Origin: Acidimicrobiia bacterium
GTDB taxonomy: Bacteria; Actinomycetota; Acidimicrobiia; Spongiisociales; ZC4RG35
Length of the DNA stretch: 64,000 bases
Direction of reading: 5' to 3'
NCBI GenBank assembly: GCA_015488325.1
Contig: WFOA01000010.1
Span: forward strand, 15,945-79,944
The translations under genes were made by a program, and so were the position numbers. The notes under the pieces were generated by a model. The model searched no databases. It saw only the letters and a list, made by a program, of their open reading frames with translations, and was not told the DNA's origin. Of this stretch, positions 1 to 64,000 are shown in pieces; positions within the stretch are counted from its first letter, which is position 1, and every line of letters begins with the position of its first letter.

Positions 1-1413
1 CACCTCGGCGGTCCGGTCGTCGACCCACGCGAACAGCGCCTCGTCTCCCCGTCCCAGACCGTCGACGACGAACACGCAGGCCGACCAGCCTTCGGCGTAG
101 CGGGCCAGGTCGTCGGGGGTCGGGTCGCCGCTCGGGTAGCCGATGGCGGTGACGCCGAGCATCAGTTCGGTGACCGCTGGTTTCCGGGAGATGACCGGTT
201 CCGTCTCCACCCGTCCGGCGGCGTCCCGATGGGCCTGGTAGAAGTCGAGCTCCTTCGTCGAAGGGCCGATGCTCTGGACGAAGCCGGACAGCCCGGCCGC
301 CAAAGCGACGGCTGCCATCGTCGCCAGGATCCCGTAGACGACACGCCGCTTCGTCGCCGCCGAACGGACCCGGTCTGCGGCCAGGCCGCCGAGCCGGTCG
401 AAGGCCACCGCCAGTCCCCCGAGGAGGACCGGGGCGACGGGGACGACGAGGCGGACCGACTCGGTGACCCTGATCGGCCAGGCCAGCAGGAGGAGGAGGT
501 ACACGGCGGTGCCCGAGACGACATCCCATCGGAAGGGTCGGGAACGACCGAGCAGACCCCACGCCATCGCCGCCAGGGTGGCGGCGGCGAGGGCCGGGCC
601 GAGGGGTGTCGCCAACACCCGGTAGGGCCAGACCAGTCGGGGGACGCCGTACCGTCCGAAGGTGACGATCCCCGACCCTATCTGGCGGGCGACGGAGGCG
701 ACGGGGCCGGCGGTCGCCGCGTTGGCGTCGTAGATGCTCTCGGCGATCTCGACGTAGCTCGGGTCGGCGACCGGCCCGGTGGCGAAATGGGCTGCGGCGG
801 CGCCGAGGATCAGGACCAGCGCCACGATGGCGACCCGGAGCCGGCGGCGGAGGCGGAGCAGCCACAGGATCCCGAAGAAGGGTGCGACGGCGATGCGGAC
901 GGCGACGGCCGCACCGGTGATGGCCGCCGCCCACATCCCCCGGCGGTCGTCCGCCAACAACACGAGGGCGACGAAGGCGAGCACGACCGGTTCGGGGTTG
1001 ATACCCCGGAGGAACCCGAGTCCGGCCTGACCGAGAGCGAAGGCTGCCGTCACGCCCAGGGAGGCCCAGGCCGTCGCCCGGAGACGGACCACCCGGTAGG
1101 TGAGGGCCAGGGCCGCCACCGCCACCCCCACCGTGAGGACCTCGATGGCCACCGTCGCCGCCGCCGGGTCGCCTCCGGTCGCCCACAGGACCGGGACGAG
1201 GAGGATCGGCAGACCGGGGCTGTACCGGGACCGGGCGACGTCGCCTTCGGAGAAGGCGATGGCGTCCCGCAGGTAGTAGGTGCCGTTGCCGAGCTCCAGG
1301 TCGGGGCCGACCCGGGCCAGTTGGAGGAGGGCGAAGCCGACGAGGACGACGACCAGCCAGAACCGTTCGTCGAATCGGATGATGCGGCGTGCCGGCTCCG
1401 CCTCAGTCGTCAC
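1..1413 (-). CDS. Polytopic integral membrane protein, 3' end beyond window edge (possible GT-C-like or glycan-modifying membrane protein; function uncertain)
   Basis: Absent from the ORF track because it runs off the window. The reverse frame from GTG at 1413 reads VTTEAEPARRIIRFDERFWLVVVLVGFALLQLARVGPDLELGNGTYYLRDAIAFSEGDVARSRYSPGLPILL... and stays open to nt 1 (...GLGRGDEALFAWVDDRTAEV). Many hydrophobic segments. The start overlaps the upstream gene's stop by 11 nt. Confidence 0.6.
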   Translation of the reverse strand, partial: MTTEAEPARRIIRFDERFWLVVVLVGFALLQLARVGPDLELGNGTYYLRDAIAFSEGDVARSRYSPGLPILLVPVLWATGGDPAAATVAIEVLTVGVAVAALALTYRVVRLRATAWASLGVTAAFALGQAGLGFLRGINPEPVVLAFVALVLLADDRRGMWAAAITGAAVAVRIAVAPFFGILWLLRLRRRLRVAIVALVLILGAAAAHFATGPVADPSYVEIAESIYDANAATAGPVASVARQIGSGIVTFGRYGVPRLVWPYRVLATPLGPALAAATLAAMAWGLLGRSRPFRWDVVSGTAVYLLLLLAWPIRVTESVRLVVPVAPVLLGGLAVAFDRLGGLAADRVRSAATKRRVVYGILATMAAVALAAGLSGFVQSIGPSTKELDFYQAHRDAAGRVETEPVISRKPAVTELMLGVTAIGYPSGDPTPDDLARYAEGWSACVFVVDGLGRGDEALFAWVDDRTAEV

Positions 1414-2890
1414 GCACGGTCACCTTCCGAGGCACCATGCGGCCACCCGTGTCGTCGGCGGAGACCTCCTCCAGGTATTCGGCGTCCTGGTTGACCCGCC
1501 ACTGGTCCCATTCCTGACCCGCCAGGTTCCGGGCGGCCATGAGTCCGGTCATCATGGCATGGTCCTGGTTGTTGTATTTGTGCATGCCGTTGCGGCCGCA
1601 GAGCTGGAGGTTGTCGAACTCGGCGTCGAGGTAGCTGCGGATCACCGCCACGTTGGCGGCGTATTCCTCGTCGTAGACGGGGTACGCCTTGTGCACCCGG
1701 ATCACCGTGCCGTCGATCACCTTGTCCGAGTCGATGAGCCCGATGGAGGCGAGCTCGCGGGATCCCCGCTCCAGCAGCTCCTCGTCGGTGGCGTCCCACA
1801 GGTCGTCGCCTTCGTTGCAGAAGTACTCCAACCCGAGGGCGGTGTGCCGCTGATCGGGCACCATCTCCGGCGACCAGTTCTTGAAGTTCTGGACCCTGCC
1901 CACCCGGACGGACGGGTCGTGGATGTAGATCCAGTTGTCCGGGAACACGTCCGGGTCGTCGAGGACGAGGACGACGGTGAGGAAGTCCCGATAGCGAAGG
2001 GCCCGGGCGGCGTCGAGGACCTCCGACGGCGGTTTCGGGCGGAGACCTTCGACGAGGGCACGGATCGGCATCGACGACACCATGGCGTCGACGGCGACCC
2101 GGCGCGACTCCGTCGCCGTCTCCACTTCGAGGGCCACCACCCGCCCACCGTCGTGGTGGATCTCCGCGACGCGGGTTCCCAACTGGACCGACACGCCTCG
2201 GGCGGCGAGGTCTTCGGCGACCCGTTCCCACATCATCCCGGGGCCGAGGCGGGGGTATTCGAACTCTTCGATGAGGGTCTTGACGATCTCTCCCCGTTGA
2301 CCGAACAGCGCTTGTTTCACCGCTCGGAACAGGGAGAGCCCTTTGATGCGCTGCGCCGCCCAGTCGGCCGAGATCTCCGAACAGGGCATCCCCCACACCT
2401 TCTCGGTGTAGGTCTTGAAGAAGATCTCGTAGAGCCGGCGACCGAAATGGGCGACGACCCAGTCCTCGAAGGAGACGATGTTTCGTTTCGGACGAAGCGT
2501 CGACGCCAGGTAGGAGAATCCACATCGGGCGGCTTCGACGACCCCGAGCTTGCGGAGGGCGTCTTTGGCGTCGAGGGGGTAGCGGAAAAACCGGCCCCGG
2601 TAGTAGATCCGGGACATCCGCTGGCGGACCAGGAAGTCCTCGTCGGGCAGGAACCGATGCCACAGTTCACGGATCTCGTCGCTCTTGGTGAAGAAACGGT
2701 GTCCACCGATGTCGAAGCGGTACCCGCCGTAGCGTTCGGTTCGTGACAGCCCTCCGACGAGGCTCGGATGAGCCTCGAACACCGTCGGTCGCAGCCCCAG
2801 CCGGTCCAGCTCCCAGGCGGCGGTGAGCCCCGCCGGCCCGGCGCCGACCACCCCGATCGTCCCTGAAGATCCGTCGCCCATCGCTCCCAT
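1403..2890 (-). CDS. NAD(P)/FAD-dependent oxidoreductase (amine-oxidase / UDP-galactopyranose-mutase-like fold)
   Basis: 495-aa ORF. N-terminal dinucleotide-binding motif IGVVGAGPAGLTAAWEL, then RFDIGGHRFF and FEYPRLGPGMMWE, typical of this flavoenzyme family. High GC3 coding frame. Confidence 0.8.
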   Translation of the reverse strand: MGAMGDGSSGTIGVVGAGPAGLTAAWELDRLGLRPTVFEAHPSLVGGLSRTERYGGYRFDIGGHRFFTKSDEIRELWHRFLPDEDFLVRQRMSRIYYRGRFFRYPLDAKDALRKLGVVEAARCGFSYLASTLRPKRNIVSFEDWVVAHFGRRLYEIFFKTYTEKVWGMPCSEISADWAAQRIKGLSLFRAVKQALFGQRGEIVKTLIEEFEYPRLGPGMMWERVAEDLAARGVSVQLGTRVAEIHHDGGRVVALEVETATESRRVAVDAMVSSMPIRALVEGLRPKPPSEVLDAARALRYRDFLTVVLVLDDPDVFPDNWIYIHDPSVRVGRVQNFKNWSPEMVPDQRHTALGLEYFCNEGDDLWDATDEELLERGSRELASIGLIDSDKVIDGTVIRVHKAYPVYDEEYAANVAVIRSYLDAEFDNLQLCGRNGMHKYNNQDHAMMTGLMAARNLAGQEWDQWRVNQDAEYLEEVSADDTGGRMVPRKVTVRDD

Positions 2891-2986
2891 CCCCTGTCGG
2901 ACGCCTCACGTTAGCCCAGATCGGAGAGAGCTCTATGGGTCGATCGACCTATGCGCCGGTGATGCTCCCCCGGGCTGCGTTCCGGC

Positions 2987-5200
2987 TCACGGGGCGAGGT
3001 AGGAGTGGAGGGCGTCCCCCACGGTCTCGGAGACGACCCCCGGACCTCCGAGGATGAAGATGCGGCGAGGGGCGAGCCGACCCAGCTCGGTGGCCGTCGC
3101 CCCCGGGATGGCGTCGGGACGGGTGAGGAGCACGGGACGTCCTCCGAGGCCTCCGGGGGGTCCGCCGGCGAGGGCGTCGGGATAGTCGAGACCGGTGGCG
3201 ACCAGGACTTCCTCGGCGGTGGCGAAGCTCCCCTGGGAGACCGCCGCCGCCGTGGCGTACCGGTCGGCGCCGGCCCTCCGCACGACGGTGTAGTCGGCCG
3301 CCAGGCTCGCCTCGACGTCCGAGGAGATCACCCCGGTTCCCCCGAGGAGCACCACCGTGGACACCCCCAGATCCGCCAGGGCCTGGCGGGTCACCGTCGG
3401 GACCTGATCGGTACGGGTGAGAAGCAGCGGCCCCGGGATCGAGCCGGCGGCGGGGGCACCGGCGAGGGCGTCCGGGTAGTTCTCCCCGGTGGCCAGGTAG
3501 GCGGTGGAGGCACCCGAAGGCCACTGGCCGGAGGCCACCGCCGCCGCCGTGGCGTACCGGTCGGGCCCGGCCCACCGCACCACCGCCGGGTTGGAAGGGA
3601 GCCCCGCCAACGCCGCCGCCACCGCGTCGGAGATCACCCCGGTCCCGCCGACGATCACCACGGTCTTCGGGGCGAGGCGAACCAGCTCCGCCAGGGTGGC
3701 CGACGGGACGGCGTCGGTGCGTACCAGCAGCACCGGGGCGGAGGCCGCCGCCGCCGCCGGTCCGGCGGCGAGGGCGTCGGGATAGTTGAGACCGGTGGCG
3801 ACGAACACGGTGGCGGCGCCGTCGGGGAAGAAATACGAGGAGACGGCCGCCGCCGTCCCGTACCGGTCGGCGGCCCACAGGCGGATGACGCTGAACGCCT
3901 CGCCGACGAAGACGTCGCCTTCGGCGTTGGTGTCGTCGCCCACCAGGTTCGACGCGAAGGAGTCGAAGGCGACGAACCGTCCGTCGTCGGAGACGGAAGC
4001 CGCCAGAGAGTCGCTGTTGGAGGGGGTGCCGTCGGAGGCCACCGACACCAGTTCGGCCCGGTTCGTCTGACGGTCGTAGACGAACACGTCCCGCCGGCCG
4101 TTGGTGTCGTCGGCCACCAGGTTCGAGGCGTAGGAGTCGAAGGCGACGAACCGTCCGTCGGCCGAGATCGAGGCGTCCTGGGAGGCACCGTCGGCCTCGG
4201 TGCCGTCGAAACCGACCGAGACCCGTTCGACGGTGTCGGTCTGGCGGTCGTAGACGAACACGTCCTTCGTCCCGTTGGTGTCCCCCGCCACCAGGTTCGT
4301 CGCCGACGACTCGAAGGCCACGTACCGGCCGTCGGCCGAGATCGAGGCGAAGAAGGAGTCGGCGTCCCCCTCGGTACCGTCGGAGGCGACCGAGACCCGT
4401 TCGACGGTGTCGGCCTGACGGTCGTAGACGAACACGTCGCGGGCTCCGTTGGTGTCCCCGGCCACCAGGTTCGAGGCCCACGAGTCGAACGCCACGAACC
4501 GTCCGTCGTCGGAGAGGACGGGAAGCACCGACGAGGCGTTGCCCTGCGTCCCTCCCGACGCCACCGACACCCGTTCGATGGTGTCGGTCTGACGGTCGTA
4601 GACGAACACGTCGGTGTTGGCGTTGGTGTCTCCCGGCACCAGGTTCGTCGCCGACGATTCGAAGGCCACGTACCGGCCGTCCCCGGAGATGGAGGGGAAA
4701 CGGGCCGGCCCGTTGCTCTCCGCACCGTCCCAGGCGATCGACACCCGTTCGACGGTGTCGGTCTGACGGTCGTAGACGAACACGTCCGAGATGCCGTTGG
4801 TGTCCCCCGCCACCAGGTTCGTCGCCGACGACTCGAAGGCCACGTACCGGCCGTCTGTCGACAGCGACGGATGGAGGGAACTGGCATCGCCCTGGGTGCC
4901 GTCCGAAGCCACCGACACCCGCTCCACCGCACCGGTCCAGCGGTCGTAGACGAAGATGTCGGCGGTGGCGTTGGTGTCCCCCGCCACCAGGTTCGTCGCC
5001 CACGACTCGAAGGCCACGTACCGGCCGTCCCCCGAGATGGACGCGAACAGCGAGTATCCGTCACCTTCGGTCCCGTCGCCCGCCACCGACACCCGGTCGG
5101 TCACTACCCGGGCGGCCGAGACAGGCCGCACGCCGACGACGCCGGCGACCAGGGCCACGACGCCGATCCCGGCGATCCACCGTCTCGTCTTCGAGGTCAC
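2987..5200 (-). CDS. Secreted cell-wall-associated protein: 7 PD40/TolB-like beta-propeller repeats plus 3 C-terminal CWB2 (cell wall binding repeat 2) domains
   Basis: Signal/TM segment KTRRWIAGIGVVALVAGVVGV. Seven repeats carry DGR[YF]VAF[ED]S..[ST]NLV.[GD]DTN...D[VI]FVYDR. Three repeats of ..DRY.TAAAV....F.......[VL]ATG..YPDAL...P.A......P[VL]LL.R.D..P. GTG at 5200 is preferred (GGAGGG 5 nt upstream); an alternative ATG lies at 5248. Confidence 0.85.
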   Translation of the reverse strand: MTSKTRRWIAGIGVVALVAGVVGVRPVSAARVVTDRVSVAGDGTEGDGYSLFASISGDGRYVAFESWATNLVAGDTNATADIFVYDRWTGAVERVSVASDGTQGDASSLHPSLSTDGRYVAFESSATNLVAGDTNGISDVFVYDRQTDTVERVSIAWDGAESNGPARFPSISGDGRYVAFESSATNLVPGDTNANTDVFVYDRQTDTIERVSVASGGTQGNASSVLPVLSDDGRFVAFDSWASNLVAGDTNGARDVFVYDRQADTVERVSVASDGTEGDADSFFASISADGRYVAFESSATNLVAGDTNGTKDVFVYDRQTDTVERVSVGFDGTEADGASQDASISADGRFVAFDSYASNLVADDTNGRRDVFVYDRQTNRAELVSVASDGTPSNSDSLAASVSDDGRFVAFDSFASNLVGDDTNAEGDVFVGEAFSVIRLWAADRYGTAAAVSSYFFPDGAATVFVATGLNYPDALAAGPAAAAASAPVLLVRTDAVPSATLAELVRLAPKTVVIVGGTGVISDAVAAALAGLPSNPAVVRWAGPDRYATAAAVASGQWPSGASTAYLATGENYPDALAGAPAAGSIPGPLLLTRTDQVPTVTRQALADLGVSTVVLLGGTGVISSDVEASLAADYTVVRRAGADRYATAAAVSQGSFATAEEVLVATGLDYPDALAGGPPGGLGGRPVLLTRPDAIPGATATELGRLAPRRIFILGGPGVVSETVGDALHSYLAP
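3893..5110 (-). repeat. Seven in-frame tandem coding repeats with an exact 174-nt (58-aa) period (propeller blades)
   Basis: The DGR[YF]VAF motif recurs at residues 74, 132, 190, 248, 306, 364 and 422 of the 753-aa track ORF. The period is a constant 58 aa with no indels. Confidence 0.85.
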
Positions 5201-5287
5201 CGAAACCCTCCACTCGTCCCCGTCGACACCTGTCGGACAGCGATGCACTCTAGCTTCCGCGCCTCCCCGGTCGAGGCCCAGTTCGGG

Positions 5288-6130
5288 TCAGAGTCGGCGG
5301 CCCCAGACCGCCAGGTCGAGGGAGGTGAGTTCCGACAGGTTACGGACCGACGCGTCGAGGCGGGCCGTCACCGACCCGGGAAGCGGCTGGTCCCGGGATT
5401 CCGCCCGCAGCCGTTCGGCCATCGGATCCCGGCGGAGCAGGAGGGGACGTACGAGCTTGCGGATCGCCCGGGGGGTGACCGGTTCGAGGCGCCGCAGCAG
5501 GCGGCTGTCGTACAGGCGCCTCATGAGGGGCGTGTAGTCGGGTTTGTCGGCGGTGACGTTCACGGCGACCCGGGGGTGGGGACTCGGCGGCAGATCCAGG
5601 AACGCCAGCACCTCGCTCCAGGCCGGATGCTCGCCGTCGACCAGATGTTCCATCTGGACGACCAGGAGCGCCTCGGTCCCGAACCGTTCGAGGAAGGGAG
5701 CCAGGGCCAGGTCGTAGAGGCTGCGGCGAACGTAGGGGTTGTCGGGTTCGGAGACGGCCTGGAGGAACGGTCGACGTTCCCTCCCATGATGCACTTCGTG
5801 CCGATAGTGGCTCCGCAGCCGGGTCTCCGGCTCCCGAAGCACACAGATGAGCCGCACCGACGGGCACATCTCGGCGATCCGAGCGGCGACCTCGGAGGCC
5901 ACCTGGGGGTCCGAGTACGCCACCGAAGCCTCCCCGGCGAGACCGTCGGTCGGGAACAGCGACCGGTAGCGCCGGTGGGCCCGGGAACCTGGCCCGTTGC
6001 CGGTGAGGAAGAACTCGGGTTCTTTCTCCCTGCACAGGATCGAACCCGACGCCTGCTGGAGCCACCGGAACAGGGCGGTGGTTCCCGATTTCATGGTGCC
6101 GACGATGATGAACTCGGGGTCGCGGCTCAT
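5288..6130 (-). CDS. Sulfotransferase family protein (PAPS-dependent)
   Basis: The N-terminal FIIVGTMKSGTTAL matches the 5'-PSB loop (P-loop-like K-x-G-T-T) of sulfotransferases. RLICVLREPETRLRSHY fits the 3'-PB region. ATG at 6130 is preferred over the upstream TTG at 6157. Confidence 0.75.
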   Translation of the reverse strand: MSRDPEFIIVGTMKSGTTALFRWLQQASGSILCREKEPEFFLTGNGPGSRAHRRYRSLFPTDGLAGEASVAYSDPQVASEVAARIAEMCPSVRLICVLREPETRLRSHYRHEVHHGRERRPFLQAVSEPDNPYVRRSLYDLALAPFLERFGTEALLVVQMEHLVDGEHPAWSEVLAFLDLPPSPHPRVAVNVTADKPDYTPLMRRLYDSRLLRRLEPVTPRAIRKLVRPLLLRRDPMAERLRAESRDQPLPGSVTARLDASVRNLSELTSLDLAVWGRRL

Positions 6131-6435
6131 CTCAGGCTGACGGCTCCGAGGACCCAAACCGTAGACGGACCGCCTCCCCCGGAACTCCGGGCGTCGGGAA
6201 ATCCGGCCCCGTCGTTCGACGGGGCCGTACGGTCGGCGGCGAACTCGGTCGGCGCGGGGGCGGGGCGGAAGGGATGTCGAGACACCTCCGTCGCGGTCTC
6301 GGTACGAGCCTAGCGGTCGCCCGATGGTGAACGTCGACGGACCCGGGACCGGACGAGTCCGGCCTCTGCGAACACCGTCCCCCTTTCCAGCATGAAGCCC
6401 CCGGGTAGCATGGGCGGTCGGTCAGACCAGCGGGA

Positions 6436-8226
6436 GTGATCATCGCCAGTCCAGGGCTTCGCCGAAGCCTCTCCGTCCTCCTCGAACCGGGACGCCGCGC
6501 CCGGTGGGGGTGGCTGGTGGTGCTCGCCGCCGTCAACGCCGCCGTCGAAGCCCTCGGCGCCCTCCTCATCTTCTTCGCCGTCAACCGGGTCACCCAGAGT
6601 CCGTCGACGACCCCCCTCGACGCCTGGTTCCCGCCCGGTTCAGACCGGGCCACCATGATGGTCGTGGCTGCGGTGATCGGCGGCTTCTTCCTCGCCCGTG
6701 CCGTCTTCACCGTCGGCCGCACGTGGTTCGAGCACCAGGTGATCCAACACACCGCCGCCCGCACCGCCGACCGCCTGTTCCGCCGCTACCTGGCCACTCC
6801 CTACCGTGTCCATCTGCGTCGAAGCTCGCCCGAGCTGATCCGCAACGCCATCACGTCGGTCGACGAAGTGGCGATGCGGTTCCTCACCCCCCTGGTGAGT
6901 GTCAGCGGCGAGGCCGTCATCGTCGTCGTGATGGTGGCGGTCCTCGCCGTCACGGCACCGGTGGTCACCGTCGTCGCCGCAGGAGCGATCGGCGTCGTCG
7001 GTTTCGCCCTCCTCCGGTTCGTGCGGGGACGCCTCCGGCAGGTGGGACGGCTGTCCGAGCGTTCCCAGCAGCGGTCCTTCGCCGCCATCCAACACGGACT
7101 CGGGGACCTGCGGAACATCAAGGTCTACGGCCGGGAACGGTTCTTCGCCGCCATCTTTCAGACCGAACGTCTCGGGTTCGCCCGGGCCCGCTACGAGATG
7201 GCCACCCTGTCGGTGGTGCCCCGGGTGGGGATCGAGACCCTCGTGTTCCTGATGGTGGTGGGGTTCCTCGCCGTCGCCTCCGCCGACGCCGCCGCCGAAT
7301 CCCTGTCGGTCCTGGGGCTCTTCGCCTACGCGGCCCTGCGGATCATGCCGGGCGTCAACCGGATCATCCACGGCCTCAACCGGATCCGGTTCGCCACCGC
7401 GGCCGTCGACAACGTGGTCGCCGACCTGAGCGGACCCGAACCGTCGCTTCCTCCCCTTCGCAACCGGGAGGCACCCCTCGAATGGTCGGCCGTCGTCTTC
7501 GAAGACGTCTCCTTCCGCTACGACGACGACGGACCGGAGGTGCTCTCGGGGATCGACCTGACCCTCCGCAAGGGGTCGTCGACGGGGCTGGTCGGTCCTA
7601 CCGGTGCCGGGAAGTCGACCCTCCTCGACCTGATCCTCGGTCTGTTGGAGCCGACCGGCGGGACGATCACCCTCGATGGACGTCCCCTCACCGACGTCCT
7701 CGACCGGTGGCAGGCGATGATCGGTCTCGTCTCCCAGGACATCTTCCTCCTCGACGACACCATCCGCCGAAACGTCGCCTTCGGGATCCCCGACGACGAG
7801 ATCGACGACGACAAGGTATGGAGGGCCCTCCGCCTCGCCCAGCTCGCCGACTTCGTGGAGCAGACCGACCGGGGTCTCGACACCCCGGTGGGCGAACGCG
7901 GGGTGTCGCTGTCGGGGGGACAGCGTCAGCGGGTGGCGATCGCCCGGGCCCTCTACCACGACCCCGAGATCCTCGTCTTCGACGAGGCCACCTCTTCGCT
8001 CGACCCCGTCACCGAACGGGACCTCCTCGACGCCATCGACCAGCTCGGACGAGACCGGACCGTCGTCATGGTCGCCCACCGGCTCTCCACCGTCGAACGC
8101 TGCGACCGGATCGTCGTCGTCGACGGTGGCCGGATCGTCGCCGAAGGGGACTTCGGGGAGCTGACCCGGGACAGCGCCCTGTTCCGCCGCCTCTCCGCCC
8201 CTACGAGGCTGCCCGAACCGACCTGA
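6436..8226 (+). CDS. ABC exporter, fused permease/ATPase (MsbA/type-1 exporter-like)
   Basis: 596 aa. N-terminal six-TM-type hydrophobic domain, Walker A GPTGAGKST, signature LSGGQRQR, Walker B ILVFDEATSSLD. Confidence 0.9.
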   Translation: MIIASPGLRRSLSVLLEPGRRARWGWLVVLAAVNAAVEALGALLIFFAVNRVTQSPSTTPLDAWFPPGSDRATMMVVAAVIGGFFLARAVFTVGRTWFEHQVIQHTAARTADRLFRRYLATPYRVHLRRSSPELIRNAITSVDEVAMRFLTPLVSVSGEAVIVVVMVAVLAVTAPVVTVVAAGAIGVVGFALLRFVRGRLRQVGRLSERSQQRSFAAIQHGLGDLRNIKVYGRERFFAAIFQTERLGFARARYEMATLSVVPRVGIETLVFLMVVGFLAVASADAAAESLSVLGLFAYAALRIMPGVNRIIHGLNRIRFATAAVDNVVADLSGPEPSLPPLRNREAPLEWSAVVFEDVSFRYDDDGPEVLSGIDLTLRKGSSTGLVGPTGAGKSTLLDLILGLLEPTGGTITLDGRPLTDVLDRWQAMIGLVSQDIFLLDDTIRRNVAFGIPDDEIDDDKVWRALRLAQLADFVEQTDRGLDTPVGERGVSLSGGQRQRVAIARALYHDPEILVFDEATSSLDPVTERDLLDAIDQLGRDRTVVMVAHRLSTVERCDRIVVVDGGRIVAEGDFGELTRDSALFRRLSAPTRLPEPT

Positions 8227-8237
8227 TCCGAACTGCC

Positions 8238-9140
8238 TCAGGCCGACGGCCCCGGCAGCGGCGGCGGGAACCTGAGGTGGCGGAGGTCGCTCCCCGCCAC
8301 CGCCAACCGGAGGTAGGCACCGAGCCGTTCACGTCCGCCATGCCATCCGATCCCCCGGAGGATCTGGATGGCTCGGAGCGAAGCCGGAGAGAACCAGATG
8401 CGGTAGTAGGTGGCCCGGCCCGACATCTGGCGGAGGGAACGGGCACCCGAGTCGTAGACGGCGCTGGTGGCCACCCCCTGGGTGTGTACGCACACGGCAC
8501 CGGGGACGCTGACCCGTCGATAGCCGAGGGCGGCCAGGCGCCGGCTCAGATCGATGTCCTCTCCATACAGGAAGAAGGCGGGATTGAATCCGCCGACTTC
8601 CCGCAGCAGGTCGGTGGGTCCCAGGAGGCACGCACCCACCAGCCAGGCGACGTCGTGGGGCTCCTCCGACGCCGGATAGGTGACGTCCGCCAGGCCGACC
8701 AGCCTCCGAAGCCGCTGCCACTCCTCCGACCATCCGGGGAACCGGTAGCGGGCGCTGGGTGCCGGGGTGCCGTCTTCCCCGACGATGCGGGGACCGACCA
8801 GACCGATCGTCGGATCCGACGAGAGGGTGTCGATGAGCAGACGGATCGAGTCGGTGTCGATGACGGCGTCGTCGTTCATGATCAGCGCCCAGGTGCCCCG
8901 GGCTTCGACGAGGCCTCGGTTCACGGCCCTGCCGAAACCGACGTTGTCGTCGTTGACGAGCACCCTGCCCCGCCGGAGGACCCTGCGGGCTTCGGAGACG
9001 GTGTCGTCGGAGGAGGCGTTGTCGACGACCAGCAGCTCGGCGTCGAAGGGCTCGAGCGCGGCCTCCATCGCCTCCAGGTTGGCGGCGATGTCCCGACCCG
9101 AGTTGTAGGTTACGGTGATGAAGGTCAGCTCTGTGGCCAT
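8238..9140 (-). CDS. Glycosyltransferase family 2
   Basis: Internal ATG at 9140 gives MATELTFITVTYNSGRDI...LLVVDNASSDDT...NDDNVGFG...MNDDAV, a GT2 GT-A signature with DxD. The upstream part of the track ORF is R/S/T-rich and looks non-coding. Confidence 0.85.
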   Translation of the reverse strand: MATELTFITVTYNSGRDIAANLEAMEAALEPFDAELLVVDNASSDDTVSEARRVLRRGRVLVNDDNVGFGRAVNRGLVEARGTWALIMNDDAVIDTDSIRLLIDTLSSDPTIGLVGPRIVGEDGTPAPSARYRFPGWSEEWQRLRRLVGLADVTYPASEEPHDVAWLVGACLLGPTDLLREVGGFNPAFFLYGEDIDLSRRLAALGYRRVSVPGAVCVHTQGVATSAVYDSGARSLRQMSGRATYYRIWFSPASLRAIQILRGIGWHGGRERLGAYLRLAVAGSDLRHLRFPPPLPGPSA

Positions 9141-9222
9141 GCCGAGCCCGTTCCGTTCCGCGACTCCGTCCCAACACGGTAGCCCACCGGAGACCCCCCC
9201 TTCCGTCGGCGAGGAAGCGGCG

Positions 9223-10404
9223 GTGAGTTCGACATCACGGCCGCGGGTGCTGTTCTTGGGGAACGTGTTCCCCGTCCCTGCCGACGACGGCACCAAGATC
9301 CGGATCCGGAATCTGGTCGAGGCGGTGGCGACGGTCGCCGACGTCGACGTGTTCACCCTGTACGGCCCCGACGATCCCCTCGGCACCGCGGCCGACCTCG
9401 GGGTGGCGCGCCTCGGCGGCGTCTCCCGCAACCGGGCGTGGAGACCTCGCTCCCCGCTCCGATGGCCGGTGTCGCCCCTGCCGCGACCGTGGGCCTCCCG
9501 GGACGTGTCGGCCGCCCGGGAGGCCCTGTCGGCCTTCACCCGAGGTTCCTACGACCTCGTCTGGTACTGCCGGGTCGAGACGTTCCTCACCTTTGGTCCG
9601 GTCCCGGCGTCCCGCCGCCTGCTCGACGTCGACGTCCTGGAGGAGGAGCGGATCGCCACCTCCGTCGAAGCGGGGAAGGGTTCACCGCTGCGGACCTTCG
9701 CCGCCTTCGTCGACCGGGCACGGTGGCGAAGGCTCGAGAGGCGGGTCGTCGACGCCGTGGACGTCGCCTTCGTCTGCAGCGACGCCGACCGGCGCCACCT
9801 GGGAGGCGACGGCGTGGTGGTCGTCCCCAACGGCTACGAGGAGACCCGGTCGCTGCCGGCCGTCACGCCGGAGCACCCAACCGTCGGGTTCGTCGGCTCC
9901 TTCGCCTACGGGCCGAACGTCGACGCCGCCCGGGTCCTCGTGGAAGAGGTGATGCCGCGGGTCCGGGCACGGGTGCCCCAGGCACGCCTCCTCCTCGTCG
10001 GCAAACACGGCGACGAGCTGTTCGGCGTCGACCGCCCCGACTGGGTGGAGGCCACCGGCTACGTCGACGAGGTGGAACCCTGGCTGGCCCACATCGACGT
10101 GATGGCGGTGCCGATCAGGTATGGGGGCGGCACCCGGATCAAGATCCTCGAAGCCCTCTGCCACCGGATCCCGTTGGCCGCATACCGGTACGCGGTGGCC
10201 GGGATCGACGTGGCCGACGGGGTCCATGCCCGCCTCGTCGAGGACGCCGAGGGACTCGCCGCGGCCGTGGTGGCGCTGCTGGAAGACGCCGACTCGGCGG
10301 CCCGGCTGGCGGAGGCCGGGCGACGACTCTTCGAGGAGCGCTACCGCTGGGCTGCCATCCGCACACAGGTCGCCGGCCTCGTCGCCGACCTCGTTCAGAG
10401 GTAG
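9223..10404 (+). CDS. Glycosyltransferase family 4 (GT-B)
   Basis: VLFLGNVFPVPADDGTKIRIRNL at the N-terminus. C-terminal GT-B region ...VPIRYGGGTRIKILEALCHRIPLAAY... The start is set at GTG 9223 (GAGGAAG 5 nt upstream); the track ORF starts at 9115. Confidence 0.75.
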   Translation: MSSTSRPRVLFLGNVFPVPADDGTKIRIRNLVEAVATVADVDVFTLYGPDDPLGTAADLGVARLGGVSRNRAWRPRSPLRWPVSPLPRPWASRDVSAAREALSAFTRGSYDLVWYCRVETFLTFGPVPASRRLLDVDVLEEERIATSVEAGKGSPLRTFAAFVDRARWRRLERRVVDAVDVAFVCSDADRRHLGGDGVVVVPNGYEETRSLPAVTPEHPTVGFVGSFAYGPNVDAARVLVEEVMPRVRARVPQARLLLVGKHGDELFGVDRPDWVEATGYVDEVEPWLAHIDVMAVPIRYGGGTRIKILEALCHRIPLAAYRYAVAGIDVADGVHARLVEDAEGLAAAVVALLEDADSAARLAEAGRRLFEERYRWAAIRTQVAGLVADLVQR

Positions 10405-11324
10405 AGCACCCGGTACCGCACCGAACCGACGAGACGTCCCAGGCGCAGCCCCGCCCCTTTGATCCATTCCCGTCGGCGGCGGGAGGAGACGACGAGGGGG
10501 AGACGAGCGACGAGCGACACGTAGGCCCGGAGCGTCGACAGCACCCCCGGATGGGGCATGTACTCGGCGCCGTAGACCCGGCGGGCGAGAGCCTGCTCGA
10601 CGCCCCACCGTACCCGTTGCCGCCACAGGGACCAGGCGTCGTCCCGGATCCGGTACCAGATCTCGGCGTCGGGGACCGACACGTACGCGAGGCCTCCTCG
10701 CTGCAGCCGCCACGACAGGTCGAGTTCGGAGAGGTGGGACGGATAGTCCTCTCGGAACCCTCCCAGGGCCCTCCACAGGTCGGCCCGCATGGCGAAGTTG
10801 GCGCTGGAGGCGTGGGATGCGGCCGCGGGCGACCGTCCCCAGGGCTGTGTGTCACGGTCGGGATGGTCGGAGGGATGCATGGGACCCGCGCCCGCAGGCG
10901 CCGACGCCAGGGCCTCGACGAACGCAGAGATCCACCTGGTCGACACCCGGTCGTCGGCGTCGCAGAAACAGAGGATGTCTGCGTCGGTGGACTTGGCGCC
11001 GATGTTGCGGGCAGCCGGGGATCCGACCGGTTCGGGAACGGAGATCACCTGGAGGGCGGGGAGGCGCTCTCGGAAGCCCTCGGCGACGGCGCGGGTACCG
11101 TCGGTCGACCCGTCGTCGACCACCACCACCTCCCAGGGACCTTCGTAGTCTTGGGCTTCGAGGGCTTCGAGCTGCTCGGCGAGATGACGGGCCGCGTTCC
11201 GGGCCGGGATCACGACGGCGACCCTCGGGTTGGGACCCGGCGGGCGGCTCACCTCCGAGAGATCCGGCACATCCCAGGGGGCGAGGTCGTCGAGGCCCAT
11301 ACGGTGAGGATACCGAGGGTCCAT
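10395..11324 (-). CDS. Glycosyltransferase family 2 (paralog of 12876..13739)
   Basis: VAVVIPARNAARHL...VVVVDDGSTDGT...CFCDADD (DxD). C-terminal tail LGRLVGSVRYRVLYL is shared with the paralog. Start is ATG 11324 or 11300. Confidence 0.8.
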   Translation of the reverse strand: MDPRYPHRMGLDDLAPWDVPDLSEVSRPPGPNPRVAVVIPARNAARHLAEQLEALEAQDYEGPWEVVVVDDGSTDGTRAVAEGFRERLPALQVISVPEPVGSPAARNIGAKSTDADILCFCDADDRVSTRWISAFVEALASAPAGAGPMHPSDHPDRDTQPWGRSPAAASHASSANFAMRADLWRALGGFREDYPSHLSELDLSWRLQRGGLAYVSVPDAEIWYRIRDDAWSLWRQRVRWGVEQALARRVYGAEYMPHPGVLSTLRAYVSLVARLPLVVSSRRRREWIKGAGLRLGRLVGSVRYRVLYL

Positions 11325-11433
11325 GCGGGTCCCCGACCGCGGGCTAGCCTGCCCCGCAGTCGTGACCGAGGGTGGAGTGGCGGACAGGGCGGAGATCCCC
11401 AGAGGAGACGAGGAGGGGCTGAAAGCCGGCGCG

Positions 11434-12897
11434 ATGGCGGGCGGTCGCTGGTCGGCGACCTCCAGCATCGGCCGTCAACTCGTCACCACCCTCGCCACCG
11501 TCGTCCTGGCTCGGCTCCTCGCCCCCGCCGACTACGGGATCGCGGTGGCCGTCACCGTCATCCTCGGCGTCTTCGAGCTGATGTCACAGTTCGGAATCGG
11601 CCAGTCCCTGGTCCGTCACCGTCGACTCGACCCCTCGACCACGTCGACGACGTTCTGGGCCTCGCTGATCATCGCCGGGGTGGTCTCGACCAGCGTCGTG
11701 GTGTTCGCCGACCCGCTGGGGAGCCTCATCGGCCAGGAGGCTCTGGGGCCGTTCCTCCGGCTGGCGGCGGTCGGGTTGGCGGTCTCGATGGCGGCTTCGG
11801 TGCCTGCAGGTCTGCTCACCCGGCAGATGGAATGGTCGAAGCTGACGATGATCCAGCTCGCCGGGTCGATCGTCCAGTTCTCGGTGGCGGTGGGGTTGGC
11901 GGCGACGACGGCGCTCGGGGCGTGGGTCCTCATCATCGGACGGGTGGCCGGGTCGGCCTTCCAGTTCGTCGGCCTCTTCTGGGCGGCACGGTGGACCCCG
12001 ACCTGGGAGTTCTCCCCGGCGGTGCTCCGCCGGGACCTCTCCTTCAACCTGGGGTTCTGGAGCACCTACGTCACCTCGTATGTGGCGAAGAACCTGGACT
12101 ACTGGGTGGTGGGCCGGCTGTTGGGGGCTGCCGTGCTGGGCGTCTATTACATCGCCTACGTGCTGCCGGTGCTCGTCCGCCAGCGCATCACCCGGGTCCT
12201 GGAGGGTGTCTTGTATCCGGTCATGGCACGGGTCGCCGACGACCGCCGCCGTCTCGAAGCCGTGTACGTCGAAGCCCTCGGGTTCTCCACCTTCGTCACC
12301 CTCCCGGCGGTGCTGGGCCTGGTCGCCGTCGCCGACCTCGTCGTCCCCCTGTTCTTCGGTACCCAATGGTCCGGGGCGGTGGCACCGATGCGGATCCTGG
12401 CGCTGGCGACCGCCTTCGACGCCCTCCTCCCCGTCGGCACCGCCCTGTTCCTGGCCCTCGGCCTCCCCGGCCGCAACGCCGTCATCACCACCTCCCGGGT
12501 GGTGACGATGGTCGTCGTCTTGGCCGTGGTGGCCGGGTCCCGGGACCTCACCTCGATCGCGTGGGCGGTCGCCGCCGGGTCGGTGACGGCCGTCGTCGTG
12601 GCGTTCCGCCTCGTCGTCCGCCGGGCCGGCGTGTCGCCCCGCTCCTTCGCATCCGCGGTGCTCGCCCCGAGCGTCACCTCGGCGGCGATGCTCGGTGTCG
12701 TCGTCGCGACCCGCCAGTTCACCTTCGTCGGCGGCCTGGGCGACCTCCCCCAACTCGTCGTCGCCGTCGTCGTAGGGATCGTCGCCTACACGGTGCTCGG
12801 GATGGGACTGTTCCGCCGCCGATACCGGAAGTATTTCGCCGACCTCGCAACCCTGGTCGGCTTCGACCGGATCCGTCAGAGGACCAGCACCCGATAG
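11434..12897 (+). CDS. Wzx-type polysaccharide/oligosaccharide flippase (MOP superfamily)
   Basis: About 12 hydrophobic segments. The N-terminus SSIGRQLVTTLATVVLARLLAPADYGIAVAV...QSLV is typical of polysaccharide biosynthesis (Wzx) proteins. The start is uncertain (ATG 11434; track start 11323). Confidence 0.8.
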   Translation: MAGGRWSATSSIGRQLVTTLATVVLARLLAPADYGIAVAVTVILGVFELMSQFGIGQSLVRHRRLDPSTTSTTFWASLIIAGVVSTSVVVFADPLGSLIGQEALGPFLRLAAVGLAVSMAASVPAGLLTRQMEWSKLTMIQLAGSIVQFSVAVGLAATTALGAWVLIIGRVAGSAFQFVGLFWAARWTPTWEFSPAVLRRDLSFNLGFWSTYVTSYVAKNLDYWVVGRLLGAAVLGVYYIAYVLPVLVRQRITRVLEGVLYPVMARVADDRRRLEAVYVEALGFSTFVTLPAVLGLVAVADLVVPLFFGTQWSGAVAPMRILALATAFDALLPVGTALFLALGLPGRNAVITTSRVVTMVVVLAVVAGSRDLTSIAWAVAAGSVTAVVVAFRLVVRRAGVSPRSFASAVLAPSVTSAAMLGVVVATRQFTFVGGLGDLPQLVVAVVVGIVAYTVLGMGLFRRRYRKYFADLATLVGFDRIRQRTSTR

Positions 12898-13739
12898 CGG
12901 AACGCCCCTTCCAGGCGCCCCAGACGGAAGCCGAGCATCCAGGCGAAGCGGAAACGACCCGACCGGGAAGCGAGGAGGGGCAGGCCGGCGAACAGGCGTG
13001 CCCACCCCTTCAGGCCGGAGGTGAGCCGCAGCGGCGGCATCCCCTGGGGCTCGTAGCGGAGGTGCAGAGCGACGTCCGCCACCGCGTAGGCCCGGGCCTG
13101 GCGGAGGACCCCTCGGGTGTCGTGGCGGAGGCGGTAGTGGACCACGGCGTCGGCGGCGAAATGGAGTTCGTGACCGGCGAGCTGCATCCGCCAGCAGAAG
13201 TCGGTGTCGGGGAGAGAGGGAAGCGACTCGTCGAACCCTCCGACCGCCTGGGCCGCCTTCCGGTTCACCCCGAGGTTGGCTCCGGCCGCGTGGGGGAGGA
13301 AGCCGTATTTGTTCTGGGGACGGTCCGGTTGAGGGTTCGTACGGGTGGCCAGCACCCAGGGAGGGTTGAGTTCGGTGAGGTCGAGGGGTCCGGTGACGAG
13401 GGAGTGGGTGTCGAGGGCCCGGCTCATGGCGCCGACCCACCCGCGGCCGACGACGTCGTCGGCGTCGCAGAAGGCGATCTTGTCCGACGCCGCCTCGGCA
13501 AGACCCACGTTCCGGGCATGGGGTTCCCCTGCCCGCCGGAAGGCGTCGACGATCCGCAAGGGCAGCCGGGAGGCGAAGGCCTGGGCGACGTCCCGGGTCC
13601 GGTCGGTACTGCGGTTGTCCACCACCACCACCTCGAAGGACCCGGGATCGACCTGGCGGGTCAGGGCTTCGAGCTGGTCCGCCAACGTCGCCTCGGCGTT
13701 GAAGGCGGGGATGACGACGCTGAGCTCGGGTACCTCCAT
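12876..13739 (-). CDS. Glycosyltransferase family 2 (paralog of 10395..11324)
   Basis: LSVVIPAFNAEATL...VVVVDNRSTDRT...AFCDADD. C-terminal LGRLEGAFRYRVLVL. Its 3' end overlaps the convergent Wzx gene by 22 nt. Confidence 0.85.
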   Translation of the reverse strand: MEVPELSVVIPAFNAEATLADQLEALTRQVDPGSFEVVVVDNRSTDRTRDVAQAFASRLPLRIVDAFRRAGEPHARNVGLAEAASDKIAFCDADDVVGRGWVGAMSRALDTHSLVTGPLDLTELNPPWVLATRTNPQPDRPQNKYGFLPHAAGANLGVNRKAAQAVGGFDESLPSLPDTDFCWRMQLAGHELHFAADAVVHYRLRHDTRGVLRQARAYAVADVALHLRYEPQGMPPLRLTSGLKGWARLFAGLPLLASRSGRFRFAWMLGFRLGRLEGAFRYRVLVL

Positions 13740-13754
13740 CTTCGTGTCCCGGCC

Positions 13755-14906
13755 TCAGCCGCCCCTCGGGTCGGGGCCGGCAGAGACGACCCTTCGGGCG
13801 ATGTCTCGCCACAGGTCCACGGCGAGGCTCTCGGGAAGGGAGACGTCGGCGGTCTGGAGGACGGCTCCGCGGGGCACCGGCCGTTCGACGACGGCGTCGC
13901 GAATCAGCCCGATGGGGACGTGCTCGGGATGGTCGACGATGCGGACCGCCCGGCCCCGGAGATCGAAGGATCCGATCCCCCGGTCGAGACGGTCGCCGGG
14001 ATGCAGGTCCCGTTTCGCCACGGCCGCCAGGGACAGCTCGGGGCGAGCCGAGTTGTCGAGGAGCACCCCGCCCCCTTCCGTCACCCGTCGGATCGTCTTG
14101 AGGATCTCCAGATGCACGAAGATGTTGGGTCGGACGAGGGTGTAGTAGGGCCCGTCGCCCATCTTGTAGTACCGCAGGGCCGGGGCCTGGTCGGGGTCGT
14201 GGGTGGCGACGATGAACACGCCGTGGCTGAGATGGGGTGAGACGACGAAGTCGGTCACCGGCCGCCCCACCTTCTCCGCCAGCGACGCCAGGCGGGCGGC
14301 GCCGTCGGACAGGTCGTCGACCGCCGCCCCTTCCATGCCGTCGGGCCCGATGGTGGCACCGAAACGGTTCCCGACGAGGACCTGTTCGGCTTCGACCTTG
14401 GTGCCGTCGGTGAAGGCGGTCACCATCGGGAGGCTGATGCCCTGACGCTCGGCCCAATACTCCATCTCGTCGGGGGTGGGATCCCGGTTGAGGAACCCTT
14501 TCATGTTCCCGTAGGCGACGGGCCGAAAGCCCATCGCCACTGCCTCTTCGTGCAGCTCGGCGAGACAGCCCGGCTGGTCGCCGGCGGCTTCGGTCACGAC
14601 CCCTCGGCCGACGAAAGCCGAGCCGGTGGTGATGTGGAACTCGGTGTTCATGGTGACGACCGGGACGCCGCGGTCGACGGCCGCGGCCACCACGTCGGTC
14701 GCCCAGATGGGATCACCCGAGCATTCGACGACGACGTCGGCGTGGTCGACGAGCTCGTCGATCGAACGGGTGACCAGGTCGTCGTCGAAGACGTCCACCG
14801 TCCGACGTCGGGTGAGCACCTTGACGATACGGGCCGTGTCCCTCCGCCGGACTTCGGTGGCGAAGTTCCGGGCGATGAAGCCGGTTCCGACCAGACCCAG
14901 GTTCAT
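13755..14906 (-). CDS. NAD(P)-binding, homoserine-dehydrogenase-like oxidoreductase with C-terminal SAF domain (COG4091-like)
   Basis: Internal ATG at 14906 (ATGA overlap with the rmlA stop) gives [15 protein letters not shown] (Rossmann GxGxxA) ...VVECSG... The C-terminal region (DLHPGDRLD...[18 protein letters not shown]) is SAF-like. Family assignment is from memory. Confidence 0.65.
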
Positions 14907-15808
14907 CGGATCGGCCTCGACCGGGGTGCCCAGCCGCTGAAGGGCTGGTCCAACAGCTCGAGCAGGTACTGGCCGTACTGGGAGGAACGCATGGCACCGG
15001 CGAGCCGGCGGACCTGTTCGGCGTCGATGTAGCCCATCCGCCAGGCGATCTCCTCGGGGGCTGCGATCTGCAGACCCTGGCGGCGTTGGATCGTGGCGAT
15101 GAAGTTGGAGGCTTCGAGCAGGGCGTCGTGGGTTCCCGTGTCCATCCAGGTGGTTCCCCGGCCCAAGAGCTGCACCGACAGTCGGCCCTGTTCCAGATAC
15201 ACCCTGTTGAGGTCGGTGATCTCGAGTTCGCCCCGGGCCGACGGTTTCAGGCCTTTGGCGATGGAGGAGACGTCGCCGTCGTAGAAGTAGAGCCCGGTGA
15301 CGGCGAAGTTCGAACGGGGCCGTTCCGGTTTCTCCTCGATGGACAGCACCGTGCCCTTCTCGTCGAACTCGATCACCCCGTACCGCCGGGGGTCTCGCAC
15401 GTAGTAGGCGAACACGAGGGCCCCTTCGGTGAGGGCGGCGGCCTCCTGCACCCGGTCGGTGATGCCGTAGCCGAAGAAGATGTTGTCGCCGAGGATCAAA
15501 GCGACGGGGTCGCCGTCGACGAACCGTTCCCCGACGATGAAGGCGTCCGCCAGGCCCCGCGGTTCGGGCTGAAAGGCGTACGAGAAGCTGAGTCCCCACT
15601 GACTGCCGTCTCCGAGGACGTTGTGGAAGCTGGGGGCGTCGCCGGGGTTGGTGATGACGAGGATGTCGCGGATCCCGGCCAGCATCAGCACCGAGAGCGG
15701 GTAGTAGATCATCGGCTTGTCGAACACCGGTAGGAGCTGTTTGGAGACCCCCCGGGTGACGGGGGCCAGCCGGGTCCCCGAGCCGGCAGCGAGGATGATC
15801 CCTTTCAT
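14903..15808 (-). CDS. rmlA: Glucose-1-phosphate thymidylyltransferase
   Basis: [52 protein letters not shown]... is canonical RmlA. GGAGGG lies directly upstream of ATG 15808. Confidence 0.95.
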
Positions 15809-16842
15809 CCCTCCGGCTCCAGGTCGATGAGAGCTCCGTCGAGCTCCACTTCGGCGAGACGGCGGCGCCATTCGGTGAGCAGCCGGTACCACTCGAGGGT
15901 GATGGTGTCGGGGGTCCGGTCGGTGAGACCCGCCGAGAGGGCCTCCACCACCTCCTGGACCCCGTCGATGGCGGTGAGTTCCGCCTTGTACCCCCGGGAT
16001 TCGATCTTGTCGAAGCACACCCGGTAGGACCGGTGGTCGGGGTCTCCGTACCATTCGATCTCGACGTCGTCGCCCACCGTTTCGGCGACGAGCCGGCCGA
16101 GGGGCCCGATCTGGTACACGTTCGCCTCCGAGCCCACGTTGAAGATCTCCCCGCTCACGTCCGAATGGGGAGCTTCGATGGCCCAGATGAGGGCGCGGCT
16201 GGTGTCGGCGACGTGGACCATCGGGCGCCACTGGCTTCCGTCCCGCATCAGCGGGAGACGACGATGTTTCCACGCCCCGTACGTCATCCCGTTGATGGCC
16301 AGGTCGAAACGCATCCGCGGGGAGTAGCCGTACACCGTCGCCTGGCGGAGCACCACCACACCGAAGGTGTCGCAGGCCAGGGGCAGCACCCCCGCCTCGG
16401 CCCGCTCGTTGGCCTGGGCGTAGATGGTGAGGGGGTTGGTGGGATGGGTCTCGTCGGCCACCACGTCGGGGTCTTGGAACCCGTACACCGAACAGGAGCT
16501 CGGCAGCACGTATCGTTCCACCCCGGCTTCACGGGCCAGACGGGCGCATCGCACCCTCGCCTCGTAGTTGATCTGCCAGGTGGCTTCGGGGAAGAGGGCG
16601 CCGCTGGGGTCGTTGGAGATGGCGGCCAGGTCGATCACGTACCGGACCCCGGAGAAATGGTCGGGACGCAGGCGTCGGGTGTCTTCGGTGATCTTCTCCA
16701 CCCGGTCGTCGTCGGCGAGGCGGTCCCGCCCGAAGAAGAACCGGTCGATGACCCGTACCCGGTATCCCCGTTCGACCAGCATCGGGACCAGGGTGGTGCC
16801 GATGTATCCGCCGCCGCCGGTCACCATCACCAGATCACTCAT
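15805..16842 (-). CDS. NAD-dependent epimerase/dehydratase family (extended SDR) protein with atypical YxxxN in place of YxxxK
   Basis: [15 protein letters not shown] (GxxGxxG) and SSCSVYG. At the position of the catalytic YxxxK the sequence reads [13 protein letters not shown] overlaps at both ends, with rmlC and rmlA. Confidence 0.8.
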
Positions 16843-17411
16843 GGGGTCTCCTCGTCGTAGGTGAAGTACACGGGCAGGTCGGCGAAGCGGGGCTGTCTCC
16901 GGTCTTTCTCGGAGACGATGGCCTCGTCGGGGGCCACCGGCCAGTCGATCCCGAGGTCGGGGTCGTCCCAGGCCACCCCCCGGTCCACGTCGGGTGACCA
17001 GTGACTCGTGACCTTGTACAGGACTTCGGTGTTGGGTTGGAGGGTGCAGAACCCGTGGGCGAAGCCCACCGGCACGTAGACCTGGTTCCAGGCCTCCGCC
17101 GACAGTTCGACGGCGACGTGCCGCCCGAAGGTGGGTGAACCTCTGCGGAGGTCGACGAGGACGTCGAAGACGGCTCCGGCGGTGACCCGCACCAGCTTGG
17201 ACGTGGCCGCCGGGGGGACCTGGAAGTGGAGACCGCGTACCACTCCGACGTCCACCGAGAGGGAGTGGTTGTCTTGAACGAAGTCATCGTGGATGCCCAG
17301 CTCGGCGAGGGTTCGGCGGTTGTACACCTCGGAGAAGAAGCCCCGTTCGTCTCGGTGACGGTCCGGTACGAACAGCCACGCCCCCGGCAGCTCGAGCTCG
17401 ATCGCTTCCAC
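16839..17411 (-). CDS. rmlC: dTDP-4-dehydrorhamnose 3,5-epimerase
   Basis: VPDRHRDERGFFSEVY...VQDNHSLS..GVVRGLHFQ...KLVRVTAGAVFDVLVDLR..SPTFG...VPVGFAHGF is a cupin RmlC signature. GTG 17411 is preceded by GGAGGGGAGG. Confidence 0.9.
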   Translation of the reverse strand: MEAIELELPGAWLFVPDRHRDERGFFSEVYNRRTLAELGIHDDFVQDNHSLSVDVGVVRGLHFQVPPAATSKLVRVTAGAVFDVLVDLRRGSPTFGRHVAVELSAEAWNQVYVPVGFAHGFCTLQPNTEVLYKVTSHWSPDVDRGVAWDDPDLGIDWPVAPDEAIVSEKDRRQPRFADLPVYFTYDEETP

Positions 17412-17500
17412 CTGGCCTCCCCTCCACACCCACGGTCATGTTACCCGCCGGCACCGGGCCGACAAGGTGCGTCTCGAACCCCGCCGGAGCGTTTCCCAGG

Positions 17501-18679
17501 TCACCGCCCCAGCACCTCGTGGTAGAGACGCTCCAACTCGGCGGCCACTCGGTCCGGGCGAAATCCCTGCTCCACCACCCGTTTGGCGGCGGCACCGAGG
17601 CGGGCCCGCAGCTCGGCGTCTTCCGCCAGCTCGACGATCGCCGCCGCCAGCGCCTCAGGGTCCTGGGGTGGGACCGTGAGACCGCTTTCGCGGTCGGTGA
17701 CGACGTCGCTCATCGGGGGAACACCGGTGACGACGACCGCGCATTCGGCGGCCATCGCCTGCAGCATCGCCACCCCGATCCCTTCGAACAGGGAAGGGAA
17801 GGCGAAGACGTCGGCGGCCGCCAACAGGTCGACGACGTCACGGCGGTGCCCGAGGAACCGCATTCGGTCGCCGAGACCGGACGCGGCGAGCCGTCTCCGG
17901 AGGTCGTCGCTGAGACTGCCCGGCGTGCCGGCGACCAGGGCCCGAGCGGTGGGGATCCGGTCCACCACGAGCCGCATCGCTTCGATCAGGTAGCGCTGAC
18001 CCTTCTGGGGGGCTTCCCGGCCGATGTTCACCACGAGGAAGGTGTCCTCTGCCCAACCCATCTCCCCGAGGATCCGCTTCCGGGCGGCCTCACGGCCGCC
18101 GACGGGGACGAGATCGGCCGGGTCGACCGCCCGGGGGATGACGGCGATCCGTTCGTCGGCGATACGAGCGGTGTCTCTCCACGACCGAGCCACCTCCCCG
18201 GAGATGGCATGGAAACGGGTGACCAGCCGCATGGTGGTGGTGTCCACCACCTGGTAGGCCCGCAGCTTCCACCAGGCCAACGGGTTGTCGAGGGATTTCA
18301 CCTTCTCGTTGGCGATGTTCACCAGGGTCTCCACCACAGGAACGCGGAGGCGACGCCCGGCGAACCGGGCCGCCAAGGCGGCGTCGGCGAGGGAGCAGTG
18401 GACGAGGTCCGGCTCCAGATCGCGAAGTACACGGATGAGGTCACGGGCCCGGGTCCAGGGCCCGGGACGGGCGACACCCTTCGGGTACAGGTGGACGACC
18501 GGCACGGTCGAAGGCACTTCGTCCCTTCGCGACGGATCGACTTCGTAGAGGCAGACGAGGCTGTGGCGCAGCTCGGGGTCGGTGAACGACCGGAGGTTGG
18601 TGACGAGTTGCTGTTCGGCCCCCCCGGTCGCCGCGATCGAGTTGATGACGTGGACGACATGCGCCCGTCTGCGCGTCAT
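17501..18679 (-). CDS. Glycosyltransferase family 4
   Basis: HVVHVINSIAATGGAEQQL at the N-terminus. C-terminal FAFPSLFEGIGVAMLQAMAAECAVVVT (E-x7-E). An in-frame GTG at 18850 (GTGA overlap with the deacetylase stop) would add 57 aa, and that segment has high GC3. The start is therefore ambiguous. Confidence 0.8.
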   Translation of the reverse strand: MTRRRAHVVHVINSIAATGGAEQQLVTNLRSFTDPELRHSLVCLYEVDPSRRDEVPSTVPVVHLYPKGVARPGPWTRARDLIRVLRDLEPDLVHCSLADAALAARFAGRRLRVPVVETLVNIANEKVKSLDNPLAWWKLRAYQVVDTTTMRLVTRFHAISGEVARSWRDTARIADERIAVIPRAVDPADLVPVGGREAARKRILGEMGWAEDTFLVVNIGREAPQKGQRYLIEAMRLVVDRIPTARALVAGTPGSLSDDLRRRLAASGLGDRMRFLGHRRDVVDLLAAADVFAFPSLFEGIGVAMLQAMAAECAVVVTGVPPMSDVVTDRESGLTVPPQDPEALAAAIVELAEDAELRARLGAAAKRVVEQGFRPDRVAAELERLYHEVLGR

Positions 18680-18846
18680 GGTTCGGTGCGCTCCCGGCTC
18701 GGTGTCCTCCTCCGCCTCGACGAACCCGGCGTCTGCGGGCACCGAACCGTTCGCGTCGCTCCCCCGTCCGGCATGGGTTCCCCTCTCGAACGTCCACCGC
18801 GCATTATCGGACGCCGACGGGTTCAGGACCAAGTTCCCCACCTCGG

Positions 18847-19629
18847 TCACGGGCCCCGGTACCCCGACACCAATGACCGCACCCGATCTTCCAGGCTGAG
18901 GCCGCCACGCACCCGGGGCCCGAAGAACACCCGGCCGTCGGCCGCCTGCACGGGGATGCGGGGGATGCGGTGGCGGTCGGTTCCGGGCCCGACCGGGCCG
19001 GGACGTCCCAGCACGGCCGTCTCGTATCGCCGCCGGACCACCCCGTCGGCCCCCTCCGACCAGTAGCCCCACGGGTAGGCGAAATGGCGGGGCCGGATCC
19101 CCAGGCGCCGCTCGATGAGCTCGTCGGAGGCGGCGAGCTCGGATTCGACCTGGTCGGGCGCCAAGGAGCGTAGGTCGACGTGTCGATGGGTGTGAGCGCC
19201 GATCGTGACGAGGCCCGACGCCACCATCTCCTCCACCTGTTCCCAGCGCAACGGGCGGCCGTCGGGGTAGAGGGGCGTTCCCGTCTCGACGGGTTCGGTG
19301 GTGAGGAACAGGGTGAAGGGCATCTGCAAGTCGCGCAGCAGCGGGAACGCGTGCTCGTAGACATCGACGTAGCCGTCGTCGAAGGTGATCGCGACCTCCA
19401 GGGTCTCGCCATGACCGCCATCGACGGCCTGTTCGAAGGGGAGCACCCGGGCGTGCTCCGCCAACCAGGCGACATGGGCGCGAAACACCTCGGGGGTGAC
19501 GTCCATCTGGCGGGCGGATCCGCCCCCCACCTGGTGGTAGATGAGGATGCGGGGCCCGGCGACAGGCGAGAGGAGTGGGTCGGCCACGACCGCGGCCATC
19601 TTGAGGAGTCGCCGGATGAGGTGCGCCAT
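18847..19629 (-). CDS. Polysaccharide deacetylase (CE4/NodB-like)
   Basis: ILIYHQV...ITFDDGYVDVYEHAFPLL...FTLFLTT...IGAHTHRHVDL is consistent with CE4 metal- and catalytic-site motifs. Confidence 0.85.
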   Translation of the reverse strand: MAHLIRRLLKMAAVVADPLLSPVAGPRILIYHQVGGGSARQMDVTPEVFRAHVAWLAEHARVLPFEQAVDGGHGETLEVAITFDDGYVDVYEHAFPLLRDLQMPFTLFLTTEPVETGTPLYPDGRPLRWEQVEEMVASGLVTIGAHTHRHVDLRSLAPDQVESELAASDELIERRLGIRPRHFAYPWGYWSEGADGVVRRRYETAVLGRPGPVGPGTDRHRIPRIPVQAADGRVFFGPRVRGGLSLEDRVRSLVSGYRGP

Positions 19630-19633
19630 GGCC

Positions 19634-22429
19634 TCAGCGATGGGACATCGGGGGGCCGAGGGCGAGGAGCTCCTCGTCGGTGAGGACCGGCTGCGCCAGG
19701 AGCCCGAGACGCTGGACCGGCGCCAGGTTGGGGCGGATCCCCTCGGACCAGTCGGGGTCCCAGCCGAGGGGCTGCTCGTTGGCGGACCGCCACGGGTAGT
19801 AGATGCGGGCTCCGTCGATCGTCCCCTCGTAGAGCCAGCCGAGACTGATCTCGAAGTACCGGACCTCTTCGATCTGCTCTTGGAGGGCGGCGGCCGTCTC
19901 GGCCTGGTTCCGTTTCGCCGCCGCCCGTTGCTTGCGGTCCAGACGCTCGATCACGGCCTTCACGTAGTCGCCCGCCAGGTGGTCGAGGGCGTCACGGTCG
20001 AACCGGGGGGCGTAGACGAACACGTTGACGGCGCCCCGCTGGCTGGCCAGATGCCAGATCACCGGCGCCCGTTCGGTCGTGGCCACGTGGATCCGGAAGA
20101 AGTTGGCGACGAGCCACTCGTCGATGGTGGGGGCCTGCCCCCCTCCGACGGCCCCGATGATCCGGGTGATGTGACGTTCCAACTCGGCGGCGGCTTTGGT
20201 GCCGAGCTCGGCCCGCAACCCGGCGAGCAGGTAGGACCCCACCGTCCGGTATCCCCGAGCCTCGTCGAGGGGAAGGAAGTCCGGGATCTGGGAGAAACCG
20301 TGTTCGGTGGCGGCGACCGGCGAGGACATGAGGAGGTTCTCGACCCGGGAGACGAGGAAGTTGGCGACGGCCGGGTAGGCACGCTCCGGCTCGGCCTCCG
20401 CCAGACGCTCGACCAGCTCCAAGGCGACGGATTCGTCGACCGCGGCCGTTCCCGTCGGCGGCGGGATCGGCCCCCCGGCCGGAGGCTCGACGGTCGGTTC
20501 GACGACCTGGCCGTCACCGGTCTCGGCGTCGGCGTCCGCCGGGACCGCCGTGGCCTCCACGGTGGGCTCCGGCTCGGGTGTCGGCTCCGCCACCTCCCCT
20601 GGCGGGGCCTCGGTGTCGGTCACCGCTTCGACCAGGGTCCCCAGGTCGGCCTGGGCGGGCTCGAACGTGGAGATCCGGCGGGGACGGGGCGCCGGTGCAC
20701 GGGCGGGTTCGGCGGCCGGTTCCCGGGGGGCGACCGCCGGAGCGACCGGCCGACCCCGTCCGAGACCGGCCGCGGGCATGACGCCCCGCCGGTCCACGAA
20801 CACCGCTCCGAGGAACTTGGCTCCCCGATCTTCGAGATCCGCCACCCGGTCGGCGAGCTCGGTGCGAGAGACCCGACCCGGGACGAGGGTGACGACGGCG
20901 TAGTCGACCCGTTGCACCAGCTCCTGAGCGGTCGCCACGGTGAGGTCGTTGGCGGCGAACAGCACCAGGTCGAACCGGGCCGAAGCCACCCGGATGAGGT
21001 CGGCGAGGAGGGGGCGGGCCAGCAGCTCGGAGGGGTCTTCGGTGGGTGAGCCGGCCTGCACGGAGATGAGGTTGGGTCGGACCGGCCGGGCCTGCGCCAG
21101 TATCCGGGCGAGGGCGGCGTCGTCGCCTTCGGGGATCTCGAGCAGCGTGGCGAAGTCGACGTCGCCCCGGTACTCCACCATGTTGGTGTCGTGGGTGAAG
21201 TCGGCGTCCACCAACAGGACCGAACGCCCTGCCCGGGCGAACGCCACCGCCAGGTCGGCGGCGAGGGCGTGGACGTCCTCGGGTTGCGTGCCGAGGCCCG
21301 TGACCGCCACCGCCGCCCCCAAGCCTCCGATCCGACCCTGCAGCCCGGCACGGAGCCCCTGGACGGCACGTTTTCTCCGCCCCCCTTCTTCCGCGTCGTA
21401 CCAGATGCTCCGCCGTGACGGTTTGCGGATCGGTACGGCCGCGAGGAGGGGAAGCGGAGCCAGGTCGGCCCCGGTCCAGACCGGCTTGAACAGGCGGTCG
21501 ACGACCAGCAAGCCCGCCACAGCGAGGACGAGGCCGACCAGCAGGCCGATGGCTCCGGCCGCTCCCCGTGAGACGGGGTCCGGTGTCTGGTCCACGACGT
21601 CGATGACCTCGGACACGACCGGGCCCGACAGCGCCGCCTGACGGAGGAACAGCTCCTGGAACGAAGCCTCCAACTCTTCGTATTCCCGTTCGAGGGCCCG
21701 GCGCAGGGTCTGCTCCGCGCTGAACTCGGAGACCGTCGGCGGCGGGCCGAGCCGGTCGAGCTGGGCGTTGACGGTGGCGATCGCCAGGGTCGTACGGTCG
21801 AGATCCGCCTGAACTTCGTCTTCGGCTCGGTCGCTGCCGACCAGCAGCTCCTTTTGGTATTCGAGGGCGTCGGCCCGCAGCGACTCGAGGAGCGCCTGCA
21901 GTTCGGCCCGCTCCTCCTCGTCGGGGTCGACGGCGACAGGCGAGCCGATGGCCTCGATCCGGGCCCGCACGTCCGCCATCCGGGCGGAGATCTGTTCGAG
22001 TTGGGTCTGGATCTGCTCCAGGACGTTGGGGGGCTGGCCTTCGAGATACCGGGACCGCAGCTCGCCGGCCCGGGCCTGCGCCTCCTCGGTGCTCGACCCT
22101 TCGGCGACGAAGACGAGGGCGCCTCGATCGACGTCGCTGAAGATCTCCCAGGAGGGGTTGGCCTCGAGCAGGTCGGCGTTCACTTCGAGGGCGAAGGCGA
22201 GGGCCTCTTCGAGACGGGCCTGGGCGAAGTCTCGGGACACACCCGACGGGTTGTCTTCGCTCTCGACGCTGGCGACGACGGTGACCGGGGCCTCCGCCCG
22301 GATCACCGGGGTCAGGGAGGCGTTCCTCCAGGCGGCGCCGAACACGCCGGCGGCGAAGCCGAGCACGGCGAACACCACCACCCAGGGCCAGCGGGCCCGG
22401 AGGACACGAAGGGTGCGGGTCAGGTCCAA
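19634..22429 (-). CDS. Atypical polysaccharide co-polymerase: Wzz-like two-TM ectodomain, P-loop-degenerate BY-kinase-like domain, Pro/Ala/Glu linker, and an unassigned ~265-aa C-terminal domain
   Basis: 931 aa. TM segments at residues 14-33 and 291-311 flank a coiled-coil-rich segment. AVAVTGLGTQPEDVHALAADLAVAFARAGRSVLLVDADF aligns to the BY-kinase Walker A/A' region but lacks GK[ST]. The C-terminal domain is described in findings. Confidence 0.75.
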   Translation of the reverse strand: MDLTRTLRVLRARWPWVVVFAVLGFAAGVFGAAWRNASLTPVIRAEAPVTVVASVESEDNPSGVSRDFAQARLEEALAFALEVNADLLEANPSWEIFSDVDRGALVFVAEGSSTEEAQARAGELRSRYLEGQPPNVLEQIQTQLEQISARMADVRARIEAIGSPVAVDPDEEERAELQALLESLRADALEYQKELLVGSDRAEDEVQADLDRTTLAIATVNAQLDRLGPPPTVSEFSAEQTLRRALEREYEELEASFQELFLRQAALSGPVVSEVIDVVDQTPDPVSRGAAGAIGLLVGLVLAVAGLLVVDRLFKPVWTGADLAPLPLLAAVPIRKPSRRSIWYDAEEGGRRKRAVQGLRAGLQGRIGGLGAAVAVTGLGTQPEDVHALAADLAVAFARAGRSVLLVDADFTHDTNMVEYRGDVDFATLLEIPEGDDAALARILAQARPVRPNLISVQAGSPTEDPSELLARPLLADLIRVASARFDLVLFAANDLTVATAQELVQRVDYAVVTLVPGRVSRTELADRVADLEDRGAKFLGAVFVDRRGVMPAAGLGRGRPVAPAVAPREPAAEPARAPAPRPRRISTFEPAQADLGTLVEAVTDTEAPPGEVAEPTPEPEPTVEATAVPADADAETGDGQVVEPTVEPPAGGPIPPPTGTAAVDESVALELVERLAEAEPERAYPAVANFLVSRVENLLMSSPVAATEHGFSQIPDFLPLDEARGYRTVGSYLLAGLRAELGTKAAAELERHITRIIGAVGGGQAPTIDEWLVANFFRIHVATTERAPVIWHLASQRGAVNVFVYAPRFDRDALDHLAGDYVKAVIERLDRKQRAAAKRNQAETAAALQEQIEEVRYFEISLGWLYEGTIDGARIYYPWRSANEQPLGWDPDWSEGIRPNLAPVQRLGLLAQPVLTDEELLALGPPMSHR

Positions 22430-24360
22430 ACCGTCGAAACCTCGGGTTCTGGGGTGAGGACGATCGTCTCGTCGCCGCCCCCAGTATGCCGCGCCAGCGC
22501 CCGCAACATGTCGACGACGTCCTCCAACGCCCCTTTGCGGGCGGCCCGCTCCAGCATCTCGACCCCGTCGGAGAGGGTGGTGACCCCCGGCCGAGGCGGA
22601 TGGGCGATCGAGATCTTCGGGTGCTCCGACGGCTCGAGGGCACCTTCGGCGAGGACCTCCACCATCTTCTCGCCCGGCCGGACCCCGCTGACGACGACTT
22701 CGATGTCGCGGCCGGGGACGAGTCCGGCGAGGCGGATCAGACGCCGAGCCAGGTCGGCGATCCGGATCGGCTCGCCCATGTCCAGCACGAACACCTCGCC
22801 GCCTTCGGCGAGGGCGGCGGCCTGGAGGACGAGCTGGACCGCCTCGTCGACCGTCATGAAGTACCGGGTCATGCTGGGGTCGGTGAGCGTGACCGGCCCG
22901 CCCTTCTTGATCTGCTCGACGAAGGTGGGCACGACACTGCCGCGGCTGCCGAGGACGTTCCCGAACCGCACGGCGGTGTAGGTGCAGCCGTCGGCACGCA
23001 GGTCGGCGGCCTGGACGAGCATCTCGGCGACCCGCTTGGTGGCGCCCATCACCGAGACGGGATCCACCGCCTTGTCGGTGGAGATCAACACGAACCGCTC
23101 CGCCCCGACCTGGGTGGCGATGTCGATCATGTTCCGGGTGCCGATCACGTTGGTCAGCACCGCCTCGTCCGGGAACCCTTCGAGGATCGGTACGTGTTTC
23201 AGCGCCGCCGCATGAAAGATGACCTGAGGCCGGTACGGGGTGACACGTCGCGCCAACATGTCGGCGTCCCGCACGTCGGCGAGGATCGGCGTGATCTCGG
23301 CGTCGGGTCCGCAGCCCAGCACCGTCTCGTGGAGGTGGGTCTCGTCGTTGTCGAGCGCCAGCACCGTCTCCGGACCGAACCGGAGGACCTGACGGACGAT
23401 CTCGGAACCGATCGAGCCTCCGGCCCCGGTGACGAGGACCCTTCTGCCCCGCAAGAGGCCCGCCACCGCGGCCAGGTCCGTCGAGACGGTGGCTCGAGGC
23501 AGCAGGTCGGTGAGTTCGATGTCTCGGACATCGACCGCGCCGGCGGAACCTTCCATCACCCGATGGGCGACGGGGAGGATCCGCAGCCGCACGTCGACGT
23601 CGGTGCAGAGGTCGACGACCCTCCTGCTGAGGTAGTCGTCGTCGGCCACGACGATCACCTGCTCGGCTCCGTACCGCTCGATCACGTCGTGCAGTTCGTC
23701 GAGGTCCCCCAAGATGGGCAGTCCGGCCAGACGGCGGACACTGTCGGCGCCTCCGGTCGAGACGAACCCGATGATGTCGATCTCACCGCCGTTGCTCGTC
23801 ACCTCACGGACGAAATCCGCCGCCGCCCGGCAGGTGCCGACGACGAGGGTGGGGAGCGGCCGCCCACCGGTGATGGTCCGTTTGAACGAGAACAGCCGCG
23901 ACCGGAACCGCACCAGGCCCATCCCGGCGAGGGCGAGCAGCGGGCCCATGATCGCCACCGACAGCGGGATCGGCACCAGGCCGTCGGAGGTGACGTCCAC
24001 CCAGAGCACCCAGCCGGTGACGGCCATGCCGACGACGACGTTGGAGGCGATCACCTGTTTCGCCTCGGAGATCGAGGCGAACTCCCAGACGTGCCCGTAG
24101 GCGCCGAAGACGACGTTGGCCGCGAGGTGCAGCAACAACAGCAGGGGCATCGTCCGGGTGAGGCCCGTCCACCAGGTGAGGGGGTCGGTGATCCCGGTGT
24201 CGAGCATCCGCAGCCCCAGGGCGATCGTATAGGCGCCGACGACGATGGCCAGGTCGACCACGGCGAAGGCGATGTCCGCCCGCACCCTGGAAGCGGCCGC
24301 GGCCAGCGGCCTCCACCATCGTCCAGCCCTTGTCCCCAAAACAGATCCGGTGTCTGCCAC
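22420..24360 (-). CDS. Membrane-anchored nucleotide-sugar 4,6-dehydratase/epimerase (CapD/WbpM/PglF-like polysaccharide biosynthesis protein)
   Basis: N-terminal TM helices, then VLVTGAGGSIGSEI...ISTDKAV.P.SVMGATKR.AE...RFGNVLGSRGSV, a CapD family signature. GTG 24360 is preferred (GGGAGG 5 nt upstream, and low GC3 upstream of it); the track start is 24417. Confidence 0.85.
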   Translation of the reverse strand: MADTGSVLGTRAGRWWRPLAAAASRVRADIAFAVVDLAIVVGAYTIALGLRMLDTGITDPLTWWTGLTRTMPLLLLLHLAANVVFGAYGHVWEFASISEAKQVIASNVVVGMAVTGWVLWVDVTSDGLVPIPLSVAIMGPLLALAGMGLVRFRSRLFSFKRTITGGRPLPTLVVGTCRAAADFVREVTSNGGEIDIIGFVSTGGADSVRRLAGLPILGDLDELHDVIERYGAEQVIVVADDDYLSRRVVDLCTDVDVRLRILPVAHRVMEGSAGAVDVRDIELTDLLPRATVSTDLAAVAGLLRGRRVLVTGAGGSIGSEIVRQVLRFGPETVLALDNDETHLHETVLGCGPDAEITPILADVRDADMLARRVTPYRPQVIFHAAALKHVPILEGFPDEAVLTNVIGTRNMIDIATQVGAERFVLISTDKAVDPVSVMGATKRVAEMLVQAADLRADGCTYTAVRFGNVLGSRGSVVPTFVEQIKKGGPVTLTDPSMTRYFMTVDEAVQLVLQAAALAEGGEVFVLDMGEPIRIADLARRLIRLAGLVPGRDIEVVVSGVRPGEKMVEVLAEGALEPSEHPKISIAHPPRPGVTTLSDGVEMLERAARKGALEDVVDMLRALARHTGGGDETIVLTPEPEVSTVWT

Positions 24361-24613
24361 CAGAACCTCCCAGCTCTCGCATCCCCACTTGACCCCGTCG
24401 GGGTCAGTCGGATACATCCTACCCGCGGACCGACATCATCAAATGGGCCGTCCGGCCCATTCCTGGGTCCCGGGACTCATTGTCGACCGCGACCGGAAAG
24501 TCCCACTTCCCGCCGCCCGATGCACCGTCTAGCCTGGCCCGGGGCGGCGCCGCATCGGCGCCAGTTCGCCACCACATCACGACTCGGTGCGAGCCAGGGA
24601 GGTTCGAAGAGCT

Positions 24614-25498
24614 ATGAAAGTGCTCGTCACGGGGGCAGCCGGTTTCTTGGGGAGAACGGTCGCCACCTATCTGAAGGAGCAAGGACATCACGTCGTCGGG
24701 TTCGACCTGAAAGACCCGGGAATCGACGGTCTCACGATGCAGATCGGTGACCTCACCGACCTCGATCAGGTCTCGGCTGCGGTCGAAGGCCACGACGCGG
24801 TGTGTCACATCGGAGCGATCGGCGACGTCTACCTGGCCGGGGAGGATCCCGGCCTGGCGGCGGCGGTCAACGTGTTGGGGACCGCCAACGTCGCCGAAGC
24901 GGCGGTGCGTCACGGCGCCCGGGTGGTCTACGCCTCCACGTGGGAGGTCTACGGTGAACCCCGATACCAGCCGATCGACGAAGACCATCCCTGCGCCCCC
25001 GACCACCCGTACAACATCACGAAGCTGGCGGGCGAGTCGCTGCTGCTGTCGGCTGCACGTCTCCGTGGGCTCGAGACGGTCGCCCTCCGTCTCGGCACCG
25101 CCTACGGGCCGGGTCTGCGCCCGAACTCGGTGTTTCGGATCTTCATCGACCGGGCACGCCGAGGCGAGCCGATCACCATTCAGGGTGACGGCTCCCAGGG
25201 GCGGCAGTTCACCCACAGCCGCGACATCGCCCGGGCCTTCGACCTGGCGCTCCGGTCCGACGTCTCCGGGGTCGCCCTGAACACGGTGGCGACACGGACC
25301 GTGACGATTCGTGAGCTGGCGGAGAAGGTGGTCGAACGGTTCCCCACCGAGCTCACCTTCGGACCGCCCCGTCCCGGCGACGTCCCTCCGGCGACCGTCT
25401 CGGCGGCCCGGATCGCCGACGTCCTCGGATGGGAGGCGCAGATCCCCTTCGAGGACGGGCTCGCCGACCTGATCGACCATGAGCTCGCCGGAGACTGA
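24614..25498 (+). CDS. NAD-dependent epimerase/dehydratase (UDP-glucose 4-epimerase-like SDR)
   Basis: MKVLVTGAAGFLGRTV, ASTWEVYG, and YNITK (YxxxK). GGGAGG lies upstream of ATG 24614. Confidence 0.85.
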   Translation: MKVLVTGAAGFLGRTVATYLKEQGHHVVGFDLKDPGIDGLTMQIGDLTDLDQVSAAVEGHDAVCHIGAIGDVYLAGEDPGLAAAVNVLGTANVAEAAVRHGARVVYASTWEVYGEPRYQPIDEDHPCAPDHPYNITKLAGESLLLSAARLRGLETVALRLGTAYGPGLRPNSVFRIFIDRARRGEPITIQGDGSQGRQFTHSRDIARAFDLALRSDVSGVALNTVATRTVTIRELAEKVVERFPTELTFGPPRPGDVPPATVSAARIADVLGWEAQIPFEDGLADLIDHELAGD

Positions 25499-26585
25499 CG
25501 GGCGGATCCTCGTTCTCGTCTACGGGCTCGGCCTCGGCGGCGCCGAGAAGCTCCTCGCCACCTCGGCTCCGCTGTGGGCCGAGTCGTCGTTCACCTACCG
25601 GGTCGCCTACGTGCTCCCCTGGAAGGACCAGCTCGTCGACACCATCCGGAGGTCGGGAGTCGAGGTGGACTGTCTCGGAGGGAGAGCCTCCGACCCCCGG
25701 GTCGCCTTCCGACTGCGACGCCTCATCCGGTCCTGGAGACCCGATCTGGTCCATGCCCACCTTCCGATCGCCGGGACCATCGCCCGGGTCGTCTCCCCCG
25801 TCCCCGTCGTGTACACCGAGCACAACCTCGCCGGCTCCTACCGGCCTCTGGTCCGCCTCGGCAACCGGGTGACCTACCGGGCGAACGCGGCGGTGATCGC
25901 CGTGTCGGACGCCGTGGCATGCTCCCTCGAGGGCTACCCGGGCCCGACCCCTCGGGTCGTGCCCAACGGCGTGCTCTGCGAGGTCGGCGCCGACGAGGCG
26001 GAGGCGGCGAGACACGAACTCGACCTCGACCCTGACGCCAGACTCGTCGTACACGTGGGCAACCTCCGCCCCCACAAGGGACACCGGAACCTGGTCGAGG
26101 CAGCGGCGGTGCTGGAACAGGCCGGATCGAAGGCGATCCTGGTCTCCATCGGTGGGGAGAAACACCCCGGCGACCTCGAACGCCTCCGAGCCGAAGTCGC
26201 CGCCCGGGGTCTCGAGCACCGGCTCAGATTCCTCGGCCGTCGCGAAGACGCCCGGGCGTTCATCGCCGCCGCCGACGTGTTCGTCAGCCCCGCCGACGTG
26301 GAGGGGCTCCCCGTGGCGATCCTCGAAGCCCTCGCCCTGGGCCGCCCGGTGGCGGCGACGGCGGTGGGGGGTGTCCCCAGCGTCGTCGTCGACGGTGAAA
26401 CCGGAATCCTGGTACCGCCGGGCGACCCGGAAGCCCTCGCCGAGGCCGTCGAACGCCTCCTCGCCGACGCCGAATGGGCGGCGCGGCTGGGCAAGGCGGG
26501 ACAGGCCCTCGTGGAGACCGAGTACGGCCTCGAGAAGATGGTGGACGCCTACGAACGGGTGTACCGAGAGATCCTCGGGACATGA
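25479..26585 (+). CDS. Glycosyltransferase family 4
   Basis: ILVLVYGLGLGGAEKLL at the N-terminus. C-terminal FVSPADVEGLPVAILEALALGRPVAATAVGG (E-x7-E). Confidence 0.85.
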   Translation: MSSPETDGRILVLVYGLGLGGAEKLLATSAPLWAESSFTYRVAYVLPWKDQLVDTIRRSGVEVDCLGGRASDPRVAFRLRRLIRSWRPDLVHAHLPIAGTIARVVSPVPVVYTEHNLAGSYRPLVRLGNRVTYRANAAVIAVSDAVACSLEGYPGPTPRVVPNGVLCEVGADEAEAARHELDLDPDARLVVHVGNLRPHKGHRNLVEAAAVLEQAGSKAILVSIGGEKHPGDLERLRAEVAARGLEHRLRFLGRREDARAFIAAADVFVSPADVEGLPVAILEALALGRPVAATAVGGVPSVVVDGETGILVPPGDPEALAEAVERLLADAEWAARLGKAGQALVETEYGLEKMVDAYERVYREILGT

Positions 26586-27526
26586 CCGGCCCGAGCATCC
26601 GCCTCGCCCGACCCGACGATCTCCCCCAGATCCTCGACGTCCTGCGGGCCGCCCTGGGCGAGACGCCCCTGTTGCGACGCACCCCGGAGCTGTGGCGTTG
26701 GAAACACGTCGAGAACCCCTTCGGGCCGTCTCTGGTCCTCGTCGCCGAAGCCGACGGCCGGGTCGTCGGGGTACGGGCCTTCATGCGTTGGGAGTTGGAG
26801 ACGCCCGACGGTGACACCCTCCGGTGCGTCAGGGCGGTCGACACCGCCACCCATCCCGACTATCTGCGACGGGGGATCTTCCGGCGTCTGACCGAGTCGG
26901 CGATCGAATACGCCCGGGACGAAGGGGTGGATCTGGTCTTCAACACCCCCAACGCCAAGTCGGGGGCGGGATACCTGAAGATGGGGTGGCGGACCGTCGC
27001 CCGACTCGGGGTGATCGTCCGATGGCGGACGGGTCGGGTCGCACCCCTCGATTCCGATACCGTGCCCCGCCTCGACGACCATGTGGCGGCGGTCGACCCG
27101 CTGGATCCGCTGCCCCCGGCCAGACGGGGACACGGTCTCAGGACTCCCCGCCGCGACGCCTACCTCCACTGGAGGTTCTCACAGCATCCGACGGCACGCT
27201 ACGGAGCCGTCCGGTTCGGATCCGGGACCGCCGTGGTGCGACCCAACGTCCGTGCAGGACGCCGGGAGCTGGTGGTGTCGGACGTCCTCGGTGACGCCAC
27301 CGCGGGGCTGTTCCGGGAGGTGGCGAAGAGGAACCGCTCCCGCTACGTGGCCACCTGGTTCTCCCCGGCGGCACCGGAACGGCGCATAGCCCGACGTGCC
27401 CTGTACGCTCCGGTTCCGGGACTGCGGACCCTCACCCTCGTGGCCCGACCGCTACGGTCCCTCCCCGTGGACGTCTTCGATCTGGGGAACTGGGATCTGG
27501 CGGTGAGCGACCTGGAGTTGCTGTGA
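26582..27526 (+). CDS. GNAT family N-acetyltransferase
   Basis: ATG 26582 (ATGA overlap with the GT4 stop). IRLARPDDLPQILDVL...VRAVDTATHPDYLRRGIFRRLTESAIEYA is GNAT motif A-like. Confidence 0.75.
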   Translation: MTGPSIRLARPDDLPQILDVLRAALGETPLLRRTPELWRWKHVENPFGPSLVLVAEADGRVVGVRAFMRWELETPDGDTLRCVRAVDTATHPDYLRRGIFRRLTESAIEYARDEGVDLVFNTPNAKSGAGYLKMGWRTVARLGVIVRWRTGRVAPLDSDTVPRLDDHVAAVDPLDPLPPARRGHGLRTPRRDAYLHWRFSQHPTARYGAVRFGSGTAVVRPNVRAGRRELVVSDVLGDATAGLFREVAKRNRSRYVATWFSPAAPERRIARRALYAPVPGLRTLTLVARPLRSLPVDVFDLGNWDLAVSDLELL

Positions 27527-28869
27527 GACAGCAGATCGTCCTCGGGATCGGCGCCGGGTTGACGGCACTGGTCGCGTTCGTCCTCGCCGCCGGCGCCGTC
27601 CCCCTCCACCTCGTGGTGCTGGCGGTGGCCGGCCTCTCCGTCACCTACCTGGTGGGTCGGGCGATGGCGACGGACTTCGACCGGTCCTGGCTCCCCGGTC
27701 TCCTGGTGGCCGGACTGGCCGCGAAGCTGGTCGGGGCCTGGGTCCGGTACTTCGTCCTCATCGAGGTGTACGGCGGTGTGGGTGACGCCCTCGGATACCA
27801 CAGCCGAGGCCTCCGCCTCGCCGAGATGTTCCGGGCGTTCACGGTCCCCACCTTCGAGGACGCCGGTTTCGGGTCGACCGGCACCCGGTTCGTCTCCTGG
27901 TTCACGGGTCTCGTCTACACGCCGTACCAGCCCGAGCCCCTCGGCGGTTTCTGGCTGTTCTCGCTGATCGCGTTCGCCGGCACGGTTCTCTTCTACGCGG
28001 CGGTGCGACGCAGCCTGCCACCGTCGACGTGGCGGCGGTTCCTCATCATGCTGATGTTCTGGCCGACGCTGCTGTACTGGCCGTCGTCGGTGGGCAAGGA
28101 AGCCCTGATCCTGGGCTTCGGAGGGGTGGTGACCTACGGGGCGGCGCGGCTGTTCGAGCGGTACCGCCTGAGCTGGCTGCTCGTCATCGGCGCGGCGATG
28201 GCCGTCATAGGCATCATCCGGGTCCACGTCGCCGGCCTGTTCGCCGGAGCGATCGTCGTCGGCATGCTCGTCTCCGCCGCACCTCGCGGTGCAGGCCCGA
28301 AGAGTCGCCGCCTCCTCCTCATGGCGGCCGGGTTCGCGGCGCTCATCCCCCTGGCCGCCCTGGTCTCGAGGGAGTTCGGCATCGACCCCAGCGGCCCCCT
28401 CGACCCCTCCGCCCTCGAGCCGGTCCTGTCCGAGGTGGCCCGCACCACCGGCCAGGGAGGCTCGGCGGTGCAGGGCGGGGTGATCCGCTCCATCGCCGAC
28501 GTCCCGGCCGGTGTCCTCAAGGTGTTGTTCCGTCCCCTCCCCTACGAGGCGTCCAACATCCAGATGCTGGCGGCCAGCGTCGAGGGCGTGGCGTTGCTCC
28601 TGTTGATCCTCTCCCGCACCCCGTGGATGATCGGGAACCTGCGTCGGCTGCGCCGCTTCCCGTATCTGATCTTCGCCGCCACGTTCTCGGCCGGTTTCGT
28701 GGTGGCCTGGAGCGCGATCCTCAACCTGGGGATCATCGCCCGCCAGCGGGCCCTCGTCATCCCCTTCGTCCTGACCCTCGTCGCCGGCCTCGGCTGGCCC
28801 CTGGCCGCCGGCGAGGAGCCGGCTTCCGCTGCCGAACCCGACCGGGACGCCGCCCTCAACCCCACTTGA
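27523..28869 (+). CDS. Polytopic membrane protein, candidate Wzy-type polymerase / O-antigen-ligase-like
   Basis: 448 aa with about 10-12 hydrophobic segments and no soluble domain. GTGA overlap with the GNAT stop. The functional call is by context only. Confidence 0.55.
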   Translation: MRQQIVLGIGAGLTALVAFVLAAGAVPLHLVVLAVAGLSVTYLVGRAMATDFDRSWLPGLLVAGLAAKLVGAWVRYFVLIEVYGGVGDALGYHSRGLRLAEMFRAFTVPTFEDAGFGSTGTRFVSWFTGLVYTPYQPEPLGGFWLFSLIAFAGTVLFYAAVRRSLPPSTWRRFLIMLMFWPTLLYWPSSVGKEALILGFGGVVTYGAARLFERYRLSWLLVIGAAMAVIGIIRVHVAGLFAGAIVVGMLVSAAPRGAGPKSRRLLLMAAGFAALIPLAALVSREFGIDPSGPLDPSALEPVLSEVARTTGQGGSAVQGGVIRSIADVPAGVLKVLFRPLPYEASNIQMLAASVEGVALLLLILSRTPWMIGNLRRLRRFPYLIFAATFSAGFVVAWSAILNLGIIARQRALVIPFVLTLVAGLGWPLAAGEEPASAAEPDRDAALNPT

Positions 28870-29794
28870 GCGCGGCCCCCACGGCGCCGACCACCGCCAG
28901 CACCCCGGTGACCGCCGCCGCGCCCACCCCGGCCCACCACCAGGCGGCGACGACCGCGCCACATAGGAGCGCCTGCGCCCCGGCGGCCACGAACACGACC
29001 GTCGGCACGCTCCACCCCCGGTCGGCCAGCCGGTCGTAGAGATGGGACCGGTCCCCTTGGAACAGGGGCATCCCCGCCCTCCGCCGTCGCAGCACCGTCG
29101 AGACGAGGTCGACGAGGAACACGCCGAGCAACGAGCCGCCGGCGACCATCCCGACCACGTCTTCGCCTCCCAGCCGGACACCGGAGGCCACGAGCATCAG
29201 GCCGACCAGGTAGCTGCCGTTGTCCCCGAGGAACACCCGCGCCGGATGCCAGTTGAAGACACCGAACCCGACCAAGGCGGCACCGAGGGCGACTTCGGCA
29301 CCGAGATCCGCTCCCGACGTCGACCCGACCAGCCCCATCGCCACCAGCGTCACCAGGGCCACCGACGCGACCAACCCGTCGAGGCCGTCGAAGAGGTTCA
29401 CGGCGTTGATCCCCACCACCACGCCGGCGGCGACGAGGGCACCGCCGACGGGTCCGACCCCGAGAGCCCAGGCCACGAGCACCCCGGCGACGGCTTCGAC
29501 GGCGAGCCTGAGCACCGGGGGCAGGCCTCTGCGGTCGTCGACCAGCCCCAACGCGACCACCAGCCCTGCCGCGACCATCAGCCTCGGGGAGGGACGTCCG
29601 GTGAGTATCGACGAGACGACGAGGGCGCCGTACAGCCCCACCCCTCCGAGGGGCACCGCCGGGACCGTGTGGACTTTCAGGGCCTCCCCGGGTCGGTCGA
29701 CGATCCCCAGTCGGGGGCCGAGCGCCGGTGCGATCGCCGACCACCCGGCGGAGACGACTGCGGCGGCGAGCCCTCCGGCGATCAGGCCGACCAC
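28856..29794 (-). CDS. Polyprenyl-phosphate N-acetylhexosamine-1-phosphate transferase (WecA/MraY family)
   Basis: GLVDDRRGL, INAVNLFDGLDGL and VFLGDNGSYL are hallmark MraY/WecA motifs. The start is set at in-frame GTG 29794; upstream track-ORF residues are R/G/P-rich junk. Confidence 0.85.
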   Translation of the reverse strand: MVGLIAGGLAAAVVSAGWSAIAPALGPRLGIVDRPGEALKVHTVPAVPLGGVGLYGALVVSSILTGRPSPRLMVAAGLVVALGLVDDRRGLPPVLRLAVEAVAGVLVAWALGVGPVGGALVAAGVVVGINAVNLFDGLDGLVASVALVTLVAMGLVGSTSGADLGAEVALGAALVGFGVFNWHPARVFLGDNGSYLVGLMLVASGVRLGGEDVVGMVAGGSLLGVFLVDLVSTVLRRRRAGMPLFQGDRSHLYDRLADRGWSVPTVVFVAAGAQALLCGAVVAAWWWAGVGAAAVTGVLAVVGAVGAALKWG

Positions 29795-31554
29795 ACCAGC
29801 ACCTCCGAGGTCTCGCCGCGGTGGACTTCGATCGTCCCCACCGGTTCGAACCCCATCTTCCGGTAGGCGGCGATCGCCGCCGAGTTGTCGGCGCCCACGA
29901 CCACCTTCACCTTCCCCACGCGGCTCATCGCGGTGAGGAGCTCCCGTCCCAGAACGGTGCCGATCCCTCGACCGCGCCGATCCGCCACCACCGCCATCGA
30001 CACCAGTTCGGCGTCGACGCCGACGTCGCCGCCTTCGTAACGGAAGGTCTCCCAGGCCCGCCGCAGCATCGTCGGGCGCAGCAACCGAGGTGCGGCCGCC
30101 ACGACCGCCCGGATCCCGAAGCGACGGACGAAGGAACGGTAGAAGGCGCCGATGTCGGCGACGCCGGCGACGAACCCGACCGGCCCGCACTCGTCCTCGG
30201 CGACGAGCACGACGGCGTCTTCGTGTTCCACGAGCGCACGGTAGAGGAGTGTCATGAACCGGCGTCCCAGACGGGGCAGGAAACCGGTGGAGATCGCTTG
30301 CGCGTGCAGGACGGCCAGGAAACGGGTGTCCCCTTCGTCGGCCCGCCGGACCCGGACCTCGCCGGAAGGTCCGTCGCCGAGGGCGGCCGCCAGCCGGTCC
30401 AGGCCTTTGGTGAGGGCGAGCTCCCGATAGGTGGAGAGGACGATCTCGACGACCCTGTCCTCGTCGAAGAGCCGTCTGGCCCGTTCGCGCCCGGCCCGGC
30501 CCATCCGAGAGGCCAGCTCCGGGTCGTCCCCGATGGTCCGGATCGCCCGGGCCAGGGACCGGGCGTCGGAGACGGGGACGAGGAGGCCGTTCTCGCCGTC
30601 GGCGACGACCTCCCGGCATCCCCGGATGTCGGTGGCGACGATGGGCAGGCCCATGGCGGCAGCCTCCATCGCCGCCCGGGGGAAGCCTTCACGGTGCGAC
30701 GGGAGCACGAACACGTCCATCGTCGGGTAGAGGGCATCGACGTCGGTGCGCATCCCCAGGAACCGGACGCCGTTCGCCTTCGCCCGTTCGATCATCGCGT
30801 CGCCGAGGTCGTCCGCCTTTTCGGGGTCCCGGGGCCCGATGCAGACCACCACGTACCGGTCGTCGAGGAGTCGGGCGGCCTCGAAGAGCTCCGGGTAGCC
30901 CTTCTCCGCCACCATCCGCCCCACCATGCCCACCACCACCGCGTCCGACGGGATGCCGAGCTCGGCACGCATCCGATCCCGATGGGACCGGTCGTACCGG
31001 GCGGGATCGAACCGGGCGAGGTCGACACCGTTGCCGAGATGCCGTGTCCGAGCCCGGGGTGCGAGACGCAGCCTGTGGGCCAGTTCGAGATCCTCCGCGC
31101 TCTGATAGAGCTCGGCGTCGGAGAACCGGGAGGCGACGAACTCCAGGGCGTAGACGACCAGGCGTTTCAGCGGTGGATCGTCGGGGGCCGCGTAGAAGCC
31201 GTGCACCGTGTTGACGACGACGGGCACGCCGGCCACACGGCCGAGGATCCGACCGTAGACGCCGGGTTTGGGGTTGTGGGTGTGCAGCACGTCCGGTCGG
31301 AGCCGCCTCAGCACCCTCCAGAGCTGGGCGGCTGCCCGCAGGTCGGCGCCGAGGCTCATCCCACGTGTCGACGCCGACAGTGCCACATGTTCGATGCCTG
31401 CCGCCTCCAGCTCGGCCACCCAGGGGCCGGGAGAGGAGATCCCCACCGACCGGATGTCCCTCTGGAGGGGTGCGAGGAGCTGGGGGAACACCAGGTAGCG
31501 GAGGGACAGGTCCACCGTCGTCAGGTGGGCGATCACCGGGCGCCGATCAGCCAT
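29782..31554 (-). CDS. Bifunctional fusion: GT4 glycosyltransferase (N) plus GNAT acetyltransferase (C)
   Basis: N-terminal half: VIAHLTTVDLSL...VLPSHREGFPRAAMEAAAMGLPIVATDIRG (E-x7-E). C-terminal ~190 aa: ...LVSMAVVADRRGRGIGTVLGRELL...AAIAAYRKMGFE (GNAT motif A/B). Confidence 0.85.
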   Translation of the reverse strand: MADRRPVIAHLTTVDLSLRYLVFPQLLAPLQRDIRSVGISSPGPWVAELEAAGIEHVALSASTRGMSLGADLRAAAQLWRVLRRLRPDVLHTHNPKPGVYGRILGRVAGVPVVVNTVHGFYAAPDDPPLKRLVVYALEFVASRFSDAELYQSAEDLELAHRLRLAPRARTRHLGNGVDLARFDPARYDRSHRDRMRAELGIPSDAVVVGMVGRMVAEKGYPELFEAARLLDDRYVVVCIGPRDPEKADDLGDAMIERAKANGVRFLGMRTDVDALYPTMDVFVLPSHREGFPRAAMEAAAMGLPIVATDIRGCREVVADGENGLLVPVSDARSLARAIRTIGDDPELASRMGRAGRERARRLFDEDRVVEIVLSTYRELALTKGLDRLAAALGDGPSGEVRVRRADEGDTRFLAVLHAQAISTGFLPRLGRRFMTLLYRALVEHEDAVVLVAEDECGPVGFVAGVADIGAFYRSFVRRFGIRAVVAAAPRLLRPTMLRRAWETFRYEGGDVGVDAELVSMAVVADRRGRGIGTVLGRELLTAMSRVGKVKVVVGADNSAAIAAYRKMGFEPVGTIEVHRGETSEVLVWSA

Positions 31555-33658
31555 CGATCGTGCTCCTCAGGACCTGCTCGTACCGGTCGATGCTCGCACC
31601 CATCGTGTACCTGCGGGCCAGCTCCCGGGCGGCGGCACCCATCCGGCGGCGACGCTCGGGATCCGCGGCGAGGTTCTTCAGGGCGGCGGCGGCACCTTCG
31701 ACGTCCCCGGGCCGGACCAGGATCCCCGTCGTACCGTCGGTCACCACTTCGGGGGTGCCTCCCACCCGGGTCGCCACCACCGGACGTCCCGCCGCCGCGG
31801 CCTCCAGCACGACGCCGGGGAGCCCTTCGGTGCGGGAGGTGGACAACAGCACGTCCGCCCATCCGAACAGCTCTTCCATCTCCGCCGCCGAACCGAGGAC
31901 CTCGATCCGGGGACCCGCCGCCGCCTCGACTTCGGTGCGCAACGGGCCGTCACCGGCGATCTTCGCCCACACGTCGGCGTCGGCCGCGGCGAGGTTGATC
32001 GCCTGCACCGCCGTCAGCGGGTCCTTCTCCGTGGACAGGGCGCCGGCCACCAGCACCCGCAGCTCGGGGTGCGGGAGGGGCGGGTCCAGCTCGAACCAGT
32101 GGTCGGGCACGCCGGTGGGCGCGACCGTGACCCGGTCGGGGGCCACACCCATCGAGTCGATGAGCTGGCTGCGGGTGGCCTCCGACACGGCGGTGATCCG
32201 GTCGCAACGTCCGAGGAGGTACCGCTGGATCCGAGCGTGCCACGGGCCCCGCACCCAGTACCGGGGTTCACCGATCGACGAGTAGACGACGCGGGGACGC
32301 CCGGGCATGAACCTGGTGGCGGCGACGACGGTCCGCAGGGTGGCTCCTCCGTTGGCCAGGACGACGTCGGGCCGGCGCCGCCGGAGGAGCCTGCGCAACA
32401 GCCGTGGCAGCGCCACGTCGGAGACGTCGGCTCCCCCGACGGCGTCGTCCACCTGGACCCGGGGGTCGGATCCGCCGGCTCTGAGGGCCACCAGGCTCGC
32501 CTTCCATCCCCGTGCCCGCAGGCCCTCGACGAGACGTTCACCGAACACTTCGGCGCCGCGTCGCCGATCGGAGCTGACCAGCACCATCACCGACCCGAAC
32601 CGGTCCCCCTTCGAGGCGACGACCCGCCGACGCCAGCGCGGGTAGGCGCGGGGGGCCCGCAGCGCCAGCACCGCCCGGTCGAGCCGTCGGTCGGCGTGGA
32701 GGGTGACCGCCAGGTTGAGGAGATGGGGCCTCTTCCCGTCGAACCGCACCAGGTCGGTGCGGGGGAGCAACTCCCGGGCGACCCGGAGGGGGAGACCGCC
32801 GGTGGAGGTCTCCGCCAACACCTCCCCGGGTACGGCGGCTCCCAGGGCGGAGGCGACGCTCCAGGCCAGATGCCCGAACCCGGCCAGGCCGTGGTCGTGG
32901 GCGAAGCGGACCGCCGTCTCCCAGTCGAGGCCGTGCCGGGCGACTTCGACGAGGTCACGGAACAGCACCAGCCGGAACCGATGATCCAAGAGGGCGTGGG
33001 TACACAGGAACGCCGCCACGACCTCGTCGGGCAGCAGCCACCCGAGGTGGGTCTGGTCCGGCTCGGGGGGACGTGCCCGCTCCCACGCCTGCTCGGTCGC
33101 TCCGGCGGCGCGGCCGCGGAGTTGACGGTACGAGAAGAGGTCCCAGTGCAGGTCGACGTTGAAGACCACCCCGGAGGGGTCGCGGAACGGGATGTCCCGT
33201 TTGTCGGCTCTCGGTCGCTTCGGTGGAATCCCCAGACATTCGGGGTCGGAGGCGACGATCTCAAGGGTGCGACCGAGTTCGGCGGACGGGACGACCAGAT
33301 CGAGGTCGGTGAAGATCCGCTGGCCCGGGGTCGGGTAGAGCCGGTCCGCCAGCGCGGGCCCCTTCACCACCGCCGCTCGGATGCCGGCGGCGGCGAGGCG
33401 TTCCATGAGGCGACGGAGGCTGCGGCGCATCACGATGCCCAGGGCGACCGCCCGGGTCTGCACGGTGGACAGCTCGTGGCGATCGACGACGTCGCCGGGG
33501 GTGAGCAGGCCGACCAGACCGTGGCTACAGGCGAGTTCGAAGACGGCGCCGTCGACCGACCCGGCCGGGCGTTCCCATCCTGCCGCCACCGCCGCCAGCA
33601 CCCGTTCGGCGGGATCGGCCGCGAACAGCCATCCTTCGTTCGGTTCGGTGCCCCTCAC
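31547..33658 (-). CDS. Fusion: uncharacterised nucleotidyltransferase-family domain (NTP_transf_5-like, N) plus GT4 glycosyltransferase (C)
   Basis: N-terminus: ...IRAAVVKGPALADRLYPTPGQRIFTDLDLVV...FNVDLHWDLF. C-terminus: ...LLSTSRTEGLPGVVLEAAAAGRPVVATRVGG (E-x7-E). Confidence 0.75.
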   Translation of the reverse strand: MRGTEPNEGWLFAADPAERVLAAVAAGWERPAGSVDGAVFELACSHGLVGLLTPGDVVDRHELSTVQTRAVALGIVMRRSLRRLMERLAAAGIRAAVVKGPALADRLYPTPGQRIFTDLDLVVPSAELGRTLEIVASDPECLGIPPKRPRADKRDIPFRDPSGVVFNVDLHWDLFSYRQLRGRAAGATEQAWERARPPEPDQTHLGWLLPDEVVAAFLCTHALLDHRFRLVLFRDLVEVARHGLDWETAVRFAHDHGLAGFGHLAWSVASALGAAVPGEVLAETSTGGLPLRVARELLPRTDLVRFDGKRPHLLNLAVTLHADRRLDRAVLALRAPRAYPRWRRRVVASKGDRFGSVMVLVSSDRRRGAEVFGERLVEGLRARGWKASLVALRAGGSDPRVQVDDAVGGADVSDVALPRLLRRLLRRRRPDVVLANGGATLRTVVAATRFMPGRPRVVYSSIGEPRYWVRGPWHARIQRYLLGRCDRITAVSEATRSQLIDSMGVAPDRVTVAPTGVPDHWFELDPPLPHPELRVLVAGALSTEKDPLTAVQAINLAAADADVWAKIAGDGPLRTEVEAAAGPRIEVLGSAAEMEELFGWADVLLSTSRTEGLPGVVLEAAAAGRPVVATRVGGTPEVVTDGTTGILVRPGDVEGAAAALKNLAADPERRRRMGAAARELARRYTMGASIDRYEQVLRSTIDG

Positions 33659-33812
33659 CCCGGCCTTCCCTCGTCTCGATGCCTGCCGGGGCGAACGATG
33701 GCGTCACCCGCCCCGGTGCCTCCTTAGAGTACCGGCGGGCAGCCGGCCCGAAAGGGGGTACCGGGCGGCCGCCGCCCAGACGACCAGCGGACGACCAGGA
33801 GGATCCCAGCCC

Positions 33813-34409
33813 GTGACGACCCTCACCGCCGCCGACGGGACGGTGTTGGAGGCCCGATGGGACGGCCCCGCAGACGCCGGGATGGCGGTTGTGTTCTGCC
33901 ATCCCCATCCCGGTTACGGGGGGACCATGACCGCCCCCCTCATGAACGGTGTCACCGACGGGCTCACGGCGAGGGGTTTCGCCGTCCTCCGCTTCAACTT
34001 CCGTGGTGTCGGCGAGTCGGGCGGGCACCACGACGACGGCGAAGGAGAGGTCGCCGACGTCGCCGCGGCGGTCGCCGCCGCCGAGGCCCGCCACCCCCGG
34101 GTCTCGGTGTGCGGCTGGTCCTTCGGGGCGGCGATGGCCCTGGGTTGGATGGCCCGGTCCCGACGGGCTCTCCCCTTCGTCGGGATCGCCCCGCCCCCTC
34201 AGCTCTGCCCTCCGCCCGACGAGGTACCGCCCGGTCCGAAGCTCATCGTCGTCGGCGACCGTGAACAGGTGATCGACCTCGACGCCCTCCGCGCCTACGC
34301 CGCCGCCATCGGGGCGACGGTCGAGACGCTCGTCGGCTCGGACCATTTCTTCGTGTTCCGCCACACCCAGGTGGCGGAGATGGTGGCCGGTTTCCTCAGC
34401 GCGGAGTGA
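33813..34409 (+). CDS. Alpha/beta hydrolase (COG2945-like)
   Basis: GTG 33813 with AGGAGG 11 nt upstream. AVVFCHPHPGYGGTM...RFNFRGVGESGG...VCGWSFGA (nucleophile elbow GxSxG). Confidence 0.75.
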   Translation: MTTLTAADGTVLEARWDGPADAGMAVVFCHPHPGYGGTMTAPLMNGVTDGLTARGFAVLRFNFRGVGESGGHHDDGEGEVADVAAAVAAAEARHPRVSVCGWSFGAAMALGWMARSRRALPFVGIAPPPQLCPPPDEVPPGPKLIVVGDREQVIDLDALRAYAAAIGATVETLVGSDHFFVFRHTQVAEMVAGFLSAE

Positions 34410-34599
34410 ATCCGCGGTTTCGAGCCTCGGCGAGCTCGTCCGGTCCGAAGGACGCCAACAGGTTCCGCCCGAGCAGGTCGTCGGCTTCCACCCTGGCCTC
34501 GAGCAGCTCGTACTGTCGGGGATCGTCGGTGTCATAGACCACCATGTCGTCGCGGGTTCCCACGTAGCGGTGGTGCTCGAACCTCCGCAGCCGGGGCAT
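34396..34599 (-). CDS. Small hypothetical protein (67 aa)
   Basis: MPRLRRFEHHRYVGTRDDMVVYDTDDPRQYELLEARVEADDLLGRNLLASFGPDELAEARNRGFTPR. The ATG shares 1 nt with the upstream TGA (TGATG). Protein-like composition, unlike the upstream part of the 170-aa track ORF. Confidence 0.55.
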   Translation of the reverse strand: MPRLRRFEHHRYVGTRDDMVVYDTDDPRQYELLEARVEADDLLGRNLLASFGPDELAEARNRGFTPR

Positions 34600-34901
34600 C
34601 ACTCCTCCCCTCCCCGACCGGTCGGCACCTCGGCTCCGCAGTTCGGGCAGGTGGCGACGGCGATGTCGCCGACGATGAAACGGAACTCGCATTCGGGACA
34701 CTGCACCCGGGGCGATGGCGGTTCGGGCCGCGGAGGAGGCGGAGGCGACGTGTATCCCGGGGGTGCCCCGGCCGCCTGGCCCGGTCCGGGCCGAGCTCCG
34801 GCGGCCCTCACCGCGTTCACCGACCCGCAGGCCGGACAGGAGAACTTCCCGGGACCGGGCACCTCGAACTGCGTGTGGCATGCTCCGCACCGTACGATCA
34901 T
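34599..34901 (-). CDS. Double zinc-ribbon protein (MJ0042-type N-terminal finger, Pro-rich linker, second CxxC...CxxC ribbon)
   Basis: MIVRCGACHTQFEV...FSCPACG, then a PPPPPRPEPP linker, then VQCPECEFRF...ATCPNCG. Confidence 0.7.
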   Translation of the reverse strand: MIVRCGACHTQFEVPGPGKFSCPACGSVNAVRAAGARPGPGQAAGAPPGYTSPPPPPRPEPPSPRVQCPECEFRFIVGDIAVATCPNCGAEVPTGRGGEE

Positions 34902-35338
34902 CCTTCACCTCCCACCGGCTCGCCGACCGCCCCGATCGCCGCCAGATACTCGGCCTCCAGGGCCAGCACGGCGACGACGTCGTCCCGAGGGTAGGAGACG
35001 CCGTGACGGAGGGCGATCTGGTCCATGATGTACTCGACGGCCGCCGGGGCGCCGCCGGCCGTGACCTCCACCGGGGTGCGTCGACGCCTCTGGGCGAGCC
35101 CCTGGAGGTAGTAGACCTCCCATTCGATGATCCGGCGGATGTCGGAACGTCTGAGACGTGCCGCCAGCTCGGAGTCGAGCCGCTCGTGGATGAAGGCGAC
35201 GGCGTCTTCCACGACGTACACGGGTTCGATCGGACCCGAACTGCGACGTTTGGCCTCCTGGTAGACGAGGGCGGCGACGATGAAGAAGAAGATCGCCGCC
35301 AACAGACCGGCGAGGGCGACGGTGGTGACCCCGGACAT
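34898..35338 (-). CDS. N-terminally membrane-anchored hypothetical protein (146 aa)
   Basis: One TM segment (VALAGLLAAIFFFIVAALVY) followed by a soluble ~115-aa domain. ATGA overlap with the zinc-ribbon gene. Confidence 0.6.
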   Translation of the reverse strand: MSGVTTVALAGLLAAIFFFIVAALVYQEAKRRSSGPIEPVYVVEDAVAFIHERLDSELAARLRRSDIRRIIEWEVYYLQGLAQRRRRTPVEVTAGGAPAAVEYIMDQIALRHGVSYPRDDVVAVLALEAEYLAAIGAVGEPVGGEG

Positions 35339-35370
35339 GGTCTGAACTGTAGATGTCTTCCGGCCGGATC

Positions 35371-36480
35371 TCAGAGCCCGATCCGGTCGGCCAGGAGCCG
35401 CCGATGGTGGGCGGGGTCCCCGAACATGAGCTGGGTGCTCTTGGCCCGGCGAAAGTACAGGTGGGCGTCGTGTTCCCAGGTGAAGCCGATGCCGCCGTGG
35501 ACCTGGATGTTCTCACCGGCGCAGAACAGGGCCGCTTCGGAACAGTACGACTTGGCGAGGGGGGCGAGCTCGTCGAGTTCGTCGTCGCCTGCCGCCAGGG
35601 CGACGGCGGCCGCGGAGGCGGCGGCGCGGGCCGACTCGGCCTGGACCAGCATGTCGGCGCAGGTGTGCTTCACCGCCTGGAAGGACCCGATCGGCCGCCC
35701 GAACTGGTGTCGTTCTTTGGCGTAGGACACCGCCATGTCGAGGCAGCGTTCGGCGAGGCCGACCTGTTCGGCGGCGAGGGCCACCGACCCGACCTTCACC
35801 GCCCGTTCCAACAGGTCCTCACCGGCCGCCGGGAGCCGGGCGTCGTCGGGGACCTCCACCCCGTCGAAGCGGACATCGGCGAGGGCCCGGGTGAGGTCGA
35901 GGGCGTCGAGACGGCGGCGTTCGGCCGCCGCAGCCGGGACGACGAACCACGAGACCCCGTCGCCGGTCCGGGCCGCCACCAGGTAGTCGTCCGCCACGTG
36001 CCCGTGGGCGACGTAGCGCTTCGTCCCGGTGATGACCCATCCGTCGTCGGCGGCGACGGCTTCGGTGGCGACACCTGCGGGTTCCCACTCCCCCGTCGTC
36101 TCGGTGACGGCGGGAACGACGATCCGTGTCCCGTCGGCGATGCCGGGGAGCAGGGATTCCTTGTGGGCGTCGGAACCGCCGGTGAGCAGAAGGTCGGCGG
36201 CGAGTACCGCCGAGAACAGGTAGGGGGTCGGGTCGAGGGCACGACCCATCTCTTCGATCAGCACCGCCGCTTCGAGGTGTCCGAACCCCGCCCCTCCGTA
36301 CTCCTCGGGGATCAGCATCGCCTGCCATCCCATGGCAGCCATCTCGTCCCAGTGGGCGCGGTCGAACCCTTCGGGGAGGTCGATGACCCGCCGCAGCTCC
36401 GCGGAGGGGAGGCGTTCGGAGAACCAGCGCCGGGCGACGCGCGCCAGTTCCTGTTGTTCCTCGCCGAAGGCGACTCCCAT
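35371..36480 (-). CDS. Acyl-CoA dehydrogenase
   Basis: ATG 36480 (GGAAGGAG upstream). ...ERHQFGRPIGSFQAVKH.CADM... and ...IQVHGGIGFTWEHD.HLYFRRA are ACAD C-terminal signatures. Confidence 0.9.
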   Translation of the reverse strand: MGVAFGEEQQELARVARRWFSERLPSAELRRVIDLPEGFDRAHWDEMAAMGWQAMLIPEEYGGAGFGHLEAAVLIEEMGRALDPTPYLFSAVLAADLLLTGGSDAHKESLLPGIADGTRIVVPAVTETTGEWEPAGVATEAVAADDGWVITGTKRYVAHGHVADDYLVAARTGDGVSWFVVPAAAAERRRLDALDLTRALADVRFDGVEVPDDARLPAAGEDLLERAVKVGSVALAAEQVGLAERCLDMAVSYAKERHQFGRPIGSFQAVKHTCADMLVQAESARAAASAAAVALAAGDDELDELAPLAKSYCSEAALFCAGENIQVHGGIGFTWEHDAHLYFRRAKSTQLMFGDPAHHRRLLADRIGL

Positions 36481-36530
36481 GTCGGCTCCTTCCCCGGGGC
36501 CAGCACAGGTTAGCGGTCGTTCACCGCCCT

Positions 36531-38315
36531 TCAGAACGCCTCGACGGCCAGCTCCATGATCCGTCCGTCCTCGGATTCGGCTGCACGCCGGCGGGCGGCG
36601 ACCTGGGGTGCCACCGACCGCACGAAGAACCGGGCCGACTCCACCTTGCCGGCGTAGAAGGGGTCGTCGGCGACCTTGGGGGCGGCGACTTCGGCGTGGC
36701 GCAGGAGCAGCCACGCCACCACGACCTCGGCGAGGCTGAACAGAAGCGGAGTCGCGTGGAGGCCCGTCAGGTAGATCTCGGCCGGTTCGGTCTGGGATGC
36801 GACGAGGTGGCCGACCATCGCGCCCACATGGGCCTGGGCGTCGTCGAGCATCCGCCCCAACAGCTCCCGCTCGGCCGACACCGGGTCGTCGGCGCCTCCG
36901 GCCTTGACGAACTCGGCGATCTCGGCGGCGAGGGCGGCCACGGCCTGGCCCTGATCCCGTGCGATCTTGCGGAAGAACAGGTCGAGACCCTGGATGCCGG
37001 TCGTGCCTTCGTAGATGCTGTCGATCTTCGCGTCCCGGATGTACTGTTCCAGCGGGTAGTCCTTCAGGTATCCGGAACCTCCGAGGGTCTGAAGGGACAG
37101 GGAGAGCAGCTCGTACCCCTTCTCCGACGAGTACCCCTTGACCAGGGGCAGCAGCAGATCGTTGCGCCGCCGCCAGGTGTCGTCGTCGGGATGGAGGTGG
37201 ACCTGATCCTGCACCCAGGCCGTGTAGGCGACGAGGGCGCGCAGCCCTTCGGCCCAGGCCTTTTGGATCATCAGCATCCGCCGGACGTCGGGGTGGGCGA
37301 TGATCGGGACCCGCGGGGACGTCTTGTCGGCGGCCCTGGTGAGATCCGGACCTTGGATCCGCTCCTTGGCGTATTCGAGGGCGTTGAGGTAGCCGGTCGA
37401 CAGGGTCGCCATCGACTTGGCGCCGATCATCATCCGGGCGTGCTCGATGACCCGGAACATCTGGCGGATCCCGTCGTGAACACCCCCGACGAGGTATCCG
37501 ACTGCGGGACGGTCCATCCCGAGGGTCAGCTCGCAGGTCGCCGACCCGTTGATGCCCATCTTCTTCTCCAGGTTGGTGGCGACGATCCCGTTGCGTTCGC
37601 CGAGGGTTCCGTCGGGGTTCACCAGGAACTTGGGGACGATGAACAGGGAGAGCCCCTTCGTTCCGGGTCTCGCACCTTCGGGTCGGGCGAGGACCAGGTG
37701 GATGATGTTCTCGGCGCCGTCGTGTTCGCCTCCGGTGATGAACCGCTTCACCCCTTCGAGGTGGTACACGTCGCCGTCGACGTGGGTCGCCTTGGTCGTT
37801 CCGGCGCCGACGTCGGAGCCGGCGTCGGGTTCGGTGAGGACCATCGTCGCGGCCCAGCCCCGCTCGACCATCGTCCGGGCGAGGTCACGCTGGGCCGGCG
37901 TGCCCTCCTCCCACAGCACCCGGGCGAACAGTGGACCCGACGCGTAGAAGGTGATGGCCGGGTTCGCTCCGAGCAGGAACTCCTGGGTCGCCCAGAAGAT
38001 GGTGGGGGGCACCACCATGCCGCCGAGCTCTTCGGGGATCCCGAGCCGGTCCCAACCGGTTTCCCGCAGCAGCGCCAGGGCTCCCTTCACCTCGTCGGGG
38101 AGGTGGATCTCGCCGTCGGTCAGCTCGAGGGGGGTACGGTCGGCGAGGGCGAACGACCGGGCCCATTCCTCGCGGGCGAAACGTTCGACCTCCCGGAGGA
38201 TGTCGCGGGCCGTGTCGAGGTCGAGGTCGGAGAACGCGTCGAGGTGCTCTTGGATGCCCAGCACCTCGAACAGGTTGAATTCCAGGTCCCGCAGGTTCGA
38301 CCGGTAGTGGGTCAT
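36531..38315 (-). CDS. Large acyl-CoA dehydrogenase (FadE5-like, ~594 aa with C-terminal extension)
   Basis: MTHYRSNLRDLEFNLFEVLG...TMVLTEPDAGSDVGAGTTKA...GVKRFITGGEHD...HLVLARPEGA.PGTKGLSLF.VPKF closely follows the FadE5-type pattern I recall. Confidence 0.9.
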   Translation of the reverse strand: MTHYRSNLRDLEFNLFEVLGIQEHLDAFSDLDLDTARDILREVERFAREEWARSFALADRTPLELTDGEIHLPDEVKGALALLRETGWDRLGIPEELGGMVVPPTIFWATQEFLLGANPAITFYASGPLFARVLWEEGTPAQRDLARTMVERGWAATMVLTEPDAGSDVGAGTTKATHVDGDVYHLEGVKRFITGGEHDGAENIIHLVLARPEGARPGTKGLSLFIVPKFLVNPDGTLGERNGIVATNLEKKMGINGSATCELTLGMDRPAVGYLVGGVHDGIRQMFRVIEHARMMIGAKSMATLSTGYLNALEYAKERIQGPDLTRAADKTSPRVPIIAHPDVRRMLMIQKAWAEGLRALVAYTAWVQDQVHLHPDDDTWRRRNDLLLPLVKGYSSEKGYELLSLSLQTLGGSGYLKDYPLEQYIRDAKIDSIYEGTTGIQGLDLFFRKIARDQGQAVAALAAEIAEFVKAGGADDPVSAERELLGRMLDDAQAHVGAMVGHLVASQTEPAEIYLTGLHATPLLFSLAEVVVAWLLLRHAEVAAPKVADDPFYAGKVESARFFVRSVAPQVAARRRAAESEDGRIMELAVEAF

Positions 38316-38349
38316 GGCCATCCCTTCTCTTTTCAGCACCCAGTCTAAT

Positions 38350-38365
38350 TTGAGTAATAGCTCAA
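38350..38365. promoter_or_regulatory. Candidate TetR operator: inverted repeat TTGAG-N6-CTCAA in an AT-rich divergent intergenic region
   Basis: TTGAGtaatagCTCAA lies in the 88-nt gap between the divergent fadE5-like (start 38315) and tetR (start 38404) genes. This is the most AT-rich stretch locally. Confidence 0.45.
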
Positions 38366-38403
38366 GAACATTCGACCTCCGGGAACCTGGTACGGTCGCC
38401 ACC

Positions 38404-38949
38404 ATGAGGAACCGCGCCGGTATCGAGACCCGGGAGCGAATCCTGGAAGCGACCCGCACGCTCCTCTCCGAGCGAGGTCTGGAGGGCACCACCGTCAAGG
38501 CGATCTGCGAGGTCGCCGGGATCCTGGCCGGGAGCTTCTACAACCTGTTCGACTCGAAGGAGCAGGTGGTGCTGTCCGTCGTCGCCGAGGCGATCGCGGC
38601 CGTCGACCCCGACGGCCCGGGCCCCGAGAGCGTGGCCGAACTCGTCGAGGCGTACGTCCGGTTCGTCACCGAGGAACAGACCCTGGCGAGGGTGTACCTG
38701 GCCGTGGCGGTGAGCAAAGGCCTCCAAGACCCCGAGATGGCCCGACGGGTGCTCCGACACCACGAGCAGCGGGTCGAACGGTTCCGACGTGCCCTGGCCG
38801 CCGAAGGACTCGGCGAACCGGAGGCCTCCCTGCGGGCGGAGGCCGTCGCCGCCACGTTGGAGGGGTATGCCCTCCATGCCCTGTTGGACCCCGGCTTCGA
38901 TCTGGCCGCCCACGCCCTCAGGTTGGTGAACGAGACGGTGGGAGCATGA
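38404..38949 (+). CDS. TetR/AcrR family transcriptional regulator
   Basis: ETRERILEATRTLLSERGLEGTTVKAICEVAGILAGSFYNLFDSKEQV is a TetR N-terminal HTH. Confidence 0.9.
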   Translation: MRNRAGIETRERILEATRTLLSERGLEGTTVKAICEVAGILAGSFYNLFDSKEQVVLSVVAEAIAAVDPDGPGPESVAELVEAYVRFVTEEQTLARVYLAVAVSKGLQDPEMARRVLRHHEQRVERFRRALAAEGLGEPEASLRAEAVAATLEGYALHALLDPGFDLAAHALRLVNETVGA

Positions 38950-39557
38950 AGGTGGAGACGCTGCGGGACGACGACACCCTCGTCGTTCGACGGGTACCGT
39001 CGATCGGCCCCTTCGACAACAACGCCTACGTCGTCGGTACCCCCGGCGGGGCAGCAGCGGTGATCGACGCCGCTGCCGAACCGGAGCTGATCATCGAGGC
39101 CTGCGCCGGCCTGACACCGCAGATGATCGTCACCACCCACGGCCACCTCGACCACATCGGCGCCCTCGACGCCGTCCAAGAGGCCTTCGACATCCCGTTC
39201 CTCCTCCACCCGGCCGACACCGAGATCGCCCAACGCTCCCCCGACGCCCCCCTCGGCGACGGCCAGGAGATCGTCCTCGGCGACGTCGCCCTCCACGTCG
39301 TCCACACCCCGGGACACACCCCGGGTTCGGTCTGCTTCGTCGTCGAGCCCTTCCTGTTCTCCGGCGACACCCTCTTCCCGGGCGGTCCCGGCGCGACCCG
39401 GTGGGAGTACTCGAGCTTCGGCCAGATCATGGATTCGCTGGAACGGCGTCTGTTCACCCTCCCCGATCCCACCTTGGTCTACCCGGGCCACGGCGATCCG
39501 ACGACCATCGGCGCCGAACGTCCCCATCTGGACGAGTGGCGGGCGCGAGGTTGGTGA
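38946..39557 (+). CDS. MBL-fold metallo-hydrolase (glyoxalase II-like)
   Basis: THGHLDHIGA (HxHxDH), HTPGHTPGS, and FSGDTLFPGGPG. ATGA overlap with tetR. Confidence 0.85.
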   Translation: MKVETLRDDDTLVVRRVPSIGPFDNNAYVVGTPGGAAAVIDAAAEPELIIEACAGLTPQMIVTTHGHLDHIGALDAVQEAFDIPFLLHPADTEIAQRSPDAPLGDGQEIVLGDVALHVVHTPGHTPGSVCFVVEPFLFSGDTLFPGGPGATRWEYSSFGQIMDSLERRLFTLPDPTLVYPGHGDPTTIGAERPHLDEWRARGW

Positions 39558-39582
39558 CCCCGAGGCGATAGGCTCGGGCGTC

Positions 39583-40506
39583 ATGGACTACGCCCTCATG
39601 ACCGAGCCGCAGATCGGCGGCACCTACGAACAGCTCCTCGAACTCGCCCGCTGGGCCGAGGCGGCCGGGATGGTCGCCTTCGCCCGTTCCGACCATCTCT
39701 ACTCGTCCCGGGAGCCTCGCCCCGACGCCACCGAGGCCTTCACCACCCTCGCCGGCCTCGCCCGGGAGACCGACCGGATCCGGCTCTGCGTGTTGGTGAC
39801 ACCGATCACGTTCCGTCACCCGGCGATCATCGCCAAGGCGGCCGCCACCATCGACCAGATGTCGGAGGGCCGCCTCGACCTGGGGATCGGAACCGGGTGG
39901 ATGGAGCTGGAACACGAGGCGTTCGGACTGACGTTCCCCCCGGAACGAGAGCGGTTCGAACGGCTGGAGGAGGCGATCCGCTACGTCCGCTCTGCCTTCG
40001 GAGACGACCACGCCCGCTTCGACGGACGCCACTATCACCTCGACGCCGAGGTGCGCCCCCGACCGTCGGGGACCCGCATCGTCGTGGGAGGCTCCGGTCC
40101 CCGCCGCACCCCCACCCTGGCCGGACGTTTCGCCGACGAGTACAACCATTTCCTCGCCCCACCGGAGACCATCGCCCCCAAGGTGGCGACGATGCGCCGG
40201 GCGGCAGAAGAGGCAGGTCGCGACCCCGAGGGGATCTGCGTGTCTGTGATGGGTCCCGTCGTGGCCGGCACCGACGAGGCGGACTACGCCGAGAGGCTGG
40301 CCCGGAGGGCGGCGAGCCGTGACCTGTCCCCGGCCGAATACGAGGAACGGCTGGTCGCGGCGGGCGTCCCGGTGGGCCCACCCGACCGACTGGCCGAGGC
40401 CGTCGGGGGTCTCGAAGCCGTCGGTGTCTCCAAGCTCTACCTGCAATGGGTCGACCTCGACGACCGCGAAGGCCTCGAAGCCACCTACCGGGCCCTCACC
40501 GGGTGA
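39583..40506 (+). CDS. LLM-class flavin/F420-dependent oxidoreductase
   Basis: The luciferase-like pattern ...FARSDH...RIRLCVLVTPITFRHPAIIAKAAATIDQMSEGRLDLGIGTGW... is typical of LLM family proteins. Confidence 0.8.
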   Translation: MDYALMTEPQIGGTYEQLLELARWAEAAGMVAFARSDHLYSSREPRPDATEAFTTLAGLARETDRIRLCVLVTPITFRHPAIIAKAAATIDQMSEGRLDLGIGTGWMELEHEAFGLTFPPERERFERLEEAIRYVRSAFGDDHARFDGRHYHLDAEVRPRPSGTRIVVGGSGPRRTPTLAGRFADEYNHFLAPPETIAPKVATMRRAAEEAGRDPEGICVSVMGPVVAGTDEADYAERLARRAASRDLSPAEYEERLVAAGVPVGPPDRLAEAVGGLEAVGVSKLYLQWVDLDDREGLEATYRALTG

Positions 40507-40548
40507 CGGCGAACCGAGACCGACGACGCCGTCGACACCCCCAAACCC

Positions 40549-41040
40549 TCAGCCGGTGCCGGGACGTTCCGCCACCTCGGCCACCACCGCCCCCGAGACC
40601 CGCAGGAGGTCGGCGACGGAGAGGGGGAACACCGTGTCCGGCGTCCCCGCCGCCACCCACACCGGATCGTGGCGGGCCAGCAGCGGGTCGGCGAACACCC
40701 GGAGCGGCTCCGGGAAGCCGAAGGGGGCCGTCCCGCCCGCGGCGAACCCCGTCGCCTCCCGCACCTCCTCCAAGGTGGCTCTCCGCACCTCGGTCCCCCC
40801 GGCGGCGACCGCCAGACGCTCGGGATCGAGCCTCCTGTCGCCGGGGACCAGCGCCACGACCGGCTCATCGTCGACCATGAACACGAGGGACTTCACGATC
40901 GCCGCCACCTCGCATCCGACCGCCCGAGCCGCCTGCTCCGCGGTCTTCGTCCCCTCCGGGAAGCGGTGGACCTCCATGGCCAGCCCGAGCTCCGAGGCGA
41001 CGTGTTGGAGACGACGGGTGGCGGCGGGGAACTCGGTCAC
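40549..41040 (-). CDS. YbaK/EbsC-type aminoacyl-tRNA editing (deacylase) domain protein
   Basis: From in-frame GTG 41040: ...HRFPEGTKTAEQAARAVGCEVAAIVKSLVFMVDDEPVVALVPGDRRLD...GFAAGGTAPFG is YbaK-like. Confidence 0.75.
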   Translation of the reverse strand: MTEFPAATRRLQHVASELGLAMEVHRFPEGTKTAEQAARAVGCEVAAIVKSLVFMVDDEPVVALVPGDRRLDPERLAVAAGGTEVRRATLEEVREATGFAAGGTAPFGFPEPLRVFADPLLARHDPVWVAAGTPDTVFPLSVADLLRVSGAVVAEVAERPGTG

Positions 41041-41109
41041 GGCCCCCGAGACTAATGATTGCTCCGGAAACGGCCGATACTGGAGGGGATCCACGAGAGG
41101 GGAACGACC

Positions 41110-42201
41110 GTGAAGACCCGCCTGCGCATCCTGGCAGCCGTGTTCGCCCTGACCGCGGCAGCGTGCGGCGGTGGCACACCCGCCGCCACCGACCCGGCCG
41201 CCCCGGCCGACGACACCACCTCCCCACCTGCGTCGGGGCCCCAGATCGCGCCGGCGTCGTTCCAGTACCACTACGACGACGTCGTCGAATACGCGTTGAC
41301 CCTCGACCAGACCCTGACGATGCGCGCCGACGGCGACGCCTCGGGTTTCGGCGACGGCCGGTACGAGCTGCCCGTCGAGATGGAAGCCGATGTGCGGGCG
41401 GACCTGACGCTGCGCTACGAGACGAGTCCCGGTCCCGACCCGGGCACCACCACCGTCCGCCTCACCTCCGAGGTGACGAACCTGGTCGTCGAAGGGACGA
41501 TCAACGGCGAGCCGGCGGCCGACACCGACATGGCCCAGCTCGGGCCGACCACCCTGCCACCGGTGGACGTCACCGTCATCGTGGACGAACGGGGCAACGT
41601 GGTGGAGATCGAGAGCTCCGGCGAAGATCTCGGAGCCCTCTTCGGCGGGCTCGGGAGCCTCGAGAACCTCGGCACCTCCCGGCTCGGCCGCCCCGTCGGC
41701 CCGGCCTTCCCCGAAGAGCCGGTGGGGGTGGGCGACACCTGGACGGAGACCACCGAGACGGAAGGCCCCGAAGGGCCCATCGTCACCCGGGCCACCCACA
41801 CCGTCGTCGGCACCGACGTCGTCGCCGGGCGGGACGTGCTCGTCGTCGAGAGCGTCTACGAGACCGACGGGTTCTCGTTCGACTTCACCGACTTCCTCCG
41901 AGGGTTCCTCGAAGGCTTCAGCGACGCCGCCGGCGAGGCCGGGGCACCCGACGAGGGGGAGCTCCAAGACATGCTCGAACAGCTCGTGTTCCGCATCGAC
42001 GTGGCGCCGACGACCAGCACCGTGACCTCCTGGTTCGATCCCGAACGGGGCCTCGTCGTCGAGGCCGACGGCAACGACGACACCGGAATGGCGATGCAGT
42101 TCCAGGGCCCCAACGAGGAGACGGGGGCGATGGAACGCCTCGACGTGGACATGTCGATCACCCAGTCGGTCTCCTACCGCCTCCTCGGCCCGGGCGCCTG
42201 A
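41110..42201 (+). CDS. Lipoprotein of unknown function
   Basis: From GTG 41110: VKTRLRILAAVFALTAAACGGG is a signal peptide with a lipobox Cys. The mature part is acidic and shows no recognised domain. Confidence 0.7.
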   Translation: MKTRLRILAAVFALTAAACGGGTPAATDPAAPADDTTSPPASGPQIAPASFQYHYDDVVEYALTLDQTLTMRADGDASGFGDGRYELPVEMEADVRADLTLRYETSPGPDPGTTTVRLTSEVTNLVVEGTINGEPAADTDMAQLGPTTLPPVDVTVIVDERGNVVEIESSGEDLGALFGGLGSLENLGTSRLGRPVGPAFPEEPVGVGDTWTETTETEGPEGPIVTRATHTVVGTDVVAGRDVLVVESVYETDGFSFDFTDFLRGFLEGFSDAAGEAGAPDEGELQDMLEQLVFRIDVAPTTSTVTSWFDPERGLVVEADGNDDTGMAMQFQGPNEETGAMERLDVDMSITQSVSYRLLGPGA

Positions 42202-42203
42202 GC

Positions 42204-42228
42204 GCGTCGACCTCGCAAGGGTCGACGC
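42204..42228 (+). terminator. Candidate stem-loop terminator after the lipoprotein gene
   Basis: GCGTCGACC-tcgcaag-GGTCGACGC, a 9-bp perfect stem, lies 3 nt after the stop. There is no U-tract. Confidence 0.4.
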
Positions 42229-42237
42229 GGCGCCTGC

Positions 42238-42263
42238 ATTTCCACTATCACGACCGTGGAATT
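42238..42263 (+). promoter_or_regulatory. suf-box copy 1: ATTTCCAC-N10-GTGGAATT inverted repeat, 12 nt upstream of sufC1
   Basis: Read directly from the sequence. One of three similarly built AT-rich 26-bp elements upstream of suf units (see findings). Confidence 0.6.
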
Positions 42264-42275
42264 TAGGCTGGGGCC

Positions 42276-43037
42276 GTGCGCACCGAGACCCCCCTCCTCC
42301 AGATCGAGAACCTCCACGCCGGGGTCGATGACGTCGAGATCCTCAAGGGCGTCGATCTCACGGTCGAACGCGGCCGCATCCACGTGCTGATGGGTCCCAA
42401 CGGCTCCGGCAAGTCCACCCTCGCCAACGTCCTCATGGGTCACCCCTCCTACGAGGTGACCGAAGGTCGCATCCTCTTCGACGGCGACGACGTCACCGAG
42501 ATGGCCCCGGACGAACGGGCACGGCGCGGCATGTTCCTCGCCTTCCAATACCCCGAAGCCATCCCCGGGGTCTCGGTGATCCAGTTCCTGCGCCAAGCCC
42601 TCTCCAACCGCCACGGCATCGACTACACGGTGCTGGAGCTGCGGCTCAAGGTGATGGACGCGATGAGAGAGCTGGGGATGGACTCCAGCTTCGCCGACCG
42701 CTACCTCAACGAGGGATTCAGCGGCGGTGAGCGGAAACGCAACGAGGTCCTGCAGATGGCGATCCTCGAGCCGACCCTCGCCATCTTGGACGAGACCGAC
42801 TCCGGTCTCGACATCGACGCCCTCAAGACCGTCGCCGAGGGGATCGACAAGCTCCGCCACCCGGACCGTGGTTTCCTCATCATCACCCACTACCAGCGGC
42901 TGTTGGACTACGTCACCCCCGACGACGTCCACGTCTTCATGGACGGCCGGGTCGTCGAGACCGGCGGCCCCGAGCTGGCGAAGCGACTCGAAGAGGAAGG
43001 GTACGAGGCCTTCCGCCGAACCGAGGTCCCCTCATGA
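42276..43037 (+). CDS. sufC: Fe-S cluster assembly ATPase SufC (copy 1)
   Basis: LQIENLHAGV...[44 protein letters not shown]...NEGFSGGERKRNEVLQM...[14 protein letters not shown] is canonical SufC. Confidence 0.95.
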   Translation: MRTETPLLQIENLHAGVDDVEILKGVDLTVERGRIHVLMGPNGSGKSTLANVLMGHPSYEVTEGRILFDGDDVTEMAPDERARRGMFLAFQYPEAIPGVSVIQFLRQALSNRHGIDYTVLELRLKVMDAMRELGMDSSFADRYLNEGFSGGERKRNEVLQMAILEPTLAILDETDSGLDIDALKTVAEGIDKLRHPDRGFLIITHYQRLLDYVTPDDVHVFMDGRVVETGGPELAKRLEEEGYEAFRRTEVPS

Positions 43038-44263
43038 GCGGTCTCGAGCACCTCCGGGCAGATTTCCCGGTGCTCCAACGGGAGATCGGGGGCAAGCCGG
43101 TGCATTTCCTCGACTCCGCCGCCAGCTCCCAGAAGCCGACGAGCGTCCTGGAAGCGATGGACGACTTCTACCGGTGCTGTTACGCCAACGTCCACCGGGG
43201 GGCGTACGCCCTGTCGGTGGAGTCGACCGAACGGTACGAGGCGGCCCGGAGCAGGGTCGCCTCGTTCATCAACGCCTCCGATCCGACCCAGGTGGCCTTC
43301 GCCCGAGGTGCCACCAGTGCGCTGAACCTCATCGCCCACGGCTGGGGTGGCGAACACCTCCGCCCCGGTGATCGGGTGCTGCTCACCGAGATGGAACACC
43401 ACGCCAACCTGGTGCCTTGGCAGATGGTCGCCGCCCGTACGGGAGCCCGCCTCGATTTCGTCCCCCTCACCGACGACTACCGGCTCGACCTGGAGGCGTT
43501 GGAGCAGAAGCTGGACGACGACGTGGCCGTCGTCGGCGTGACCGGGATGTCGAACGTCCTCGGCACCATCCCCCCGATCCCCCGGATCGCCGAGGCGGCC
43601 CGGACCGTCGGTGCTCTCCTGGTCGTGGACGGAGCCCAGCTCGTACCCCACCAACCCGTCGACGTCCAGACCCTCGGAGCCGACTTCCTCGTCTTCTCGG
43701 CCCACAAGATGCTGGGTCCGACCGGCATCGGGGCCCTGTGGGGTCGCCCCGAACGTCTCGAGGAGATGGAACCCTACGAAGGGGGCGGGGAGATGATCGC
43801 CGACGTCCAGCTCCACACCTCGACCTGGGCGGCGATCCCCCACCGTTTCGAGGCGGGGACACCGCCGATCGCCGAAGCCGTTGGTTTCGCCGCCGCGGTC
43901 GACTACCTCGACAAGGTGGGGATGGACCAGGTCGCCGCCCACGACGCCGACCTCACCGCCTACGCCCTCCAGCTCCTCGCCGAGATCCCCCACGTCACCG
44001 TGTACGGACCCGCCGACGTCGACGCCCGGGGAGGGGTGATCTCCTTCACGATGGCGGACGTCCACCCCCACGACCTGGCCACGATCCTCGACCAGCAGGG
44101 CGTGTCGGTGCGGGCGGGACATCACTGTGCCAAGCCCCTGATGCGCCGTCTCTGCGTGCCCGCCACCGCCCGGGCCTCCTTCTACGTGTACAACACCCGG
44201 ACCGACGTGGACGCCCTGGTCGAGGCCCTGGGGGTCGCATCTCGGATCTTCGGGGTCGGGTGA
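43034..44263 (+). CDS. sufS: Cysteine desulfurase SufS (group II)
   Basis: FLDSAASSQKP...ANVHRG.Y.LS...FSAHKMLGPTGIG...RAGHHCAKPL. Confidence 0.95.
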   Translation: MSGLEHLRADFPVLQREIGGKPVHFLDSAASSQKPTSVLEAMDDFYRCCYANVHRGAYALSVESTERYEAARSRVASFINASDPTQVAFARGATSALNLIAHGWGGEHLRPGDRVLLTEMEHHANLVPWQMVAARTGARLDFVPLTDDYRLDLEALEQKLDDDVAVVGVTGMSNVLGTIPPIPRIAEAARTVGALLVVDGAQLVPHQPVDVQTLGADFLVFSAHKMLGPTGIGALWGRPERLEEMEPYEGGGEMIADVQLHTSTWAAIPHRFEAGTPPIAEAVGFAAAVDYLDKVGMDQVAAHDADLTAYALQLLAEIPHVTVYGPADVDARGGVISFTMADVHPHDLATILDQQGVSVRAGHHCAKPLMRRLCVPATARASFYVYNTRTDVDALVEALGVASRIFGVG

Positions 44264-44274
44264 GGGAGGCGGAG

Positions 44275-44730
44275 ATGTCACTCGAAGAGCTGTATCGAGA
44301 GGTCATCCTCGACCACTACCGCAACCCGCGTCATCGCAAACCCCTCGACCGGGCCGACGCCCACGCCGAAGGCGTCAACCCGCTGTGCGGCGACGAGGTG
44401 ACGGTCGAACTCGCCGTCACCGACGGGAGGATCAGCGACGTCGCCGCCATCGGCCAGGGATGTTCGATCAGCCAGTCCTCGGCTTCGATGATGACCGACG
44501 CGATCCTCGGCAAGACCGTCGAAGAGGTGCGGGACCTCATCCAACGGTTCAAGGCCATGATGGACATCGACCACGAAGCCGACCTGGGTCTCGACCCGGA
44601 TCGTCCGGGGGCGGTGTTGGGGGACCTGGAAGCCCTCCAGGGCGTGCGCCGCTACCCGGTCCGGATCAAGTGCGCCAACCTCCCCTGGACCACCCTCGCC
44701 CAGGCTCTCGACCAGCTCTCCGCCTCTTAG
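44275..44730 (+). CDS. sufU: SufU/IscU-like Fe-S scaffold / sulfur acceptor
   Basis: LYREVILDHYRNPRH...NPLCGDEV...GQGCSISQSSASMMT...VRIKCANLPW is a SufU signature with three Cys ligands. Confidence 0.9.
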   Translation: MSLEELYREVILDHYRNPRHRKPLDRADAHAEGVNPLCGDEVTVELAVTDGRISDVAAIGQGCSISQSSASMMTDAILGKTVEEVRDLIQRFKAMMDIDHEADLGLDPDRPGAVLGDLEALQGVRRYPVRIKCANLPWTTLAQALDQLSAS

Positions 44731-44816
44731 GCTCTTCTTGACCTCCTGCTGATGCGCCCCTGAGTCGCATCCCGGCACGATGTCCACAGAACCGAGGGAT
44801 CAGTAGGAGGTCTCAC

Positions 44817-45692
44817 ATGGAACGAAAGATCTGGACCACGGCGGCGGCGCTCACCGTCGTTCTCGCCGTGACCGGCGTCGCCTGGGCAGGGCTGCCCCGC
44901 GCCGCCGAGACGAGCACCACCGTGACCGTGGAGAACGAGCTGGTGGCCCCGGCAGCCGACGCCGGCACCGTCACCCTCCGGAAAGTCGCCGCCGGCCTCG
45001 AGGTCGTGTCGGTGAGCCCGGCCGACGGCTGGGAGTACACCGTGAAACGTGCCGCCGGCCGGGAGGTCGAAGTCGACTTCCGAGCGATGGACGGGACGGT
45101 CGAGTTCGAGGCCGAGATCGACAACGGCCAGGTTCGCATCAAGGTGAAGGTCCGCGTGGACGCCGGTGCCTCCTCCACGACGACCGTCGATTCCACGTCC
45201 TCGACGGTGGACAGCACCTCCACCTCGGTGGCCGCCGGCCCCTCCACCACCGAGGCGGTGACGTCGACCACCATCGACGACAGCCCGTCCACCACGGTCG
45301 ACGATACGTCGCCGACCACCATCGACGACGACCGCACCACCTCGACCACGGTGTACGACGACGACGATGACGACGACCACACCACCTCGACCACGGTGTA
45401 CGACGACGATGACGACGACCGCACCACCTCGACCACGGTGGCGCAGGGCGATCCGGCCGACTTCGGCACCAAGGTCTACGACGTCGACGGCATCGGCACC
45501 GTCACCGTGGAACGGGACGCCGACGGCCTGACCCTCATCGCCGTCGTCTCCAACCCCGACTGGACGATCAACGTCGAGAAGGCCGGTCCGAAAGAGATCG
45601 AGATCGAGTTCAGGAACGGAGAGCTCGAGGTCAAGTTCGAAGCCGAGCTCGAGTACGGGGAGCTCCGGATCAAGATCGAGCGGGGTTCCTGA
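44817..45692 (+). CDS. Secreted protein with two copies of an uncharacterised ~65-aa beta-rich domain separated by a Ser/Thr/Asp-rich linker
   Basis: AGGAGG RBS. Signal peptide MERKIWTTAAALTVVLAVTGVAWA. Domain copies GTVTLRKVAAGLEVVSVSPADGWEYTVKRAAGREVEVDFRA..GTVEFEAEI and GTVTVERDADGLTLIAVVSNPDWTINVEKAGPKEIEIEFRNGELEVKFEAEL. Confidence 0.8.
   Translation: MERKIWTTAAALTVVLAVTGVAWAGLPRAAETSTTVTVENELVAPAADAGTVTLRKVAAGLEVVSVSPADGWEYTVKRAAGREVEVDFRAMDGTVEFEAEIDNGQVRIKVKVRVDAGASSTTTVDSTSSTVDSTSTSVAAGPSTTEAVTSTTIDDSPSTTVDDTSPTTIDDDRTTSTTVYDDDDDDDHTTSTTVYDDDDDDRTTSTTVAQGDPADFGTKVYDVDGIGTVTVERDADGLTLIAVVSNPDWTINVEKAGPKEIEIEFRNGELEVKFEAELEYGELRIKIERGS
45336..45440 (+). repeat. Imperfect tandem coding repeat (45/42-nt units) encoding TTSTTVYDDDDDD
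   Basis: accacctcgaccacggtgtacgacgacgac... occurs at 45336, 45381 and 45423 (the last copy partial). Confidence 0.7.
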
Positions 45693-45696
45693 CCGG

Positions 45697-46974
45697 TCAA
45701 TCCTTCCCGAACACCACCCGGAGAACCGCCCCGCCCTCGGGGCGGTTCTCCGCGTCGAGGTGGCCGCCCGTCCGCGCGGCGGTACGGGCCACGATGTCGA
45801 GTCCGAGACCCGTCGACCCGGCCCCGCTCTCCCCCCGGCGCAGGGGATCGACCCCGTCGGGGAACCCGGGTCCCTCATCGGCGACTTCCAGGACGGCACC
45901 ACCGGCGCCTCTATCGACCTTCACCGTGAACCCGGTCCCCGGAGGGGTGTGGGCGAAGACGTTGCCGACGAGGGCGTCGACGGCGGCTGCGACGTCGCCC
46001 GGAGGGAGCGGCACCGGCGTGGGATCGTCGGTGATCTTCACCTCCAGGGCGCGGTCCTGGTCTTCGGCGGCGACCGCCCAGAAGGCGATCCGGTCTCGGA
46101 CCACCGTCCCCAGATCGCAGGAGGCGGGCCGGTCGTCGGGCCTGGACCGGGCCTCTTCGATGAGCAGGTCGACTTGGCGCTGGAGGCGATCGAGCTGGGC
46201 GAGGAGGGACTCCCGCTCGGGGGATGCTTCGAGCCGCTCGACGCGCAAGCGGAGGGCGGTGAGGGGGGTGCGAAGTCGATGGGAGAGGTCGGCGACCGAT
46301 TCCCGCTCGGCGGCGAGGAGGTCGTCCAACCGCCGTGCGAGCCAGTTGAACGACCGGGCGACCTCCTCGATCTCGACCGGACCTTCCAGGGGAACCCGAA
46401 CCTGCAGATCGCCGGCTCCGAGACGGCGGGCGGCCGTCGCCAGGCGAGTGACGGGACGAACGAGGGACGTTCCCAGTCGGTCGGCCACCAGGACGGCAGC
46501 GACGATCATCCCCAACCCGAGCAGCGCCAAGAACACCCAGGCGGTGGCCACACCCGACCGCAACTGGTCGTCGGTGACGAAGGCCGTGACCACGATCGGG
46601 CCTTCCCGGGTCACCACCGGGAGCGCCACCTGCCAGCCCCCGTCGACCTCGTCGGCCACCGCACGTTGCTCATCGGCGGCGAGGCGGGTCACCGCGCTGG
46701 GCAGGGCGGACCCGATCAACCCTCCGTCGGGGAGGATGACGCTCACTCCGGGAGGTAGGGGCCCGAGGAGGTCGGCGAGGACGTCGACGTCGAGGCGGTC
46801 CACCTGGGCGAGGGCGAGGGCGACGAGGCTCCCCACCTCCTGAATGTCCCGTTCAGCGGCGACCCGGGCTCGGGTCTCCGCCTGGTGGCGGACCAACAGG
46901 GCCAGGGGCACGGTGAAGGCGATGACGACCAGGGACGTCACGGCGGCGGAGACGAGGACGAATCGGCGTCTCAC
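45697..46974 (-). CDS. Sensor histidine kinase (two TM segments, HAMP, HisKA, HATPase_c)
   Basis: GTG 46974 (GTGA overlap with the RR stop). H-box ADLSHRLRTPLTAL. G-boxes DEGPGF and GSTGLGL. Confidence 0.9.
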   Translation of the reverse strand: MRRRFVLVSAAVTSLVVIAFTVPLALLVRHQAETRARVAAERDIQEVGSLVALALAQVDRLDVDVLADLLGPLPPGVSVILPDGGLIGSALPSAVTRLAADEQRAVADEVDGGWQVALPVVTREGPIVVTAFVTDDQLRSGVATAWVFLALLGLGMIVAAVLVADRLGTSLVRPVTRLATAARRLGAGDLQVRVPLEGPVEIEEVARSFNWLARRLDDLLAAERESVADLSHRLRTPLTALRLRVERLEASPERESLLAQLDRLQRQVDLLIEEARSRPDDRPASCDLGTVVRDRIAFWAVAAEDQDRALEVKITDDPTPVPLPPGDVAAAVDALVGNVFAHTPPGTGFTVKVDRGAGGAVLEVADEGPGFPDGVDPLRRGESGAGSTGLGLDIVARTAARTGGHLDAENRPEGGAVLRVVFGKD

Positions 46975-47654
46975 GATTCGGGTTCGACCAGCTTCACCCC
47001 CACACCGTGAACGGTCCGCAGGTAGCGGGGCTGCTGCGCAGACTCGCCCAGTTTCTTGCGAAGCCACGACAGGTGCACGTCGACGGACCGCTCACTGCCG
47101 CCGTACGGCTCCCGCCAGACTTCGGCCATCAGCTCCCGCTTCGACACCACTTCGCCTGCACGTTCCGCCAGCACCCGCAACAGGTCGAACTCCTTGGGAC
47201 TGAGGTCCAGGGGTTCACCGTCGAGGGAGGCTTCCCGGGAGGACGGGTCCACCACCAGGCCGCCGATGACGATGGGTCCGTCCCGCCGACCCGACTCGGC
47301 CCGGCGAAGCACCGCCCGCACCCTCGCCTCGAGCTGGGCCACCGAGAAGGGCTTCACGAGGTAGTCGTCGGCGCCGGCGTCGAGGGTACGGACCACCGAC
47401 TCGTCCCCTTCCCGGGCGGTGATGACCACGACGGGCACCTGCGACACCGCTCGGATCATCCGGAGCAGCTCCGAGCCGTCGAGGTCGGGCAGGCCCAGGT
47501 CGAGGATCACCAGATCGGGCGACGATCCGACGACCTGGCGGAGACCCTCCATGGCGGTGGCCGCCGATTCGACGTCGTGACCCTGGCGGGCCAGCGTCTC
47601 GGCGACCAGGTGCCTGATCTCGAAGTCGTCCTCGACGACGATCACACGGGACAT
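46971..47654 (-). CDS. OmpR/PhoB-family response regulator
   Basis: MSRVIVVEDD...DLVILDLGLPDLDG (receiver domain). C-terminal winged helix ...VDVHLSWLRKKL...YLRTVHGVGVKL. Confidence 0.95.
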   Translation of the reverse strand: MSRVIVVEDDFEIRHLVAETLARQGHDVESAATAMEGLRQVVGSSPDLVILDLGLPDLDGSELLRMIRAVSQVPVVVITAREGDESVVRTLDAGADDYLVKPFSVAQLEARVRAVLRRAESGRRDGPIVIGGLVVDPSSREASLDGEPLDLSPKEFDLLRVLAERAGEVVSKRELMAEVWREPYGGSERSVDVHLSWLRKKLGESAQQPRYLRTVHGVGVKLVEPES

Positions 47655-47693
47655 CGGCCCCGAGCATATCGGCCGTGCCACCCCGGAGATCGG

Positions 47694-47723
47694 ACCTTGA
47701 CGAAACCTTGACTACCCCTTGAC
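47694..47723. promoter_or_regulatory. Three direct repeats (ACCTTGAC, ACCTTGAC, CCCTTGAC) with exact 11-bp phasing; candidate OmpR-family RR binding array
   Basis: Repeats start at 47694, 47705 and 47716. They sit in the 103-nt divergent region between the RR gene (start 47654) and the secreted-protein gene (start 47758). Confidence 0.6.
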
Positions 47724-47757
47724 TTCCGAGTGCGCGGATCTCGGGGAGAATGACGGT

Positions 47758-48405
47758 ATGCGCCGGCTCGTACTCGTCGTCGCCTGGATGGGCGCCACCG
47801 TGATCGTCACCGCCACCGCCTGGGCGGTGGTCTCCGCGGTGGAGGACCGGGTCAGCGACCGGCCCCTCACCCCCCTCATCGCCACCACCTTGGCGGTCGA
47901 CGAGACCACGACCACCACCTTGCCTCCGGTGACGGACCCGTCGGCCGAGACCCCGCCGCCGGCGACCGGCGACGAACCGACCACGACCACGGTCGGAGCC
48001 GAGACCGACGACACGGTGGCCTCGACGGGAAACACCGGAGGGGGCACCGTCCCCACCACCGCCGCCCCGACCACCACCACGACCTTGGTGACCACCACGA
48101 CGACCGTCCCGACCACCACCACGACCGTCGCGACCACCACGACCACCTCGACGGAGCCCTCCGGCGAGTGGCAGACGAAGACGATCGTGACGCCGGGAGG
48201 CAGCCTCACCATCAAGCACCGCCCCGACGAAGTCGTCTTGACGTCGACGACTCCGGCCGCCGGCTTCGTGGTCGAGATCAAAAACGCCGGTCCACCCGAA
48301 GTGGATGTCGAGTTCGAGACGAACGACGACACCGTCAAGATCGACGTGCGGGTCCGCTACGAGAACGGCGTCCTCATCGAAGACATCGAAGAGGAGCGAA
48401 GCTGA
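47758..48405 (+). CDS. Secreted/membrane-anchored Thr-rich protein with one copy of the same ~65-aa domain as 44817..45692
   Basis: MRRLVLVVAWMGATVIVTATAWAVV is a signal or anchor. Poly-Thr linker (TTTTTLVTTTTTVPTTTTTVATTTTTS). C-terminal GGSLTIKHRPDEVVLTSTTPAAGFVVEIKNAGPPEVDVEFETNDDTVKIDVRV. Confidence 0.75.
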   Translation: MRRLVLVVAWMGATVIVTATAWAVVSAVEDRVSDRPLTPLIATTLAVDETTTTTLPPVTDPSAETPPPATGDEPTTTTVGAETDDTVASTGNTGGGTVPTTAAPTTTTTLVTTTTTVPTTTTTVATTTTTSTEPSGEWQTKTIVTPGGSLTIKHRPDEVVLTSTTPAAGFVVEIKNAGPPEVDVEFETNDDTVKIDVRVRYENGVLIEDIEEERS

Positions 48406-48408
48406 ACC

Positions 48409-49800
48409 TCAGAGGATGCCACCCTCGGTCATCTTCTTGATGTCGAGGGCGGCGTCGACCTCTTCGGCGCTCATCAGCCCCTTCTCGAGGACCACCTCCC
48501 GCACGGTCCGCCCGCTGGCGAATGCCTCTTTCGCCACGGCGGCTCCGGCGTCGTAGCCGATGTGGGGGTTGAGGGCCGTTACCACGATGACGTTTTTCTC
48601 GACGAGTTCACGGGCCCGTTCTTCGTTCGCCTCGATCCCGGTGACACACTTCTCGGCCAGCACCCGCGACGCGTTGCCGAGGATCGTGATCGCCTGCAAC
48701 AGGTTGTGGGCGATCAACGGCATCATCACGTTGAGCTCGAAGTTGCCGTTGGCTCCCCCCCAGGTGATGGCGGCGTCGTTGCCCATCACCTGCGCCGCCA
48801 CCATCATCACCGCCTCGGGGATGACCGGGTTCACCTTGGCGGGCATGATCGACGAGCCGGGTTGGAGTGCCGGAAGCCGGATCTCGCCGATCCCGGTGAC
48901 CGGACCGCTCGACAGCCAGCGGAGGTCGTTGGCGATCTTGAACAGTGACGTGGCGACGGTCTTGAGGGTGCCGGCCGCCTGCACCGTGGCGTCCTTCGCC
49001 GCCTGCGCCTCGAAGTGGTTCGTGGCTTCCCGGAACGGGATCCCGGTCCGCTCGGAGATGACGTCGATCACCTTCGCGGCGAAGCCTTCCGGACAGTTGA
49101 TCCCGGTCCCTACGGCGGTTCCCCCGAGGGGGAGCTCCTCGAGTTCGGGGAGGACCTTCTCGACCCGTTCGATCCCCTTGCGGACCTGGGTGGCGTAGCC
49201 GGAGAACTCCTGGCCGAGGGTGACCGGCGTGGCGTCCATGAGGTGGGTCCGTCCCGACTTCACGACCCGTTCGAACTCCCGGGACTTCTCCTCCAAGGCG
49301 AGGGCCAGCGCCGACAGTCCCGGGATCAGCACTTCCCGCACCTCGGCGGCGGCGGCGACGTGGATCGCCGTGGGGATCACGTCGTTCGACGACTGACCGA
49401 AGTTGACGTGGTCGTTGGGATGTACGAGTTTGGACCCCAGGGCTCCACCCAGGACCTGCGAAGCGCGGTTGGCGATCACCTCGTTGGCGTTGGTGTTCGT
49501 CGACGTCCCCGATCCGGTCTGGAAGATGTCGACCGGGAAGTGCTCGTCGAAGTCGCCCCTCGCCACTTCGGCGGCGGCCTGCTCGATCGCCTTCGCCTTC
49601 TCGGCGTCGACGTACCCTTCGGGTCCTGCGACGGCGGCCACCGCCCCTTTGATGACGCCGAGGGCCCAGATGAACCGACGGGGGAAACGGATCCCCGAGA
49701 TCGGGAAGTTCTCGATCGCCCGTTGCGTCGAAGCTCCGTAGAGGGCGTCGGCCGGGACCCGGACCTCGCCCATCGAGTCTCTCTCGGTGCGGTACTCCAC
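48409..49800 (-). CDS. fumC: Class II fumarate hydratase
   Basis: [11 protein letters not shown] signature. [19 protein letters not shown]. 463 aa. GTG start with GAAGGAG RBS. Confidence 0.95.
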
Positions 49801-49873
49801 GATGGTGCTCCTTCGTCGACAGCTCCAGCGTACGCCCCGGCCGCCCCGGCCGCGACCGCTGAAAGTCCATCCG

Positions 49874-50674
49874 TCAGAAGTCGAAGGGAGTGTCGGTGAA
49901 GAAGTCCGACGGCCGGCGTTCCGACGGGGTGGGTTCGGGCTGGAGACCGAGACGCTCCCGCAGGCCTTCGTATCCTTCTGCCTCCAGCTCGTCGGCCAGC
50001 TCGGGTCCTCCCGAACACACGATCCTGCCGTCCATCATCACGTGGATCCGGTCGGCCCGCAGGTAGCGGAGGATGCGGGAGTAGTGGGTGATGAGCAGCA
50101 CCCCGAGGTCGGGGCCTCGCATCTCCTCCACGGCGGCCGCCACCTCCCGGACGGCGTCGATGTCGAGTCCGGAGTCGATCTCGTCGAGCAGCGCCGCCTT
50201 CGGACGGAGTACGGCCATCTGGAGGATCTCGGAACGCTTCTTCTCCCCGCCGGAGAGGTCGTCGTTGACCGACCGGTCCAAGAATTCGGTGGCGCCGAGG
50301 CGTTCGGCGAGCTCCCGGGCCCGGGTCAGTGTCGCCTCCGGGTCGGCTCCCCACTCTTCCGCCGCCTCTCGGAGCAGCTCGGACAGTTTCACCCCGGGGA
50401 TCTCCACGGGATACTGGAAGGCCTGCAGGAGCCCCAACCGGGCCCGCTCGTCCACCTCGAGGCCCAACACCTCCGTCCCGTCGAGGAGGGCGGATCCCGA
50501 GACCTCGTAGCCGTCTTTTCCGGTGAGCACATGACAGAGGGTCGACTTGCCCGAACCGTTCGGGCCCATCACGGCGTGGACCTCGCCGAAACCGATGTCG
50601 AGGTCCACGCCACGCAGGATCTCGACGGAACCAACCGAGGCGTGGAGGTCGCGGATCTGGAGGGCGAGGCTCAT
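49874..50674 (-). CDS. sufC: Fe-S cluster assembly ATPase SufC (copy 2, with ~20-aa C-terminal extension)
   Basis: From ATG 50674 (ATGA overlap with the Rieske stop): [10 protein letters not shown]...ILRGVDL....[17 protein letters not shown]...[16 protein letters not shown]...[13 protein letters not shown]. Confidence 0.9.
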
Positions 50675-50985
50675 GACGGCTCCACGGACAGGTAGACGTC
50701 GCCGTCTTCCACCTTCACCCGGTAGGTGGGCACCGGCCGGGTCGCCGGAAGGGTGAGGGGTTTGCCCGTCTTGAGGTCGAAGACGGCGCCATGGCGGGGA
50801 CATTCGATCTCGTGGTCCACGACCTCTCCTTCGGCGAGGGACGCCTCGGCGTGACTGCATCGATCACCGAGGGCGTAGACGTCGTCTCCGACCCGGACGA
50901 GGGCGATCCGGTGCCCGGGAAGGTCGACCCGCACCGGGGCGCCCGGGACCAGATCGTCCATCGACGTCACCTTCACCCAGCTCAT
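50671..50985 (-). CDS. Rieske [2Fe-2S] ferredoxin-like protein embedded in the suf operon
   Basis: CSHAEASL...CPRHGAVF (CxH...CxxH). 104 aa. ATGA overlaps on both sides. Confidence 0.9.
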   Translation of the reverse strand: MSWVKVTSMDDLVPGAPVRVDLPGHRIALVRVGDDVYALGDRCSHAEASLAEGEVVDHEIECPRHGAVFDLKTGKPLTLPATRPVPTYRVKVEDGDVYLSVEPS

Positions 50986-52247
50986 CCCAACCTCCCTGCG
51001 GCCTGAGCGGCACCGAACCGTTCGTCCACTTCCCGCCGGAGCGGATCGGCCATGGCGTCCGACGGGAGGCGTTCGATGACCTCTTCGAAGAACCCGTGCA
51101 CCAGGAGGCGTTCGGCCCGGTCACGGGAGAGACCCCGGCTCATCAGGTAGTACAGATGTTCGGCGTCGAGGGGCCCGACGCTGGAGCCGTGCCCGCAGAC
51201 CACGTCGTCACAGAGGATCTCGAGGTTGGGGACCGAATGGGCCTTCGCCCCGTCGGAGAGGACCAGGTTGCGGTTGGTCTCGAACGCCGATGTGCGGGCG
51301 GCGGTGGGAGCGATCCGCAACAGACCGGTGAACACCGACTGGGCGTGATCTTCCACCGCGCCTTTGAGGAGGACGTCGGAGCTGGTGGAGCGGCCCACGT
51401 GGTCGATCACCATCCGGTAGTCGAGGACCTGGGTGCCTTCACCGAAGTACAACCCGACGACCTCGGCGGAGCTACCGTCGCCTTCGAGGCGCACCCCGAG
51501 GTCGAGCCGGGCCGTCGACCCCCCGAGGCCCGCCTCCCCGACCCGCAGGGTGGCGTCCCGGGCGAGTCGAGCCCGCTCGTGGGCGACGAGGACGGTGGCG
51601 TCGCCGAGGAGCTGGACGGTGGTGAACCGCAGCCGGGCCCCCTGGGCGACGTCGAGTCCGAGCAGCGGAGCGACGACGGCGTCGACGCCGTCGGGGCTGC
51701 GGTAGACGACCACCACGTTCGCCTCGGCGTTCTCACCGACCTCCACCGTCACTTCCGGGAACGAGATCGTGCCGCCGGCGGTGGCTTGGAGTTCGACCAC
51801 CACCGGACGGACCTCGACCGCACCGGCCGGGACGCCGACGAACACCCCGTCGCCGCCGAAGGCGAACCCGGCGGCGGCGAACTTGTCCACCGAGGGGTCG
51901 ACGAGGGATGGGACCGCTCCCCGCTCCCACCGTTCCGCCCCCCGGCCGATTCGCACGGTGTCCCCACCGTCCACCGACACCGTGTACCCGTCCACGACCA
52001 CGACCCGGCCGGCAGCGTCGCCGATCGCCGACACGAAGGGGCCGGGCTTCAGCGGTTGTCCGGGTTCTTCGGGGAGGGCGAGGGTGTCGAAGTCGACGTC
52101 GAGGTCGACGTATCTCCAGGCCTCGTCGGTGTCGGACGGAGGGGGGATCTCGCGGTAGAGGTCGAAGGCTTCGAGTCGCCGCCGAGCGAGGGGCTCGGGG
52201 GCGTCGCGATTCAGGACCTCGACGGTCGTGGCGTTCAGGGCGAGCAC
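50982..52247 (-). CDS. sufD: Fe-S cluster assembly protein SufD
   Basis: 421 aa with beta-helix-type repeats. The C-terminal ...NLEILCDDVVCGHGSSVGPLDAEHLYYLMSRGLSRDRAERLLVHGF is a SufD/SufB family signature. Confidence 0.9.
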   Translation of the reverse strand: MLALNATTVEVLNRDAPEPLARRRLEAFDLYREIPPPSDTDEAWRYVDLDVDFDTLALPEEPGQPLKPGPFVSAIGDAAGRVVVVDGYTVSVDGGDTVRIGRGAERWERGAVPSLVDPSVDKFAAAGFAFGGDGVFVGVPAGAVEVRPVVVELQATAGGTISFPEVTVEVGENAEANVVVVYRSPDGVDAVVAPLLGLDVAQGARLRFTTVQLLGDATVLVAHERARLARDATLRVGEAGLGGSTARLDLGVRLEGDGSSAEVVGLYFGEGTQVLDYRMVIDHVGRSTSSDVLLKGAVEDHAQSVFTGLLRIAPTAARTSAFETNRNLVLSDGAKAHSVPNLEILCDDVVCGHGSSVGPLDAEHLYYLMSRGLSRDRAERLLVHGFFEEVIERLPSDAMADPLRREVDERFGAAQAAGRLG

Positions 52248-52280
52248 GGTCTCTCCGCAGGCAGGGACGGCCCGAATCGT

Positions 52281-52306
52281 ATTCTCACTACCGCCGTATT
52301 GGAAAT
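52281..52306 (-). promoter_or_regulatory. suf-box copy 2: (gene orientation) ATTTCCAA-N10-GTGAGAAT, 33 nt upstream of sufD
   Basis: Read directly from the sequence. It overlaps the last codons and stop of the UDG gene. Confidence 0.55.
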
Positions 52307-52977
52307 TCGTCGAGCAGCGACCGCGCCCGCTCGAACACGGCGTCGAGCATGGCCTCGGTGAGACGCCCTGTGAAGGTGTTCTGCTGGGACGGATGGTAGG
52401 AGGCGAGGAGGGTGGCGGCCCCCACCCGGACCTCGACCCCGTGGCCGAAGCGGGGACGGGGACGGGGGACCTCCCGCCCCAGGTCGCTCAACACCCGCAG
52501 CACCCCCCGGAAGGCGACACCGCCCAGGGCGACGACCACGGAAGGGTCGAGGAGTTCGAGTTCTTCGGCGAGGAACGGGCGACATGCCGCCTCCTCGGCC
52601 CCGACCAGGCGGTTCTGGGGCGGCGCGCAGCGGGCCACGGCGGTGATCCAGCAGTCGGTGAGCACGAGACCGTCGTCACGGCCGACCGACTCCGGCCGGT
52701 CGGCGAACCCGGCCCGGTGCAGCGCCCGGTACAGCCAGTCGCCGGACCGGTCTCCGGTGAACATGCGCCCCGTACGGTTGGCGCCGTGGGCGGCGGGGGC
52801 GAGGCCCACCACCACCATCCGGGCATCCGGGTCTCCGAATCCGGGTACGGGGCGCCCCCAATAGGTCTCGTCCCGGTAAGCCGCCCGTTTGGTCCGAGCG
52901 ACCTCCTCCCGCCACTGCACCAGACGGGGACATCGCCGGCACTCGACGATCTCGGCTTGGAGGTCGGCGAGCCTCAC
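52288..52977 (-). CDS. Uracil-DNA glycosylase, family 4/5 (UdgB-like)
   Basis: ECRRCPRL...VVVGLAPAAHGANRTGRMFTGD.SG..L...HPSQQN. GTG 52977 forms a GTGA overlap with the upstream stop. Confidence 0.85.
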   Translation of the reverse strand: MRLADLQAEIVECRRCPRLVQWREEVARTKRAAYRDETYWGRPVPGFGDPDARMVVVGLAPAAHGANRTGRMFTGDRSGDWLYRALHRAGFADRPESVGRDDGLVLTDCWITAVARCAPPQNRLVGAEEAACRPFLAEELELLDPSVVVALGGVAFRGVLRVLSDLGREVPRPRPRFGHGVEVRVGAATLLASYHPSQQNTFTGRLTEAMLDAVFERARSLLDEFPIRR

Positions 52978-54515
52978 TCCCGACCCGCCGGATCCAGGGC
53001 CTCCACCGTCACGTTCGACAGTGCGTTCCACAGCATCCATCCGAACCCGAACCCTTCGGCGGCGTCGATCTGTGCTCGGACCTGTTGGGGGTCGTAGCCG
53101 AAATCCTGGAGCCAGGGACGGATGACCGTCCCCGAGTCGAGCCGCTCCACGCCGTCGGCGAGGGCCCGGGAGACCACCTCGGCCGGGTAGTCGTTGGGGT
53201 TGTCGAACCCGAACCACCCGCGGCCGTAGTGGCTCGGGTACAGCATCGGGGAGATCACGTCGACGACTTCGGCGACGGCCGGCCAGAGCTGGCCGATCCC
53301 GCCGTCGTCCAGGGCGGTAGTGGTGAACCCGAACACGTCGGCGGCCACCGCGCATCCGAGGGGATGGAGCTGGTCCCGGGCGCGGCCGAGGAACCCGACG
53401 ATGGTCCGTACACGGGTCTGGGGGTCGGATCCCTCGTCGAACACGGTCGACGGCCCGAAGCCGTCCGGATAACGCACGTAGTCGAACTGGATCTCGTCGA
53501 CGCCCCGGGTACAGGCCTCCCGGGCGATCTGGAGTGCGTAGTCCTGGGCGGCGGGATCGGTGGGGTCGAGGAACCACTGCCCGCCCTTGCGGTACGGGGC
53601 CCCCCGGGCCGTGTCCCACACCGCCATCTCCGGGGCACGGCGGGCGGCGATGGGATCCTGGAAGGTGACGATCCTGGCCACCACGTAGAGGCCGGCGGCG
53701 TCGGCCTGGCGAACCACCTCGTCCAGCGAGTACGGCTCCGCGACGATGGTCCCGAGCCGCAGCGCCGTGGCGACGTTCGAGTCGTACCAGATGAGGCCGT
53801 CGTCGTCTTTCAGGTCGATCATCAGAGCGTTGAGCTCGGTCGTCTCCGCCATGCGGAGGTATTCCTGGCGGCGGGATTCGTCGGCGAGGACCTCACCGCC
53901 GATGTGCACGGCCTTCACCACCCGGGGGACCACTTCGATCTGGCGGAACCCGGGGCCTCCGTCCCAGTCGAAGGCGGTGTTCTCCCATGCCGGGCGCCAG
54001 ACGTCCACCGGCCCCGCCTCCGCTCGCCGCAGCAGGAACCGTCCTGTCTCGTCGGTGACCGTCGAAGCACCACCAGCCGTGATCCGTACCGCCCCCACCG
54101 GCCGGCCTTCGGGGTCACGTACCTCGCCCCGGAGCATCCGGGCCTGGACCCGGAAACGCACCGGCCCGTCGGGACGTCGAGGGATCGACATGGTCCGGGG
54201 CAGGTACCCGGGGGCGTCGAAGGTGAGCTGGGTCCCCGGCGGTCGCCACGCGAGCAGCACGGTTCCCTCCGGGTCGGTCACCCCCAGGGAGTCGCCGTCG
54301 GCCAGGACCTCGACACCGACCACCGGGACTCCCTCCTCGTCTACGACCAGCACGGCGACGTCGGCGCTGCCGGCCGCCACCCGCCATCCGGCGAGTGCCG
54401 CCCACAGGAGGGTGACGAAGAGGAGCAGCCGGAGCTGTCTGGGTCGGGACACCGACGTGGAGGATACCGACCGCCCGGGGGTGCGCACCCCGGCGACCAT
54501 CCCAGGATTTTCCAT
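52974..54515 (-). CDS. Secreted putative glycoside hydrolase (DUF4015/COG1306-like TIM-barrel) with N-terminal carboxypeptidase-regulatory-like repeats
   Basis: Signal/anchor LRLLLFVTLLWAALAGW. ...ALMIDLKDDDGLIWYDS...YVVARIVTFQD...WFLDPTDP...GVDEIQFDYVRYP. The start is ambiguous (ATG 54515 or 54500). Confidence 0.7.
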   Translation of the reverse strand: MENPGMVAGVRTPGRSVSSTSVSRPRQLRLLLFVTLLWAALAGWRVAAGSADVAVLVVDEEGVPVVGVEVLADGDSLGVTDPEGTVLLAWRPPGTQLTFDAPGYLPRTMSIPRRPDGPVRFRVQARMLRGEVRDPEGRPVGAVRITAGGASTVTDETGRFLLRRAEAGPVDVWRPAWENTAFDWDGGPGFRQIEVVPRVVKAVHIGGEVLADESRRQEYLRMAETTELNALMIDLKDDDGLIWYDSNVATALRLGTIVAEPYSLDEVVRQADAAGLYVVARIVTFQDPIAARRAPEMAVWDTARGAPYRKGGQWFLDPTDPAAQDYALQIAREACTRGVDEIQFDYVRYPDGFGPSTVFDEGSDPQTRVRTIVGFLGRARDQLHPLGCAVAADVFGFTTTALDDGGIGQLWPAVAEVVDVISPMLYPSHYGRGWFGFDNPNDYPAEVVSRALADGVERLDSGTVIRPWLQDFGYDPQQVRAQIDAAEGFGFGWMLWNALSNVTVEALDPAGRE

Positions 54516-54571
54516 TGTGGTTGTCCGTGGGTGGTGATAGCGTTGCCTTCCAAGGGGACAGAGGTGATGAG

Positions 54572-55504
54572 GTGGCAGAGCACCGCGGGTCCGGTGCATC
54601 GGTGGCGGATGCCGTAGGCCTCTACCTCGACGAGGTGGCGGATCACTATCTGCTCACCGCCGAGGACGAGGTTCGGCTGGCCAGGGCGATCGAACAGGGA
54701 CGACGCGCCCAGAGCCGTCTCGACGGTGACACCGAACTCGATCCCGCCGAACGGGCTCGTCTGGAACAGCTCGTAGAAGAAGGCCACGACGCCAAACTCA
54801 CCTTCATCCGGTGCAACCTGCGGCTCGTCATCTCGATCGCCAAGCGGTACACGGGCCGCGGCCTCGACCTCCTCGACCTCATCCAGGAGGGCAACCTCGG
54901 GTTGATCCGGGCGGTGGAGAAGTTCGACTGGCGGAAAGGCTTCAAGTTCTCCACGTACGCCACCTGGTGGATCCGTCAGGCCATCACCCGGGGACTGGGG
55001 AACAACGCCCGGACGATCCGCCTCCCGGTGCACATGGTCGACGTCGTCCGCACCGTCCACGACACCCACCAGCAGCTCGCCGAAGAGTTCCACCGGGCAC
55101 CGACGGTGGACGAGATCGCCGCCGTCTCCGGGCTCGACCCCGACCGTGTCGAAGCAGCCCTGTCGGCCCCCACCGACACCGTCTCCCTCGACCGGCCCGT
55201 CGGTGACGACGGCGACGCCGAACTCCACGAATTCATCTGCGACGACGACACCCCCGACCCCTTCACCACCGCCGTCGAACGGATGCGGGACGCCGAGATC
55301 CAACGGGCGCTCTCGATGCTCAGCCGGGAAGAGCGGGTCGTCCTCACCCTCCGGTTCGGGCTCGACGGCCGCGACTCGTGGACGCTGTCGGCGGTGGGCA
55401 AGCTGTTGGGCATGACCCGGGAACGGGTCCGCCAGATCGAGAGTCGGGCCCTCGCCAAGCTCCGCCATCCCTCGGCCGCCGTCCAACTGGAGTCGCTCCT
55501 GTAA
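54572..55504 (+). CDS. Sigma-70 family sigma factor, group 1/2-like (regions 1.2-4.2 present)
   Basis: DAVGLYLDEV..HYLLTAEDEV; NLRLVISIAKRY.GRGL.LLDLIQEGNLGLIRAVEKFD..KGFKFSTYATWWIRQAITR; LGMTRERVRQIESRALAKLRH. The start is uncertain (GTG 54572 or 54602; the track uses TTG 54515). Confidence 0.85.
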   Translation: MAEHRGSGASVADAVGLYLDEVADHYLLTAEDEVRLARAIEQGRRAQSRLDGDTELDPAERARLEQLVEEGHDAKLTFIRCNLRLVISIAKRYTGRGLDLLDLIQEGNLGLIRAVEKFDWRKGFKFSTYATWWIRQAITRGLGNNARTIRLPVHMVDVVRTVHDTHQQLAEEFHRAPTVDEIAAVSGLDPDRVEAALSAPTDTVSLDRPVGDDGDAELHEFICDDDTPDPFTTAVERMRDAEIQRALSMLSREERVVLTLRFGLDGRDSWTLSAVGKLLGMTRERVRQIESRALAKLRHPSAAVQLESLL

Positions 55505-55563
55505 CGGCCCTTCGGGGTCGAGACCCTGGCCATCGGCGAACCCTGCTGTAGCCTGACCCTCCG

Positions 55564-55836
55564 ATGGAAGCCATCAGCAGCGAAATCGTCGACGCGTTCA
55601 TCCGGATCGCCGTCGCCGGCGGCATCGGAGGCCTCTTCGGAGGGTTCATCGGAGGTCGGGGGAAGAACCTGATCGGCTCGATCCTGTTGGGAATCATCGG
55701 CGGGATCTCGGCTTCGGCGATCCTCCGGATCGCCGGGGTGCCCGCCATCATGAACGCCGGCGAAGGATTCGGACTGGTCTACGGCTTCGTCGGTGGTTTC
55801 ATCCTGGCGTTCGTCGTGGGAGCCTCCAATCGCTGA
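55564..55836 (+). CDS. GlsB/YeaQ/YmgE-family (transglycosylase-associated) small membrane protein
   Basis: 90 aa with Gly-rich TM helices: AVAGGIGGLFGGFIGG...LGIIGGISASAIL. Confidence 0.7.
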   Translation: MEAISSEIVDAFIRIAVAGGIGGLFGGFIGGRGKNLIGSILLGIIGGISASAILRIAGVPAIMNAGEGFGLVYGFVGGFILAFVVGASNR

Positions 55837-56623
55837 CCTGCCCCGCTCCGGAGTCACCAAGCTCGACATCGCCCGGGACTGGCTGCCCCGGTACACGGGT
55901 ATGCCGGTCGAGGATTTCGGCGACTACATCCTGCTGACGAACTTCGGCTACTACGTGGAGCGGTTCGCCGAGCGTTTCGACTGCCCGATCACCGGCACCG
56001 ACCGCCCCATGCAGGCGGCCACCAACGACGACGGCCTCACCATCGTCAACTTCGGGATCGGCACCGCCAACGCCGCCACGATCATGGACCTGCTCACCGC
56101 CCGCCGGCCCGCCGGGGTCCTGTTCCTCGGCAAATGCGGCGGGCTCAAGCATTCGACCGAGATCGGGCATTTCATCCTCCCGATCGCCGCCATCCGGGGA
56201 GAGGGCACCTCCAACGACTACTTCCCGCCCGAAGTCCCCGCCCTCCCCTCCTTCAAGCTCCACAAGTTCGTCTCCGACCGCATCGTCGCCCGGGGCCTCG
56301 AATACCGCACCGGCGTGGTCTACACGACCAACCGCCGGGTGTGGGAACACGATCAGGAGTTCCTGGCCCGGCTCCGCCGGCTCACCGCGATCGGCATCGA
56401 CATGGAGACCGCCACCCTGTTCATCGTCGGGCACGCCAACCGGATCAGCCGCGGGGCGCTGCTGTTGGTCTCCGACGTGCCCTTTCATCCCCAGGGGATC
56501 AAGACCGAGGAGAGTGACGCGCGGGTCACCGCCCAATGGTCGGACACCCACCTCGACATCGGTATCGAGGCGATGAGCCAGATCGCCCGGGAAGGCGAGC
56601 CGATCAAACACTTCACCTTCTGA
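55793..56623 (+). CDS. AMP nucleosidase-like nucleoside phosphorylase (PNP_UDP_1 family, catalytic domain only)
   Basis: WLPRYTGMPVEDFGDYILLTNFGYYVERF parallels the Amn RLRHYTGT..E.F....LFTNY..YV..F region. FLGKCGGL and IDMETATLF also fit. The conserved region precedes the first ATG, so GTG 55793 is used (44-nt overlap with the upstream gene). Confidence 0.75.
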   Translation: MVSSWRSSWEPPIADLPRSGVTKLDIARDWLPRYTGMPVEDFGDYILLTNFGYYVERFAERFDCPITGTDRPMQAATNDDGLTIVNFGIGTANAATIMDLLTARRPAGVLFLGKCGGLKHSTEIGHFILPIAAIRGEGTSNDYFPPEVPALPSFKLHKFVSDRIVARGLEYRTGVVYTTNRRVWEHDQEFLARLRRLTAIGIDMETATLFIVGHANRISRGALLLVSDVPFHPQGIKTEESDARVTAQWSDTHLDIGIEAMSQIAREGEPIKHFTF

Positions 56624-56645
56624 GCGGCCCGGTAGAGTCCCCGGG

Positions 56646-56903
56646 GTGTTCGGGTTCCTGTTCTCGCTGGTCGTCGCCGCCTTCGCCGGGTGGCTGGGAG
56701 CCCGTCTGGCGGGCCGTGACGAACCCCTCGGGTGCCTGTCGTCCATCGTGTTGGGGTTCATCGGATCCCTCTTCGGGTCGTGGCTGGCCCGCACCCTCGA
56801 CCTGCCCCTCCTCTGGACGGTCCGGGGCTTCCCGGTGATCTGGGCGGTGGTGGGCGCGGCCCTGTTCGTCGCCCTGCTCAACCTCGTCGGCGGGCGACGC
56901 TGA
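56646..56903 (+). CDS. GlsB/YeaQ/YmgE-family small membrane protein (second copy)
   Basis: 85 aa: FLFSLVVAAFAGWLGARLAG...IVLGFIGSLFGSWLAR. Confidence 0.7.
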   Translation: MFGFLFSLVVAAFAGWLGARLAGRDEPLGCLSSIVLGFIGSLFGSWLARTLDLPLLWTVRGFPVIWAVVGAALFVALLNLVGGRR

Positions 56904-56927
56904 ACCCGAAGGCGGTCGGTTCCGACC

Positions 56928-58340
56928 TCAGCCGACGGCGCCGGCCTCCGCCATGTTCAGCTCGATGAGCCGGTTCATCTCGACCGCGTACTCCATCGGG
57001 AGCTCCTTCACGATCGGTTCGATGAACCCGGCCACGATCATCGAGGTCGCCTGGTCTTCGGTGAGGCCGCGACTCATCAGGTAGAAGAGCTGCTCCTCCC
57101 CGACCTTCGAGACGGTCGCCTCGTGGCCGATCTCGGCGTCGTTCTCTTCGATCTCCATGTAGGGGTAGGTGTCCGACCGGCTCTTCTCGTCGAGGATCAG
57201 GGCGTCGCAGCGGACGAAGCTGCGCGAATCCTCGGCGTCCGGCTCGACCCGGACCAGACCCCGGTACCCGGCCCGACCTCCGTCCTTCGAGATCGACTTG
57301 GAGACGATCGTCGACGTGGTGTGGGGGGCGGCATGCACCATCTTCGCCCCGGTGTCCTGGTGTTGGCCTTTCCCGGCGAAGGCGATCGACAGCACTTCGC
57401 CGTGGGCCCCGGGCTCCATGAGCCACACGGCCGGGTATTTCATCGTCAGGCGGGAACCGAGGTTGCCGTCGACCCACTCCATGGTGGCGTCGGCGTAGGC
57501 CATCGCCCGTTTCGTCACGAGGTTGAACACGTTCGACGACCAGTTCTGGATGGTCGAGTAGCGGCAGCGTCCGCCCCGCTTGACGACGATCTCGACGACG
57601 GCGGCGTGGAGAGAGTCGGTCGAGTAGATCGGAGCCGAACACCCTTCGACGTAGTGCACGTAGGCGCCCTCGTCCACGATGATGAGGGTCCGTTCGAACT
57701 GACCCATGTTCTCCGAGTTGATCCGGAAGTAGGCCTGGAGGGGCTGTTCGACGTGGACCCCGGGGGGCACGTAGATGAAGGACCCTCCCGACCAGACCGC
57801 CGAGTTGAGGGCGGCGAACTTGTTGTCGTTGGGCGGGATCACCGTCCCGAAGTACTGGCGAACCAGCTCTTCGTACTCCCGCAGGGCGGTGTCCATGTCG
57901 GTGAACAGCACCCCTTGGGCTTCGAGCTCCTCCCGGTTGCGGTGGTACACCACCTCGGATTCGTATTGGGCGGTCACCCCGGCCAGATATTTCCGTTCCG
58001 CCTCCGGGATCCCGAGCTTCTCGTAGGTCTCTTTGATCTCCTCGGGCACCATGTCCCAGGACTTGGCCTGACCCTCGGTGGGTTTGATGTAGTAGTAGAT
58101 GTCGTCGAAGTCGATGGTGTCGAGGAGCCCACCGCCGCCCCAGGTGGGCATCGGCTTGCGAAGGAAACGCTGATAGGCGCGCAGACGGAAGTCGAGCATC
58201 CAGGCGGGCTCGCCCTTCATGTCCGACATCTGGCGGATGATGTCCTCGGACAGCCCCTTCTGGGGCTTGAAGACGTACTCCTCCTCGGAGTCCTTCCAGC
58301 CCAGCTTGTAGGCACCCAGGTCGATGTCAACGGTTGCCAT
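56928..58340 (-). CDS. sufB: Fe-S cluster assembly protein SufB
   Basis: 470 aa. ...[17 protein letters not shown]...[25 protein letters not shown]...STIQNW...[23 protein letters not shown] is canonical SufB. Confidence 0.95.
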
Positions 58341-58372
58341 GCGGCGTCTCCTCGAGGGTCTCGACGAAGCGA

Positions 58373-58398
58373 ATTTCTACTACGCAGATAGTGTATAG
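58373..58398 (-). promoter_or_regulatory. suf-box copy 3: (plus strand) ATTTCTAC-N10-GTGTATAG, 32 nt upstream of sufB
   Basis: Read directly from the sequence in the 71-nt gltB-sufB gap. Same 8-N10-8 architecture as copies 1 and 2, with a weaker second arm. Confidence 0.5.
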
Positions 58399-58411
58399 GA
58401 CTCGGGCGGGT

Positions 58412-62830
<4,419 letters not shown>

Positions 62831-62913
62831 GGGTGGGCACTCCCCGGTCGGCGGAACGGCGATCTTACCTGGTGACGACGGTGCCCAAACCCGCCGGGTA
62901 CCCTGAACAGCCC

Positions 62914-63357
62914 ATGCCCGTCATCGTCGTCGGAGCCGACACCCCCGCCGGGGAGGCCGTCATCGGCGCCCTCCTCGCCCCCGGACGTGAGGTCCGGGCG
63001 TTCGTATCCGACCCCGGCGCGGCCCTCCGACTGAAGAAGGCCGGGGTGAAGGTGGCCCTCGGCGACGTCTCCGACGCCTCCCACCTCGCCGGTGCCGCCC
63101 TCAACTGTTTCAGCGTCGTGTTCATCGAGGCCGCCGCCACCGACGGCCGGGACCGGGCCTTCGCCGCGGACCGGGCCGCCGTGTTCGAAGCCTGGGCGGA
63201 GGCCGCATCCGACGCTTCGGTGCGGAGGGTGATCTGGGTTTCCAGCGTCGAACCCCCCGCAGGTGCCGCCCCCGAGTCGGCTCGGGTGGATCCGGGTCTC
63301 GCCCTCGACGAGCTGGCACGGCGGGTCGCCGAGCTCGACGACGCCGTCGAGCTCTGA
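62914..63357 (+). CDS. Short NAD(P)-binding (NmrA/atypical-SDR-like) protein, possibly truncated
   Basis: MPVIVVGADTPAGEAVIGALL (GxxxxxG Rossmann start) ...VRAFV.D...LGDV.D. Only 147 aa, shorter than the typical family size. Confidence 0.5.
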   Translation: MPVIVVGADTPAGEAVIGALLAPGREVRAFVSDPGAALRLKKAGVKVALGDVSDASHLAGAALNCFSVVFIEAAATDGRDRAFAADRAAVFEAWAEAASDASVRRVIWVSSVEPPAGAAPESARVDPGLALDELARRVAELDDAVEL

Positions 63358-63389
63358 ACCGGGCGACCGGACCCCGCCGAGGGTTGACC

Positions 63390-63995
63390 TCAGTCGAGGG
63401 GGATCGTCGCCAGCCAGGCGAGCCGGGCGGCGAGGGCGGCCCGCTCGTAGGCCGGGGCGAGATAGGGGTAGGGGTCCACCGCCTCGCCCCGGTAGCGAAG
63501 CTCGAAGTGGGTGTGCGGAGACGAATCCTCGGTGTTCCCCGAATCCCCGACGTAGGCGATCACGTCGCCTGCCCGGACGAAGGCGCCCACTTCGATCCCC
63601 GGGGCGTATGTGTATCGGTAGTCGGCGGCCCCGTCGTCGGTGCCGGGGGTGTCGTTGTTGAGGTGCAGATACCAGGTCTCCCACCCGCCGGCGTGGGTGA
63701 CGACCAGATACCTCCCGGCGTTCCCCGACGTCCGGATCCTCGTCACCACGCCGTCGGCGGCCGCGTAGACCGGTGTCATCTTCGGGGCGAACAGGTCGTT
63801 GCCTTGGTGACGATGGTTGTGCCGGGGGTCACCGAAGGTGGACCGGAAACGGGTCACCGCCTGATCTTGGGGGAAGACGAGGACCAGCTCCGGGATCTCC
63901 ACCCCGGTGTCGGGCACCGCCGTGCCGGCGACGGCCGGTGTCGCCGGCAGGATCCCGGCCAGGGCGAGGACGATGACGATGATGCGGCGCGGCAC
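63390..63995 (-). CDS. Secreted M23 family metallopeptidase
   Basis: Signal peptide RRIIVIVLALAGILPATPAVA. HQGNDLFA (HxxxD) and SSPHTHFEL (HxH). GTG start near the window end. Confidence 0.85.
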   Translation of the reverse strand: MPRRIIVIVLALAGILPATPAVAGTAVPDTGVEIPELVLVFPQDQAVTRFRSTFGDPRHNHRHQGNDLFAPKMTPVYAAADGVVTRIRTSGNAGRYLVVTHAGGWETWYLHLNNDTPGTDDGAADYRYTYAPGIEVGAFVRAGDVIAYVGDSGNTEDSSPHTHFELRYRGEAVDPYPYLAPAYERAALAARLAWLATIPLD

Positions 63996-64000
63996 GACCA

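Follow-up and report, generated by a model that had tools for sequence, protein, structure and literature searches.

The locus comprises four ORFs within the window, the 64-kb stretch of DNA that was analysed. Gene A (44817-45692, + strand) encodes a secreted two-domain protein of 291 amino acids. It is followed by the genes of a sensor histidine kinase (HK; 45697-46974, - strand, 425 amino acids) and an OmpR/PhoB-type response regulator (RR; 46971-47654, - strand, 227 amino acids), and then by gene B (47758-48405, + strand), whose product is a membrane-anchored single-domain protein of 215 amino acids. The first-pass annotation had described an HK/RR pair flanked on both sides by exported proteins sharing a domain, and all four ORFs and the domains were verified at the positions it gave. 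Gene A converges on the 3' end of the HK gene, and B is divergent from RR; the opposite strand of the HK/RR pair had gone unmentioned.

Sensor kinase and response regulator

The HK is a class I (HisKA) transmembrane sensor histidine kinase, with Pfam matches to HAMP (4e-14, 53 bits), HisKA (4e-8, 33.8 bits) and HATPase_c (8e-12, 46 bits), all above the cut-offs. These domains follow, in this order, a first transmembrane helix (TM1, residues 5-27, with its hydropathy peak at 6-27), an extracytoplasmic loop (residues 28-141) and a second helix (TM2, residues 142-166, from hydropathy). The loop of about 114 residues is acidic, with a charge of -3 to -13 across 31 orthologues, among which no conserved His, Met or Cys is found in it. 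TM1 is the most conserved segment of the kinase, with 55% identity. Within a longer ORF (45697-47067), translation most likely begins at the GTG at 46974, the point at which every orthologue starts with VRR(R/W)L; the codon overlaps the RR stop as GTGA, and the public gene call also gives 425 amino acids.

The RR consists of an N-terminal receiver (PF00072 Response_reg, 1e-27, 96.8 bits against a cut-off of 30.2) and a C-terminal winged helix (PF00486 Trans_reg_C, 3e-25, 88.7 against 26.2), which is the architecture of the OmpR/PhoB family. Its scores fall short of the cut-offs of all named NCBIfam equivalogs. For the heavy-metal systems CopRS/CusRS/CzcRS, the RR reaches 154.6 against a cut-off of 279 (TIGR01387) and the HK 69.1 against 292 (TIGR01386), and metal-ligand residues (His, Met or Cys) are not conserved in the sensor loop. 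The scores for MtrA (180.2 against 300) and MtrB (67.2 against 450) are far below the cut-offs, and those for CseB (181.5 against 350) and CseC (39.4 against 700) of the SigE-linked envelope stress system CseABC are below them as well. The cassette is therefore not an orthologue of MtrAB or CseBC. A loose analogy with LpqB and MtrAB, drawn in the first-pass annotation, thus holds for the gene neighbourhood only, since A and B match no LpqB model and no LpqB homologue is found.

Two exported proteins with a shared domain

Protein A begins with a signal peptide (44817-44888) that ends in AWA|G, and a Sec-type signal peptide is present in 31 of 31 A orthologues. An A1-type domain (44949-45161), a linker (45162-45473) and an A2-type domain (45474-45689) follow. 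The linker of 101 amino acids is predicted to be disordered, and consists of 46% Ser/Thr and 25% Asp/Glu. In protein B, a transmembrane helix with a juxtamembrane motif (~47761-47880) precedes a stalk that extends to ~48186 and a B-type domain (48187-48402). The helix and the motif are conserved and are not followed by an AXA cleavage site, and the Thr/Pro-rich stalk of about 115-119 residues contains 41% Ser/Thr and 11% Pro. Tandem DNA repeats underlie both the A linker, where a 42-nt unit spans 45324-45440, and the B stalk. Export of both proteins, as well as the Ser/Thr-rich (and poly-Asp) character of the linkers, had been proposed from the first reading, and both points are borne out by these features. 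On the basis of its signal peptide A is predicted to be secreted, and on the basis of its conserved helix B is predicted to be membrane-anchored.

The domain comprises about 70 amino acids and occurs twice in A and once in B. The two copies of A are related with a BLASTP E value of 4e-16 (39% identity), and the first and second of them match the B domain with E values of 7e-8 and 7e-9, respectively. The HMM envelopes of the three copies (44949-45161, 45474-45683 and 48187-48402) deviate by at most ~20 nt from the earlier coordinates. A six-frame hmmsearch of the 64-kb window revealed no fourth copy, the next best match having an E value of 2.4; the three homologous copies noted previously are thus the full set of the window. 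A profile search recovered 1,591 cluster representatives at E<=1e-3, of which 303 remained at E<=1e-10. A-type and B-type domains are fused in a single polypeptide in 17 of 150 representatives.

The AlphaFold model of the domain is an amphipathic, six-stranded antiparallel beta-meander (pLDDT 97.8, pTM 0.86), with one hydrophobic face and another that displays a conserved Glu/Arg ladder. In the model of full-length A, pLDDT exceeds 90 in both domains and falls below 50 in the linker. No relative of the domain was found in the PDB, either by sequence or by fold. In Pfam-A and NCBIfam, where consistent matches at or above the curated cut-offs were sought in families including PepSY, YycH, YycI, CpxP/LTXXQ, Calx-beta and DUF1775, no family was matched by more than 2 of 122 family domains at E<=0.01, and full-length A and B gave no Pfam match at E<=1. 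The amphi-Trp domain (TIGR04354) resembles the A/B domain in length, alternating amphipathic pattern and a conserved Trp. Its weak match to protein A (E 6.5e-4, 20 bits) is below the 31-bit cut-off, and 1 of 122 domains matches it at E<=0.01. DUF1775, the YcnI copper-binding family, is matched by 2 of 10 long members (E ~3e-4), with 21-22 bits against a cut-off of 25. The domain, left without a named family by the first-pass annotation, is thus a real family that is unannotated in the databases searched and previously undescribed.

Predicted regulator boxes in the promoters of A and B

The RR/B intergenic region contains a predicted RR box (47694-47722, + strand) with three perfect CCTTGAC repeats at 47695, 47706 and 47717, spaced by 11 bp; Tandem Repeats Finder assigns it a period of 11 and 2.8 copies. 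Only one exact triple TTGAC-N6 pattern is present in the 64-kb window, and the chance expectation is 0.5 when three mismatches are allowed. Expectation maximization on the RR/B intergenic regions of 31 loci found the conserved motif gaCTTGAGGtTTtCCTAACcTTcCgtTGA. A position weight matrix (PWM) trained only on these regions of other loci identified a second predicted box upstream of A (44724-44764, + strand; 18.9 bits), which is the sole match of at least 13 bits in the window besides the RR/B site. It contains three 11-bp-phased repeats (44724-44752, CTCTTAGGCTCTTCTTGACCTCCTGCTGA) and a probable fourth, CCCTGAG, that is apparent in the alignment with other loci. Of 30 loci, 11 have an equivalent box in front of A. 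In 12.8 kb of sequence upstream of A there are 12 PWM sites, compared with 2 in ~1 Mb elsewhere, an enrichment of more than 300-fold. The A gene has no box of its own in 8 co-directional loci, and the box has diverged, with a poor PWM score, in lineages L015, L018, L029, L037 and L039.

The promoters of A and B in the window share one layout, in which the box is followed after 23 nt by a -10-like hexamer. For A, the candidate hexamer is CACGAT (44776-44781, + strand), and ten other loci have the same spacing between box and nAnnnT. A Shine-Dalgarno sequence, AGGAGG (44805-44810, + strand), lies 6 nt before the ATG, and AAGGAG or AGGAGG occupies the equivalent place in A orthologues. For B, the candidate hexamer GAGAAT (47746-47751, + strand) is separated by 6 nt from the ATG, so that the B mRNA is likely to be leaderless. 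The order of box, 22-24 nt, nAnnnT, 6-7 nt and ATG/GTG is found in 23 of 23 loci, and the start codon of B was assigned from this fixed geometry. The candidate hexamer of RR, TATGCT (47663-47668, - strand), is 8 nt from the start codon, and 23 of 23 loci have a TAnnnT at 6-8 nt upstream of the RR ATG; the RR-HK transcript is therefore also likely to be leaderless.

Direct repeats of the OmpR/PhoB type are thus conserved across species at a fixed promoter-proximal position, which is the sequence pattern anticipated for an RR regulon. From the position, the repeat type and the co-conservation of the boxes we infer that they are bound by the RR, which would activate transcription from them. A and B are therefore probable transcriptional targets of the RR, as judged from promoter sequence.

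Conservation and function of the cassette

The same four genes, with a two-domain gene beside the 3' end of HK and a single-domain gene that diverges from RR, are present in 30 of 39 genome loci, mostly from Acidimicrobiia metagenome-assembled genomes, and in 3 of 5 short metagenome contigs that form an independent subgroup. The bacterium of the window is probably acidimicrobial, and all organisms concerned are uncultured. The A gene always adjoins HK, in convergent (17 loci) or co-directional (13 loci) orientation, and in two loci (L022 and L034) it has moved to the B side, still within the cassette. The suf/fumC flanks of the window are common to only ~10 loci, and no other flanking family recurs. 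An OmpR-type RR-HK pair also stands directly upstream of P0004, a divergent four-domain member. Other family members have no adjacent OmpR-type pair (L006, L027, L031, L032/L052 and L053; probably L041-L043), and the domain is therefore not obligatorily tied to a kinase. The linkage of the domain genes to the two-component system is nevertheless strong and conserved well beyond shared synteny. The first-pass annotation is thereby supported in part: neither outcome that would have spoken against it, a well-known family for the domain or a lack of conserved linkage to two-component systems, was observed, and the role of A and B as accessory or ligand-presenting partners of the kinase is a possibility only.

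This arrangement might also reflect inherited gene order in one clade, with non-functional repeats and with A and B as ordinary surface proteins unrelated to the two-component system. Nearly all loci do come from a single class, Acidimicrobiia, and all cassette parts show correlated pairwise distances (r 0.6-0.9), as vertical inheritance predicts. However, the four genes stay united although their flanks vary in about two thirds of the loci, and A has been inverted in place or relocated within the cassette. The boxes, moreover, are strongly enriched upstream of A and stand at a fixed 23 nt from the -10 hexamers. We regard such an origin as very improbable.

In another reading, suggested by the neighbourhoods of a few members, the domain would handle metal outside the cytoplasm, either copper or a divalent cation (Ca2+ or Mn2+, for example), and the cassette would serve metal homeostasis. 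In L005, a box followed after 23 nt by GAAAAT precedes a 652-aa multi-cupredoxin ORF that adjoins the cassette. A divergent cupredoxin gene is found 176 bp from P0020; it encodes a homologue of the L005 protein (E 3e-79), and ECF sigma/anti-sigma genes and a GDT1 gene are nearby. GDT1 also neighbours P0006, and P0011 directly follows copC and a copC-copD-cytochrome c gene. The conserved Glu residues on the domain face and the two DUF1775 matches are consistent with such a role. Nevertheless, those matches are under the Pfam threshold, the heavy-metal NCBIfam scores are far under the cut-offs (HK 69 against 292, RR 155 against 279), and conserved His, Cys or Met residues are absent from both the domain and the HK loop. 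Copper-related neighbours occur in only 3 of ~45 loci, with none within 10 kb in the window or at the other cassettes. A function in metal homeostasis is thus unlikely.

Because boxes precede both A and B, the four genes are best read as a self-contained envelope-signalling cassette or regulon, conserved mainly in Acidimicrobiia, and A and B are probably its outputs. The HK, through its two transmembrane helices and acidic outer loop, would sense an extracytoplasmic cue and phosphorylate the RR. The phosphorylated RR would then bind the arrays of three to four direct repeats with 11-bp spacing, which are located at the position of a -35 element, 23 nt upstream of the -10 hexamer, in the promoters of A and B; the array before B is also situated between B and the divergent, probably leaderless RR-HK operon. 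A would be released by cleavage of its signal peptide, with its two domain copies connected by a disordered Ser/Thr/Asp linker, and B would be kept in the membrane by its helix and display one copy on the Thr/Pro-rich stalk.

The domain family, its predicted fold, the gene linkage and the boxes with their geometry are taken here as established; pairing of the domains, A with B or within A, is inferred as the way in which the exposed hydrophobic face is buried. By analogy with CpxP or YycH/YycI, the two proteins may plausibly also act back on the kinase. Their primary role may even be that of co-sensors or accessory subunits, which is the view of the first-pass annotation, with the beta domains or the B helix contacting the HK to set its activity or present a ligand, and with regulation by the RR being secondary. 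The adjacency of A and HK survives the inversion of A, and the B helix with its juxtamembrane motif is conserved, as is TM1 of the kinase. Precedents are found in YycH/YycI, extracytoplasmic accessory proteins encoded beside the kinase gene that regulate WalK (PMC7355866, PMC5013275), and in CpxP, an output and negative-feedback regulator of the Cpx pathway (PMC10602906). In partial distance correlations with the A domains, the HK loop (0.29, 0.55) lies only a little above the HK core (0.07, 0.34), a weak mirror-tree signal that is confounded by shared ancestry. Furthermore, the HK loop shares its acidic character with the domains, so that simple electrostatic docking is not favoured, and family members occur without a neighbouring kinase. 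A primary co-sensor role, which is compatible with the regulon explanation, is thus possible but less than probable.

A more speculative arrangement, which we consider doubtful, is a three-protein extracytoplasmic sensing device that is specific to Acidimicrobiia and relatives and formed by A, B and the acidic HK loop. The stalked B domain would capture secreted A through face-to-face hydrophobic sheets, and the amount or state of the complex would inform the HK about the envelope or about a bound ligand, hydrophobic or cationic; the HK would in turn set the synthesis of A and B. The A1-B fusions and the A1/B distance correlation would then be traces of A-B pairing. If true, this would add a structural class to the known kinase co-sensors, built from a new fold family.

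A comparison with known systems reveals similarities in gene layout. In the CpxP/CpxRA system of Escherichia coli, cpxP encodes a small exported protein and is divergent from the RR-HK operon, with direct repeats for the regulator in the shared intergenic region, as for B. By contrast, CpxP, an LTXXQ protein that resides in the Gram-negative periplasm, is alpha-helical and has no sequence or fold relationship to A or B, which are two beta-meander proteins with long Ser/Thr stalks from a monoderm actinobacterial lineage. YycH and YycI have a common fold and, with WalRK of Bacillota, provide another case of two extracytoplasmic proteins encoded adjacent to an HK gene. They are, however, co-transcribed downstream of walK and both TM-anchored, whereas A is predicted to be secreted, B is divergent from RR and both have predicted boxes; A and B do not match their Pfam families. 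In Actinobacteria, LpqB-MtrAB and CseA-CseBC likewise combine an OmpR-type two-component system with an adjacent exported partner, and A lies directly downstream of HK in 13 loci, as lpqB does downstream of mtrB; LpqB and CseA, however, are lipoproteins of families unrelated to A and B. Zea (Lmo2686) of Listeria monocytogenes (PDB 4K15) is also named among the closest known systems.

Genes of the cassette and topology of their products

The cassette consists of an ORF of 291 aa (A; 44817-45692, + strand), a sensor histidine kinase (HK; ORF 45697-47067, - strand) with Pfam HAMP, HisKA and HATPase_c domains, an OmpR-type response regulator (RR; 46971-47654, - strand) that matches Response_reg and Trans_reg_C, and an ORF of 215 aa (B; 47758-48405, + strand). 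Neither A nor B has a Pfam match. The location of HK and RR on the minus strand, a detail absent from the first-pass annotation, means that A converges on the 3' end of HK and that B is divergent from RR. The most likely start of HK is the GTG at 46974, which gives a protein of 425 aa; this codon overlaps the RR stop as GTGA (46971-46974), and all 31 orthologues begin at the N-terminal motif VRR(R/W)L. The domain that had been recognized from the sequence twice in A (dom1 and dom2) and once in B is borne out by BLASTP, with E values of 4e-16 for dom1/dom2, 7e-9 for dom2/B and 7e-8 for dom1/B, and the coordinates originally assigned to the copies are right to within about 20 nt. A search of the six-frame translation of the 64 kb with an HMM of the three copies revealed no fourth copy in the window.

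The proposal that both flanking proteins are exported also holds, through a Sec signal in A and through an N-terminal helix followed by a stalk in B. In all 31 A orthologues the N-terminus is a Sec signal, first basic and then hydrophobic, that ends in AWA, ANA or GSA. The B orthologues display a hydrophobic helix with a conserved Trp and a conserved juxtamembrane motif, V..D.P....P, and no AXA cleavage site was found in them; the stalk between this motif and the domain is composed of Ser/Thr/Pro and is 73-139 aa long (92-139 in most). Given the Sec signal in A and the transmembrane helix without an AXA site in B, A is probably released from the cell, whereas the likely form of B is a type II membrane protein with its domain held away from the membrane. 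The extracytoplasmic loop of HK encompasses 110-118 aa and is acidic in every orthologue (net charge -3 to -13), and its mean identity among orthologues is 32%, versus 55% for TM1 and 46% for the cytoplasmic core.

The linkers are repetitive at the DNA level (45262-45440 and 48053-48152). The A linker contains a tandem repeat with a period of 42 nt (2.7 copies, 93% matching), and the B stalk (48053-48152) one with a period of 21 or 42 nt. The poly-Asp run of the linker differs between the window and the assembly of locus L001 (6 versus 7 Asp), which suggests rapid length variation. The window matches ENA metagenome scaffold REYS20-1, scaffold_159, and in the public record gene A (L001 9248-10300) is called as a C-terminal product of only 99 aa (P0001) because of an N run, a scaffold gap, in the repetitive linker. 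The public gene call is therefore truncated, an annotation error. On the opposite strand, just upstream of P0001, a 169-aa ORF is called (L001 9319-9828, -) that roughly matches the 5' half of gene A in position.

Predicted fold and extent of the domain family

The AlphaFold2 model of domain 1, computed from a 122-sequence alignment (pLDDT 97.8, pTM 0.86), predicts a six-stranded antiparallel meander. Residues alternate strictly along the strands (EVEVDF, VEFEAEI, VRIKVKVRV), so that one face is lined by Val, Ile, Phe and Trp and the other by Glu, Asp, Arg and Lys. On the outward face of the A1 subtype, represented by dom1, Glu residues E40, E42 and E57 are invariant; Arg residues R64, R66 and R70 are nearly invariant. 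A lone amphipathic sheet of this predicted kind would have to bury its hydrophobic face, either against a second copy of the domain or against some other hydrophobic partner. In the model of full-length A, both domains have pLDDT values above 90 and residues 125-200 are disordered. A sequence search of the PDB returned noise only (best E 0.14), and no solved structure was found to be a significant neighbour of the domain. An intriguing parallel is offered by Zea (Lmo2686 of Listeria monocytogenes; PDB code 4K15), a secreted protein that assembles into a toroidal hexamer, whose fold class is otherwise unknown and whose operon is controlled by the CesRK envelope-stress system (PMC6907008, PMC6686043), but the structural evidence is too weak for homology.

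When 1.84 billion cluster representatives were searched exhaustively with the profile, 1,591 proteins were retrieved at E<=1e-3, 303 of them at E<=1e-10, and the family thus comprises at least 1,591 clusters at 50% identity. Its members are mostly proteins of 200-300 aa with two copies of the domain. It was this search that revealed the family, and not the word-indexed one, which yielded little of use: the three-copy profile retrieved a single match, and the 122-sequence profile retrieved 27 short proteins, none of them named. The earlier failure to assign the domain to a named family is upheld on this wider basis: when 122 diverse domains were scanned singly, no family was matched by more than two of them, and ten full-length homologues gave no consistent match in Pfam or NCBIfam. 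The source names of the members checked all read "hypothetical protein", with the exception of one Lyngbya "Calx-beta" protein.

Two candidate assignments were rejected. The amphi-Trp family (TIGR04354) scores 20 bits against protein A, below its cut-off of 31, and the match is repeated by only one of the 122 domains; Pfam Calx-beta does not match the domain family. The Lyngbya aestuarii protein of that name (P0015, 2177 aa) contains many weak repeats that cover profile positions 16-51 only, and a second giant protein (P0064, 2830 aa) has 17 matched stretches. Both reach high profile scores through 13-17 partial matches each and are likely spurious members that owe their rank to summed weak resemblance, P0064 being judged by its matched stretches alone. 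The domain defines a genuine, widespread family without annotation, missing from both Pfam and NCBIfam and ready to be added to the two libraries.

Conservation of the cassette across genomes

One genome per GTDB species was scanned with a degenerate pattern, which yielded 39 loci, nearly all in Acidimicrobiia MAGs. The linkage of the domain genes to two-component systems, suspected from the window, is strongly conserved: close homologues of this HK and RR are present in 30 of the 39 loci. In all 30, HK has a domain gene on its 3' side, and RR has a divergent single-domain gene in every case in which the contig extends that far. The HK/RR pair is missing from four loci whose flanks are complete, and the remaining ones are cut by contig ends. 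Gene A is convergent with HK in 17 loci, as in the window, and co-directional downstream of HK in 13; in two loci (L022 and L034) a two-domain gene is located beyond B. These differences indicate that rearrangements occurred without breaking the cassette. A second scan, of metagenomes and with a different subgroup as seed, returned only five loci, all on short contigs; three of the five carry a full or nearly full cassette, and one further contig has an adjacent RR. A divergent four-domain member of the family (P0004) is encoded directly downstream of an OmpR-type RR-HK pair.

The pairwise distances of the A1, A2, B, RR and HK parts are all correlated (r 0.6-0.9), which indicates that the cassette evolved as a unit. 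A claim of physical contact could not be drawn from this mirror-tree comparison, since all parts co-diverge and the partial correlations are too weak. Subtype HMMs for A1, A2 and B found A-type and B-type domains fused in one polypeptide in 17 of 150 representatives, although B and A2 cannot always be told apart clearly. These fusions suggest that A-type and B-type domains work together.

The cassette is located inside a split SUF Fe-S assembly region, with sufC-sufS-sufU on one side (42276-44730, +) and class II fumarase (fumC), a second sufC, Rieske and sufD on the other (48409-52247, -). This arrangement is common to only about 10 of the 30 loci, in related MAGs, and is absent from the other roughly 20 cassettes. 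A general functional link between the cassette and suf/fumC is therefore rejected, and no other flanking family recurs among the cassette loci. Upstream of sufC, an ORF of 380 aa (41059-42201, +) has a lipoprotein-like N-terminus, LTAAACGGG; its best Pfam-level resemblance is to DUF6263 at E 0.08 only, and the public annotation holds it as a 363-aa gene, likewise outside any Pfam family.

Predicted regulator sites and a candidate regulon

The sequence CCTTGAC occurs three times between RR and B, at 47695, 47706 and 47717, with an exact spacing of 11 bp. The same array was reported independently by Tandem Repeats Finder, and an EM motif search of the equivalent region of 31 loci gave gaCTTGAGGtTTtCCTAACcTTcCgtTGA. 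Direct repeats spaced by 11 bp are the classic arrangement for dimers and oligomers of the OmpR/PhoB family. A matrix of this box, trained solely on RR/B regions, was used to scan both strands of the window. Only two matches of at least 13 bits were found in the 64 kb, namely the training site and a box of 18.9 bits at 44724-44752 that immediately precedes A in the same orientation; none lies upstream of sufC. In the 30 loci, the regions upstream of A genes (12.8 kb in all) contain 12 sites that score 15 bits or more, distributed over 11 loci, versus only 2 in about 1 Mb elsewhere. In one locus (L017; 13337, -) a 20.2-bit box precedes the sufC-sufS-sufU operon.

The B promoters have the same layout in all 23 loci compared: box, 22-24 nt, an nAnnnT hexamer (GATAAT, GATAGT, GAGAAT), 6-7 nt, and ATG or GTG. 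The closeness of this -10-like hexamer to the start codon predicts a leaderless B mRNA, with the start of B at 47758. The A promoter comprises a box with a probable fourth repeat and, after about 23 nt, nAnnnT (CACGAT at 44776), followed by a leader of about 30 nt (predicted transcript start near 44788) that contains AGGAGG, a strong Shine-Dalgarno sequence. A separate TAnnnT hexamer precedes the ATG of RR by 6-8 nt and lies at a variable distance from the box (mostly 22-25, 35-36, 46 or 57-58 nt; 5 nt in one locus). Both the RR-HK operon (start 47654) and gene B (47758) appear to be leaderless. A box that takes the place of the -35 element at a fixed distance would correspond to a PhoB-type activation layout. 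In the RR/B regions of L015, L018, L029, L037 and L039 the repeat unit changes from TTGAC/CTAAC to TTAGC/TTATC while roughly 11-bp phasing is kept, which suggests that the box and the recognition helix of RR co-evolved. No Rfam RNA family was detected in 44000-49000, and a scan for consensus promoters and terminators gave nothing useful.

The best-supported interpretation of the cassette is that of a self-contained regulon. HK would sense an extracytoplasmic cue, RR would drive the transcription of A and B and probably influence its own operon, and A and B would be the exported outputs of the system. Feedback of A and B on HK is plausible in view of the conserved transmembrane helix of B, the conserved TM1 of HK and the obligatory adjacency of the genes. 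The nearest functional analogue is cpxP-cpxRA, in which CpxP is both effector and feedback inhibitor (PMC10602906), and a further model is provided by YycH/YycI with WalK, in which the genes of two accessory proteins adjoin that of the kinase (PMC7355866, PMC5013275). If A and B do modulate HK, the beta-meander would constitute a third structural solution to extracytoplasmic kinase control, beside those of CpxP and YycH/YycI. The cassette is not an orthologue of MtrAB-LpqB, CseABC or heavy-metal systems, as the NCBIfam equivalog scores are all far below the cut-offs. Two-component pairs whose neighbouring genes encode exported partners or targets are a known kind of system; the domain and this particular arrangement are new. 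The initial observation is borne out, and is more coherent than was apparent from the window by itself: it comprises a new domain family, a four-gene cassette conserved mainly in one class and a circuit predicted to the nucleotide. Soils, waters and activated sludge harbour abundant Acidimicrobiia, a class that is almost entirely uncultured and, to our knowledge, has essentially no characterised signalling systems. With kinase, regulator, binding site, two promoters and two outputs specified, the predicted circuit is compact enough to be rebuilt in a heterologous actinobacterium.

A minority hypothesis, and a weak one, ties the domain or the cassette to copper. In L005 (11611-13712), a 24.3-bit box followed after 23 nt by GAAAAT precedes an ORF of 652 aa with about five cupredoxin-like repeats (H...C..HPEM), poly-Pro linkers and a C-terminal TM anchor, which in that organism may belong to the regulon as an additional member. 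The family member P0020 (L049) adjoins a cupredoxin gene homologous to this ORF, two ECF sigma/anti-sigma pairs and a GDT1 gene; P0011 (L052/L032) is immediately preceded by copC and a copC-copD-cytochrome c gene and, in L052, is followed by an ECF sigma gene. In addition, two members of the domain family have sub-threshold matches to the YcnI copper-binding family. Such copper-protein neighbours are, however, confined to three loci and are absent at the window and at the other cassettes. Neither the domain nor the HK loop has a conserved His, Met or Cys, and direct copper sensing by HK is accordingly unsupported. DsbA and a NarL-type two-component system are also encoded near P0020, and GDT1 is likewise a neighbour of P0006 (L043).

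Follow-up and report, generated by a model that had tools for sequence, protein, structure and literature searches.

Phased direct-repeat arrays as likely operators of an OmpR/PhoB-type response regulator in a four-gene cassette of Acidimicrobiia

MtrAB-LpqB and CseABC are actinobacterial two-component systems in which an extracytoplasmic partner protein is encoded alongside. At the level of the operator, PHO boxes are direct repeats with an 11-bp period, comprising seven conserved and four variable bases and bound head-to-tail, and their half-sites read GTTCACC in Streptomyces and CTGTCAT in Escherichia coli (PMC4415409). PhoP of Mycobacterium tuberculosis recognizes 7-bp repeats with a 4-bp spacer (PMC4832192). 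PhoB and PhoP bind as tandem dimers (2, 4, or 6 protomers) that replace the -35/sigma region 4 contact (PMC4415409, PMC4832192, PMC11825685), and displacement of this contact is described for tandem PhoP dimers (PMC11825685). In Streptomyces coelicolor, PhoP operators with three 11-nt units form a recognized class (class II), complex operators combine strong core units with weaker extension units, and the divergent phoU-phoRP genes share one common operator and show positive autoregulation (PMC2275107). The PmrA box consists of CTTAAG and xTTAAT half-sites placed 5 bp apart, and in PhoB, Arg201 contacts a guanine (PMC3973317).

The locus described here lies in a 64-kb stretch of Acidimicrobiia DNA, which we refer to as the window, and consists of a four-gene cassette encoding a secreted protein (P2), a kinase, an OmpR/PhoB-type response regulator (RR), and an anchored protein (P1). 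The RR gene (46971–47654, minus strand) specifies a 227-aa protein with Response_reg (1.1e-27) and Trans_reg_C (2.6e-25) domains, as in the OmpR/PhoB type; its recognition helix reads RSVDVHLSWLRKKLGE. Full-length similarity extends to the structures of KdpE, PrrA, PhoP, RegX3, and MtrA, and the protein falls below the cut-off of every named NCBIfam equivalog (CseB, 181.5/350; MtrA, 180.2/300; PhoB, 178.8/296). The kinase gene (45697–46974, minus strand) encodes 425 aa with two transmembrane segments and, by Pfam, HAMP, HisKA, and HATPase_c domains. Orthologs of 420–425 aa guided the choice of its start, a GTG at 46974 that has a 4-nt overlap with the RR stop codon. Judging from its translation and orthologs, the P1 gene (47758–48405, plus strand) encodes 215 aa, in which a hydrophobic anchor at the N terminus is followed by a Thr-rich linker and, at the C terminus, an all-beta domain of ~70 aa. 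The translated P2 gene (44817–45692, plus strand), convergent with the kinase gene, encodes a 291-aa secreted protein with a signal peptide, two ~70-aa beta domains, and a repetitive Ser/Thr/Asp-rich linker. The linker (45262–45440) is encoded by tandem repeats of 24 and 42 bp, with TTSTTVYDDDDDD-type units, and its length and composition vary widely among orthologs; the P2 orthologs in three related loci (L085, L086, and L088) look truncated or frameshifted.

Between the divergent RR and P1 genes, positions 47694–47723 (plus strand) read ACCTTGAC gaa ACCTTGAC tac CCCTTGAC. These letters contain three direct repeats of the unit form (A/C)CCTTGAC, whose CCTTGAC heptamers occupy 47695–47701, 47706–47712, and 47717–47723 with a period of exactly 11 bp, and reading them confirms the three-repeat array that a preliminary description of this DNA had reported at this position. 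The array, which is further supported by half-site score and ortholog conservation (below), lies 40–69 nt from the RR ATG (47654, minus strand) and 35–64 nt from the P1 ATG (47758); the distances previously given were right within counting convention. Tandem Repeats Finder returned 47694–47724 with a period of 11 and 2.8 copies. The heptamer itself occurs seven times on both strands of the 64-kb window, compared with a shuffle mean of 6.7, and three of these seven occurrences are the phased P1 copies. Apart from the P1 array, the window contains no second CCTTGAC-N4-CCTTGAC at fewer than two mismatches. A search of 44400–48500 against Rfam for an RNA element found nothing credible.

We gathered orthologous loci through the RR protein, by genome scan and homolog look-ups, and not through the motif, such that sampling was unbiased. 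This yielded nine loci from Acidimicrobiia-type MAGs (L001, L002, L081, L084, and L085–L089) with RR identities of 71–96%. Three phased repeats are present at the equivalent P1 position in all nine. Absence of the repeats from orthologous intergenic regions had been named in advance as an observation that would speak against a regulatory site; the repeats were found in every case. No variation occurs at 19 of the 27 array positions in an ungapped, array-anchored alignment of six lineages, which gives CTTGA-N-G-N-AACCTTGA-N5-C-N-TTGA, and the remaining intergenic columns diverge, with the exception of two -10-like hexamers discussed below. The P1 array has several features that mark a PHO-box-like operator: the repeats are direct and not inverted, the period is 11 bp, three units stand side by side where at least two are expected (and the P2 array, below, has four slots), an OmpR/PhoB winged-helix regulator is encoded beside the site, and in 9/9 loci the site is conserved in the orthologous promoter where its flanks have diverged.

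For a quantitative description, we counted 60 half-sites, in which T at position 5 occurs in 60/60, A at position 7 in 57/60, G at position 6 in 56/60, and T at position 4 in 50/60, with variable spacers. The resulting consensus is yCTTGAs, and each 11-bp unit comprises seven conserved and four variable bases. A 31-bp matrix covering the full length of the P1 array, spacers included, gave no rank to the P2 promoter when used as a search model, since it is dominated by the GAAA spacer specific to P1. Half-sites were therefore scored on their own, and their scores added up over phased slots. The half-site weight matrix was derived from orthologous arrays of other genomes, with the window and its 96% identical relative excluded, and the null distribution from the maximum in each of 200 first-order Markov simulations of the 64-kb window. 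The P1 array scores 36.3 bits, compared with simulated maxima that average 7.8 bits and reach 19.9 at most.

The same model identifies a second array upstream of the P2 gene. At 44725–44764 (plus strand), four phased slots read TCTTAGG ctct TCTTGAC ctcc TGCTGAT gcgc CCCTGAG, and equivalent four-slot arrays were found in 9/9 orthologs. When a P1-derived matrix was applied in leave-one-out fashion, the best match in each of 10/10 loci was the P1 array (25.7–36.5 bits) and the second-best match was the P2 promoter, again in 10/10 loci (11.7–25.1 bits); third-best matches scored 5.2 bits or lower. A look upstream of 44817, as the preliminary description had suggested, therefore uncovered a second phased array that is conserved in 10/10 loci and stands in equal register to a -10-like hexamer. 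Apart from P1 and P2, neither the 64-kb window nor the flanking DNA of related loci contains an array that scores above chance. Slot 1 of P2 (TCTTAGG) overlaps the TAG stop codon (44728–44730) of a NifU-like gene, an overlap that may account for the degeneracy of this slot where the cassette sits in a suf cluster. One orthologous locus on a metagenomic contig (L117) carries two P2-type arrays ~650 bp apart (around 6085 and 6740; CCTTGAC ggtc CCCTGAG acgc CGATGAC), a pattern that points to P2-type genes in tandem, with a predicted array for each.

The cassette and its arrays occur in varied surroundings. In the window, the neighboring genes (42276–50860) form two convergent sets, mostly related to Fe-S clusters (suf), with an ABC ATPase, a cysteine desulfurase, and NifU on one side and fumarase, an ABC ATPase, a Rieske protein, and SufB/D on the other. 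Genes of the suf type and fumarase flank the cassette in the window and in L081, L084, and L187; a cNMP-binding protein, an acetyltransferase, and an ECF sigma factor are its neighbors in L085–L089, PAP2 in L188, and other genes in L192 and L193. The four genes remain linked throughout these neighborhoods, which are of at least four kinds, and both arrays are present wherever both promoter regions are covered. P2 homologs down to 28–38% identity are always found beside an RR-kinase pair. The four-gene module occurs widely among Acidimicrobiia, with its core gene pair extending to Streptomyces and Lentzea.

Both arrays hold a fixed position relative to predicted promoters. Upstream of P1, a predicted -10-like hexamer, GAGAAT (47746–47751, plus strand), begins 22 nt after heptamer 3 and ends 6 nt before the ATG. 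A NANNNT hexamer occupies the equivalent position in 10/10 loci, 21–23 nt past heptamer 3 and with the start codon 6–8 nt further on; elsewhere it reads GACAAT, CAGAAT, CACAAT, or GAAGAT, and in most orthologs a TGG (extended -10) lies just 5' of it. On the opposite strand, the predicted -10-like hexamer of the RR promoter, TATGCT (47663–47668, minus strand; consensus TAnnCT), precedes the RR ATG by 8 nt. When six lineages are aligned without gaps on the array, this hexamer stands at a fixed 26 nt from heptamer 1, with invariant AG..TA columns, and the RR start codon follows it by 6–8 nt in every one of the six. Because the start codons of P1 and RR come only 6–8 nt after -10-like hexamers, the two mRNAs look leaderless, judging from the predicted start sites. 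The P2 promoter has a predicted -10-like hexamer, CACGAT (44776–44781, plus strand), exactly 11 nt after slot 4, and a NANNNT hexamer occurs at exactly this distance in 10/10 P2 promoters. A leader of ~29 nt follows CACGAT and includes GGAGG at 44806–44810.

In both arrays, heptamers fall at -63 to -57, -52 to -46, and -41 to -35, counted from the predicted start sites, and P2 adds a slot at -30 to -24. The P1 counterpart of this last slot is unconserved; the P1 spacing of 21–23 nt to the hexamer equals one empty slot plus ~11 nt and hence is in the same register as P2. Each array is oriented toward the secreted-protein gene downstream of it, and orientation and register together tie the arrays to these flanking genes. 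The P1 array runs opposite to the RR gene. In the stretch from array to -10-like hexamer there is a short inverted repeat at each promoter, CCGAG-N9-CTCGG at P1 (47726–47744) and GATGCG-N9-CGCATC at P2 (44751–44771); these repeats are partly conserved in some lineages and may be due to chance in GC-rich DNA.

In more diverged cassettes, with RRs 57–67% identical to that of the window, phased arrays are kept at equivalent promoter positions and in equivalent register, and the half-site drifts to CGTTGAG or CGTTGAC, CTTAAC or CTTAGC, and CTGAG. Drift of the half-site with its cassette is the behavior expected of a private regulator-operator pair. TTGA is gone from every slot in one lineage whose recognition helix has Glu in place of Trp, and the half-sites read CTTAAC or CTTAGC in lineages with the Trp retained. 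No phased arrays were found when we searched the loci of paralogous RRs. The homologs in Streptomyces and Lentzea (L003–L007; RR identity 54–57%) keep the divergent membrane-protein gene across an intergenic region of ~25–100 nt and have a recognition helix, DVHLSWLRRKLGE, almost identical to that of the window RR, and no array was found within ~4 kb of them. In these loci, a TAnnnT hexamer lies only 7–8 nt 5' of the RR ATG, for which reason their predicted RR mRNA is probably leaderless as well.

On the basis of adjacency and co-conservation, we consider it likely that the P1 and P2 arrays are operators of the cassette's own RR. The tandem, head-to-tail RR sites proposed in the preliminary description hold up in their geometry, and ortholog conservation and the second array add to the case; the part of that proposal in which the embedded TTGAC could also serve as a -35 element finds no support, for reasons given below. 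Two observations count against assigning the arrays to the RR. Three strong half-sites are an odd number for a dimeric binder, and Streptomyces and Lentzea combine a near-identical helix and the divergent gene pair with the absence of an array within ~4 kb.

The second of these observations would also fit a different reading, in which the arrays are bound by another factor, such as a global regulator or an OmpR/PhoB-family member encoded elsewhere. A metagenome scan bears on this point. The scan pattern, CTTGANGRAACCTTGANNNNNCNTTGA, returned 97 stretches, and because it is biased by design toward conserved arrays, we used it for co-occurrence only. About 24 high-GC matches are orthologous P1 promoters, in all of which an RR ortholog starts 39–42 nt away, and contigs that reach past the kinase gene carry P2-type arrays in 6/6 cases. 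A second set of ~12 contigs, Firmicutes-like and of ~52% GC, contains four perfect CCTTGAG repeats with an 11-bp period (L098, at 5960–6080, and L102, L103, L111, L116, L124, L125, L143, L155, L156, L159, and L162; L137 is similar). Here the array is flanked by the operon of an ABC transporter and by that of a different OmpR-type RR and its kinase. This RR is 35% identical to the window RR and has a different recognition helix, TTLMTHIRHLREKI; the array is probably the operator of another regulator with a convergent half-site. Three high-GC groups have intergenic AACCTTGA-like arrays, and no related RR was found beside the array in them (L160, 4477–4503, with L095, L119, L121, L129, L135, and L148; L131, 4406–4432, with L104, L151, and L158; and L164, 7453–7479, with L169). 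The other matches are simple 11-mer tandem repeats in low-GC, probably eukaryotic, contigs.

The motif alone is therefore not diagnostic of the window RR, since 11-bp CCTTGAG repeats also occur beside an unrelated RR or without one. This occurrence lends some weight to binding by a different factor, as do the Streptomyces and Lentzea homologs, which share the recognition helix and yet have no array. Against it, both arrays remain with the four-gene cassette in at least four genomic neighborhoods, the half-site drifts along with the cassette lineage by lineage, and a search of the 64-kb window and of the DNA flanking the orthologous loci found no additional array. We accordingly regard a different factor as unlikely and return to the cassette's own RR as the probable ligand of both arrays.

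If the cognate RR does bind, it would be phosphorylated by the co-transcribed kinase, and its protomers would then bind head-to-tail, one per 11-bp unit. At P1, protomers would occupy the heptamers centered near -60, -49, and -38, and the RR would also fill the four-slot array at P2, reaching -24. Since a usable -35 is missing from the P1 and P2 promoters, which have only a -10-like hexamer, the RR on its sites would most likely substitute for the -35 contact and recruit RNA polymerase, resulting in activation by analogy with PhoB and PhoP at PHO boxes. The P1 array also keeps a constant distance from the predicted -10 of the divergent RR-kinase operon, an arrangement that would probably bring about positive autoregulation. 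A single observation, the fixed 26 nt between the array and the RR -10-like hexamer, suggests that the RR probably controls its own gene from the P1 array; autoregulation is the less certain part of this model because the array and the RR gene point in opposite directions.

Binding of the cognate RR could instead lead to repression or to dual action, for example through shut-off of the RR promoter or occlusion of RNA polymerase. OmpR/PhoB regulators are able to repress from similar sites (class II/III operators, PMC2275107; a repression complex, PMC11825685), the P2 slots extend to -24, and the P1 array is inverted relative to the RR gene, all of which would suit such an outcome. What makes it rather improbable is that the P1 and P2 promoters have no usable -35 and that the arrays sit where activators of this family replace one; in addition, a geometry with equal register at two promoters typically goes with activation. 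We therefore continue to favor activation by the cassette's own RR.

It is very unlikely that the TTGAC units are instead basal promoter elements, that is, stacked -35 boxes or an UP-like element used by the housekeeping sigma factor. The idea derives from the match of TTGAC to the sigma-70 -35 consensus, TTGACA, over its first five bases, and the preliminary description had likewise suggested that the embedded TTGAC might double as a -35. A consensus promoter scan at the P1 array found no site, and a workable -35 is absent from the P1 and RR promoters. Placing TTGACN as the -35 would leave a spacer of 20–22 nt to the sole conserved -10-like hexamer, compared with a criterion of 16–19 bp. The last base of heptamer 3 is C, G, T, or A among orthologs, conservation includes the AACC before TTGA, the P2 slots nearest the promoter lack TTG, and on the RR strand the units read GTCAAGG. 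The suggested -35 function is unsupported on three of these counts: spacer, variable last base, and TTG-less P2 slots. An ECF-type -35 (GGAAC) within the GGAAACC junction was considered as well, because an ECF sigma gene lies nearby in some loci; it was rejected, as no conserved CGT-type -10 lies at 16–17 nt and the junction reads GAAAC in most loci. That the repeats are a functionless, neutral product of replication slippage, of the kind suggested by simple 11-mer tandem arrays of the same sequence in low-GC, probably eukaryotic, metagenome contigs, can be set aside with near certainty given a core that is invariant in six lineages amid diverged intergenic flanks, inter-heptamer spacers that diverge as slippage copies would not, and a second, independent array in equal register.

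The two genes that the arrays adjoin encode related proteins. P1 (48160–48402, plus strand) contains one copy and P2 (44937–45158 and 45462–45689, plus strand) two copies of the ~70-aa all-beta domain, with P1-P2 homology at a BLASTP E value of 2e-8. A profile built from the three window copies retrieved 1509 cluster representatives at E <= 1e-3 (clusters at 50% identity), in which proteins usually have two copies of the domain and have up to 13–17. The domain shared by P1 and P2 is a real family. Pfam and NCBIfam contain no family for it, the only match being a sub-threshold one to amphi-Trp (TIGR04354), and a word-indexed protein search with the isolated domain gave no match. Its AlphaFold2 model is a confident seven-strand beta meander (pLDDT 94.5), for which Foldseek found no match in the PDB (best E = 0.25).

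A more far-reaching proposal, which we regard as possible and on balance doubtful, is that the arrays define the private regulon of an undescribed, self-contained four-gene envelope module, in which P1 and P2 act as co-sensors or effectors of the kinase and close a feedback loop. Confirmation that the cassette's RR binds the arrays would provide an operator model (yCTTGAs, 11-bp slots, fixed -10 register) for an uncharacterized two-component system that is very common in uncultured Acidimicrobiia, and it would name the first two target genes of that system. It would add little on mechanism, as the architecture is textbook OmpR/PhoB; the more novel aspect is the uncharacterized cassette under the presumed control of the arrays, rather than the type of operator. 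The arrays also make approachable the role of two putatively regulated secreted proteins with an unannotated beta domain.

Among the described systems, the PhoP operators of S. coelicolor offer a close parallel, as they too are actinobacterial, belong to an OmpR/PhoB-type regulator, are built from 11-nt units with ~7 conserved bases, and include a three-unit class. The complex operators of this species, with their core and extension units, resemble the P2 array, and its phoU-phoRP operator, like the P1 array, lies between the regulator operon and a divergent gene; its positive control of both sides and its position adjoining or overlapping the -35 region are predicted for the P1 array as well. 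The differences are that the half-site in the window is yCTTGAs, that the RR is not PhoP by NCBIfam cut-offs, and that the cassette's targets are two secreted proteins and not phosphate genes, with binding in the cassette being predicted. The arrays were also considered as Pho-regulon PHO boxes and do not fit that consensus, with yCTTGAs in place of GTTCACC or CTGTCAT. E. coli PhoB and M. tuberculosis PhoP share with the cassette the 7-bp repeats and 4-bp spacers, and their sites are also comparable to the four slots of P2 and the 11 nt that separate these from the -10. Unlike at their sites, P1 has three strong units and an unconserved promoter-proximal slot; the half-site sequence differs from theirs, and the window RR has Trp at the position of PhoB Arg201.

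In sequence, the closest known half-site is that of the PmrA/BasR box, whose CTTAAG resembles the CTTGAG of the arrays described here and the CTTAAC or CTTAGC of diverged cassettes; the 11-bp period is shared, as is the head-to-tail binding predicted for the cassette. The PmrA/BasR box differs in having two half-sites only and in belonging to enterobacterial, AT-rich promoters. PmrA itself matches the window RR no better than other family members do, and the resemblance is a lead, not evidence of relatedness. In gene content, the nearest systems are MtrAB-LpqB and CseABC, in which, as here, an OmpR-type regulator and a HAMP kinase are encoded beside secreted or anchored proteins, and CseB and MtrA are the best NCBIfam models for the window RR. 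The RR nevertheless scores far below the cut-offs of both, and the partner proteins of the cassette are unrelated to those of either system, being built around a new beta domain.

Follow-up and report, generated by a model that had tools for sequence, protein, structure and literature searches.

Dispersed suf genes with two SufC paralogues and a threefold suf-box form the lineage-typical arrangement in a large group of Acidimicrobiia

Actinobacterial suf genes are normally contiguous, and the two Actinomycetes used for comparison, a MAG (L034) and a Cellulomonas (L036), indeed carry sufR-sufB-sufD-Rieske-sufC-sufS-sufU in one cluster. The window analysed here, by which we mean the whole 64-kb stretch of DNA, holds no such contiguous, one-strand sufRBDCSU array. 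Its suf genes form three units on two strands, and sufC is present twice. An earlier, sequence-only reading of this DNA correctly took the contiguous order as the actinobacterial standard, and it described the locus as a suf operon split by a block of unrelated genes. The locus hence raises two questions: was an operon interrupted here, and how do two SufC proteins share one SufB and one SufD? Regarding the first, we conclude that this is likely an ordinary, vertically inherited Acidimicrobiia SUF system, organized as a dispersed regulon instead of a single operon, and that many Acidimicrobiia normally have this layout.

The identities of the genes are established by profile and curated family models (Table 1). 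SufB carries a Cys that aligns with Cys405 of E. coli SufB, showing that this cluster-ligand residue is conserved, and a Cys-x-His of SufD aligns with C358/H360 of the E. coli protein. sufB is a single-gene unit, convergent with the plus-strand genes that end at 56903. The second unit, sufD-Rieske-sufC2 (49874-52247, minus strand), has 4-nt start/stop overlaps between its genes; the real start of sufC2 overlaps the Rieske stop codon at 50671-50674, and the listed open reading frame (49874-50860) is too long. In the third unit, sufC1-sufS-sufU (42276-44730, plus strand), which is inverted relative to the other two, sufC1 and sufS overlap by 4 nt. Coordinates and curated models thereby confirm that sufB is set apart from sufD-Rieske-sufC2 by 4.6 kb and that another sufC heads an oppositely oriented sufS-sufU unit, both as first read. 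Because a consensus promoter and terminator scan of the high-GC window gave nothing useful and detected neither promoters nor transcript ends, we infer the boundaries of the suf units.

Table 1. Coordinates of the suf genes, the suf-boxes and the genes lying between sufB and sufD (positions in the window).
Feature	Coordinates	Strand	Evidence and remarks
suf-box 3, upstream of sufC1	42235-42266, core 42243-42258	+	27.8 bits
sufC1	42276-43037	+	TIGR01978 340.2 bits, cutoff 212.8
sufS	43034-44263	+	TIGR01979 567 bits, above cutoff
sufU	44275-44730	+	TIGR01994 156 bits, above cutoff
fumC (class II fumarase)	48409-49800	-	Lyase_1 and FumaraseC_C both match
sufC2	49874-50674	-	266 aa; TIGR01978 273.1 bits, cutoff 212.8
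Rieske ferredoxin	50671-50985	-	between sufD and sufC2
sufD	50982-52247	-	TIGR01981 242.3 bits, cutoff 222
suf-box 2, upstream of sufD	52278-52309, core 52286-52301	-	26.2 / 26.8 bits on the two strands
UDG, family-5-type uracil-DNA glycosylase	52288-52977	-	PF03167 5.7e-28; best PDB match 2d3y, 2e-55
DUF4015 putative glycosyl hydrolase with CarboxypepD_reg domain	52974-54599	-	PF13200 3.5e-84
Group-2 (SigB-like) sigma-70 factor, divergent from DUF4015	54515-55504 (start coordinate uncertain)	+	Pfam r1.2, r2, r3, r4
Small Gly-rich membrane protein	55564-55836	+	no Pfam match
AMP nucleosidase (AMN)	55793-56623	+	profile match
GlsB/Transgly_assoc protein	56646-56903	+	profile match
sufB	56928-58340	-	TIGR01980 728.7 bits, cutoff 346.4; single-gene unit
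suf-box 1, upstream of sufB	58370-58401, core 58378-58393	-	26.1 bits

We compared the window with 17 Acidimicrobiia loci (L001-L014, L033, L040 and L042), covering ±10 kb around sufD in each. These include a 2.6-Mb contig of circular size (L040) and the cultured strain IMCC26207 (L042). The three-unit dispersed layout was found in all 17. sufD-Rieske-sufC2 is contiguous in every one of them, the inverted sufC1-sufS-sufU unit is likewise present, and sufB never adjoins sufD in any locus where both are visible. SufB is 80-95% identical across these loci, and the identity of SufD to relatives L001-L014 and L033 goes from 83% down to 44%. The dispersed state is thus common to the relatives, with no contiguous operon in the loci examined, and reading it as a peculiarity of the source genome is not supported. 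The layout varies a known system in a way typical of the lineage; the window itself represents the lineage norm and has nothing unusual about it.

The surroundings are conserved as well. In most relatives, the interval between sufB and sufD consists of sigma factor, DUF4015 and UDG together with variable extras. The sigma factor is kept at the same position, and DUF4015 upstream of sufD, in L001-L011, L013, L014, L033 and L040, with fumC placed between two of the suf units in L001-L010, L012-L014 and L040. IMCC26207 has a GGDEF gene and a 121-aa open reading frame in the sufB-sufD interval.

The interval in the window (52288-56903) holds six genes and not the seven first counted, no seventh coding ORF being found in it, and four of the six, rather than one, lie opposite to sufB and sufD. 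Of two supposed GlsB genes the second holds, being a GlsB/Transgly_assoc protein, while the first does not, having no Pfam match and being only 31% identical to the second. The sigma factor scores 338 bits against the SigB model NF005920, which is under the cutoff, and the start codon of UDG and the stop codon of DUF4015 overlap in GTGA. The variable part of the block is 55564-56903, with the Gly-rich membrane protein, the AMP nucleosidase and GlsB. Because AMN and the second GlsB occur only in the window and in L001, with other relatives having different genes there, this part of the block appears younger than the rest.

One could suppose that the 4.6-kb block was recently inserted, or acquired horizontally, and thereby broke a contiguous sufBDC operon in the source genome. 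In favour of this are the younger part, which only the window and L001, the relative closest to it, share, and the contiguous clusters of the Actinomycetes. However, sufB and sufD are apart in every Acidimicrobiia locus with both visible, including those at 44% SufD identity and IMCC26207, and the sigma-DUF4015-UDG core is conserved in place. Nor is the block compositionally foreign: GC3 of its genes (0.82-0.92, window background 0.87±0.02) and a CAI-like index (0.70-0.80, background 0.72±0.04) match the rest of the window. We found no flanking repeats beyond chance level, no tRNA genes and no terminator excess at the block, and no integrase or transposase domains among the profile matches. 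The block does not resemble a genomic island in composition, repeats, tRNA genes, mobility genes or patchiness, and its core is conserved in the relatives. We consider a recent insertion highly improbable and reject it, since it is contradicted by synteny, by codon usage and GC3, and by the absence of repeats and tRNA genes at the block. Because all relatives share the dispersed layout, the insertion framing is refuted as far as loci of ±10 kb allow.

Each of the three suf units has one suf-box in front. The box is a ~27-bp element with a 16-bp palindromic core (about CACTATC-NN-GATAGTG) and flanking A/T tracts, placed over or close to the presumed -10 region. Scanning the 64 kb with a matrix built from 15 sites of related genomes, the window and L001 excluded, gave exactly three sites at 26-28 bits; the next best, a non-suf site, reached 7.8. 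Among the relatives, the suf-box was found upstream of sufB in L002, L005, L007, L011, L014 and L042, upstream of sufD in L001-L003, L005, L007-L010, L012, L013, L040 and L042, and upstream of sufC1 in L001, L005-L010, L013, L040 and L042. In L040 the matrix finds sites before sufD and sufC1, and in IMCC26207 before all three units.

The core of suf-box 2 covers the UDG stop codon (52288-52290), in agreement with the overlap first noticed there. Its conservation in relatives supports the earlier suggestion that sufD would have its own control site at the block boundary. This bears on a further possibility, namely that DUF4015-UDG-sufD-Rieske-sufC2-fumC is transcribed as one long mRNA, so that UDG, as an Fe-S client, and a fumarase that needs no Fe-S cluster would be coupled to cluster assembly. 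The genes share a strand and are closely spaced (UDG to sufD 40 nt, sufC2 to fumC 73 nt). In 11 loci (L001-L010 and L013) sufD is immediately preceded by DUF4015-UDG, and in most loci fumC follows downstream. UDGs of families 4 and 5 bind a [4Fe-4S] cluster, which fits the role of a client. Against this, the conserved operator sits between UDG and sufD, and sufD is for this reason probably controlled separately from UDG. In addition, UDG is missing from L040 and L042, an opposite-strand M23-type peptidase separates UDG and sufD in L011, L012 and L014, and IMCC26207 has none of DUF4015, UDG and fumC at its suf locus. We therefore regard the long transcript as improbable; fumC alone is possibly co-transcribed with sufC2.

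Which protein would bind the suf-boxes? Their geometry fits the M. tuberculosis SufR footprint, ATTTTGTCACACT-N5-TGTGAAAAT, the flanking A/T tracts that SufR is reported to require, and the site upstream of sufR in the Cellulomonas L036, AAATTGACAAC-N6-GTTGCCAAAT. All three sites are inverted repeats with A/T tracts at suf promoters, as expected of a SufR regulon. Like the operators of the SufR (COG2345) systems of M. tuberculosis, S. avermitilis and Synechocystis, they are located upstream of suf genes, at the promoter, and share with them the length of ~27 bp, the inverted-repeat core and the A/T-rich flanks. The core itself, however, is not that of published SufR sites (CAAC-N6-GTTG or ACACT-N5-TGTGA).

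SufR is a wHTH protein with an RGRP AT-hook and three Cys. An RGRP regex search on coding-like ORFs together with tblastn using the L034 and L036 SufR proteins found no sufR within the 64-kb window or the ±10 kb of the Acidimicrobiia loci, which sets these loci apart from the known SufR systems. We infer that a SufR/COG2345-type [4Fe-4S] sensor would be the regulator; since neither the window nor the Acidimicrobiia loci encode a SufR homologue, it could also belong to another family.

We propose that the locus would be read as three transcription units: sufB; sufD-Rieske-sufC2, possibly with fumC; and sufC1-sufS-sufU. Most likely, one unlinked repressor would hold all three suf-boxes and release them jointly when the Fe-S supply fails, and with one repressor on three sites, coordinate expression would outlast the lost contiguity. 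The 4.6-kb interval is probably an old synteny breakpoint occupied by native genes for housekeeping and stress, with a content that varies among relatives. Compared to the actinobacterial suf operon of Mycobacterium and Streptomyces, also seen in L034 and L036, the protein set is the same (SufB, SufD, Rieske, SufC, SufS, SufU), as are the sufD-Rieske-sufC order and the operator architecture of a palindrome with A/T tracts. What differs is the distribution over three units on two strands with sufR unlinked, the presence of two conserved SufC paralogues, and an operator that appears three times with a different core. Thus, the textbook contiguous operon is not applicable to the Acidimicrobiia, a large and mostly uncultured class with high abundance in metagenomes from freshwater, the sea and soil. 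These bacteria appear to maintain coordinate control via the tripled operator and not via operon structure.

Turning to the two SufC proteins, which are 53% identical, both are genuine, as had been read: both score above the NCBI curated TIGR01978 cutoff, and Walker A, Q-loop Gln, signature SGGE, Walker B with the catalytic Glu, D-loop and H-loop are intact in each. LDE(T/I)DSGLD and ITHY occur in both, and the motifs are invariant across 54 SufC2 homologues. A degenerate ATP site, the hallmark of heterodimeric ABC ATPases, is absent from both; the signature motif and the stretch following Walker B show clade-specific substitutions, all of them conservative. SufC2 indeed has the C-terminal extension first described, which reaches ~20 residues beyond the SufC1 end and contains a conserved acidic-aromatic motif (S-D/E-F/Y-F-T-D-T-P-F-D). 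In the AF2 model of SufC2 the core has pLDDT > 90, and the tail (243-266) is of low confidence.

The lower family score of SufC2, its long branch and its unusual tail might suggest another ABC ATPase or a decaying duplicate. This is scarcely credible for a protein that lies well above the SufC cutoff (273 vs 212.8), retains all ATPase motifs, has SufC structures as best PDB matches and a confident model, and is represented by > 240 orthologue clusters in public data; family scores and conservation refute it. A failure of sufC2 to group with SufC, which the sequence-only reading had considered, is likewise contradicted by the TIGR01978 score. In a neighbour-joining tree of 34 sequences SufC1 (88%) and SufC2 (97%) are each monophyletic, SufC2 groups weakly with the Actinomycetes SufC (62%), and SufC1 adjoins an Anaerolineae SufC. 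In a 134-sequence tree that includes 50%-identity representatives, the deeper nodes all have at most 5% support; the two copies may stem from duplication or from horizontal transfer. Across the loci SufC1 is 72-92% and SufC2 61-90% identical. SufC2 and SufD, which appear co-translated, are both fast-evolving, and SufC1 and SufB are slow-evolving.

How do the two proteins work? The E. coli SufBC2D scaffold contains two copies of one SufC, on SufB and on SufD (PMC6006206). The system described here resembles E. coli SufBC2D (PDB 5AWF) in its single SufB and single SufD, both with the ligand residues conserved, and in the SufC motifs. Because there are two distinct SufC genes, the two SufBC2D positions could hold different proteins. 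Tentatively, and in the knowledge that it may well prove wrong, we suggest a subfunctionalised obligate heterodimer in which SufC2 would sit on SufD and SufC1 on SufB, with the SufC2 tail as a docking peptide. Conceivable docking partners for the tail are, for example, the Rieske protein or SufS/SufU. If the heterodimer were true, SufB-SufC1-SufC2-SufD would replace the canonical SufBC2D and provide a natural asymmetric SUF scaffold of the ABC type, retained in much of the class Acidimicrobiia.

A possible but doubtful arrangement is that of separate modules, in which a SufC2 homodimer drives SufB-SufD and SufC1 works with SufS-SufU or another partner, or conversely SufC1 is the scaffold ATPase and SufC2 accessory. 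The 4-nt overlaps link sufC2 translationally to sufD-Rieske and sufC1 to sufS, SufC2 stands in place of the single SufC of the Actinomycetes operon, with which it weakly groups (62% bootstrap), and both proteins keep all ATPase motifs. However, SufC has no established function apart from SufB/SufD, and SufC1 is the slower-evolving and more canonical copy (340 vs 273 bits), which would be odd for one without a scaffold. Moreover, one operator is common to all three suf units, which favours a single machine.

Literature searches brought up no relevant report of a pair of SufC proteins in Acidimicrobiia or Actinobacteria. More than one sufC per genome is also known from Methanosarcina (sufC1B1/sufC2B2) and Paenibacillus (sufC2D2B2). 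In those organisms, however, entire SufBC(D) modules are duplicated, whereas within the 64-kb window the duplication is confined to SufC, with one SufB and one SufD. A natural two-SufC system with a single SufB and SufD could give a handle on the equivalence of the two SufC positions in SufBC2D, and this question is open to experiment, since the layout is also present in IMCC26207, which is in culture.

The suf genes of the window, whose GC content is high (about 68–70%), lie in three units: sufB alone, sufD-Rieske-sufC2, and sufC1-sufS-sufU on the opposite strand. Coding frames were chosen via GC3 and gene identities were assigned with Pfam and NCBIfam (see Table), and the suf coordinates and gene calls of an earlier sequence-only reading proved right, with the exception of the block content. 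SufB and SufD are each encoded once in the 64-kb window and SufC twice, and the equivalents of the E. coli ligand residues SufB Cys405 and SufD Cys358/His360 are conserved. That reading had seen a suf operon split by a 4.6-kb block of seven genes, one of them on the opposite strand, between sufB and sufD (52288–56903). We count six genes, four of which, all between sufB and the DUF4015 gene, are on the opposite strand. The annotated starts of the sigma factor (54515) and of DUF4015 (54599) overlap by 85 nt, showing that at least one of them is placed too far upstream.

Features of the suf region (suf-boxes are named after the gene they precede)
Feature	Position	Strand	Remarks
gltB	62830–58412	−	
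suf-box, sufB	58370–58401		26.1 bits
sufB	58340–56928	−	TIGR01980, 729 bits (cutoff 346)
GlsB/Transgly_assoc protein	56646–56903	+	
AMP nucleosidase (AMN)	55793–56623	+	
Small glycine-rich membrane protein	55564–55836	+	No Pfam match; 31% identity to GlsB at 56646–56903
SigB-like sigma factor	54515–55504	+	
DUF4015	54599–52974	−	Putative glycosidase
Uracil-DNA glycosylase (UDG)	52977–52288	−	GTG start
suf-box, sufD	52278–52309		26.8 and 26.2 bits
sufD	52247–50982	−	TIGR01981, 242 bits (cutoff 222)
Rieske ferredoxin	50985–50671	−	
sufC2	50674–49874	−	TIGR01978, 273 bits (cutoff 213)
fumC	49800–48409	−	Class II (Fe-S-independent) fumarase
Thr-rich protein	47719–48405	+	Apparently secreted; no Pfam family
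Histidine kinase/response regulator pair	45697–47681	−	
Thr-rich protein	44817–45692	+	Apparently secreted; no Pfam family
sufU	44275–44730	+	
sufS	43034–44263	+	
sufC1	42276–43037	+	TIGR01978, 340 bits; ~5 kb beyond sufC2
suf-box, sufC1	42235–42266		27.8 bits
Predicted lipoprotein	41059–42201	+	Family unassigned

For the comparison with related genomes, we scanned for SufD relatives using one genome per species, which gave 39 loci, and mapped all window proteins onto the regions ±10 kb around each sufD. Fifteen metagenome-assembled genomes (MAGs) of Acidimicrobiia (L001–L014, L033; SufD identity 83% down to 44%) share the plan of the window, although the gene complement is incomplete in some of them (L012 has no sigma and DUF4015 matches, and some flanks are cut off). 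The plan consists of sufB, at least one unrelated gene including the opposite-strand sigma factor, DUF4015-UDG, sufD-Rieske-sufC2, fumC, and then the inverted sufU-sufS-sufC1. The 2.6-Mb contig L040, ERZ25072999:ctg321930, shows it without UDG and with sufB more than 8 kb away, while the cultured freshwater strain IMCC26207, assembly GCA_001025035.1, has sufB, a GGDEF gene, a 121-aa ORF, sufD-Rieske-sufC2, and the inverted sufC1-sufS-sufU. L011, L012, and L014 additionally carry, between UDG and sufD, an M23-type peptidase on the opposite strand. Comparison of these loci shows that the three-unit architecture persists while its filling varies. In none of the Acidimicrobiia loci examined does sufB adjoin sufD. 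This is different in the Actinomycetes loci L034 (a MAG) and L036 (Cellulomonas), which have the textbook contiguous sufR-sufB-sufD-Rieske-sufC-sufS-sufU order.

Within the ±10 kb covered around sufD in each relative, the same dispersed layout in relatives is the outcome that the sequence-only reading had itself named beforehand as speaking against an interrupted operon. Its compositional check points the same way: the block genes (GC3 0.82–0.92, codon-usage index 0.70–0.80) do not differ from 13 other genes of the window (0.87±0.02 and 0.72±0.04). Meaningful repeats at the block boundaries, tRNA genes, and mobility genes were not found. From the shared plan, the native composition, and the lack of such marks we conclude that the separation of sufB and sufD is an old trait of the lineage. 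Apart from the miscount, the observation behind the reading stands, but the evidence does not support reading it as an operon that was interrupted: the arrangement is ancestral and characteristic of the lineage. The sufB-sufD interval is a breakpoint with drifting content, and AMN and the second GlsB, common only to the window and L001, are recent additions.

The DUF4015 stop and the UDG start overlap as GTGA (52974–52977, −), which suggests translational coupling of the putative glycosidase with a family-5-type UDG (closest solved structure: Thermus family-5 UDG 2d3y, 2e-55); the pairing is kept in L001–L011, L013, and L014. The sigma factor is followed by the small GlsB-like protein in several relatives (6207–7373 in L005, 6157–7380 in L007), suggesting a conserved stress-response pair.

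A common motif is present upstream of sufB, sufD, and sufC1 and is conserved before the orthologous genes in relatives. With a position weight matrix built from 15 sites of related genomes only, leaving out the window and L001, three and only three places of the 64-kb stretch were found, each of them with matches on both strands. No other position scores above 7.8 (99.99th percentile 3.6), and a simple 16-mer search returns the identical three sites. Indeed, the suf-box of sufD overlaps the UDG stop codon, as had been noted from the sequence. Applied to L040, the same matrix finds sites upstream of sufD and sufC1; in IMCC26207 it finds one in front of each of the three units. In this strain, a Cys-containing ORF of 121 aa without Pfam match (LCZK01000008.1, 7809–8174) lies immediately upstream of the sufD site. 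The suf-box spans ~27 bp with a palindromic core of about CACTATC-NN-GATAGTG and A/T tracts on either side (TTTC...GAAA/AAAT). This geometry is that of the M. tuberculosis SufR footprint, ATTTTGTCACACT-N5-TGTGAAAAT, of the SufR site in a recent structural study, according to which SufR recognizes the flanking A/T tracts through an AT-hook and is tolerant with regard to the core, and of the site AAATTGACAAC-N6-GTTGCCAAAT that precedes sufR in Cellulomonas L036. Neither the window nor the Acidimicrobiia loci (±10 kb around sufD) yielded a SufR homologue. We infer that all three units would be under the joint control of a SufR-type [4Fe-4S] repressor whose gene lies elsewhere.

Both SufC copies are genuine, as the reading had assumed: they score above the curated SufC threshold, keep all ATPase motifs, and have SufC crystal structures as best structure matches. 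They share 53% identity, and the sequences from the relatives group into two separate clades (bootstrap 88% for SufC1, 97% for SufC2), so that the pair is older than the split between these genomes. Of the two, SufC1 has evolved more slowly and is the more canonical. SufC2 sits where Actinomycetes operons have their single SufC and groups weakly with it (62%); the deeper nodes of the 134-sequence tree are not resolved and do not decide between duplication and acquisition. Clade-specific changes fall into otherwise invariant motifs (SufC1 residues 148–183, SufC2 residues 140–175): in SufC1, GGERKR replaces the GGEKKR of SufC2 and other SufC proteins, and in SufC2, LSGGE and DEID replace the FSGGE and DETD of SufC1 and the others. 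A possible reason for these substitutions is co-adaptation across the dimer interface at the ATP site.

SufC2 further carries a C-terminal extension (residues 243–266; 49874–49948, −), which judging from the AF2 model is probably disordered (pLDDT 39–72, mean of the model 89.7). Its end is conserved as S-[DE]-[FY]-F-T-D-T-P-F-D; IMCC26207 has a related motif, DDPFFSD, and L011, L012, and L014 have no tail. In public data, more than 120 SufC2-type clusters have the tail and more than 120 lack it; all named ones are Acidimicrobiia or unclassified Actinomycetota.

Which SufC pairs with SufB and SufD? Possible arrangements are a SufB-SufC1-SufC2-SufD heterocomplex and a homodimer of either SufC2 or SufC1 on the scaffold. 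Several points favour a single machine with both copies, namely the operator common to all three units, the coupling of sufC2 to sufD, the clade-specific substitutions in the signature motif and in the segments after Walker B, and the similar evolutionary rates within pairs (identity across loci: SufB 80–95% and SufC1 72–92%; SufD 44–83% and SufC2 61–90%); none of these is decisive. A degenerate ATP site is found in neither SufC, and we regard the heterodimer itself as rather unlikely. The three-unit arrangement varies a system that is well known. Worth recording is that a SUF regulon dispersed over three operators, with a conserved SufC pair, occurs in many Acidimicrobiia, one cultured strain among them; we found no description of it in the literature.

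Finally, a gap of 73 nt separates sufC2 from fumC, which follows it on the same strand and stands between both suf units in L001–L010, L012–L014, and L040, not so in IMCC26207; as an Fe-S-sparing isozyme, this fumarase may be expressed together with SUF. The histidine kinase/response regulator pair is flanked by the two Thr-rich proteins, whose C-terminal domains are weakly similar (24% over 54 aa), and this insert between sufU and fumC occurs only in the window and L001. The predicted lipoprotein directly upstream of the sufC1 suf-box is kept there in L001, L005, L007, L009, and L010 with 29–70% identity.
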